From: Thermococcus sp. JdFR-02
GTDB taxonomy: Archaea > Methanobacteriota_B > Thermococci > Thermococcales > Thermococcaceae
DNA: 36,693 nt
Reading direction: 5' to 3'
NCBI GenBank assembly: GCA_002009975.1
Contig: MTLP01000038.1
Location: 1-36,693, forward strand
Shown here: positions 1 to 36,693 of the stretch, piece after piece
Layout of the letters: every line of letters begins with the position of its first letter
Position numbering within the stretch: the stretch's first letter is position 1
Made by a program: the position numbers and the translations under genes
The notes under the pieces: model-generated
What the model saw: the letters and a program-made list of their open reading frames with translations, nothing else
What the model was told of the DNA's origin: nothing
The model's database searches: none

Positions 1-1136
1 TTTAACGCTACCAAATCAATTTCCTCACTTTTATGCCACCACTTTCCAATCTTAACAAACCTAAAAGGCAGTCTCTTCGCTTTGTTAAACTCAACCAAAA
101 ACTGCTTTGCTATCTTTTCGAATACAAACCCCAAATACTGATTATACTCTTCTTCAAAGCCTTCAATATACCCAAACTCAAGGAGCTGAGAACGATTAGG
201 ATAAACAAAGCGGAACCAGAAGTGATAATAGTTGTCACTAAGGTAATAACGAGCATTTCTCCTCTTCTCCGGTTTTCTAATTGGGTGTTTTTCTTCGATT
301 ATGTGGAGAATTTGAAGGTTGCTCAAATATTGAGAGACAGTTGAACTTGGTAGTCCTGTAAATGAAACTATCTCTCCGAATTTAGTCTTTCCAAAGGCTA
401 TTGCTTTAAGTATTTGGAAATACCTTGCTGGTTCTCTGAGCTCTGTCTTGAGTAAAAACTCAGCCTCATCAAAAAGCGGTTTGTTTGGTTGAAAAACTTC
501 TTCAAGATTTTCCCCGACATTGAATCTAAATTGAACTTCCTTTATATAGGCTGGAATTCCATCTGTTATGCCATAAATTTTCACAAGCTCCTCCCAGCTC
601 TTCTCTGGGAAAAATTCTTTTAGATAAAAGAATTTTAAGGGTTCAAGCTTTATTGAGAGAGTTCTCCTTCCGTAGAGGGGACTCTTGTAATCGAGAACAT
701 GACTTTCTATGAGACTTATTGACGAACCTGTCAAAACAAGCTTGAGTTTTGAATCGATACTATCCCAAATTTTCTGAAATTTCGAAATAATTGCTCTGTT
801 TGATTTAATCAGGTTTGGGAACTCATCAATTATGATCACTATATCTTCCTTGGAGAGGATTTCAAAGAGTTCTTCCCATGTTAACTCAGCCTTAGCTATG
901 AGAGGGTTCTCCAGAGCATAACTTACTAGTTTTCTAAAAGTTTTTAGGTTTTCTTCCTCAAGTGTTTCTTCAGCAAAGAAATAAATATGCCTTTTATTCT
1001 TGACTGATTCTTTCACAAGAGCAGTCTTTCCAATCCTCCTCCTGCCATAAATCACTATGAGCTCTTTTCTATCATTCGAGTATACTTTCTCCAATGCTTC
1101 GAGCTCAGATTTCCGATTAATAAATTGTTCATACAT
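1..1136 (-). CDS. Host archaeal ATPase (AAA ATPase_2 + wHTH + DUF234-type nuclease-like C-terminus), 3' end runs off window
   Basis: Manual translation (absent from the ORF track because there is no stop in the window): MYEQFINRKSELEALEK...IYGRRRIGKT (Walker A)...IIIDEFP (Walker B)...LTGSS...SPLYGRRT...GKWWHKSEEIDLVAL. Alternative in-frame ATG at 1151. Confidence 0.9.
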   Translation of the reverse strand, partial: MYEQFINRKSELEALEKVYSNDRKELIVIYGRRRIGKTALVKESVKNKRHIYFFAEETLEEENLKTFRKLVSYALENPLIAKAELTWEELFEILSKEDIVIIIDEFPNLIKSNRAIISKFQKIWDSIDSKLKLVLTGSSISLIESHVLDYKSPLYGRRTLSIKLEPLKFFYLKEFFPEKSWEELVKIYGITDGIPAYIKEVQFRFNVGENLEEVFQPNKPLFDEAEFLLKTELREPARYFQILKAIAFGKTKFGEIVSFTGLPSSTVSQYLSNLQILHIIEEKHPIRKPEKRRNARYYLSDNYYHFWFRFVYPNRSQLLEFGYIEGFEEEYNQYLGFVFEKIAKQFLVEFNKAKRLPFRFVKIGKWWHKSEEIDLVAL

Positions 1137-1339
1137 AATTATGATAATCATGCGTGAACTATTTAAGGTTTTTTATCTTTGGAACTTATCTGAAATGAGG
1201 AGTAACGAAATGTGATTTTTAAAAAGTTTAGTTAGAAGTGACATTTGTCATTTTAATTAGTTTACAACACTCAAAGATGTTATCTGAGAGAAAATGCATT
1301 CCGATAAAAGTACAAATGAGTTAGGTAAATACTTTTGAT

Positions 1340-1363
1340 CAAACTTTTCTGGCGAAAAGTTTG
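1340..1363. repeat. 10-bp perfect inverted repeat immediately 3' of the tRNA half (host tRNA downstream flank, possible terminator/processing hairpin)
   Basis: CAAACTTTTC-TGGC-GAAAAGTTTG, 3 nt beyond the tRNA CCA end on the minus strand. Confidence 0.6.
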
Positions 1364-2221
1364 TTATGGTGGGCCCGCGGGGATTCGAACCCCGGACCTC
1401 CGCCGTGTCAAAAGTCTCTAAACGAGTGTTGGAGCAATTATAGAGCCCAATTTGTAGAAAGGCTCTCCACACGAGTAAGCAAACGCACAAGGAAAGACTA
1501 TTTGAGCGCTTTAGATAGATTCTTTGACAAGTATACAATAAAGTCAATTAAAGATTTGAGAAGGGCTATTGAAGCAGAAAATTACAATGAGAAGATTGTA
1601 AAAGGATTGAGGAATTTCATAAACTTCTTGGTAGATGAGCTTATCATTGATGAAGGAACAGCAGCATTACTCAAAAGGCCATTGAAATTCAAGAGAAGTA
1701 CACCAAGACAAGTATTTATAACTGAAACAGAGTTAAGGAAAGCATATTCTATACTGACAGAAAAATTTGGGGAAGAAGCAGAGATTCTCCTTAAGCTCTT
1801 GGTCTTTACAGGCTTAAGGCTGAGACATCTCATTAAAATGCTCAACAACTATGATCCTCAAAATCTCGTTGTCGTGAATGAAAAAGTTGCTCGTTACCCG
1901 ATGATTGCATACAGTAAAGGAACAAAAAAGGCATTTTGGGCTTACATGCCGGCTGACTTTGCCAAGGAACTCAAGAGAATGGACATCACATATTATATGG
2001 CTCAAACGAGGATTAATTACAAGCGTGTTTCATCATCAACAATTAGAAAGTGGTTCTCGAACTTCATGGCTCAAAACAAAGTCCCGATGGAGGTCATTGA
2101 CTTCATTCAAGGGCGCTCTCCTCGTTCAGTTTTAGAAAGACATTATTTAAACATGACGGTTTTGGCAGATGAAGCTTATTCTGGTGTTGTTGATGAGTTA
2201 AAGAAAGTTTTAGAAAAATAA
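1361..2221 (+). CDS. int: SSV-type tyrosine integrase, C-terminal fragment (intC), split at att
   Basis: The N-terminus is the translated tRNA half (WWARGDSNPGPPPCQ). Catalytic motifs: FTGLR (R), KGTK (K), STIRKW, FIQGR, ERHY (Tyr nucleophile). Confidence 0.9.
   Translation: MLWWARGDSNPGPPPCQKSLNECWSNYRAQFVERLSTRVSKRTRKDYLSALDRFFDKYTIKSIKDLRRAIEAENYNEKIVKGLRNFINFLVDELIIDEGTAALLKRPLKFKRSTPRQVFITETELRKAYSILTEKFGEEAEILLKLLVFTGLRLRHLIKMLNNYDPQNLVVVNEKVARYPMIAYSKGTKKAFWAYMPADFAKELKRMDITYYMAQTRINYKRVSSSTIRKWFSNFMAQNKVPMEVIDFIQGRSPRSVLERHYLNMTVLADEAYSGVVDELKKVLEK
1367..1410 (-). tRNA. 3' half of tRNA-Val(GAC) = left att site of integrated element (partial tRNA, not a functional gene)
   Basis: Minus strand reads TGACACGGCGGAGGTCCGGGGTTCGAATCCCCGCGGGCCCACCA: anticodon GAC, T-loop GTTCGAAT, acceptor GGGCCC-A-CCA. 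The 5' half is absent and replaced by integrase coding sequence. Confidence 0.9.
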
Positions 2222-2236
2222 AGGGGGTGGTCGAGG

Positions 2237-2443
2237 TTGGCGCAAAGAGTTAGTGAGAAAGGGGTTATTGTGAGGGGTATTTCTACCGATGTGGACACTG
2301 AAATGATGGCAAAGATCCTTGCAATCGTGAAGAGATCTTCAAAAGCTCAAGTTTACAGAGAAGCAGTAGCAAAACTTTTTAGAGAAGAATTTGGGAATAA
2401 ACCTATACAGCAAGTAATTAAAGAGTTAGGGGTTGAAATATGA
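2237..2443 (+). CDS. Small ribbon-helix-helix (CopG/Arc-like) DNA-binding protein
   Basis: RBS GGGGTGG before TTG; beta-alpha-alpha pattern ISTDVDTEMMAKILAIV..SKAQVYREAV; ATGA overlap with next gene. Confidence 0.6.
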   Translation: MAQRVSEKGVIVRGISTDVDTEMMAKILAIVKRSSKAQVYREAVAKLFREEFGNKPIQQVIKELGVEI

Positions 2444-3930
2444 AAAGAGTAAAAGTCGAGTTACTTTGGCTTTTATTCATTGCATTTATTGTTAATTTTA
2501 CAGTTATCTATGGGCGAAAAATGCCTGTTGGAGCAAATGGTGGGGATACAATAATTCACATGGCAATGATTAGGGGAATTTACCTTGGTAGGAATATGTT
2601 TCTAGATCAACACTATAATGTTCCACCAAACTGGTACTCTTTTCTTTATCATTCTTTGATAGCTCTCTTAGCAAAACTCACTCATGCCTCAATTTGGACT
2701 CTCATGATCTGGACTCCCTTATTTTTTGCATTGCTTATGGTCTTTGCATGGTATAAGCTCGGAGAAGAGTTGGATGGAAGGTACGGAGGAATTCTGTTGG
2801 GTTCATTATCTTTTTTGGCCCTTAAATCACAACTTTTTCCCAATCCTAAAGCTTTAATCCCAATTTTCTTGCCCTTCTTTTACCTAATGACCTTAAAATA
2901 TCAAAAAACAAAGGGTTATAGATATGTCATTTTCTCAGGAGTTTTATTGTCAGCAATGCTTTGGACCCATTACAATGCAATATTCTCACTTATTGGAGCT
3001 TTAGGATTCTACGCTTTCCTGAAACTTCGGGAGGATAAAAATTACTTGTTAATCGCTCTAATTGGAGGAATGTTGTTTTTACCCTTTGTTTTGAACATTG
3101 TGATTCATGTTGAACCTGGAGCAACTATGGGTGTTGAGGATGTAAGGCATTATTGGGAATGGGATAATATCTGGAGCCGGCTCAGGAGTATAATTCCAGC
3201 CTACTGGCTACTTCCTCTATGGATATTGGGTTTATGGACAATATACAAACGAAAGAACAAGTTTGATGAGTTTATCCTCACAATTATTTTAGGTATCTGG
3301 ATAATGAGAGTAATTCCAGAGTATTTGAGTTATTTTGGAATTAAAGTGTTTTCAACAAGATTTGTGATACCACTTCATTACACTTATTTGATTGTCTATT
3401 TCTTTGGATTAGAATATATTGTGAGTAGGATTACATTGAAAAGGATATTAACCTACTCAGTTGCATTGATGCTTGTAGTTTATGGTTCATTAAGCTTTGT
3501 AGAGTATAATTACAATTGTTTTAGCTCTAAATACACATATAAAAACTTTGAGGACCTAGCAGGTAACTATACTAGGGGCATTGTAAAAGCCTCTGAATGG
3601 ATTCGTGAGAACGCTAAAAGGGATGACTACCTAATTGGGCATCCTTACACTTTAGAATGGATTGCAGGCTTCACGGGAAGGCCTGTTGTTGCTGTATCCT
3701 ATGGGCATGGAAACCCATTTCTGAATATGAAACAAAGAAGAGAAGATATTAGGGAGTTTTTCACAAATCCAAGGAAAAGAGCAGAAATTATCAAAAAATA
3801 TGGGATTAAATATGTTATTTTAGGCCCATTTGCTGAGAAGGAGTATAACATTACAGTTGAAGATTTTGGCGATGATTTTAGAGTTGTATTTCACCGATGG
3901 AAGTTTTATATCCTGGAGGTGGAAAAATGA
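2440..3930 (+). CDS. Multi-pass membrane GT-C-fold glycosyltransferase-like protein
   Basis: Roughly 10-12 hydrophobic segments; first external loop GGDTIIH...NWYSFLYH; C-terminal soluble domain (EWIRENAKRDD...WIAGFTGRPVV...IIKKYGIKYVILG) resembles STT3/AglB-like C-terminal domains but lacks WWDYG. Confidence 0.65.
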   Translation: MKRVKVELLWLLFIAFIVNFTVIYGRKMPVGANGGDTIIHMAMIRGIYLGRNMFLDQHYNVPPNWYSFLYHSLIALLAKLTHASIWTLMIWTPLFFALLMVFAWYKLGEELDGRYGGILLGSLSFLALKSQLFPNPKALIPIFLPFFYLMTLKYQKTKGYRYVIFSGVLLSAMLWTHYNAIFSLIGALGFYAFLKLREDKNYLLIALIGGMLFLPFVLNIVIHVEPGATMGVEDVRHYWEWDNIWSRLRSIIPAYWLLPLWILGLWTIYKRKNKFDEFILTIILGIWIMRVIPEYLSYFGIKVFSTRFVIPLHYTYLIVYFFGLEYIVSRITLKRILTYSVALMLVVYGSLSFVEYNYNCFSSKYTYKNFEDLAGNYTRGIVKASEWIRENAKRDDYLIGHPYTLEWIAGFTGRPVVAVSYGHGNPFLNMKQRREDIREFFTNPRKRAEIIKKYGIKYVILGPFAEKEYNITVEDFGDDFRVVFHRWKFYILEVEK

Positions 3931-4304
3931 GAACCCTTCCATATTTGATTTTGGGAGCGTGTATTTTACTTGGAGGAACAACACAGATACTCTTTAAGCT
4001 TGGCATGAATTCTGTTGGGACTTTAGACTCTGCTGAAAGAATTCTTTCATTAAAAACTGTTGAACTCGTGTTATCAAACAAATACATACTCTTGGGACTA
4101 GTGCTGTATGGCATATCATCAGTGCTTTGGCTCGTTGGGCTCTCAATGCTTGATGTCAGTTTGATGTATCCATTACTGAGCCTTGCTTATTTTGTCACCA
4201 CTATTTTGGCGTTTTTTATTCTTAATGAACCTGTAAGAACAAGCAGGTGGATTGGAGTGATACTGATTATCATTGGAAGTATTTTAGTAGGGCTGAACAA
4301 GTGA
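3927..4304 (+). CDS. EamA/SMR (DMT) small 4-TM transporter, ArnE/ArnF-like lipid-sugar flippase
   Basis: RBS GGAGGTGG, ATGA overlap. Motifs QILFKLG, WLVGLSMLDVSLMYPLLSLAY, LNEPV..RWIGVILIIIG. Confidence 0.8.
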   Translation: MRTLPYLILGACILLGGTTQILFKLGMNSVGTLDSAERILSLKTVELVLSNKYILLGLVLYGISSVLWLVGLSMLDVSLMYPLLSLAYFVTTILAFFILNEPVRTSRWIGVILIIIGSILVGLNK

Positions 4305-4307
4305 TTC

Positions 4308-4342
4308 GCTAAATCTTAGCTAACTTTTAGCTAAATCTTAGC
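4308..4342. promoter_or_regulatory. Three overlapping palindromes GCTAA-N3-TTAGC at 11-bp period upstream of the core operon
   Basis: GCTAAATCTTAGC (4308-4320), GCTAACTTTTAGC (4319-4331), GCTAAATCTTAGC (4330-4342); TATA-like CTTAAAT about 10 bp downstream. Confidence 0.7.
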
Positions 4343-4429
4343 TGATACGGGCTTAAATGAGTTCTTCTAACTTTTCTTAGGCTATCTTACGATAAATGGA
4401 ATCAGGAACAACGTTGTGGAGATGGTAGC

Positions 4430-4564
4430 ATGGAGTTGCTGAAAGAGGATATTGTTTCTCTTCAGGAGAAGCTCAAGCGGATCAAGAAACGCATTACTGA
4501 GCTTAGACGGGAAGAAGCAAGGCTTTTGAGGCAGATAAAGCAGTCAGGGGTGAAAAGTGCATGA
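4430..4564 (+). CDS. Small coiled-coil protein (44 aa)
   Basis: Manual translation MELLKEDIVSLQEKLKRIKKRITELRREEARLLRQIKQSGVKSA; GGAGATGG upstream; ATGA overlap with the 4561 ORF. Confidence 0.6.
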   Translation: MELLKEDIVSLQEKLKRIKKRITELRREEARLLRQIKQSGVKSA

Positions 4565-4920
4565 AATCAAAAAGCATTGTTCAATTAGTCCTCTTTGTGT
4601 TAATAGCAGTATTCTTCGGCTATGTTGCTTGGGACAGTATAACGAAGGAAGCAGTATTTTTTGGAGCAATTGGTGGGCTCATCATGCATTGGGCCCTGAC
4701 AAACAAGGGCAATAAAAACGTGATTTACTTCAAACCCTTCACAGCGGGATGGAGAGTGCTAATCTACGATATGCTGTTGTTGACATGGCTCATAACTCTT
4801 TATCAGAGTGCTGGAAACTTCAGTGCTTTTCTGAGCTCTTTGGCTGCTTTGAACGAAAAGACTGCTCTTTTGGTTGCAATTTTAGCTGGCATAATCACTG
4901 ACTATGCTGTGGGAGGGTGA
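4561..4920 (+). CDS. Membrane protein (about 4 TM), element core
   Basis: RBS GGGGTGA; hydrophobic segments throughout. Confidence 0.8.
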   Translation: MKSKSIVQLVLFVLIAVFFGYVAWDSITKEAVFFGAIGGLIMHWALTNKGNKNVIYFKPFTAGWRVLIYDMLLLTWLITLYQSAGNFSAFLSSLAALNEKTALLVAILAGIITDYAVGG

Positions 4921-4924
4921 GAAG

Positions 4925-6748
4925 ATGAAAAGAGTGTTAAGCGTTTTGTTAGGTTTGCTAGTGCTGTTTGGAGGTTTAGTAAATGCTTTGGTGCAGGATG
5001 ATGTCAATAAATTCACTTTAGTGTATGAAACGGATAGCGATAATGATGCAAGTGGTTCGGTGACTTGGGATAGCGTAAAAAGTGCGGTAGCGTTTTCTTG
5101 GAGTGATAGTGGTGGCAATTATGTTTCCTATGCAATATACATGTACAATGAGACATTTAGTTCTACAAAGTTGAGATTTAATGTGTTCGCTTCTGGTGGG
5201 AATGGCACTTATACGGGCGTTTCGGTTGGGGTTATTGTAACAACAACAAGCGGTATTAAGTATGGGTTGCAGTATAAGTCATCAAACAAGTATGGTGGAA
5301 TTCCTACTTCATTAGCTGACCAAAGTTATGACATTATAACTTTGGATAATGCATATAATGGTTGGGTTGAGTTGATAATAGATGTTGTTCAAGAGTTGCA
5401 AAATCAAGGAGTTTCAATAACAGAAAGCGATATCTTAAGCGTTCAGGCTTTTGTTTCACTTTCAGCTTATTCAAGTAGTGTTAATTTATATGTACAGGAC
5501 ATAAGTCCAGCTTATTATAGTGTTACTTTTAACTTAAAAGACGCTTTGACGGGTCAATCTCTTACTGGTGTAACAGTAAAGGAAGGAAACACTACTTTGG
5601 GCACGATTGATGACGGTGGGAGCTTAGAACTAACAAAGGACACTCACACACTCACTTTTGAAAAAACGGGCTATTGGAGCGTTCAAAAGACGATTGACGT
5701 TCAAAGCGATATGAGCGTTACCGTTGAAATGTACCCTGACACCGCTGCTTTCAAGTTCTTTAATTTTCCAAGTAACATTCAAATCTATGAGAACAGCATC
5801 TACGAGCTAACGTTCACATTAAGCCCGATTGATACAAGTGCAACTTATAACACTTACTTAAGCTTAAGCGGGCTTTCTGATGTTTTAGAAGTGAGGAAAG
5901 ATGGACAACTGATTTCTCCAGAGGGAGGAAAATACTATTTGGGAGATATTGGTGGAGATACTCAAGTTAGCATTAAGTTCAAAGCAACAACAGTTGGAAC
6001 TAAGGCATTCTCGATAACTTTGACTTCAAATGATGCCATAATGAGTAAAACATACACCACAAGCAAACAAGTACCTTATGAGGTTGTTCCTCTACCATTC
6101 AGCATTCAGCTTCCGGACTGGACGGTTGGTGAAAATTCCCTTAGAATTGCAGAGAATAGCGGCCAAAACATGGTATTAACTCTTAGTCTCAAAGATTCTG
6201 AAGGAAACGAAGTCTGGAGTGATTCCTATAGCTTTGGACCTTATGAGTCTCATGAATTCACAGTCAACATTCCAAAAGAGGGTGTTTACACTCTTGAGAT
6301 TCAGTTTTCTGGAACTACAGCAGTTTTTGACATAAATGTTAATCCTCCAATTCAATTACTCACAGAGAGCATTACAGTTGGAAAAGGCGATGTTGGAGCA
6401 ATTCAACTGCTTGTTAAGAATCCTTCAAGCCTTACAAAATACTATGAGGTAGTTTTGACTGGAGGATTCATTGAGGGAAACATTACCAAGGCAATTGCTA
6501 TTGCTCCAGCAAGTGAGAAAACTGTTGAGATTGCTTTCCAAGTCCCAAAAGATGTGCAATTTGATGCTTATGATCTCCAGATTGAGATCTTAGAAGGAAA
6601 TGAAGTCCTGTTTAAGGGACTTGTCCATGTCATGATTGACAATTCTGGCTTCAGTCTGCCAATAGGCTCTGGAGGCTCAACACTTCCATTGGCTCTTGGT
6701 GCCTTGATCCTAATTGGTGGAGCCATTTATGTTCTGAGAAGGAGGTGA
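4925..6748 (+). CDS. Secreted, C-terminally anchored beta-rich surface protein with PEGA/carboxypeptidase-regulatory-like domain (t26-5p-like position)
   Basis: RBS GGAGGGTGA; signal peptide MKRVLSVLLGLLVLFGGLVNA; VTFNLKDALTGQSLTGVTV...HTLTFEKTGY repeat type; Gly-rich linker, TM helix and RRR at the C-terminus. Confidence 0.8.
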   Translation: MKRVLSVLLGLLVLFGGLVNALVQDDVNKFTLVYETDSDNDASGSVTWDSVKSAVAFSWSDSGGNYVSYAIYMYNETFSSTKLRFNVFASGGNGTYTGVSVGVIVTTTSGIKYGLQYKSSNKYGGIPTSLADQSYDIITLDNAYNGWVELIIDVVQELQNQGVSITESDILSVQAFVSLSAYSSSVNLYVQDISPAYYSVTFNLKDALTGQSLTGVTVKEGNTTLGTIDDGGSLELTKDTHTLTFEKTGYWSVQKTIDVQSDMSVTVEMYPDTAAFKFFNFPSNIQIYENSIYELTFTLSPIDTSATYNTYLSLSGLSDVLEVRKDGQLISPEGGKYYLGDIGGDTQVSIKFKATTVGTKAFSITLTSNDAIMSKTYTTSKQVPYEVVPLPFSIQLPDWTVGENSLRIAENSGQNMVLTLSLKDSEGNEVWSDSYSFGPYESHEFTVNIPKEGVYTLEIQFSGTTAVFDINVNPPIQLLTESITVGKGDVGAIQLLVKNPSSLTKYYEVVLTGGFIEGNITKAIAIAPASEKTVEIAFQVPKDVQFDAYDLQIEILEGNEVLFKGLVHVMIDNSGFSLPIGSGGSTLPLALGALILIGGAIYVLRRR

Positions 6749-6752
6749 GTTC

Positions 6753-8759
6753 ATGAACCCTCTTTTTCAATTCTTTAGTTTTTTCAAGCCAAAGAGAAGA
6801 AGAGCACTTGCACCACTAGCAGTATTAGCAATAATAGCAATTGTCTCAATTGCCTCTGCAGCAGTTACGTACTATGTTACTAAAGAGGACTCTAAAACGT
6901 CTATGACAAGTTACAGTGCATCACGTTATGCAAATCAAACAACTATCACAACTGATGAGGATTTGCTTGAAAGTAAGCAAATTGTCCAAGAGGCAAATCA
7001 ACAGGCTTATCAAAAGATTGCAGAGTTGAATGCAAAGTTGAGAAGCGATCTAACTACTTATGACATTACAGAAACCGGAGCAACTGGAGATTTATGGGCA
7101 AGAGTCTTTGGTCCTGAGAAGATTTATGGATTTTCAGCATTTCCAGTGCAGATTAAAGTTTTCACAAAAGAAAGCCCAATTCCATTTTCAGTCGTTCATA
7201 TAAGATCCGTTAAGGTTTATCTGAAAGATGAAGATGGCAACATTCTTTGGACAAGAACATGGGACTATGGAACCGGATCAGAAGGCTTGAATGGGGAATC
7301 AATAGTTTATTCAACAATCTTGAAAGTTCCAGATCCATTTATTTACCAAGTTGAAAGTGCCATCAACACAGGAGCAATCTCAAAGAACTTAATCGAGAGT
7401 ATTTTCAATGCAAGCACAAAGGCTTGGGAAATACATGTTGATGTTGATGCTTATAGAGAAATGTATCAGAGCACTCCAGTCTCAAGCGTCAATGATTGTC
7501 AGGCTCAAGGAGGCAAGTGGGATTCTCAAACAAATACTTGTTATGTCTTTGTCAAAAATGTTGAGATCAATTATCATGTTGAAACCACCAGTGCATGGAG
7601 ACATGTAACGAGGGCAAAGGATGTTGCCCTCCTAGATGAGGGCATGTATGCAAGTTTACCAATTAAATTCCTTCAGACAAATGAAGCTAGTAAATGGGCT
7701 CTTTATCAAGAGAAATTTGCTGGAGCCCTCTCGAACTTCATAATCCTTACTTATGCGACTCCAGTACATATAATGGGCTCAACAGCTGATTATAAATTCT
7801 TCATTGCTCCAAATCCCGGATACTTTGATCCTTTGAACGTTACATTTAGTGATGATTTCAGATTTGCGTCAGTAAGAGTTTACAAGGATGGACATTGGGA
7901 ATTGGCTGACAGTATAAGAGGAGATTTGGGAACGTTATCTGATGACTCAAGTGTTGAAAAGGTCCTTAATGTTAGATATACAACTGGAGATGATGTTCTA
8001 ACTTACAGGAGCTTTGGACTTGTGTTGTTCACCATAACCCGGGATGATGGGCAACAAATTAAAGTTTGGCTTGTTGCAGAGCCTGATGTTTCAGTTTTGC
8101 AAAATACAAGAGTTGTTTTAGATGATAATCAAGTTGAAATGCTTGCTCAAGTTGCAAGCGATAACCAGATTTCTGAGGATGAAAGAGAGAAGATAATTCA
8201 AACTGCGAACACTCTCATTAATGGACTTAGAGAGAAAATTGATCAGGCTGAGCAGTTAAAGACTAAAGCACAAAATATGGGCAATTCTCAAGCAAAAGAT
8301 TATGCAGAAAAGGCAATTTGGACTTATAATGAGGCAATTAAGGCTTTAGAGAAAGCTAAGGATACAGATGATTCTCAAATGTTTCTTAATTGGTTAAATG
8401 TAGCAAAGAAGTTTGAGCAAGCCGGTGATTTTTACACTAATGCAGCTGATAAAGCTCTCTATAATGAAATCGAGCAAGCCAAGTTAGATGCTAAAGCCGC
8501 AGAGGATCTTGTGAATCTTGCTAATGAGTATAAGCCAGGATTTAATTTAGGTTCCCTTCTAAGCGGAGATCTTCCGTTGGGACTTTCTGAAATGGACATT
8601 GTAGTGATAGTCATTGGCTTCATCGTTGCCTGGTTTGGAAGACAAATGTTTGGCAGCCTTGGAGCCCTTGCAGGCTTAATCGTCATCATTGGATGGTTTG
8701 CAGGAAAAGGAATTGGAATGGGTATTGATTGGCTTGTTGATAAGTTGAAATTCTGGTAA
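6753..8759 (+). CDS. Large membrane-anchored core protein (T26-6p-like: beta domains + helical bundle + C-terminal TMs)
   Basis: RBS GGAGGTGA; N-terminal KRRRA + hydrophobic helix; beta-rich middle; helical region from about aa 455; two C-terminal TM segments. Size, architecture and position resemble pT26-2 family T26-6p. Confidence 0.75.
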   Translation: MNPLFQFFSFFKPKRRRALAPLAVLAIIAIVSIASAAVTYYVTKEDSKTSMTSYSASRYANQTTITTDEDLLESKQIVQEANQQAYQKIAELNAKLRSDLTTYDITETGATGDLWARVFGPEKIYGFSAFPVQIKVFTKESPIPFSVVHIRSVKVYLKDEDGNILWTRTWDYGTGSEGLNGESIVYSTILKVPDPFIYQVESAINTGAISKNLIESIFNASTKAWEIHVDVDAYREMYQSTPVSSVNDCQAQGGKWDSQTNTCYVFVKNVEINYHVETTSAWRHVTRAKDVALLDEGMYASLPIKFLQTNEASKWALYQEKFAGALSNFIILTYATPVHIMGSTADYKFFIAPNPGYFDPLNVTFSDDFRFASVRVYKDGHWELADSIRGDLGTLSDDSSVEKVLNVRYTTGDDVLTYRSFGLVLFTITRDDGQQIKVWLVAEPDVSVLQNTRVVLDDNQVEMLAQVASDNQISEDEREKIIQTANTLINGLREKIDQAEQLKTKAQNMGNSQAKDYAEKAIWTYNEAIKALEKAKDTDDSQMFLNWLNVAKKFEQAGDFYTNAADKALYNEIEQAKLDAKAAEDLVNLANEYKPGFNLGSLLSGDLPLGLSEMDIVVIVIGFIVAWFGRQMFGSLGALAGLIVIIGWFAGKGIGMGIDWLVDKLKFW

Positions 8760-8772
8760 AGGAGGTGAAAAA

Positions 8773-9276
8773 ATGGGTGAAAACAATATTTGGGGTTTGA
8801 AGTTTGGACAATGGCTGCTTAAAACGGGTCTTGCAAGCGTATTCCTTGGACTTTTATTTTGGTACGCATCAAACAAAAATGTGACAGTTGCAGAGACAAT
8901 AAATGCTCTTGCAAGTATCCCACTTGCATTTGTAATATTAATAGAGGTCTTTGATAAGGTTGCAGATAAAAATGACTACTACAACAAGCTTGTTGCAACA
9001 TTTGGCGCTAAGAAAAGCCGTGCAACTGCAATTTTAACAAGCATTATCTTTGCAGCCTTAGGCATGATGGCTATAATTTGGGCTCTTGTTGGATCTATAA
9101 CCGTAAATGCTGGAGTCGTTGGAGCTGCAAACTTATTCGTTGCAGGATTAATCAGCCTCTACATCTTTGCTCCAGAGACTGGAGATGATGAGCTTCTCTT
9201 GTGGACTTGGCTTGGTGCCACAATTGCGACAAAGGGAGCATACTTGACACTACTTCCAAGGATGTTCGGAATTTAA
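8773..9276 (+). CDS. Multi-pass membrane protein, element core
   Basis: RBS GGAGGTGA; 4-5 hydrophobic segments. Confidence 0.85.
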   Translation: MGENNIWGLKFGQWLLKTGLASVFLGLLFWYASNKNVTVAETINALASIPLAFVILIEVFDKVADKNDYYNKLVATFGAKKSRATAILTSIIFAALGMMAIIWALVGSITVNAGVVGAANLFVAGLISLYIFAPETGDDELLLWTWLGATIATKGAYLTLLPRMFGI

Positions 9277-9287
9277 AGGTGAGAGCA

Positions 9288-9629
9288 ATGCTCGGCAGAA
9301 TTGCAGTAGCCCTCTTGGTCTACATTCTTTGCATTTTCCATTGGCAAGATACAGTAACTTCAGTAGGCCAGCTTTTAGGCTTGGGTGGATTTTGGGCTTT
9401 ATTCATTCCATCAGCTCTTATAGGACTGTCAGTTTACAGGATTGCAGATTTGGACAATTGGGGGATTTGGGATGCTGCAGCAATGCTCACAATTGGAAGT
9501 TTTGCCATGTTAGCGATAACAAACAATCCAGAAGCAACAATATTTGAACTGATAAAAGGCGTTGTTAGCTTTTCAGTTGCAGCAATTCTTGCAGCCTTAA
9601 CACTAAAGAGAGGTGGTTCAAGTGGTTGA
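9288..9629 (+). CDS. Membrane protein (about 4 TM)
   Basis: RBS AGGTGA before ATG 9288; almost entirely hydrophobic. Confidence 0.75.
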   Translation: MLGRIAVALLVYILCIFHWQDTVTSVGQLLGLGGFWALFIPSALIGLSVYRIADLDNWGIWDAAAMLTIGSFAMLAITNNPEATIFELIKGVVSFSVAAILAALTLKRGGSSG

Positions 9630-9870
9630 TGCAAATTCTATCATCAACGGACTTCAGAATTTAGCCCAAACTCATCCATTTCTTGTACTTGGAATAGTCT
9701 TTCTTATCCTCAGTTTTGCTAGTGGGAGCAGAGCCCTCAAGCTGTTATTTGGAGTACTGGCAGCATTTGCGTTTATGAAGGAGTTTTCGTTGTTTGAGGC
9801 TTTTGTGAATCTCCTCAAGTCAATTCCCTCCCTCTTGAAAGATATTGCAAATGCATTTGGAGGTGGTTGA
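9622..9870 (+). CDS. Small two-TM protein (pilin-like size and topology)
   Basis: RBS GAGGTGG before GTG; two hydrophobic helices flanked by amphipathic helices. Confidence 0.75.
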   Translation: MVDANSIINGLQNLAQTHPFLVLGIVFLILSFASGSRALKLLFGVLAAFAFMKEFSLFEAFVNLLKSIPSLLKDIANAFGGG

Positions 9871-9872
9871 AA

Positions 9873-10697
9873 ATGAGAAAGAAGGAAAGGCAATTAATAA
9901 CGTTTGGTTTAGTTATTTTGTTTGTAGGCATTGCATATTGGGCTTACAGCGGCGGAGACTTTGGCTTCATAGACCTAAGCGATTGGCTAAACAGTGAAGC
10001 CCCATACAATGGATCAACAACTAATGAAACATATGAGCTTGGAATTAACTTACAAGCAAGCGCTTTAGAAACAGGAGATGTTCAAATTACCTTTAGCCTG
10101 CTAAATGAGGAATACTTCAATATTTCAAGCGTAAAGCTCTATTATGCCTTAAACGTTGCTGATCCTGCTAACGCTACTTACACTGCACTTTCCCTAACAG
10201 CTGAAAATGGCACATATAAGAGTACAATCGATTCAAGCTTTGGAGACACTGTCTATTACTACATTGAAGTCCAATACATTGAGAATAACGAGACTAAGGT
10301 TTGGAGGTATCCAAGCACTGGCTATGAGAGCATAACTGTTAACGATACTACCGCTCCAACGGTCTCAAATGTAACTGTTTCATATGATAGCACAACCGGT
10401 AACGCCACATTTAGCATTACAGCAAGCGATAACGATGCAATTGACTATGTGATGCTATTCTACGCCATAACAGCCGACGGTAATGCTACAACCTTCCAAA
10501 ACGTTACCTTGAGCACTTCACCATACGAAGTTACCTTAACCATTGACAGCAACGTTACAGATACCACATATTACTACGTTGACTTCTACGTAGAAGCATT
10601 TGACTTGAGTGGCAACAGCGTAAGACTTCCAGTAAACGGTACATTTGAGTTCTACGCCAACGAGACCGTAAGCTTAGTATTCCCACAAAGCGGTTAA
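9873..10697 (+). CDS. N-terminally anchored surface glycoprotein with two tandem Ig-like domains
   Basis: RBS GGAGGTGG; N-terminal TM; two similar beta units (..VKLYYA..YYYIEV..RYP / ..VMLFYA..FYVEA..RLP); 14 N-X-S/T sequons counted. Confidence 0.8.
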   Translation: MRKKERQLITFGLVILFVGIAYWAYSGGDFGFIDLSDWLNSEAPYNGSTTNETYELGINLQASALETGDVQITFSLLNEEYFNISSVKLYYALNVADPANATYTALSLTAENGTYKSTIDSSFGDTVYYYIEVQYIENNETKVWRYPSTGYESITVNDTTAPTVSNVTVSYDSTTGNATFSITASDNDAIDYVMLFYAITADGNATTFQNVTLSTSPYEVTLTIDSNVTDTTYYYVDFYVEAFDLSGNSVRLPVNGTFEFYANETVSLVFPQSG

Positions 10698-10738
10698 GGG
10701 GCTGATTGAATGAAGCCCCACTCTAACCCTTCTTTTTT
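10697..10738 (+). terminator. Possible hairpin + T-tract terminator/attenuator
   Basis: GGGGCT...AGCCCC inverted repeat followed by TTCTTTTTT; overlaps the start of the next ORF. Confidence 0.3.
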
Positions 10739-11186
10739 CAAGGTTATTTCAAGGATTTTTCTCTTTGTCTTCATCATCTCACTAATCTACTACTATCATG
10801 CCACATTTGCAGAGAACGAGCTTCAAAAAAGACTCTATGAGTTGGGTTATCCCAAAGAAGGCTTCATTGTTTATAATAGTACGTTAAGGTTTGCAGATGG
10901 TCACATTGTACGTTTTGAAGGAAATTATGTTGAAACTTATCCAATCACGGCAGAGGAAGCCCTAAACAGGCTAAACAACTATCTCGCAGAGTATAACCTG
11001 AAGCTCAAGAAGTACAAAATGAAAATTGAGCCTGAAATCAAAAGCATGAGCGAGAAAGAAGAAAATGGCAAGCTGTATTGGGTTTTTGAGCTGTACATCA
11101 AGAAAGGCTCCTCGAAATTCTTTGCTGGTTTGGCTTACGTTGAGCGTAAAGAGGGCTTGATTAAGATAAAAGGGCTTTTGGATTGA
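10710..11186 (+). CDS. Single-TM exported protein, element core
   Basis: N-terminal TM then soluble domain (AEEALNRLNNYL...LYWVFEL, PepSY-like pattern); start codon uncertain. Confidence 0.75.
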   Translation: MKPHSNPSFFKVISRIFLFVFIISLIYYYHATFAENELQKRLYELGYPKEGFIVYNSTLRFADGHIVRFEGNYVETYPITAEEALNRLNNYLAEYNLKLKKYKMKIEPEIKSMSEKEENGKLYWVFELYIKKGSSKFFAGLAYVERKEGLIKIKGLLD

Positions 11187-11187
11187 G

Positions 11188-11394
11188 GTGGGAAAAATGG
11201 GTATTTTGAAGAATGCAGCCAAAATTTTCGTAGTTGTTACAATAGCTTATTTCCTACTTGCAAAATTCCTTGTAATAGGCTTCATTGGGGATATCATAGA
11301 CCTTACGGTTGCAGTGGTAATTGGAGGAGCTTCTGCAGTAGTTTACATCATTCTAGTCATTCTAGCGGGAATTGCAAGATTGTTTCGGAGGTGA
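11188..11394 (+). CDS. Small two-TM membrane protein
   Basis: Hydrophobic 65-68 aa ORF; GAGGTGG RBS suggests the ATG at 11197 as start. Confidence 0.7.
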   Translation: MGKMGILKNAAKIFVVVTIAYFLLAKFLVIGFIGDIIDLTVAVVIGGASAVVYIILVILAGIARLFRR

Positions 11395-11400
11395 TGACAA

Positions 11401-11847
11401 ATGAAAAAGATTTTGGGCTTATTATTGCTTGTCGGCTTAATAGCAGCTTCAGCTGGTTGCATAAGTTTTGGTGATGGTGGAGCTATCATTTTAAGCTTTG
11501 GAAATGAAACCTACACTTTCACTCTTCCCGAAAACCAAACCAACACAACTACGACCACAACACCAGCTCCAGAGGAGCCGCAAGAATATGTGTATGAAAA
11601 GACCGTTGAAGTTGGGCAAAAACTAACCATTTTGGAGCTTAATTTTGAAATTGCACCAGATTATGACGCCACAGAAGGCAAATTCTTCTTTGTAACCACA
11701 AATGGCGTGTATTGGGAGCCGATGAATATCACAATTGACAATGTGAGCATTCTTGGCGAGGGATATTGGGCAGGAACAACCACGTATGTTGCCAAGATTA
11801 CAATAACCTCCCCAACACCCCTCACTATCGAGGTGACTACAAAATGA
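11401..11847 (+). CDS. Lipoprotein with Thr-rich linker
   Basis: RBS GGAGGTGA; lipobox-like LIAASAG-C; TNTTTTTTP linker. Confidence 0.8.
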   Translation: MKKILGLLLLVGLIAASAGCISFGDGGAIILSFGNETYTFTLPENQTNTTTTTTPAPEEPQEYVYEKTVEVGQKLTILELNFEIAPDYDATEGKFFFVTTNGVYWEPMNITIDNVSILGEGYWAGTTTYVAKITITSPTPLTIEVTTK

Positions 11848-12659
11848 AGCGCTTTTTCCTAATATTCATTATAATATTAATAGGAACATTAGGCCTCGTA
11901 TCCGCAACATACTCCTGGACTGGAAGGCTGAGTGTTGGAGATAAACTCTACGTTAATGAATTAATAATTCAAATTGACAAAAATAAGGCCAATAACAAAA
12001 CAGCGGCAATAGTCTATCAAGGAAACCAACTATTGGGTTTAGTCTATGCTGGAGATTCTGAGACTTTTGAAGGGCTTGAGATAAGGATTGATGAGTTCAA
12101 CAATTATGTCCTAGTGAGTATTTCCAGCCAAGAACCTTTCACAATAAGCTTCAACGCAACCGAAGACTATTCTGCAGAGTTGAAAAAGCTTAAAGAAGAG
12201 AATACAAAGCTAAAGCAGGAAAATGAGCAACTGAAAAAGCAAGTTGAGAGTCTAACAAATGAGAACAAGCAGTTGAAGAGAAGAGTTTCTGATTTGGAAA
12301 AGCAGCTCAAAGAAGCCAAAGCCCAAGATGTTTCTAAGCTTCAAGCCAAGATAGCCAATTTAACCAAAGAGAATAGACTTCTTAAGGAAAAACTTGCTAA
12401 TCAAACGAATTTAGTCAATCAATACAAAGCAAAAGCCCAATTCTTAGAACAGCAAAACAACGAGTATAAAACTTTAATTGCAAAGCTCTTAGAAGAGCAA
12501 GCGCAAAAATCAGAGAAAAGCTACATTGAACAGGCTAAAAAAGAAAGACTAATCGGTTCTATCATTATTAAGGCTCTTATAGTTGGAGGCTTGCTTGTTG
12601 GAGGAATAGGATTCTTGCTTTACAGAGTTAAGAAAGGTTGGGAATATGCTGGACTGTAA
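11844..12659 (+). CDS. Secreted long coiled-coil protein with C-terminal TM anchor (t26-13p-like position)
   Basis: RBS GAGGTGA, ATGA overlap; signal peptide; heptads LKEENTKLKQENEQLKKQVESLTNENKQL; C-terminal TM. Confidence 0.85.
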   Translation: MKRFFLIFIIILIGTLGLVSATYSWTGRLSVGDKLYVNELIIQIDKNKANNKTAAIVYQGNQLLGLVYAGDSETFEGLEIRIDEFNNYVLVSISSQEPFTISFNATEDYSAELKKLKEENTKLKQENEQLKKQVESLTNENKQLKRRVSDLEKQLKEAKAQDVSKLQAKIANLTKENRLLKEKLANQTNLVNQYKAKAQFLEQQNNEYKTLIAKLLEEQAQKSEKSYIEQAKKERLIGSIIIKALIVGGLLVGGIGFLLYRVKKGWEYAGL

Positions 12660-12791
12660 TTCCCTAATCGTAAAAGGAAGAATAGGGAGGATTAAGGAAA
12701 ACAAAGGTTGCTGAGTTCATCTTTTACGACGAAATATAGTTTTTTGTTTTGAATAAAGAAAAACGTGAAAGAAAAAGGAGGGTTGGGTTAA

Positions 12792-14195
12792 ATGGCAATA
12801 TCAACACGAGTATCAGCACAAGAAGAAATCGAAATACCTTACTTCAATCCAAGCAGTGGACCATATCTTGGAAGAGCAATGAGCACAAACAAGAAAGAAA
12901 AGCTTTACTTACCGCTTAAAATTGGAGACGCAAATCACATTTTCCTACTTGGGAAAACAGGCTATGGCAAAACATCATTTATGAAGGCAATGGCTGAAGC
13001 ATTGTGGATTTATTATCATGAAGTATTCGGAAAAGAAGTCATGATAATAATCTTCGAGAGAAAGTATGACTATTCAAAATATCAAAAGCTCAAACAGTTT
13101 TGGATTAAGAGAATACAAGAGCTTGGAAAAGCAGAGGCAAGTAGAAGACATCCCTTTCTTGCCAAATACTTTGAGATACAAGAAAAACATCCACAACTCA
13201 AACACATGCTAGGCTTTCCTGGAGACTTTGCGATGGGGCTCCCAAACTACATCCTCATAGACACTTACATTTCAAAAAGACCATATCCCGTAGACATCTT
13301 CACATGGCATGGACTAAGACCAAGAAGCTTCCCAACAAGAAGAATAGTATTTAGACCAACAAGAAGCATCTACGCAATAAAACTCGATAACGGACCAGAT
13401 GCCGAGGTTGTTGAAGGCCACATCCAATACAAGCACTTAACCTTTGATATGCTCACTCAAAAGTTTGACATTCCAAAAGGAACAGCTTACGGCAGACTAA
13501 TTCGCAAGTATTGGAAAGTTTATGGTGTCCATGACCCAAAGAATCTTTTAAGCATGATTTATTCACAAGAACAAGTAAGAGAAAGCACATGGGAATCCAT
13601 CCGCTCAATCATGGAAGAAATTGCCGCTGATCCTCTTTATGTCAAAGACAACCAAAAGGACTTTACAACCTTTTTGACAACCGACAGAATTAATATCATA
13701 GACTTTTCAGACAATTCTAATCTTGATTTGGACGAGCAAAGGCTTATCATGTATCTATTATGGCAACGATTAAAAGCTATTGCAGGAAAAAAGAGAGTAG
13801 ACATTTGGATTTTCTTTGATGAGATTCAGGATTTGATAGGCACGGCTGGTGAGGCCTCAAAGCACAACCTCGCATGGAGAGCAATGGAAGAACTTTACAG
13901 AAAGGGTAGAAGTCTAAGCATCAACGTTGTTGCAGGAACCCAATACCTCTACAGGCTTCCTATGTCTCTAATAATGGGTGCGGCTCATATAGCTGTAATT
14001 GGAGCCCTTGCGAGCCCGAAAGACTTGGACATTCTGAGAGTTGCAATTATGGATGGTGAAAAGCTGAGAATACCTGTCGAGCATGACAGCTTTGAGGAAT
14101 TCATAAAACGTAGAAAGAAGAAAGGAAGAGGCTGGTTTTCTTTTGATAGAGAATTCACCGTTAAAATGTATTTTCGCCCAAATCAAAGCTTTTGA
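12792..14195 (+). CDS. HerA/FtsK/VirB4-like P-loop ATPase (t26-14p-like position)
   Basis: Walker A GKTGYGKT, Walker B IFFDEIQ, RKGRS arginine motif and VAGTQ, typical of the FtsK-HerA superfamily. Confidence 0.88.
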   Translation: MAISTRVSAQEEIEIPYFNPSSGPYLGRAMSTNKKEKLYLPLKIGDANHIFLLGKTGYGKTSFMKAMAEALWIYYHEVFGKEVMIIIFERKYDYSKYQKLKQFWIKRIQELGKAEASRRHPFLAKYFEIQEKHPQLKHMLGFPGDFAMGLPNYILIDTYISKRPYPVDIFTWHGLRPRSFPTRRIVFRPTRSIYAIKLDNGPDAEVVEGHIQYKHLTFDMLTQKFDIPKGTAYGRLIRKYWKVYGVHDPKNLLSMIYSQEQVRESTWESIRSIMEEIAADPLYVKDNQKDFTTFLTTDRINIIDFSDNSNLDLDEQRLIMYLLWQRLKAIAGKKRVDIWIFFDEIQDLIGTAGEASKHNLAWRAMEELYRKGRSLSINVVAGTQYLYRLPMSLIMGAAHIAVIGALASPKDLDILRVAIMDGEKLRIPVEHDSFEEFIKRRKKKGRGWFSFDREFTVKMYFRPNQSF

Positions 14196-14205
14196 GGTGA
14201 TAAAA

Positions 14206-14967
14206 ATGAGGATATTTGATAGATTTAGGAGAAAGAAAAAGAAGAAAGAACCTGGAGTTATTATGAGTGATGAAGAAGCTGCAAGCTATTTCATAAGCCT
14301 TAAAGAGTTTGACTTAGAAGAAGAAATTGAAAAAAGAGTAGAAGAGAGAGTTAAACAAATGCGCATTTTAGCCCAAAGAATGAGCCAAATCAAGCCAACA
14401 TATCAAAAGCTCCTCATAGCAGTGACTCCTGATGAGGGCTCAATCATCTTAGGACACCCTGTAAGCTACATGATAAACTATGATGAGTACTGGATCTATT
14501 ACCAAGAAAGACCTCCGAGTTGGTTAGATTCCCTCTGGTGGAGCTTGGTAAGATTCTTCGGAAGACAACCACCACACAAAATCCTAAAAGCCCACAAGAA
14601 AATAACCAAATTTAACAACGAAGCCATAACAGTTTACTGCCAATCGATAAGCGAGTATAGAGGAACAGGAATACAAGAAGCTATTCCAGTAGTAGTTCAT
14701 CCAGCAATCAAAGCAGGATGGGAAGCTTATGAAGCAGTAAAAGCTGAGCGTGATAAATACAAAGAAAAGTACTTCACACTCTTAAGAGAAGCAAAAAGGG
14801 AAGTTGAGCTCGCATTACATATTAATCCAAGAGTCAAGGTCTATTGGAAGGAGAAAGAACAAAAAGGCAAGAACATCCAAAAAGAGCATTTTGGAGGCAC
14901 AGAACTCACATTCGACAATGAAAACCCAATTAGGAGAGAGCTTAAAGAAATCGTGGGAGAGGGTTAA
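14206..14967 (+). CDS. Hypothetical protein following the ATPase (element core)
   Basis: RBS GAGGTGA before ATG 14206; 253 aa, coiled-coil segments. Confidence 0.8.
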   Translation: MRIFDRFRRKKKKKEPGVIMSDEEAASYFISLKEFDLEEEIEKRVEERVKQMRILAQRMSQIKPTYQKLLIAVTPDEGSIILGHPVSYMINYDEYWIYYQERPPSWLDSLWWSLVRFFGRQPPHKILKAHKKITKFNNEAITVYCQSISEYRGTGIQEAIPVVVHPAIKAGWEAYEAVKAERDKYKEKYFTLLREAKREVELALHINPRVKVYWKEKEQKGKNIQKEHFGGTELTFDNENPIRRELKEIVGEG

Positions 14968-14969
14968 AG

Positions 14970-15272
14970 ATGGAACTTACAGAACAGAACAATTCCACAA
15001 ATCCAGAGGACCTATTAAAGCAAATCGCAAGCCAAGAGTTTAAAGAAGTTACAGAACCAGTTGAAGAAGAACCCAAAGAGGAGAAAAAAGAGAAAAGAAA
15101 AAGCACATGGGGCTTGAAGAAAAAGAAAGAGCTTAATGAGGAAATCTTGAAAGAAATTCAGAAGAAGTTAGCTCTTGCATGGGAGCTAATGGGGACTGAG
15201 TATGGAAGAAAGCTCATCGAAGATGTTGCAGTGGAGATAAAGAAATTGTGTATCATCAATGAGTTGCCCTGA
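14970..15272 (+). CDS. Small charged hypothetical protein, last gene of core operon
   Basis: RBS GGAGAGGG; followed by T-tract CCTTTTTGTTATTTT. Confidence 0.75.
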   Translation: MELTEQNNSTNPEDLLKQIASQEFKEVTEPVEEEPKEEKKEKRKSTWGLKKKKELNEEILKEIQKKLALAWELMGTEYGRKLIEDVAVEIKKLCIINELP

Positions 15273-15289
15273 CCTTTTTGTTATTTTCA

Positions 15290-15871
15290 TCATTTGAGTT
15301 GCAGGATTAAAGATACAATTCCAACAATAGCTGCAATGATAGCACCAGCCGAGCCTAGCAGGAGTAGTAAATCATAACATGACATACAGCTTTTCATTTT
15401 GCTAATTTCCTTCATATCAAGAACTTTAACACGAACACCACCACCCCCAAGGGATATCCATCGCTCATCTCCTATCCGCCCATGTTTTCCAGAAATAGCT
15501 CCGGGGTTTTGTTTCTTCCATTGGGGGTTGCCCCTGACCTCAATTATTTCGATGAGATTAAGCTTTGCTGTTATTCTATATTGGCTAGGTTCCATAAGTC
15601 TAAAATCGAACTTTATTTCCTTAAATTCGTGGGATTCAAGTTTGAATGGTTCAGAAAAACGACTATTGAACGTAGGATACCCTCTACCGGGTTGATGCTT
15701 GATCATTTCGCTCCAAACATCTACTATAAGATATTCATCTTCCTTTGTAGGGTATGGAGCATCAGCATGATTCTTAATACGAATTGTGACAGGCACTTTC
15801 TCTCCAACACGACATATCCGTGGCATTTTAATGTGAATTGAAAGAGCCTGAAACGAGTTCGTCTTCCCCAC
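15290..15871 (-). CDS. Hypothetical protein, CARDB/Ig-like domain with C-terminal TM
   Basis: VGEKVPVTIRIKN...LESHEFKEIKFDF..PSQYRITA pattern; hydrophobic C-terminus; GGTGA RBS. Confidence 0.65.
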   Translation of the reverse strand: MGKTNSFQALSIHIKMPRICRVGEKVPVTIRIKNHADAPYPTKEDEYLIVDVWSEMIKHQPGRGYPTFNSRFSEPFKLESHEFKEIKFDFRLMEPSQYRITAKLNLIEIIEVRGNPQWKKQNPGAISGKHGRIGDERWISLGGGGVRVKVLDMKEISKMKSCMSCYDLLLLLGSAGAIIAAIVGIVSLILQLK

Positions 15872-15894
15872 TCATAGTCACCTTATAGACATGA

Positions 15895-16380
15895 TCAGAT
15901 GGGCAATTCAAAGACTTTGAGGCTATCTATGGAAAAGACTTCCTTTTCATCTTTTAAATCTCCGCACTTCACGATTATCCTCATACCGACTTTTCCCGAT
16001 GATGCTTTAATGCCTCCCTTCAAAATTTTTGATGTATTAGCGGGTAAATCAAAAATCTTATAGGGCTCGACTCCAAGAGGATCTCTTCCATATCGATTCA
16101 TGTCTTTTTCATAGCTACTCCAGTCATATAGTGGTTTTGTCTCGACGTCTGTCTGCATAATTGCATAACACTCTCTTAACTCTATTCCTCCTTTATTAGC
16201 AACTTCCACTAAAATAGTAAATGAATAGGTCTCATCTGGCTGTTTGTGAACATCCTTTGTCCTCCAAACATTAATTATTTTTAATTTTGGCCTTTTCTTA
16301 ATCCAGATGTATACGTTGAAAAGTACTAGGGAGGTAGAGGCAGTAGCAGCAATTATGGATGCTATATATGTAGGCTCCAT
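15895..16380 (-). CDS. Hypothetical protein, N-terminal TM + beta domain
   Basis: RBS GGAGGTGA; TM followed by KRPKLKI...VEVANKG. Confidence 0.75.
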   Translation of the reverse strand: MEPTYIASIIAATASTSLVLFNVYIWIKKRPKLKIINVWRTKDVHKQPDETYSFTILVEVANKGGIELRECYAIMQTDVETKPLYDWSSYEKDMNRYGRDPLGVEPYKIFDLPANTSKILKGGIKASSGKVGMRIIVKCGDLKDEKEVFSIDSLKVFELPI

Positions 16381-16637
16381 CAGATCACCTCCCGATAGAC
16401 AATTTCACATCAAAATTATTACATTCATCATAATAAAGTTTGTGTAATGATTAACTAAAGAAAGTTTAAACTATTCAATGTCAGTTTTTCAACTAACTAT
16501 TTGTCAATAAGTCAATTACTCGTAGGACAAAATATATTTGAGAGTTAAACATCTTTCTAATATAATAAAACCAAAGGCTCCTATTCTTGTAATCAACCGT
16601 TACTTAAAATAGCAAAAATTCTAGGAGGTGTTAATTT

Positions 16638-17340
16638 TTGCCAAGAAAAAAAGGTAAAGGTTCTGGCTTTGAGAAAAGAGTAACAAGCAGATATAAGAAA
16701 GGTAGGTATAATGTTAAACAGAATGTGATAGGAAAACGAAATGGTAGGAAATATGAGATTGATGCAATAATAGAAAGAGGGAAAGAAAGATACCCAACAG
16801 AGATGAATGGCGGGAGACAAATTTTAACAACCTCTCAAGTGTTAGCAACCTACAAAAAGCTTAGCTACAGAAAAGGCACACCAACACTCATGGAAGAGAG
16901 ATATAGTCCAGCTGCGGATCTTATTTTATATGCATTCTTTGGCACCATGATATCCATTGTTTGGAATTATGTTCAAAACTACTCCAGTTGGACAATTGGC
17001 TTTGTTAATTGGCATATTTATTTTAGGAGCATTTCTTCTTGGAGTAACACTTTTCATCGTTGAGGAGTACCTAAAAACAATGCTATAATCCATTTAAAAT
17101 CATAATAGTAGTTTTGTACAATCTTTCCATTGAAAAGAAGAGAGCTTAGGAAAAAAGCAAAAGAAAACATCAACCAAAATACTTGAAGAACTAAAGACCA
17201 GAGAAATAACTGATGACATCAATAGAGAACACCTAACCTTTTGGACATTCCCAAGAAAGCATGTTGAGGATTATTTTGTGATTCTTGGTTACATGCTAGT
17301 GGAGTTGTTGTTCAAGAAAAATCTTATTAACTTAAAAGGT
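16638..17340 (+). pseudogene. Degenerate Mrr-like restriction endonuclease fragment fused to decayed membrane-protein gene
   Basis: RBS GGAGGTG; GFEKRV...YEIDAIIE...EMN (ExK lysine lost). The downstream hydrophobic part continues in another frame (LALLIGIFILGAFLLGVTLFIVEEYLK) and then breaks up. Confidence 0.55.
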
Positions 17341-17418
17341 ATAGTATAGTACTAAAGAATATTCGTGATTTACTCCTTCCAAGCTTAGTACTTGGAAGAA
17401 TACTGGTGGGTGATTTAA

Positions 17419-18234
17419 ATGCCAAGGGTATTTCTAGCCCCATATAGATTTGAGGTTGTGAAATTGCCCTCGAAATATAATGGAAATTTCTTGAAGTTCT
17501 TGGAAACGAAAAAAAGAAAACATTATGTCGATAACAATGATCAAACAGAATTTATTTTGGAGTCAGTTAATGTAGAGGGCAACAAAGCTTGGGGTTATAT
17601 GCAATATGGGAGGTTTGGATCAAAAAGACCAGTAGTCGATGTCAAAACTCAAACAAAAACAAAGGACATAGAAGAATACGAATCACCCTTGGATAACTAT
17701 TTTTATCTCATTGAATACAATCAAAGAACTAAGATCGGATTTATGGTTATTCAGAGGATAGGAAATATTGGTGTTAGATCTGCCTTTTCCAATGCTCTAG
17801 AACAGTGGGATGGGCATTTAAAAATTGATCCTGTAATACTGAAGCTGAATAAACTTTTGGAAAGTCCAATTATGGAAATCAAAATTCGTGTTCCAAAGAA
17901 ACCTAGGGATATAGATTCAAGATTAGACAAATTCAAGATAACAAATGAGAAGGAACTTTATGTTGAGATTTCAATCAAAGCTAGGAGAAACAAAGTTATA
18001 AAGCTAAAAGATGACATTTTGGCGGCAATAAGAAATTATGACCTGAGTAATATCGGATACATCTATGATAAAGATGAAGAAAAGAGTATTGTTGTGAAGG
18101 TTGGAGACAGCAGACGCACTATAAATCTAACAAGAGGAAAAGTTCGCACATGGGTCGAGGTCAAAAATATAAACAAAATAAAAGAAGAGGCAGAGGAAAT
18201 TTTAAAAGAGATTAAAAAGGAACCAATAAAATAA
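17419..18234 (+). CDS. Soluble hypothetical protein (basic, alpha/beta), first of two-gene cassette
   Basis: RBS GGGTGA; 271 aa open frame; 6 bp from the next gene. Confidence 0.8.
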   Translation: MPRVFLAPYRFEVVKLPSKYNGNFLKFLETKKRKHYVDNNDQTEFILESVNVEGNKAWGYMQYGRFGSKRPVVDVKTQTKTKDIEEYESPLDNYFYLIEYNQRTKIGFMVIQRIGNIGVRSAFSNALEQWDGHLKIDPVILKLNKLLESPIMEIKIRVPKKPRDIDSRLDKFKITNEKELYVEISIKARRNKVIKLKDDILAAIRNYDLSNIGYIYDKDEEKSIVVKVGDSRRTINLTRGKVRTWVEVKNINKIKEEAEEILKEIKKEPIK

Positions 18235-18240
18235 TAACTG

Positions 18241-18747
18241 GTGGTCAGAGTGTATGGTCTGATGGATATCAGGGAGATAGTGAAAGATTATTTTAGACAT
18301 ATGCGTAGTGACCTAAGGACATTCCCTTTGATTATCACTCTTATCGTTGTCCCCCTGGTCCTAGCATCTCTCTTTTATTTCCTAATGTATCCGAGCGCAA
18401 ATAAATTCTATAGCCATATAATAACAGTGTCCAGTATTTTGATTCCATTATTGCTTAACCTTTTGATGATAGTGTATTATAGTCTAGAGAAAACCAAAGA
18501 AACTGAGAAAGACAAAATAGGATTCCTAGAACATATAAATTCCACAATCTCTATGACAATATTAGTGTCTGTATTTGTATTATTTTTAGCTATAATTTTT
18601 GCTGGAAGAGAGAATACTCCTCTTTGGGCTAGATGTGCATTATTCTATCTCATTGGATTTCTTATAATCAACGTGATTATCACCCTAGTGAGGATATACA
18701 GACTTATAAGATATGAAATTTATGATGTCAAAAAATATTCAGGTTGA
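18241..18747 (+). CDS. 4-TM membrane protein, second of two-gene cassette
   Basis: Four hydrophobic helices; start may be 18250 or 18262. Confidence 0.8.
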   Translation: MVRVYGLMDIREIVKDYFRHMRSDLRTFPLIITLIVVPLVLASLFYFLMYPSANKFYSHIITVSSILIPLLLNLLMIVYYSLEKTKETEKDKIGFLEHINSTISMTILVSVFVLFLAIIFAGRENTPLWARCALFYLIGFLIINVIITLVRIYRLIRYEIYDVKKYSG

Positions 18748-18960
18748 TTATAATAATATTCCAAAGAGAGAAACAAGAATGAAGAAGAAGGTCGAACTAA
18801 CAGAGAAGTATGATATTAGAAGTATTATGCCGAGCTATAAGAACTCTCATTTCACAAGAAATTTTTGATTAAGTATAAAAATTTAGCACGACATAAACTT
18901 GTTATCAAATCAGAGGGGAGCAAATGACAGAGAAAGATAAAAATTAACTTTTATTATCTC

Positions 18961-19803
18961 ATGGTGAGAAATATGGAAACAATGTCAACATTGGAACAGT
19001 TATTGTACACAACTGTAAGAGTTAGGGCAATAATAGAAGAGGATGTTGAAAATATTGGAACTTCATTTATTTTTAATTACAATGTTGAAGACAAGAATTA
19101 TTTGTTTCTCGTAACTAATAAACATGTAGTCTCAAATGCCAGAGTTGGAGTTCTGACTTTTATAAAAGGAGAAGATGGAAAACCCAAACTTGGAGAAGCC
19201 CACTCAGTAACTATTACAAATTTTAATGAGTTTTGGATATTTGATAGAGAATACGATGTTGCAATAGCACCTCTTGCACCTGTAATAAATTACTTGCAGG
19301 AAAACAAAACTATGATATTCCTTAAAGCAATACCACGAACATTTGTTCCAGATAAAACCCAATTAAAGTCTCTTGATGCAATTGAAGAGGTTGTATTTGT
19401 TGGATATCCTGGTGGATTTTATGATGAAAGACATTTCTTACCAATAACCCGAAAAGGGATAACCGCTACACCTCCTTACATCGATTTTAATGGACAGAAA
19501 GCGTTTTTAATAGATGCCTCTGTTTTTCCAGGGTCTAGTGGAAGTCCTGTGTTTTTGTATAACCGTGGAGGATATTTTGATAAAACTAAGAAATCATTTA
19601 TTATCGGTGCAGAGAGGCTCTTGTTTTTAGGAATTCTTTCCGCAGTGTATTATATTCCAGATACTGGAGAAATTATATACGCTCCTCTCTTAAAAAAGCC
19701 AAGGGTGCAAGTACGGCAATTACTGGATCTTGGAATAGTATATAAGGCTGAGATAATAGTCAGACTAATTGAGGAGTTTTTAAAAAAGCGTGGTGAAATT
19801 TAA
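18961..19803 (+). CDS. Cytoplasmic trypsin-like serine protease
   Basis: Catalytic triad motifs VTNKHVV (H), YDVAIA (D), FPGSSGSPV (S); no signal peptide or PDZ domain. Confidence 0.88.
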   Translation: MVRNMETMSTLEQLLYTTVRVRAIIEEDVENIGTSFIFNYNVEDKNYLFLVTNKHVVSNARVGVLTFIKGEDGKPKLGEAHSVTITNFNEFWIFDREYDVAIAPLAPVINYLQENKTMIFLKAIPRTFVPDKTQLKSLDAIEEVVFVGYPGGFYDERHFLPITRKGITATPPYIDFNGQKAFLIDASVFPGSSGSPVFLYNRGGYFDKTKKSFIIGAERLLFLGILSAVYYIPDTGEIIYAPLLKKPRVQVRQLLDLGIVYKAEIIVRLIEEFLKKRGEI

Positions 19804-19975
19804 GTTATCATAACCAAACTGATGACAGAACTACTAACAACAAGGATTTATGAAAATATTTAAAATTAGTAAATTTGGATAATCAAATTACTATTATAAA
19901 GAGAAATAATTGTGGCAAAAATTTAAAAGCAGTTAAGAATACTATCTAACAGAGAAAAAAGAAGAGGGAACAAGA

Positions 19976-20698
19976 ATGACAACAGAAAGTATGATAACTT
20001 CAACTTATTCTCTTTATGATCTTTTGTCAGATAAATACTCTGATGAGCTATTTGTAGGTATATTAGACTCTATAAAACCGACTTTTTCTGCACTTCCGTA
20101 CATAAAAAGAAAACACCAATCATACAAATTCAGGGCACTAATGAGGATAAAACAAATCTTAGCAGAAAAACAAGAAAAAATCCTTCCAAAACTTTTAGAG
20201 GTTTTGCCTGTGGAGGCAAGAAAAGAGGCATATCTCCAAGCCAAGTATAACATTCTTAAAATCCTAAATGAGGAACTAAAAGATGTAATGGAAGAGCTCG
20301 ATGAGCTCATGAATATAATCAATAAACATGAACTAGAGCGTTCATTAAGAATAGACATTAAAAAACAAATAAGCATCTTAGAATTAATAAGAGACAATAT
20401 TTCTGAAGAAATACTAACGAAAGAGCTCGATGATGAAACCATCGACGCATATTTAACTATAGATCAAGCAATTTCATTGTTAATACACCTATACATGAAA
20501 ATCCTAGAAAAAGGAGTAGAATCCTTAGATTTGTCCCTCTATACTCTAATCCTGAACCTAAGACTCATGGCTATACTTCACAAGAAAGATAAAAAACACT
20601 TAGAACTGCTCAAAGAGGATATAATAGAGATAGCGCCAGAACTAACTCCAAAATCAAGTCCTGAAGAAATTGCTAAGTTATTACAAATGGTGTACTAG
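19976..20698 (+). CDS. Alpha-helical protein, probable partner/antitoxin of downstream PIN nuclease
   Basis: 240 aa helical, L/E/K/I-rich; stop is 1 nt before the PIN gene start. Confidence 0.7.
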   Translation: MTTESMITSTYSLYDLLSDKYSDELFVGILDSIKPTFSALPYIKRKHQSYKFRALMRIKQILAEKQEKILPKLLEVLPVEARKEAYLQAKYNILKILNEELKDVMEELDELMNIINKHELERSLRIDIKKQISILELIRDNISEEILTKELDDETIDAYLTIDQAISLLIHLYMKILEKGVESLDLSLYTLILNLRLMAILHKKDKKHLELLKEDIIEIAPELTPKSSPEEIAKLLQMVY

Positions 20699-20699
20699 G

Positions 20700-21398
20700 A
20701 TGCTCAATTTTGTTGATACGAATGTAGTAGTAGCACTACTCTTAGAAACTGATCCCCATCATAAAGACAGTGTTGGGTTTTTTAAAGAAATTAAAATCGA
20801 TATTCCAGAATCCACATACAGAGAAATTAGAAGAACGTTTATGACTAAATATAACACGGCATTACGAGTCCTACTGAAAGCTATAAGCAAAGCTAAAAAA
20901 GAAAACCCTTCAACTGAGGATGAGATGATAGCTCTTGTTGAAAAATTTACCTTAGAGATTGGTGCAAAGGTTGATCCATACTTAATGAATTTTTATGAAT
21001 ATCTGCTTAAGAAAGCAAAAGAACAGAACTTGCTACACTCAAAAAACATTATCAACATAACGAGATACTTCGATGATCATTTAGTAGAACTTTTATCAAA
21101 AATACAAGGATTTGGAAAACCAAACATAATTAAATTAAGCGAAGAAGATTTAGAACTTTCTAAAGAAATTTATCAGCTTGTTGGAGATAAATTTAAAGAT
21201 TTCAACGATGCAGAAATATTCTGTCAAGTAGTCTCAATCCTTATTAAAAGAAAAGAAGAAGGAAAGCTCTACACTTTTGACCAAAATTTTGCAAAAGCCG
21301 GAAGTGAAGCCATCAAAATCCTAAATCGAAAGGGATATGATGTAAATTTAGATGTAATATACTTCCCTTCTATTCTCTCTCAAAAATATCAAAGTTAG
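20700..21398 (+). CDS. PIN-domain (VapC-like) ribonuclease with large helical insertion
   Basis: FVDTNVVVA, E in YREI, DFNDAEI, LYTFDQNF. Confidence 0.85.
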   Translation: MLNFVDTNVVVALLLETDPHHKDSVGFFKEIKIDIPESTYREIRRTFMTKYNTALRVLLKAISKAKKENPSTEDEMIALVEKFTLEIGAKVDPYLMNFYEYLLKKAKEQNLLHSKNIINITRYFDDHLVELLSKIQGFGKPNIIKLSEEDLELSKEIYQLVGDKFKDFNDAEIFCQVVSILIKRKEEGKLYTFDQNFAKAGSEAIKILNRKGYDVNLDVIYFPSILSQKYQS

Positions 21399-21427
21399 GA
21401 GAAACGTTCCCTTTCATATTTGGCTTC

Positions 21428-21685
21428 CTATTTCTTCAATTCTCCAAGAATTGTTGAGAGTAATGCACCTATTAACTCTCCAATAGCTACTCCAATAAGA
21501 TATTTTATCAATAGCTCAATAGCGGAATTCACGGCCCATTCTGAATTAAATATCCCTCCTAAATATGCTAAAAGAATTCCAGACATCAACATTATTGCAC
21601 TTATTTTTTGTTGAGCTTCTTCTACTTTATTCATCGCATCTAAAAAACCCACAACAAATCCAACAAATCCTGGAAACGAGCTCAT
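21428..21685 (-). CDS. Small membrane protein
   Basis: RBS GAGGGG before ATG 21685; 2-3 hydrophobic segments. Confidence 0.65.
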   Translation of the reverse strand: MSSFPGFVGFVVGFLDAMNKVEEAQQKISAIMLMSGILLAYLGGIFNSEWAVNSAIELLIKYLIGVAIGELIGALLSTILGELKK

Positions 21686-21695
21686 ATTATCCCCT

Positions 21696-22031
21696 CTATT
21701 TCTCCCAATGCTCAAGCAATTGGTCATAGAGGGGCTTCATAACCTTAAATGGCCCTTCTAAGCTTAGAGTTGTCTTCCCATAAAGCTCAATAATACCCTT
21801 TTTCTTCAAAAGTCCCTTTTCCTTAAACTTAATTCCTTGAAGATCCTCTAACTTCCAAGAAACCAAGTCAATCCTCCTCAAAAGCCCTCTCTTGTTAAAC
21901 AAAATAAAACGCTTATTCGTCAAAACAACCTTCCAACGCTTACCTGCATAATCAATGAACCTATCGCTAACAAAACGAACCTCCTCACCAGGCATAAGAT
22001 AATCATACAGCTCAGCCACTGTCATCACCAC
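21696..22031 (-). CDS. Prokaryotic PH-domain protein (bPH/YokE-like)
   Basis: LMPGEEV...VVLTNKRFILF.KRGLL...LEDLQGIKFKEKGLL. Confidence 0.8.
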   Translation of the reverse strand: MVMTVAELYDYLMPGEEVRFVSDRFIDYAGKRWKVVLTNKRFILFNKRGLLRRIDLVSWKLEDLQGIKFKEKGLLKKKGIIELYGKTTLSLEGPFKVMKPLYDQLLEHWEK

Positions 22032-22135
22032 TTAAGATATGAATTTGTTATATAAATAAATTTGCATAACTATTATTCAGAATAGGCGATAAAGTTTTAT
22101 TCACAAGAATAAATTTCAGCTCTGGTGATGAAATC

Positions 22136-22354
22136 ATGAAGTTGTTTAAGGTTCATGTGTCGAATTATGATGAAGAGGAGGACAGCAAAGCATTTGCAAC
22201 ATTTATAGTGCTGGCAAGAGATGAAGGAAAGGCCGAGCTATTAGTCAAAGAATACATCAAAAAAGAAGAGTTGCTAAAAGGAGATTTGGAGATATTAGAC
22301 GTTGAAGAAGTGCCGATAGATGAGGAGCAAGTACTAGGAATCATTCTTGATTAA
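22136..22354 (+). CDS. Small acidic hypothetical protein
   Basis: RBS GGTGA; upstream AAAGTTTTAT TATA-like box. Confidence 0.75.
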   Translation: MKLFKVHVSNYDEEEDSKAFATFIVLARDEGKAELLVKEYIKKEELLKGDLEILDVEEVPIDEEQVLGIILD

Positions 22355-22381
22355 GAAGCTTTATATAATTAATGATTTGCC

Positions 22382-22848
22382 CTAGTCTTCTTCTAAAGCT
22401 TTTAAAACTTTTTCGATATTTTCGTTAAGTTTTTCCAACTCACTAATAGCGCTGTCTACTCCCTCAAAGATTGTTAGTCCAAAAGCCATAGCATTAAACC
22501 AGGCATTGTATAGTACCAACTCAGTGTATACTATATCAAGAAGCCCATTTGTTTTTGAGGATAACTCAAAGAATAGAGTAGATCTTCTATTAACATTACT
22601 TCATAAACTCTAACAAGAAATGGTGAAACAAGAACGGCTTCTTTAGCCTTACCGATTTTTACGCGATACAAATGGAGGATATTCTCTCCTATTCGTCTTT
22701 GATTTAGTTGGAGTTCATTTTTTAGAGCATTAATCAGTTTCTTTTGAGTCTCTCTCTTTGAATGCCATACTTGAAGATATATTCCAATTAAGGCAGAAAT
22801 AGCACCAGCTAATAATGTAAGGAAAAAGGTAAGTAAAATACTAATCAT
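22382..22848 (-). pseudogene. Frameshifted N-terminal-TM helical protein
   Basis: The ORF track frame stops at 22531, but a shifted frame from about 22580 continues LFFELSSKTNGLLDIVYTELVLYNAWF...EKVLKALEED* to 22382. RBS GGAGGGAG. Confidence 0.6.
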
Positions 22849-22910
22849 GAACTCTCCCTCCTAAGGACTTTCTCTATTTTTAGACCTTTTACAGAGTCAC
22901 TGAATGACTT

Positions 22911-24182
22911 TTAAGGAGACATTGTTCGAATTGTCTCTATCCATCTTTCTAGATGTCCTACATATCTTTTTGCAATTGTTTTACTTTTTTCTGAGGCTTT
23001 TATTATATCGACAACTTTTTCTAATATTTTAAGCTCTTCTTGAATATCCACTTTACATTCCCTGTTTCTTTCTTTTAAAAACTCCAACTTTAGTTGATCT
23101 TTTAGCTCATTAATTTTATTCCCTAGTTCTTTGTATCTTTTTTTATCATCATCTGATAATTGAGAGATTCTAAACCCATTGGGAGTCATTCCCTTTTTTC
23201 TAAGCTCTGAATACTCCTTGTCAAGTTGGAATAATGCTCTTATAATATCTAAAACATCTTTTGTTTTGTTGTATCCTAACTGTGCTCCATATTTTACTAG
23301 GATAGGTACTGCAGCTTCTATGGTAAACTCTCGTTTCAAAAAGGGAATATATATTTTGATATATTCCCTACTCACCCAACTTCGGGAGTATCTAACATCC
23401 CCTCCAGACACTCCATGAGATATTCCATATGGTTGAAGAAGTATATCAAAGAAATTTGCATACATTAAAATCACTTTCTCTTTATATTTCTTAATTAGAC
23501 TTACAAATTCATAGTATGCTTGAAGATACTCTTCTGAAATAGATTTTTTATCGAAATCTGTTATCCACAAGCCGAGTATATTTCCAGGAAACTCTTTAAT
23601 ATATTCACTTACTTTCATTTCATCAAGTTGTAAGAGAACATCTTCTTCCAAAATACTTAAAATAGGGAAAATTTCTTTATTGCCAGCAAGTTTACTAGTA
23701 TATTTTGCCAGTTGTATATTGGTTTCCATCCACGGATCATCAAACTCTTCAATAGGGAAATAAGGGGGGATAATCCATCTTGGTTGGAGATTATTATCTT
23801 TTGAGAAATATTGGAGTATCAATGTCTGCTTTGACGGAAGGAAAATAGTATTTTGAAAGGTTATTACATTCCGTACAAATACTTTAGCAAAATCCTCAGT
23901 AAACGTTTCTGGATATATATCCTCTTCTGCAGGTAGACCATATCTTTCTTTTAATTGTTGTATAGATATTCTCTCTTCCTCTTCATTAAACTCTTGGCGA
24001 AATCTATATGTGGAGGGATCAATAGCAAAGGGTTTTTTTATTTTTGTTAAAAATTGAGATAAACTCTTAAACTTCAATAATGCTGTTGAAGCTTCTATCA
24101 ATATACCAGAATAATATTCTTTTCCTTGAATTAGTGCATTTTTATCTTTATCATTATACTTAATTAGAGTTATATCAACCAT
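22911..24182 (-). CDS. Hypothetical protein, probable TIM-barrel (TGT/beta-protein/sce7725-like)
   Basis: Alternating beta/alpha with motifs FAIDPSTYRF, IIPPYF, LGLWITDF, ISHGVSGG, IYIPFL, GHL; overlaps upstream nuclease gene. Fold is inferred. Confidence 0.6.
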   Translation of the reverse strand: MVDITLIKYNDKDKNALIQGKEYYSGILIEASTALLKFKSLSQFLTKIKKPFAIDPSTYRFRQEFNEEEERISIQQLKERYGLPAEEDIYPETFTEDFAKVFVRNVITFQNTIFLPSKQTLILQYFSKDNNLQPRWIIPPYFPIEEFDDPWMETNIQLAKYTSKLAGNKEIFPILSILEEDVLLQLDEMKVSEYIKEFPGNILGLWITDFDKKSISEEYLQAYYEFVSLIKKYKEKVILMYANFFDILLQPYGISHGVSGGDVRYSRSWVSREYIKIYIPFLKREFTIEAAVPILVKYGAQLGYNKTKDVLDIIRALFQLDKEYSELRKKGMTPNGFRISQLSDDDKKRYKELGNKINELKDQLKLEFLKERNRECKVDIQEELKILEKVVDIIKASEKSKTIAKRYVGHLERWIETIRTMSP

Positions 24183-24532
24183 GAAACATCACCAGGTTTT
24201 AATACTATTTCGGCATGTTTCTTATTGACTGCAATAAGACCCACTCCATAGTATTCAAAAATTGTGAAATCTAACTTGTTTACGATATCTTGTGGAAGAG
24301 CAACATAAGATTCGTCAAAAAAATACGAATTTAGATATGCTTGAAATAATGCTTTTTCCCAATCTCGCATTTTGACTTCAACTGCTGCTTTTTTTGTATC
24401 ATTTATAAAAAGCAAATCTACTCTCTTTCCAGTTTTTAGTGTCCTAAAGATAGGAGCTTCTTTTTCCACATTATGATACCCCAATTCTAAGAACAAATTG
24501 ATAATTGGCCTGTATAATCGCTTCTCTCTCAT
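24170..24532 (-). CDS. Small PD-(D/E)XK nuclease-fold protein (MmcB/sce7726-like)
   Basis: MREKRL...RVDLL...AVEVK.RDWEKALFQAY...FDESYVALP...GVGLI. Confidence 0.8.
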   Translation of the reverse strand: MREKRLYRPIINLFLELGYHNVEKEAPIFRTLKTGKRVDLLFINDTKKAAVEVKMRDWEKALFQAYLNSYFFDESYVALPQDIVNKLDFTIFEYYGVGLIAVNKKHAEIVLKPGDVSWLI

Positions 24533-24554
24533 GATATATAATTGTTGCAGAAAT

Positions 24555-24574
24555 TTTATAAATATTTTTATAAA
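24555..24574. promoter_or_regulatory. Back-to-back TATA boxes of divergent promoters
   Basis: TTTATAAA at 24555-24562 and 24567-24574 in the 76-bp gap between divergent genes. Confidence 0.6.
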
Positions 24575-24608
24575 TCCACCTCAATAGAAAAAAATTGAGG
24601 GGAAAAAG

Positions 24609-25172
24609 ATGAGAATAGGAAACCTCGAATTAATGATTTTATTGTTATATAGTAGCAAGGACAATAAGATAACTGGTCGGTTACGGTTAGCTAAATTATT
24701 ATTCATAGCTAGCAGAGAAATTTCTTCTCCTAATATAGAGATTGAATCTTCAGAGTTTATTCCCTATAAACAAGGTCCATATCCCTTAGATTTTAATGAT
24801 ATTATTGAGGTAGCCCAAGATAATAGATTACTCGAAGTAGAGGGCAATCAGTTTACCTTAACACCAGAAGGAATTAAGATTGTTGAAGAATTGTTCCTAT
24901 CCAATGAAGAAGGTAGGGAGCTAGTTAACCAAGTGAAACAGATAGTGGAGAGATTTAAAGAGGCCTCAGATGATGCAATTCTTGCATATGTTTATCTAAA
25001 ATATCCTGGATTTGCTACAAAATCTGAAATAAAGAGACTGGTATTCCTAAGAATTAGAGAAGGACTACAGTCATTTATTAGAATGGCAAGAATGGTGGGT
25101 ATAACTGAAGAAGAAATCAATCAATCGCTTGAAAATGCCAGAATGCGTACTCTACAAAAATTATATGGGTGA
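24609..25172 (+). CDS. Panacea/SocA-like (DUF4065) wHTH antitoxin
   Basis: ITGRLRLAKLLF...FIPYKQGPY...LTPEG...YVYLKYP. Confidence 0.72.
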   Translation: MRIGNLELMILLLYSSKDNKITGRLRLAKLLFIASREISSPNIEIESSEFIPYKQGPYPLDFNDIIEVAQDNRLLEVEGNQFTLTPEGIKIVEELFLSNEEGRELVNQVKQIVERFKEASDDAILAYVYLKYPGFATKSEIKRLVFLRIREGLQSFIRMARMVGITEEEINQSLENARMRTLQKLYG

Positions 25173-25178
25173 GTATAC

Positions 25179-25670
25179 TTGACCCTCAGAATATTAATAG
25201 ACACAAATGTAATAATATCGGCCTTATTTTTTAATAGGAAGCCTCTAGAACTTCTTGAAAAATGCATCCAGAGTAAATTGGGGATATATCCAATTAAAAT
25301 AGAATATATAATTCCCCAATATGTTCGAGATGAAGTACATGAGGTTATATCTGAGAAATTTCAGGGGAATTATACAAATGAAAAAAGAATATTACTAGCT
25401 AGCATTTTTGAAAGTGCGGAAAATATAACCTATGAGGAACTTAAAGAACATCTCTCTGAAGCTATAGAAATGGTTGGGTCTATTGATGAAAAGGATGTTC
25501 CCGTAGTCGCAGCAGTATTAGCTTCAAAACCTGATTACCTAATAACAGGCAACAAGAAACACTTCTCAAAACTAGAAGATGGAAACAATATAAAAATAGC
25601 ATCTCCTACTGAATTTTTAGATGAGGTTGAAGAAATATCCAAAAGGTTTGAAATGGATATTTACATTTAG
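25179..25670 (+). CDS. PIN-domain toxin (PIN_3/TIGR00305-like)
   Basis: ILIDTNVIISALF...E..EV...DEKDVPVVAA...DYLITGNKKHF...SPTEFL. Confidence 0.88.
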   Translation: MTLRILIDTNVIISALFFNRKPLELLEKCIQSKLGIYPIKIEYIIPQYVRDEVHEVISEKFQGNYTNEKRILLASIFESAENITYEELKEHLSEAIEMVGSIDEKDVPVVAAVLASKPDYLITGNKKHFSKLEDGNNIKIASPTEFLDEVEEISKRFEMDIYI

Positions 25671-25833
25671 CTTGATATTAAACACAAGATTCTTATCGCT
25701 TTTAAGCATTATTAACAATCAACCTCACTAAGCGACAAAAAGTAACTATCTTATACATATTTTTGTATAACTTATCTCGCAACCCATCAATATAAAAACT
25801 AGTAATAAATTAGTTCCCTAGGTCGGTGTGGCA

Positions 25834-25955
25834 ATGAATGAAGGAGAAAATACTTCTAATGAGACCAAAGATTTTGAGAGTATCATTTGCGAAAGAATAA
25901 AAGAAAATGAAGAATTCTTGAATAAAAATGCAAAAGATGTTTACGAAGAAGTAAT
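25834..25955 (+). pseudogene. 5' remnant of a gene truncated by the convergent HEPN gene
   Basis: GGTCGGTG upstream; MNEGENTSNETKDFESIICERIKENEEFLNKNAKDVYEEVI is protein-like, then the frame runs into the antisense of the HEPN gene. Confidence 0.45.
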
Positions 25956-27257
25956 CAAACCTCCTCCTATTAATTGTTGTAATTTTTCATTTGCTCTGTT
26001 CTCTAACATTGAATTGTCAATTAAACTTATAAAGTCCTCTTTTTCTTTAGGAATTTGTAAGAATACTATGATGGATTTTCTAAGATATTCAACAATCTTA
26101 TCCAGTATCTCCTTTGCCTTACGTGGTTCTTCAATACATGAAGGAGACCCATGAACAAAACTACTTCTTATTTCGTAACCATCTTTGATAATGTTATAAA
26201 CTTTTATCGGCTGTTTATCAAAAAACTTCATGACCTTGGCAACTCTTTGTGCAAGTCTATGAGACAGCTCTTGTCTTTCTTCAGCCTTTAAATATAATGC
26301 CTCAAGTCCCATTATAGCATAAGCAATTTTGTTTTCTATAGTCTCTGGTTTAGAAATAGCATCTTGATATCTCAATATCGCAATTCCTATTGGATGTGAT
26401 GACAATGGTCTTCCAGTTTTCTCTTCAACTGGCAACTTGTCTTTTATCTCTTTCACAAAATTTGGGAGAGATTCTTTGTCATCCTCGGTAAGAGAGTACT
26501 TGTATGTGATAGTCCAATGAGGTGGATAAGAAACACTACTACGTCCTAAAATTGAGTTAGGTTCCCATTTAATCTGTTTTACTCCTACTGATCCTAGTTT
26601 ATATAGGCGAAGAGACAGCAGTATCTTTTCAAGTTCTGGATAAATAGGAGGTTTAAACTTTATTCGTTTATGTATTTCAAGAATTGCGGAGGGAGTTACA
26701 AATAATCTAGATACAATCGATAGTGGAGAGACTTCGTATTCTATATCTTTTGGTCTAGGTCTTCTTATGAGTATACCTTTCTCTAGTTCTATCTGATCTG
26801 TTCCCATATGTACTCCACTTAGCCATACTGTAATATTCCATTCAACAGGATTACCCTCTAACTCATTTACAAAAGTAACAATTAAGCTAGTGATTGCCTT
26901 AGAATCCAAGTTATCAGTTAAAAATTCATATACTATTTTGTAAACAAACTGAAAAAGCCAAGATTCTGCTTGATCCTCACTAACTCCATATATCTCTGAT
27001 ATTGCTGTTACACACTTCCTAAATTGAGGAGCATTTTTTAATGAATCAACTAATTTATAAATATCCCAAGAATCCCATTCTTCCTTTGTAACAACTTTAT
27101 GAGACCATGAGAATCTCTTTTTTTCATATTCAAACTCTTTGACCTCATATCTTATATAGTCTCTTTTTTCCTTTCGAATTTTTTCTTCTTTTTTCCAAGT
27201 ATCACATGTGCTAGTGACTAGATCTACTAGGTCCTGAAGGAAGATTGCTAACTTCAC
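25941..27257 (-). CDS. ApeA-like HEPN ribonuclease
   Basis: C-terminal HEPN: MGLEALY...ELSHRLAQR...YEIRSSFVHG (Rx4H). RBS GAGGAGGG before GTG. Confidence 0.85.
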   Translation of the reverse strand: MKLAIFLQDLVDLVTSTCDTWKKEEKIRKEKRDYIRYEVKEFEYEKKRFSWSHKVVTKEEWDSWDIYKLVDSLKNAPQFRKCVTAISEIYGVSEDQAESWLFQFVYKIVYEFLTDNLDSKAITSLIVTFVNELEGNPVEWNITVWLSGVHMGTDQIELEKGILIRRPRPKDIEYEVSPLSIVSRLFVTPSAILEIHKRIKFKPPIYPELEKILLSLRLYKLGSVGVKQIKWEPNSILGRSSVSYPPHWTITYKYSLTEDDKESLPNFVKEIKDKLPVEEKTGRPLSSHPIGIAILRYQDAISKPETIENKIAYAIMGLEALYLKAEERQELSHRLAQRVAKVMKFFDKQPIKVYNIIKDGYEIRSSFVHGSPSCIEEPRKAKEILDKIVEYLRKSIIVFLQIPKEKEDFISLIDNSMLENRANEKLQQLIGGGLITSS

Positions 27258-27356
27258 ATATTTCCCTCCTCAACTCATTAATCACCTTCTTTCAATCTCA
27301 AATTTCTCAAACTTGCAGCTCATAGATGGTTCTTAATAACTATACGACTCAAGTAT

Positions 27357-28352
27357 CTACATTCTAATAACAATCTCTCTTCTGCGTCCTTTTCTCCTAA
27401 TGCTGCCTTCAAGGATTAAAACTCGCGCACCTAATCTCTGGAGCTTTCTCATGTAATTATCGAGATCCACGTTAGCTCCAACATCAAGGACTACTGCAAT
27501 AACTTCATCAAAATAGTCCACATAGTCCATAACTTGTCCTACAAGACGCTGAAGCTTACTTCTGCTTTCAGCAATTTTAAGCTCAATGCCAACTTCGTTG
27601 CTAATAGCAATGTCAATCTTCTGATCTCCTACAGGTACTTGCCTCCTCACATTACTCCCCAAGCGAGCTCTTAAGAACTGGTACAGCTGCTTTTCAAAAT
27701 CCTCCTCATCTCTAACAGTTTCTGGTCTAAAATCAGCGAGAATGTCAAAGATATCAATCTCCCTTTCAACTTCTTCTTCAAATTCATATTCTTCCTCTTC
27801 AAGAGCTTCCTCTTCCAAAGGTTCTTCAACAGAGATGGTTTCTATCTCTTCAGCTTCCTCTCCAAATATTTCAATTTTGTATCTGTTCAACTCTTCTTGT
27901 TTCCTCTTTTTGAATTCCTCAAGTTTTGCAAAAGCAGAATCTGCCCATCTTTCTAAACTTTCAATGATATTCTTGTAACGCAGTTTATAACGTCTTCCAA
28001 TGTCTTTAACATCATCTAAATCAAGGTGCGAAGCCATTACATCAACAAGTTCTTCCTTGTTGCGAATCTTATATCTCTTCTTTTCTCCATTCACAGTTAC
28101 AACACGATAAGTAGGAATGCTCTTGGCAGCGCATATACTTTCTAACTGCTTCATCTTAAGTTGAGCCAAGATTTCTTTCTTAGCTTCAAACTCACGCCTT
28201 CTATATTCAGAATTGACCGAATCTTCTATCTTCTTAATTTCCATTCTAATTTCGAGGGCTTTCTTTTGATATTTTGCCTCTTTTGCAACTCTATCAGCAG
28301 CTTTCTTTGCGGCCTCCCCAACCTTCTTAAGAGTATCGAAGAGTCCCATCAT
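27357..28352 (-). CDS. Coiled-coil/SAP-like N-terminus + C-terminal PD-(D/E)XK nuclease
   Basis: RBS GGAGGG; EEDFEKQLYQFL...KIDIAI...GIELK...LVGQVMDY; acidic linker. Confidence 0.8.
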   Translation of the reverse strand: MMGLFDTLKKVGEAAKKAADRVAKEAKYQKKALEIRMEIKKIEDSVNSEYRRREFEAKKEILAQLKMKQLESICAAKSIPTYRVVTVNGEKKRYKIRNKEELVDVMASHLDLDDVKDIGRRYKLRYKNIIESLERWADSAFAKLEEFKKRKQEELNRYKIEIFGEEAEEIETISVEEPLEEEALEEEEYEFEEEVEREIDIFDILADFRPETVRDEEDFEKQLYQFLRARLGSNVRRQVPVGDQKIDIAISNEVGIELKIAESRSKLQRLVGQVMDYVDYFDEVIAVVLDVGANVDLDNYMRKLQRLGARVLILEGSIRRKGRRREIVIRM

Positions 28353-28590
28353 AAACCCTCCAAGGTTAATATTTAACAAAGAATTATTACAACAAATAAA
28401 CGTTAATTACGTAATATTTGTTACTTTAATGTATAAGAAGATTTCGCTATTCCAGCTGAAAAAGCCTAAAATTCGGGATATTATATCACAAAGATTTTAT
28501 ACAACAGTCGCTCATTAAAAAATGTTAGGATTCATAACAATAAATAAGAAGAACTTTAATGCTAAAATCAGCTTTGGGGGCGGGCGGGCC

Positions 28591-28971
28591 ATGCAAGAAA
28601 AAGAACAGGAACGGATAGTTGAACCTCTAGCAAAATTTCATGTGAAAGTTACCCGTGCAGGTCAATTCACGTTTCCATATTATACTAGAGTATATTACAA
28701 TTTGGGCATTGGAGATTTCGTTGAGTTAATTGTAAGGACTAAAGATAACACATTACGTGGCTTTTTTATTGCAAGGCTTGGAGACAAAGCAGTAGTAACA
28801 ATTCCTGCCGAGATTAGGGCAAAATTAGATATTCATCAAGGTAATGTTGTTGAAATCATCTTAGTCAGATATTATCGTCTTTCAGACATCCTCGGAGACA
28901 GGTTAAAGGTTCTTGAAGAGCTTGCTCTCAAAGGCTATAAAATCATCACACCTAAGGAGGGTGTTGCATGA
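28591..28971 (+). CDS. Tandem AbrB/SpoVT DNA-binding protein
   Basis: EPLAKFHVKVTRAGQFTFP...GDFVELIV / KAVVTIPAEIRAKLDIHQGNVVEI. Confidence 0.85.
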   Translation: MQEKEQERIVEPLAKFHVKVTRAGQFTFPYYTRVYYNLGIGDFVELIVRTKDNTLRGFFIARLGDKAVVTIPAEIRAKLDIHQGNVVEIILVRYYRLSDILGDRLKVLEELALKGYKIITPKEGVA

Positions 28972-29330
28972 GTGAGAAAGAAAAATATGTTCCTATTGAT
29001 GTGTTACTTCCCGCTGATATCTCTGATTGGTTGGAAGAAACAGCAAAAAAGAAGGGGTTAGACCCAAGTGAATTTCTTTCAGCAATAATAAAAGAGGGTC
29101 TGGACAATATTGAAAAATATGAGAAAGCTATAAAGCTCTTTACAGAGGCAATGAAGCTTGAGGAACAATTATTTAAGAAATATGATGAAATTATGGAACT
29201 TTTTGACTTAAAATCTTATGCAGAACTCTATGACTTGAAAATGAAGCTTCTTGTATTCATGTCAGCGTTAACCCCACCAGAGGAAATGAAGAAAATCTTC
29301 AAACAAAAACAAAATGAGGGGGAGAAATGA
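28968..29330 (+). CDS. RHH/CopG-like DNA-binding protein with helical extension
   Basis: IDVLLPADISDWLEETAKKKGLDPSEFLSAIIKEGL; RBS GGAGGGTG; ATGA overlaps on both sides. Confidence 0.75.
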   Translation: MSEKEKYVPIDVLLPADISDWLEETAKKKGLDPSEFLSAIIKEGLDNIEKYEKAIKLFTEAMKLEEQLFKKYDEIMELFDLKSYAELYDLKMKLLVFMSALTPPEEMKKIFKQKQNEGEK

Positions 29331-29764
29331 CTAACGGGCAAATAATAGAGCCTCTAGCAAAATTCCATTCAAGCATAAATATTAAAGGACAGTTAGTTGT
29401 TCCTGCTAAGGATAGGGAGATTTTTGGCTTAAATAAGGGAGATTATCTTGAGATTATTGTCAGATCATTTAAAGTCGTTGATGGAAAGCTGAAGATACTA
29501 AAAAGGGCTTACGTTGTTGTAAGACTCAGCTCCAAGGGTTTAATCACAATTCCTGAAGAAGTGAGGAAAGAGCTAAACATTTCTCCTGGCGATACTGTTG
29601 AAATATTAATCGTAGGTTATCATAAGTTTGAGGAGTTAGTTAGCGAGAGAGGTAAGCAGTTATTGGACAATTTCACCCATGTTTTTGATCACTCTATTCT
29701 CACAACAAAAATAAATAATGATAACGTCATAAACCTCTATAGGAGGCATTACGATGACCACTAA
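29327..29764 (+). CDS. Tandem AbrB/SpoVT DNA-binding protein (C-terminus probably replaced)
   Basis: EPLAKFH..INIKGQLVVPAKDR..GLNKGD / SSKGLITIPEEVRKELNISPGDTVEI. Confidence 0.85.
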   Translation: MTNGQIIEPLAKFHSSINIKGQLVVPAKDREIFGLNKGDYLEIIVRSFKVVDGKLKILKRAYVVVRLSSKGLITIPEEVRKELNISPGDTVEILIVGYHKFEELVSERGKQLLDNFTHVFDHSILTTKINNDNVINLYRRHYDDH

Positions 29765-31040
29765 CGCACCCATAGTAAAAACAAGAAAAGAATTCTGGAG
29801 TCTGATGGAAAGGCATGTTTCAAAGACATATTATCACCTAATTGAAGAGGTTAGGCTACCCTATGAGCACAATTACCTAAAGTCCTACCTGATTGAGGTT
29901 AATTCCCTTGATCCTCGAGAAATTCCAATGTACATACGCCAGATCAAACTAAGACAAACCGAGCTTTTTGCTGAGGTAATCCCAACTGACGATCCTCGTC
30001 TGTATAATGTAATACTCATGGCAAGAACAAGACGAAAAGATAAAATCTCAATTAAAAAGGCAGTATTTTACCTTGAGATATCCCCTCAATCTCCACGCTT
30101 TTGGGTATTCCACACCATCGAAAAGAGCCAGATAACTGACTACTTATTAAAATACCTAATCCTAAAACCTGGCTCAAGGCTAGATAGTCCCTGGTTTTCA
30201 ACACCCCTCCTTTTAGACTTTAGCGAAAAACTCGGAGAGCTAAGAGGATTAGGAATCCAATACAAGTACTCAGAAGTGTTTGGAAATGGGTTTGAAGAAG
30301 AGACTAACGAAGACAAAGACAGAGATTTTGAGGAACTCCCCGAAGGTGTCATCTCGCCTGAAGATATTCCTTTCACAGAGGGAATATTCGCCACCGAGTT
30401 CACAATGAGAATTTGGGGAGAAGTCAGCGGGAGAATCCTGAAGAAATTCATAGAAGACGAAGACCTCCAGAAACTCTCCTCAATTTCCAGCATTGGAATA
30501 AAACGCAAAGAAGACCGTGGAGACTTCATAATCGAAGATATAACCTTTTGGGGTAAATTCCTCAGCAGGGGTACTTCATTCTTGGAACACATCAAAACAA
30601 TTCAAGAGATAGAAAGCAGGTATTTTAGAGTCCTGTCCAAAAAAATAGAAACCGAACTACTCTCCGCTGAAAAGAGCAACTTTGGATATCGCCCCAAAGG
30701 CTCACCCTTCATAATAACTCTGAAAAACACCGAACTAACAGACAATCCCAAGTTCTTTGACTCATTCGTGAACAAGATATTCTCTGGAAAACCACCATTT
30801 AGAATCTTCGGAATTAAGAGCAAAGTAGCAAAAGACGAATACGTCATATACGGAACTGACCTACACAACGGCGACCCAATAGAGCTTGAAGTAACGCCTG
30901 AATGGATTACACTCCATTTACGCTCTATCCCAAATAAGAACGTATGCGGAAACACCATCCTAAGATTCTTTACTAACATCCAAAGATATTATGATCCACA
31001 AGCAAAACTGGAGAGTGAGGAAAATGGCCCAATCTTCTAA
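29754..31040 (+). CDS. Hypothetical 428-aa alpha/beta protein, first of two-gene cassette
   Basis: RBS AGGAGG; long ORF with C-rich codon usage; acidic central loop; overlaps the next gene. Confidence 0.8.
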   Translation: MTTNAPIVKTRKEFWSLMERHVSKTYYHLIEEVRLPYEHNYLKSYLIEVNSLDPREIPMYIRQIKLRQTELFAEVIPTDDPRLYNVILMARTRRKDKISIKKAVFYLEISPQSPRFWVFHTIEKSQITDYLLKYLILKPGSRLDSPWFSTPLLLDFSEKLGELRGLGIQYKYSEVFGNGFEEETNEDKDRDFEELPEGVISPEDIPFTEGIFATEFTMRIWGEVSGRILKKFIEDEDLQKLSSISSIGIKRKEDRGDFIIEDITFWGKFLSRGTSFLEHIKTIQEIESRYFRVLSKKIETELLSAEKSNFGYRPKGSPFIITLKNTELTDNPKFFDSFVNKIFSGKPPFRIFGIKSKVAKDEYVIYGTDLHNGDPIELEVTPEWITLHLRSIPNKNVCGNTILRFFTNIQRYYDPQAKLESEENGPIF

Positions 31041-31995
31041 AGATATCTCCACAAGTACATACCTGACTAATGTCGCCCTAAGACTAGCGAAACGGAAAGA
31101 TAGCCCACTGCGAAAGTACAATTATGAGATTGACATCATAGATTTAACCGATGATATCATTAATCCTGACGTTGTTTTAACGTCATTTGATTATGGCCAC
31201 AGCATTCTATTTGAGTGCAAATCCCAATCCCTCAAAGAGAAACAGCTAAAGAATTATTGGGATTTCATTCAGAATCCACAAATATTTCTACGTGCATTTA
31301 CCCTCGTCGATTATGGTCGGATGGACGACTATTACATTGATGTACCCATACTCACATTGTACTCTCAAATTTGTAATGATTCCCGACTTAAAAAGTACCC
31401 CCTTCCAGTTCTAGAACTGGATCAATCTACAAGCAAAATCTGTCTCGTATGTAACGACTTCCAGCCTGGACACATGTATCAAATCATGCACAAAATCTTC
31501 AACTGCATGGACGTACCTGAACAAATTCTTAAACTCCATACAGCCCACTACATAGATCCCAATGACGACTGCAGAGCCTTCGTAAAACGCCTTCTTGGGG
31601 AAGCCATCCTCACATTTCTGCTAAGTCAAGTGCCATCAGAAGTCAAAACAAAGCCCGCAGAGTCCAATGAAAAGGACATTAAACCCATCGAACTTGAGCC
31701 CGAGGAACTTGCCAAAATAATGTACGGCGACTTGTGGGGCTTAATTTCCCCACAAAAGCAAAAACAAATCCGAAACAAGATTTTGAGAGTGTTCAAAAGA
31801 CTAACCCACAGAGACAACAAGTACCTAAAAGGCATCGCAGAATTCCAAAAAGGAAAATTGATAATCAAAGCTGATGTCTCAACCCATGAAGCCATAAGAA
31901 AATTAGGGACACGTCTTGAAGCCTCTCTCGACTTCGTGATCAACGTAGTATGCAAAGGCAGAGAAACCACAATCGAAGAATTCATGAAGAGGTGA
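31024..31995 (+). CDS. PD-(D/E)XK nuclease-domain protein
   Basis: RBS GAGTGAGG; INPDVVL...ILFECKS...EKQLKNY in the N-terminal third. Confidence 0.72.
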   Translation: MAQSSKDISTSTYLTNVALRLAKRKDSPLRKYNYEIDIIDLTDDIINPDVVLTSFDYGHSILFECKSQSLKEKQLKNYWDFIQNPQIFLRAFTLVDYGRMDDYYIDVPILTLYSQICNDSRLKKYPLPVLELDQSTSKICLVCNDFQPGHMYQIMHKIFNCMDVPEQILKLHTAHYIDPNDDCRAFVKRLLGEAILTFLLSQVPSEVKTKPAESNEKDIKPIELEPEELAKIMYGDLWGLISPQKQKQIRNKILRVFKRLTHRDNKYLKGIAEFQKGKLIIKADVSTHEAIRKLGTRLEASLDFVINVVCKGRETTIEEFMKR

Positions 31996-32002
31996 ACTAA
32001 TT

Positions 32003-32395
32003 ATGAAAGATAAAGTCGAAATCCCAATTACTGTTGAATACTTCGGCGAAGACCCGCTATGGAAACATATAAGCTCAAAAGGGGAGCATAAAGAGGTAGA
32101 ACTCGCAGAGGGTATAAAACTCCGATACGATAGAACCGAGTTTAAACTGGCTTTAGGACATCCGCAAGTGGACTGGTTCTCATTAATAATCATCCCCTTT
32201 ATAGTCGGATATGTCGGGCACAGAACGTACCCATATATCGACAAGGCAATTGACAAATTAGTAGCCCTTATCAAGCAAGGATATATAAAAGCGGTTAAAA
32301 TAGGCGCGAGGAAGATATCCCCAATGCACTATTCAGAAGAAGAGCTCAAGCAGATAATCAAAGAAGCTATTGACGAATATATCAGAGGTGAGTAA
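32003..32395 (+). CDS. Hypothetical protein
   Basis: RBS GAGGTGA; one hydrophobic stretch; abuts the next gene. Confidence 0.7.
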   Translation: MKDKVEIPITVEYFGEDPLWKHISSKGEHKEVELAEGIKLRYDRTEFKLALGHPQVDWFSLIIIPFIVGYVGHRTYPYIDKAIDKLVALIKQGYIKAVKIGARKISPMHYSEEELKQIIKEAIDEYIRGE

Positions 32396-32791
32396 ATGAA
32401 AGAAGCCAAAGAACCACTGGCAAAGTTTCATGCACAGGTGTTATATAATGGTAGGATAAGTATCCCCGAAAATACTAGATTAAGATATGGTATTGAGAAG
32501 GGGGACTATGTAGAAATTATAATCAGGAAAGTAGGACTTAATAATGGACCAATCCTTGGAAGGGGGCATTTTGTTGCTAGGGTCTCAAATAAGGGGTTAA
32601 TCACAATCCCCAAAGGATTAAGATCCGAACTAAACATCAAGGAAAAGGATGTTGTTGAGATAGTTTTAATAGATTATTTTAAAATCACAGCTCTCCTCGG
32701 TAACAAATCCAAACGCCTCTCCAAAATCATCAAGAAGGGCTATGAGATTTTGGATGAAGAGTCTGAAAAAGAGCTTCTTATTTGGCATTAG
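32396..32791 (+). CDS. Tandem AbrB/SpoVT DNA-binding protein
   Basis: EPLAKFHAQVLYNGRISIPENTR..GIEKGD / SNKGLITIPKGLRSELNIKEKDVVEI. Confidence 0.88.
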   Translation: MKEAKEPLAKFHAQVLYNGRISIPENTRLRYGIEKGDYVEIIIRKVGLNNGPILGRGHFVARVSNKGLITIPKGLRSELNIKEKDVVEIVLIDYFKITALLGNKSKRLSKIIKKGYEILDEESEKELLIWH

Positions 32792-32816
32792 GGCTCCCTT
32801 TTCTTTTTCGTAGTTA

Positions 32817-32904
32817 TGTTCTATTTACAGAACAATAAATCCCATTAATTTAACAAAACATTTATATATTCTTGCAACTTAGTTGTAAATAGCAACTGAG
32901 TTGT
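32817..32904 (+). promoter_or_regulatory. Promoter of replication operon with palindromic operators
   Basis: TGTTCT-N6-AGAACA (32817-32834); TATA box TTTATATA (32861-32868); CAACTTAGTTG (32875-32885) and CAACTGAGTTG (32893-32903). Confidence 0.7.
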
Positions 32905-32918
32905 TAGAGGTGTTAATT

Positions 32919-33206
32919 ATGAATACAAACATACTCGCATACTATCAAGCACGAGTTATGAATGATGGGTATAGAATAACAATACCTTACACAACAAGAG
33001 AAAAGTACAACATAAGAGAGGGTGATTATGTAACTGTCAAGATAAAGAAACAACAAGAGGCAATTTTCACAGCAAAAGTATCATCCAAGGGGCTTATAGC
33101 AATCCCACAAAAAATCGTGAAAAAACTTGCCATTCTCCCAAATGACGTAATAGATGTCTCTCTTCTCGAATGTTACCACCCCCCAACGGTGATCCTAAAT
33201 GAGTGA
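32919..33206 (+). CDS. Tandem AbrB/SpoVT DNA-binding protein
   Basis: RBS GAGGTG; YRITIPYTTREKYNIREGDYV / SSKGLIAIPQKI..LAILPND. Confidence 0.85.
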   Translation: MNTNILAYYQARVMNDGYRITIPYTTREKYNIREGDYVTVKIKKQQEAIFTAKVSSKGLIAIPQKIVKKLAILPNDVIDVSLLECYHPPTVILNE

Positions 33207-33585
33207 AAATATCTCTCAAATTATTTCACTCCTTGAAAAGTATGGTATAACTGAGGAGGATTGGAACGGTTTGTATGCTACTCTTCTTCAGCTTGGCATA
33301 AAAGACAAAGCCGAAATCACAAGAGCAATTTACAACTACCTCATAGCAAAATACCCACAACACGTTGCTTTGGGTGTTCTAACAATCATCAGAGTCAAAT
33401 ACTTCAACGAACTCTTCGACAAAGCCTACTTCTTCAACGGTTATCACCTGAGCAAAACTGCACTCCTCGTTTTTGACGAGCTCACAAAGCCAAAACAAGA
33501 GAAAAAGATTCCCCCAAGCGAAATCCAGCCAATTGAGCCAGACCCAAGCACGATAGCATACTGGCTCAAGGAGGTGAAAACATGA
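33199..33585 (+). CDS. Hypothetical helical protein coupled to MCM
   Basis: RBS GGTGA; overlaps both neighbours (ATGA with MCM). Confidence 0.75.
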   Translation: MSENISQIISLLEKYGITEEDWNGLYATLLQLGIKDKAEITRAIYNYLIAKYPQHVALGVLTIIRVKYFNELFDKAYFFNGYHLSKTALLVFDELTKPKQEKKIPPSEIQPIEPDPSTIAYWLKEVKT

Positions 33586-36347
33586 CAGAAACACTTGAAA
33601 AAGTTAGAGAAGCCGCAAGCATGCTCAGAGACAAACTCATTGTCGAAATGCTCAAGCTCATCAAACAAATGGACGACGAAGGCTTAGACAAAATCAACCC
33701 ACAAGCACTAAGCCCAATGCTAAGAGCATGGATCAAAGGTCACTACGGCATAGTCCCAAACACCATCACAAAGGACCTACTCAAAACATACATCGAAGTA
33801 CTTGAAAATTATGGGATGTTCGTTCGGGATACGAACATTGACGAACAAACCGTTCGTGGTGAATTAACAGAGAAAAATAACGAACATCAAGTGTTCGGAG
33901 CGTTCGTATATCGTTCTTTGAAAAAGCAACTTGGTGACGAGAAATTTGAAACATTGCTAAAGAGCATCAAAGAAACATATGGCTTGCCTAGGCCTGTACA
34001 TGCAAATACATTGTTGGTAATGTTAGACATCATGGAAAACGACAGGATTGAGGTAATTCCAATCAGCCTTATTGAAAAGAGGCTCAAAGAGGATGCAGGT
34101 TTCACTAAGAGTATGATAGATAGAATGAGATGGGATTTCTTTGGAAATGGAAATGTTGCAAAGGCTCTTCAGGCTGTTCTGTTTGATGCTGTTGGTATTG
34201 TGAATGGGGAGAAGGCGTTCAAGTTGAAGGATTCTGTTGTTAAGTTCATTAAGGCTAAGGTTCTTGAGCTTTTAGGCTATGAGCAGGAAGCTGAGGAAAT
34301 GCTTGATTACACGAACAATGCTAAGGAATTCCTGAGGAACTTCAGGAAGGATGGGGAGGCAGTTTACCTTGAAAAGATCAAGGACATTGTTCTTGGCGAG
34401 AAGGTTGATTACTTCTATATTGACTACTTGGACTTGGCAAAGTATGATCCTAGGTTGGCAAGGCGTCTCTTTGACGAGCCGGAGTTTGTTCTTGGAGCTT
34501 TTGAGAATGCAGTAATGGAGCTTCAGGAAGAGTTGTTCGAGGAAATTTCGTCAGAGAATCCAGAGTTGTTTGATGAGGAGTTCAAGCCGGTGTTCCTTGA
34601 GGTTCATGTTGGTAATTTCCCACATGTTATTAGACCTCGTGATGTTAGGACTGATTTTGCTGAGAAGTTCGTGGCTGTTGAGGGGATTATTACGTCAGCT
34701 TCGAAGGTTGTTCCGTTCTTTGAGATTGCTACATATGTGTGCAAGCATTGTAGTAAGGAGATTGGTTTGTTCAATAGGCCAACAAGAATACCTGCTAAAC
34801 CACCAAGCAAGTGTCCTGATTGTGATGCCAAGGGTTCGTTTGAGCTTGATGTTAGAAAGTCAAAGAAGGTTGAGATTCAGCATTTTATTGTTAGAGATGC
34901 TCCTGAGATGCTGAATGTTGGTGAGAATGCTAAGGAGCTTGAAGCATATTTGCTCGGTAAAATGGCTGGTGCTGTTGATGTTGGTGATAAGGTAATCTTG
35001 TATGGTATTCTTAGAGTAAAAGAAAGGCTCAGTAAAAAGATTGCTGAGACTGATTACGTTCTTGAAGTCATTCATGTGGAACAGTTGAACAGGGGTATTC
35101 AGCTTGAATTGAGCAAGAAGGACGTTCAAGAGGTTCTTAAGCTCGGTGAGATGTTTGGTGAGGACTTGCCAGATGCCGTTGCACGTTCTATTGCTCCGTG
35201 GATCAGGGGTTATGAGGAAGTCAAGAAGGCGTTGGCGTTGGCTGTTGTTTCTGCTGAGGGTTTGTGGGATAAGAGGACGACGATTCATGTTTTGTTGGCT
35301 GGTGATCCTGGTGTGGGTAAGTCAAGGTTGGCGTTGGATTTGGAGAATGTTGCCCCAAAGTTTCTTTTAGCTGAGGGTGGCGGTTCCTCAAGAGCTGGCT
35401 TAACAGCAAGCTTTGAAAAAGATGAATTGACGGGCAAGTTCACTGTTCGTGGTGGCTTGTTAGTCCTTGGTAGTGATGGAATTGTACTTGTCGATGAGTT
35501 CAGCAATTTGAAGAGAGAGGATATCAATGCGTTGAAGACGTGTATGGAGCATGGTTTTGTTGCTCCTGCAAAGGCTGGAATTTCAAATGTCAAGTTGAGA
35601 GCTACTGCAACTATTGTTGGGACTGCAAATCCAAAAGCTGGCAAAATTGATAGGACAAGGCTTTTGATTGACCAGTTGGATATCCCATTCCCTGTGCTAA
35701 CGAGATTTGACTTGATTTTTGCGTTCTTTGATGAGCCAGATGAAGAGAAGGACGAGGAGATTGGTTGGAGCATTCTAAGTGAGGTTAAGCGCAAGAAGGG
35801 TGAACCTCCAAAGAGGATTATACCTGCGGAGCTTTTGAAGAAGTTGTTTGCCTATGCAAGGTTTAATGTATTTCCAGAGGTTACTGAAGAGGCTCAACGG
35901 CTCATGGTTTCTGAGTTTGTTAAGTTGAGAAAGAAGACAAGCACAAATGGAAATTCTGTCAGCAGACGCATTATGGACGCTCTTGTTAGGCTTAGTTATG
36001 CGCATGCGAAGCTTAGACTTGCTGACAAGGTTGAGAAGGTTGATGTTGAGGAGGCTGTGAGGCTGATTTGGAAGAGTTTGGAGTATGTAGCCTATGATCC
36101 TGAGACTGGTGAGATTGATGTAAGCATTCTCCAAGTTGGAGTTCCTTCCAGAGAAAGGGAGAAGTTCGAGCTGTTTATTAGAGTCATGGAAAATCTTGCA
36201 AGGAAATACGGGAATATCCGAATTGACATTATCAAGAATGTTCTGAATGAAAAGGGGCTAAGTGACGATGAGATTGAAAGATTCTTGGAACGTGGTGAGA
36301 AATTGGGCTATTTGAGACAATTAGGGGATTTTGTCGAATGGTCATAA
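33582..36347 (+). CDS. mcm: MCM replicative helicase with ~240-aa N-terminal extension
   Basis: Zn finger CKHC..CPDC, OB-fold motifs, Walker A GDPGVGKS, AGLTA, Walker B LVDEF, ANP, arginine finger LTRFDL, AHAKLRL, C-terminal wH. Confidence 0.95.
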   Translation: MTETLEKVREAASMLRDKLIVEMLKLIKQMDDEGLDKINPQALSPMLRAWIKGHYGIVPNTITKDLLKTYIEVLENYGMFVRDTNIDEQTVRGELTEKNNEHQVFGAFVYRSLKKQLGDEKFETLLKSIKETYGLPRPVHANTLLVMLDIMENDRIEVIPISLIEKRLKEDAGFTKSMIDRMRWDFFGNGNVAKALQAVLFDAVGIVNGEKAFKLKDSVVKFIKAKVLELLGYEQEAEEMLDYTNNAKEFLRNFRKDGEAVYLEKIKDIVLGEKVDYFYIDYLDLAKYDPRLARRLFDEPEFVLGAFENAVMELQEELFEEISSENPELFDEEFKPVFLEVHVGNFPHVIRPRDVRTDFAEKFVAVEGIITSASKVVPFFEIATYVCKHCSKEIGLFNRPTRIPAKPPSKCPDCDAKGSFELDVRKSKKVEIQHFIVRDAPEMLNVGENAKELEAYLLGKMAGAVDVGDKVILYGILRVKERLSKKIAETDYVLEVIHVEQLNRGIQLELSKKDVQEVLKLGEMFGEDLPDAVARSIAPWIRGYEEVKKALALAVVSAEGLWDKRTTIHVLLAGDPGVGKSRLALDLENVAPKFLLAEGGGSSRAGLTASFEKDELTGKFTVRGGLLVLGSDGIVLVDEFSNLKREDINALKTCMEHGFVAPAKAGISNVKLRATATIVGTANPKAGKIDRTRLLIDQLDIPFPVLTRFDLIFAFFDEPDEEKDEEIGWSILSEVKRKKGEPPKRIIPAELLKKLFAYARFNVFPEVTEEAQRLMVSEFVKLRKKTSTNGNSVSRRIMDALVRLSYAHAKLRLADKVEKVDVEEAVRLIWKSLEYVAYDPETGEIDVSILQVGVPSREREKFELFIRVMENLARKYGNIRIDIIKNVLNEKGLSDDEIERFLERGEKLGYLRQLGDFVEWS
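33816..33917. repeat. Iteron-like CGAAC/GTTCG cluster inside mcm, candidate replication origin
   Basis: Eight perfect cores at 33818, 33822, 33832, 33842, 33852, 33881, 33893 and 33902, plus GTTCT at 33913; includes ATGTTCGT-N7-ACGAACAT inverted repeat. Confidence 0.7.
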
Positions 36348-36375
36348 CGCGCATCTCTCGTTTGGAGGTGAAGGT

Positions 36376-36597
36376 ATGAGTAAGTGGGTCGTGGATTGGG
36401 AGATTCCGGAGCTTGGTGAAGGTGGTCTTGAGGTAATTGAAGCCAGAGATGGAGACGAAGCCTTGAAGAAGTTCTTAGAGCGGTTCATGAGGGAAGAGCT
36501 ACCCAAATACAAGGGCAAAGAGGGAAAATTAAAGGTTCATGCTATGCCTGTCTGGAAGGCGAGGAAACAAGGCTTGTTATGGGAAGCCGTGGGGTGA
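36376..36597 (+). CDS. Small hypothetical protein
   Basis: RBS GGAGGTGA before ATG 36376. Confidence 0.7.
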   Translation: MSKWVVDWEIPELGEGGLEVIEARDGDEALKKFLERFMREELPKYKGKEGKLKVHAMPVWKARKQGLLWEAVG

Positions 36598-36601
36598 GAG
36601 C

Positions 36602-36693
36602 ATGACATATCGCATTTGGATTGCGGATCGTAATAATACTGCGAATGTCTTCTATGAAGACTACGAGAGCTACGAGGAAGCGGAAGAGAAGGC
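36602..36693 (+). CDS. Small hypothetical protein, runs off window
   Basis: RBS GGGGTGA; MTYRIWIADRNNTANVFYEDYESYEEAEEK... open to the window end. Confidence 0.55.
   Translation, partial: MTYRIWIADRNNTANVFYEDYESYEEAEEK

What the first reader, a model, noticed from the sequence alone, without database searches (positions are those of the whole stretch)
33816..33917. Probable replication origin hidden inside the mcm coding sequence
Seen: eight perfect CGAAC/GTTCG cores in about 90 bp, in both orientations, four of them exactly 10 bp apart (33822, 33832, 33842, 33852). They include an 8-bp inverted repeat and flank an A/T-rich spacer (GAATTAACAGAGAAAAATA). The same gene on the same strand flips from A/C-rich before the cluster (33661-33720: 43/60 A+C) to G/T-rich after it (35221-35280: 42/60 G+T). 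Known: leading strands tend to be G/T-rich, and lambda ori iterons lie inside the initiator gene O. Inference: this is a bidirectional origin embedded in the extra N-terminal domain of the element's own MCM, so the DNA is both protein-coding and an origin.
Basis: partly seen in the sequence, partly recalled or inferred. Interest (0 to 1): 0.85.

Follow-up and report, generated by a model that had tools for sequence, protein, structure and literature searches.

The report
Origin-like repeat array inside mcm gene
A mobile element's MCM helicase gene carries, inside its coding sequence, an array of short DNA repeats that is probably the element's replication origin, read by a DNA-binding domain of the same protein.

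Summary
Eight CGAAC/GTTCG pentamers lie in window 33818-33906, against at most 3 per 90 nt in 500 simulated windows.

The array is about 105 bp. It encodes a low-confidence linker (aa 78-112) in the N-terminal extension of an MCM that is 71.7% identical to the pTN3 MCM.

Seven related loci keep the same gap-free layout of 7 cores, but each module uses one core throughout: CGAAC, TGAAC, GGAAC or CGATC. The encoded peptide changes non-conservatively with the core.

The core type tracks two residues (180 and 184) of the recognition helix of the winged-helix domain just downstream. In two relatives that are otherwise 96-100% identical, only the arrays and that domain differ.

Cumulative G+T skew reaches its global minimum at 34010. 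At fourfold sites it flips from -0.31 to +0.38, both extreme for this genome. Relatives show the same flip.

A second, distant MCM family of mobile elements also has in-ORF arrays with other cores.

Best reading (about 0.6): an iteron origin bound by the MCM's own winged helix, combining lambda ori-in-O with SaPI-type self-loading helicases. Binding and origin activity are inferred, not shown. Second modules with a different core in neighbouring genes remain unexplained.

The parts
33816..33917 (.). Pentamer array (the 'module'). Left half: 5 CGAAC/GTTCG cores (33818-33856). Centre: 24-nt purine-rich spacer (33857-33880). Right half: 3 cores (33881-33906) plus a degenerate CGTTC at 33911-33915.
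   Evidence: The same layout is seen in 12 modules from 7 loci.
33582..36347 (+). mcm gene, 921 aa: an N-terminal extension of about 245 aa followed by canonical MCM_N, OB, P-loop and lid domains.
   Evidence: Pfam hits (MCM_N 247-323, OB 353-479, P-loop 528-733, lid 750-832). 71.7% identity to the pTN3 MCM over the full length.
33813..33917 (+). Codons for aa 78-112, the linker peptide encoded by the array.
   Evidence: In the AF2 model residues 78-117 have pLDDT below 50, the lowest block of the model. The peptide changes non-conservatively with core type.
33933..34331 (+). Winged-helix domain (aa 118-250). The putative recognition helix is aa 176-187 (34107-34142), with co-varying residues D180 (34119-34121) and W184 (34131-34133).
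   Evidence: AF2 model with mean pLDDT 87.2 and pTM 0.80. The best Foldseek and VIA matches are winged-helix proteins, Z 7.9-6.4.
33980..34112 (.). Support interval of the strand-composition change point. The cumulative G+T skew minimum is at 34010.
   Evidence: 2-lnL support, mcm nt 399-531; keto fraction at third positions 0.36 before, 0.72 after; LRT 112.7.
33199..33585 (+). ORF05-like gene (128 aa), homologue of pTN3 TNaP3-05. It overlaps the mcm start and lacks the second module that relatives carry at this place.
32396..33206 (+). Two AbrB/MazE-like (SpoVT-AbrB) genes (32396-32791 and 32901-33206) with an A/T-rich intergenic region between them. These are candidate regulators of the replication module.
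   Evidence: PF04014, E 1.6e-13 and 5.9e-09.
1361..2221 (+). C-terminal fragment of an SSV-type integrase. A 45-nt att copy (1367-1411) marks the left border of the integrated element.
   Evidence: PF16795, E 1.6e-58; the att is identical to C1:362-406, the 3' half of a tRNA-Val gene.

Best explanation
The array is a set of binding sites (iterons) for the winged-helix domain encoded about 100 nt downstream in the same mcm gene. Together they most likely form the element's replication origin. On this model the MCM is a self-loading initiator-helicase: its N-terminal winged helices dock on the pentamers, which are arranged as inverted pairs on both sides of a 24-nt purine-rich spacer. Hexamers then assemble there and forks leave from within the 5' part of the gene. 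The array is tolerated in the ORF because it encodes a flexible interdomain linker. Shown here: the array, its conserved layout, the concerted core switching, co-inheritance with the winged helix, and the strand-composition switch. Inferred: binding itself, origin firing and bidirectionality.
For: (1) Non-random array.

(2) Selection at the DNA level. Twelve modules from 7 loci align without gaps, with 7 cores at fixed columns. Each module uses one core throughout: CGAAC, TGAAC, GGAAC or CGATC. The window module and the pTN3-type ORF05 module share the core type but sit in different genes; they agree at 31/35 core positions against 31/61 spacer positions (Fisher p = 1.3e-4). Three of the other four same-type pairs give 34-35/35 against 45-49/61 (p = 0.002-0.003) and one gives 35/35 against 53/61 (p = 0.022).

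(3) The pattern of the right half-array occurs 9 times in 5 of 99 Thermococcales genomes. All 9 are at these two gene positions, and the reversed control pattern gives 0.

(4) The core type tracks helix residues 180/184 in 10 of 10 MCMs. Cores beginning with C go with D..W (3 of 3), GGAAC with A/K..K (2 of 2), TGAAC with Y..S (5 of 5). For 3 of the 10 the type was inferred from the peptide only.

(5) G020 and G023 are 96-100% identical across ORF05 and mcm except in two islands: the ORF05 module, and mcm nt ~210-570, which is the module plus the winged helix.

(6) Skew. The global G+T minimum is at 34010. Fourfold-site skew is -0.31 before and +0.38 after. Only 2 of 936 genome ORFs of 300 aa or more reach +0.38, and the upstream ORFs 29754 and 30991 are among the 4 lowest. 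The same minimum lies 125-201 nt after the MCM array in all the related stretches laid.

(7) Generality. A second MCM family (31% identical) has in-ORF arrays with other cores in 6 of 10 loci. Those 6 show the skew switch and the 4 without arrays do not. In contig C7 the 38-kb skew minimum lies 266-364 nt after its array.

(8) Literature. No Orc1/Cdc6 or ORB was found in Thermococcales viruses, and the N-terminal wHTH of their MCMs was hypothesised to recognise origins (passages of PMC12934983). No cis site is named in the passages I read.
Against: There are no experimental data, and the element is integrated.

The change point is sharp only in the window. In relatives the support is broad. 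The best estimates are mcm nt 861-864 for G020, G023 and G027, and nt -197 for G042. That is nearer the boundary between the extension and the canonical MCM than the array itself.

Mosaic boundaries exist near that place. L037 and L038 share the extension at 92-98% identity, but their MCM bodies are only ~45% identical. Part of the skew could therefore reflect history rather than fork direction.

The central spacer is A/T-rich in the window but only purine-rich in relatives. No clear unwinding element was identified.

The winged-helix assignment is moderate: Foldseek E is at least 0.17, and VIA Z is below 8, which the tool calls a common level.

The co-variation rests on four core types and few independent lineages.

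The second modules in ORF05 carry a different core from the element's own MCM module. No matching reader was found.
Confidence: 0.6

Rival explanations
1. The array is bound by the MCM winged helix, or by another regulator such as the AbrB-like proteins, but acts as an operator or transcriptional roadblock that autoregulates mcm. It is not the origin, which lies elsewhere, for example in the A/T-rich intergenic region at 32792-32900.
For: Iteron-binding initiators commonly autoregulate (general knowledge, recalled). Two AbrB-like genes and an A/T-rich intergenic region lie 0.7-1.4 kb upstream. The published origin predictions for pT26-2-family plasmids are mostly intergenic (passages of PMC6972569).
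Against: The skew minimum and its support interval (33980-34112) exclude 32.8 kb. Seven or eight sites in two inverted half-arrays around a spacer is an origin-type architecture rather than an operator (compare SaPI ori, PMC9371898). The array travels with the MCM into an unrelated element backbone.
Confidence: 0.15
2. The array is a centromere-like (partition), copy-control/handcuffing or packaging site rather than the start site of replication.
For: Such sites are also arrays of short repeats that co-evolve with their binding protein (general knowledge, recalled). Several arrays per element recall the iteron control loci of plasmids.
Against: No ParA/ParB-like gene was seen next to the array among the 20 window ORFs scanned. 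The array is linked to the MCM winged helix and not to capsid or packaging genes; the window shares with pTN3 only the ORF05 and MCM genes plus weak integrase and AbrB matches. The skew switch is at the array.
Confidence: 0.08
3. The pattern is a by-product of a fast-evolving or repetitive linker peptide, with no function at the DNA level.
For: All modules keep one reading frame and end in a conserved Y-R-S.
Against: The cores lie in three codon phases and on both strands. All 7 cores of a module change together, forcing non-conservative replacements such as VR/VP/VQ/DR and FG/FP/FK/IG. Cores are better conserved than spacers. The ORF05 protein works without the module in the window. The peptide is modelled with pLDDT 30-41.
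Confidence: 0.03
4. The inverted cores form hairpins in the mRNA, or in single-stranded DNA, that regulate translation or stability.
For: Stems of 5-9 bp are predicted, and concerted core changes would keep arms complementary.
Against: The fold energy is unremarkable: z = -1.85, and 11 of 200 shuffles fold at least as well. There is no Rfam match; the only row has E 0.64 and lies elsewhere. Independent hairpins have no need to share one sequence. In TGAAC-type modules core 4 is GTTCT and breaks its pair. Stems of 5-6 bp would be weak at the growth temperatures usual for Thermococcales (recalled).
Confidence: 0.03

Closest known systems
Bacteriophage lambda ori inside the initiator gene O
   Same: The origin repeats lie within the coding sequence of the replicon's own initiator and are bound by a domain of that protein. 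Ori mutations can spare protein function (passages of PMC4488673).
   Different: Lambda has four 19-bp direct iterons plus a separate A/T-rich segment, and O recruits the host helicase through P. Here there are 7-8 pentamers in both orientations. The initiator is itself the helicase (MCM), and the binding domain is a winged helix downstream of the array.
SaPI Rep / PriRep self-loading helicases and their ori
   Same: A winged-helix domain on the helicase polypeptide recognises penta- or hexanucleotide iterons. There are 6-12 iterons, half on each side of a central region, with opposite orientations. No separate loader is needed, and specificity differs between islands (Introduction passage of PMC9371898; abstract of bioRxiv 10.64898/2026.10.17.759575).
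   Different: In SaPIs the iterons lie just downstream of the rep ORF, the winged helix is C-terminal, and the hosts are bacteria. Here the array is inside the ORF, the winged helix is N-terminal, the motor is an archaeal MCM, and a second module of a different type sits in a neighbouring gene.
SV40 large T antigen / papillomavirus E1 core origins (recalled, not checked in a paper here)
   Same: Pentanucleotide repeats in inverted pairs are bound by an origin-binding domain fused to a hexameric helicase that assembles at the site.
   Different: The helicase superfamily and the binding fold differ, and those origins are non-coding.
Predicted origins of Thermococcales plasmids (pT26-2, pTN2 families)
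   Same: The origins are near the Rep/MCM gene, were predicted from skew minima and repeats, and have an AbrB-like gene adjacent (passages of PMC2926602, and PMC6972569).
   Different: Those predictions are mostly intergenic, and the authors found no conserved consensus. Here there is a conserved in-ORF cassette with defined core classes.
Archaeal ORB/mini-ORB origins bound by Orc1/Cdc6
   Same: An archaeal origin read by a winged helix. Eukaryotic Orc1 winged-helix domains (yeast and human ORC structures) are among the structural matches.
   Different: No Orc1/Cdc6 gene or ORB is reported for these elements (passages of PMC12934983). The repeats are pentamers, not ORB-like elements.

Membership tests
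Iteron-type replication origin | Several copies of a short motif at fixed spacing in a compact region | tested here: met
   8 cores in 89 bp. 7 fixed core columns in 12 modules.
Iteron-type replication origin | Repeats bound specifically by the replicon's own initiator | tested here: inconclusive
   The evidence is indirect: core type tracks residues 180/184 in 10 of 10 MCMs, and the array is co-exchanged with the winged helix. No binding assay is possible with these tools.
Iteron-type replication origin | Adjacent A/T-rich unwinding element | tested here: inconclusive
   The central spacer is A/T-rich in the window (14 of 19 in the slice counted). In relatives it is purine-rich but not clearly A/T-rich.
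Iteron-type replication origin | Strand-composition switch at the site | tested here: met
   Global G+T skew minimum at 34010. Fourfold-site skew -0.31 before and +0.38 after. Same pattern in relatives. The change-point position is broad in relatives.
Iteron-type replication origin | Supports autonomous replication in cis | not testable with these tools
   This needs a minimal-replicon assay.
Self-loading initiator-helicase (functional class: SaPI Rep, SV40 LTag, E1) | Sequence-specific DNA-binding domain and hexameric helicase in one polypeptide, with no separate initiator | tested here: inconclusive
   The winged-helix model (pLDDT 87.2) and the MCM domains are in one ORF. The winged-helix match strength is moderate. 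Absence of Orc1/Cdc6 was checked only on 20 window ORFs and in the preprint's text.
pTN3-type MCM with N-terminal extension | Full-length similarity to the pTN3 MCM, including the ~240-aa extension, with the ORF05-like gene upstream | tested here: met
   71.7% identity over residues 1-920. The ORF05 homologue is 47% identical.
pT26-2 plasmid family (host element of the window) | Core-module genes (T26-6p type) and an SSV-type integrase split at a tRNA att site | tested here: met
   Three T26-6p Pfam domains, E 2e-52 to 6e-41, and PF16795 integrase. A 45-nt att matches the tRNA-Val 3' half on contig C1. Only one of the seven core genes was checked by name.
Archaeal ORB / Orc1-Cdc6 origin | ORB or mini-ORB repeats next to an orc1/cdc6 gene | not tested
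   No ORB model was run. The pentamer cores are unlike the ORB consensus as I recall it. No Cdc6-type Pfam hit appeared among the 20 ORFs scanned.

The most novel reading that the evidence does not exclude
The array plus the winged helix is an exchangeable specificity cassette. It would define replicon classes (CGAAC, TGAAC, GGAAC, CGATC and others) among MCM-encoding mobile elements of Thermococcales. The extra modules that carry a different core from the element's own MCM module (in ORF05 of pTN3-like elements, and upstream in the C7 element) would then be functional sites read by the MCM of other co-resident elements. They could act as decoys that titrate a competitor's initiator, or as piracy sites that let the element be replicated by a relative. 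That would amount to an origin-level arms race written inside protein-coding genes.
Probability: 0.2. Interest if true: 0.9.

Novelty: new variant of a known kind. Interest (0 to 1): 0.8.

Why it matters
How MCM-encoding archaeal viruses and plasmids find their origins without Orc1/Cdc6 is an open question. A 2026 preprint (PMC12934983) states it explicitly: it proposes that the N-terminal wHTH recognises the origin, reports no classical ORB sequences, and names no cis site in the passages I read.

This finding supplies a concrete candidate site that is conserved and testable. It also supplies predicted specificity residues (180 and 184) and natural swap variants.

If confirmed, it would be the first defined origin for this widespread replicon type. 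It would show an archaeal MCM acting as its own initiator. It would give a rational basis for new compatible shuttle vectors in Thermococcus. It is also a clear case of dual coding, where DNA-level selection overrides the protein sequence.

Tried and rejected
Chance cluster: rejected.

Amino-acid repeat: rejected, because of the codon phases, both orientations and the non-conservative peptide changes.

Recent one-off recombination junction as the cause of the skew: rejected, because the flip is shared by all relatives. Older mosaic boundaries remain a caveat.

Amino-acid composition as the cause of the skew: rejected. The flip is largest at third and fourfold positions and about zero at second positions. 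Another MCM of the genome without the pTN3-type extension (C9) has +0.10 at fourfold sites.

RNA family or structure: nothing in Rfam and an unremarkable fold.

The ORF05 protein as reader of its own module: its N-domain is nearly identical between elements with different ORF05 cores.

A paralogous winged helix elsewhere in the elements: none by tblastn at E < 1 in 5 stretches plus the window.

Wider searches for relatives:
- Viral contigs: 0 confirmed loci and 0 pattern hits.
- Genome contigs pattern scan: only 3 bacterial hits, at chance level. It did not return the Thermococcales loci that the genome search found, and the tool warns that near genomes may be left out.
- Protein database: only 3 further MCMs.

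Structure:
- Sequence profile against the PDB: nothing below E = 1.9.
- The first fold model, of the whole extension, was poor (mean pLDDT 58.8) and gave no meaningful Foldseek match. The domain alone was then modelled.

Sequencing runs: no RNA holder is listed, and all 4 holders are contigs with no differing letters. They gave no evidence on expression, an excised form or the origin.

Literature: searches for pTN3 or TKV4 with origin terms, and for iterons with MCM, archaeal and plasmid, found no description of these arrays. The original pTN3 paper (Gaudin et al. 2014) is not in the library. Supplements are closed, including Supplementary Figs 9-10 of PMC12934983 and Table S1 and Fig. S9 of PMC6972569. 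Those could hold origin predictions that I could not see.
Full report
OBSERVATION. The window is a whole contig (C19) of a 2.36-Mb Thermococcales genome. ORF 33582-36347 (+) encodes a 921-aa MCM. The canonical MCM_N, OB, P-loop and lid domains start at residue 247, after an extension of about 245 aa.

Eight of the window's 36 CGAAC/GTTCG sites lie in 33818-33906. None of 500 Markov simulations exceeded 3 such sites in 90 nt. None of 100 simulations reached 8 for any pentamer. The two 60-nt composition counts are exact. The cores occupy all three codon phases and both strands.

WHAT THE ELEMENT IS. The MCM is 71.7% identical over its full length to the MCM of pTN3, record KF527230.1. The window shares little else with pTN3: the upstream ORF05-like gene, and weak integrase and AbrB matches.

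The rest of the window is a pT26-2-family element. It has three T26-6p Pfam domains, a HerA-like ATPase and the C-terminal fragment of an SSV-type integrase. A 45-nt att copy at 1367-1411 is identical to the 3' half of a tRNA-Val gene at the start of contig C1. The element is therefore integrated and spans at least 35.7 kb. The replication module has moved between element families. This agrees with published statements that such modules are exchangeable (PMC6972569 and PMC12934983, passages).

COMPARATIVE ANATOMY. The N-terminal extension was found in 5 of 99 Thermococcales genomes, counting the window's own. It was also found in two metagenome contigs and three database proteins.

In every locus with DNA, the mcm gene carries a module at the same place, starting about nt 230 of the gene. 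All except the window carry a second module 431 nt upstream, inside the ORF05 homologue. The window's ORF05 is 128 aa instead of 164 aa and simply lacks it.

Twelve modules align without gaps. Seven cores sit at fixed columns, oriented - + + - / + - -, around a 24-nt purine-rich spacer. A conserved TAYCGTTC, encoding Y-R-S, lies at the end.

Each module uses a single core:
- Window: CGAAC in mcm.
- G027/pTN3: CGAAC in ORF05 and TGAAC in mcm.
- G042, G023 and L015: GGAAC in ORF05 and TGAAC in mcm.
- G020: CGATC in ORF05 and GGAAC in mcm.
- L016: CGATC in mcm.

Register is exact in 7 of 7 cores for seven modules and 6 of 7 for L016. The TGAAC modules show 5 of 7 in fixed columns, with one core shifted by a base and one reading GTTCT; the pTN3 record has 7 TGAAC/GTTCA sites in 4077-4175. 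In the window the first core is displaced by one base and doubled.

The right-half pattern occurs 9 times in 5 of 99 genomes, only at these two positions, and the reversed control gives 0.

The reading frame is the same in all modules. The peptide follows the DNA, not the other way round: VR/VP/VQ/DR, TN/GN/LN/TI and FG/FP/FK/IG. Between modules of one type, cores are conserved far better than spacers. Examples are 31/35 against 31/61 (p = 1.3e-4) and 35/35 against 49/61 (p = 0.003). An AF2 model gives residues 78-117 a pLDDT below 50. This is what a DNA element lodged in a tolerant linker would look like.

WHO READS IT. Residues 118-250 fold with confidence (pLDDT 87.2, pTM 0.80) into helix-helix-turn-helix plus a beta hairpin. 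The best structural matches are winged-helix proteins: SSV1 F-93, MarR/SarX types, AF1382 and Orc1 winged-helix domains. They score Foldseek probability up to 0.95 but E of at least 0.17, and VIA Z 7.9-6.4, which the tool rates as middling. The preprint PMC12934983 independently describes this extension as a wHTH resembling the Orc1/Cdc6 DNA-recognition domain (passages).

In the putative recognition helix (aa 176-187), residues 180 and 184 follow the core of the mcm module:
- D and W with CGAAC or CGATC (window, P0003, L016).
- A or K at 180 and K at 184 with GGAAC (G020, P0002).
- Y and S with TGAAC (five sequences).

This holds in 10 of 10 sequences. For three of them the type was inferred from the peptide only.

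G020 and G023 are a natural swap experiment. They are 96-100% identical over ORF05 and mcm except for two islands. One is the ORF05 module (about 60% identical). The other is mcm nt ~210-570 (55-73% identical), which is exactly the module plus the winged helix.

The ORF05 protein itself does not vary with its module. No second winged helix of this kind is encoded in the elements.

STRAND COMPOSITION. Cumulative G+T skew has its global minimum at 34010 and its maximum at 9967. On third codon positions the change point is mcm nt 489, with support 399-531, which is window 33980-34112. That is 65-195 nt past the array.

At fourfold sites the skew is -0.31 before and +0.38 after. Second positions are near zero, so the bias is mutational and not caused by protein composition. 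The genome's 936 ORFs of 300 aa or more average -0.027 (sd 0.124). Only 2 reach +0.38, and the two large upstream ORFs are among the four lowest.

All these genes are on one strand, so transcription-coupled bias cannot explain opposite signs.

In the five related stretches laid, the minimum lies 125-201 nt after the MCM array. L032 (G027) and the pTN3 record gave identical values and count once. Their change-point support is broad, and several best estimates fall near nt 861.

Under the usual rule that the leading strand is G+T-rich, as used for Thermococcales plasmids in PMC2926602 (passage), a minimum marks an origin. The second extremum fits a terminus, with arms of roughly 1:2 in both the window element and pTN3.

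GENERALITY. A genome-wide scan found 31 dense pentamer arrays (at least 7 copies in 100 nt). Among them are arrays in the 5' part of the two other MCM genes of mobile-element type: C7 with TGCAA x9 and C9 with TGAAA x8.

The C7-type extension is found in 9 of 99 genomes. In-ORF arrays with other cores occur in 6 of 10 loci: TGCAA, TGGAA, TATCCAA, TTCCCAA, TGTCCCAA and TGAAA. Those six show the third-position switch (for example 0.46 to 0.75 and 0.49 to 0.79). The four loci without arrays do not.

L037 and L038 are 93-98% identical on both sides of a module that is 47-70% identical. Their winged helices differ by three residues.

The C7 element also has an upstream paralogous module with TGGAA in place of TGCAA, in the same layout, plus a partial duplicate. 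The 38-kb skew minimum there is 266-364 nt past the array.

INTERPRETATION. The best-supported reading is an iteron origin embedded in the initiator-helicase gene and read by that protein's own winged helix. It combines two known designs. One is lambda ori inside gene O (PMC4488673, passages). The other is the SaPI Rep system, in which a winged helix on a self-loading helicase reads 6-12 penta- or hexanucleotide iterons split around a central region (PMC9371898, passage).

Rivals are an operator or roadblock, a partition or control site, a peptide by-product, and an RNA structure. They are listed with their tests; the last two are poorly supported.

I found no description of these arrays in the searchable literature. 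The original pTN3 paper and all supplements were not available.

VERDICT. DNA-level function is strongly supported. Origin function is likely but unproven (0.6). I rate it a new variant of a known kind, with high interest, because it gives a testable answer to how MCMs of archaeal mobile elements find their origins.

Noticed in passing
L008 (pTN3 record) 4519-4606; L010-L013 and L015 at the ORF05 homologue; absent from window 33199-33585: Relatives carry a second array, with the same layout, inside the upstream ORF05 gene. Its core always differs from the core of the same element's mcm array. It is exchanged independently of any nearby protein region. Its reader and role are unknown.
   Followed up: partly
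G000 contig C7: 26712-26810 (in mcm, minus strand), 30445-30510 and 31790-31915: A second MCM of mobile-element type in the same genome has a TGCAA x9 array in its N-terminal extension. Upstream it has a partial duplicate and a paralogous TGGAA-type module. The 38-kb G+T skew minimum is at C7:26446.
   Followed up: partly
G000 contig C9: 83648-83742 (ORF nt 66-160 of a third MCM), with a GTGAGA x6 array just upstream: A third MCM with an N-terminal extension also has an in-ORF pentamer array (TGAAA x8). Its skew switch is weak (0.51 to 0.56).
   Followed up: no
L037 (G058) versus L038 (G052): The N-terminal extension is 92-98% identical between these loci, but the MCM body after about nt 700 is only ~45% identical. 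The extension, with its array and winged helix, recombines as a unit onto different MCM bodies.
   Followed up: partly
window 1367-1411 and G000 C1:362-406: A 45-nt att repeat equals the 3' half of a tRNA-Val gene. The window is an integrated pT26-2-family element whose right end continues on contig C1. A short ORF there reads into the att and may be the integrase N-terminal fragment.
   Followed up: partly
window 34860-36134, minus strand: Three long antisense ORFs (142, 169 and 119 aa) lie within the mcm body. They are most likely a by-product of G+T-rich third positions, which remove stop codons on the opposite strand. Relatives show the same.
   Followed up: no
window 16000-28000: This segment has lower G+C (0.31-0.34, against 0.36-0.44 elsewhere), genes on both strands and a weak restriction-endonuclease-like hit (27357-28379, PF18741, E 3e-4). 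It may be a separate insertion within the element.
   Followed up: no
window 36593-36693 and 1-118: The contig ends are repeats. The last ~125 nt match the end of contig C11 at 94%, and the first 118 nt match C16 at 96%. Contigs of four public runs branch at 36593. This explains the assembly break.
   Followed up: partly
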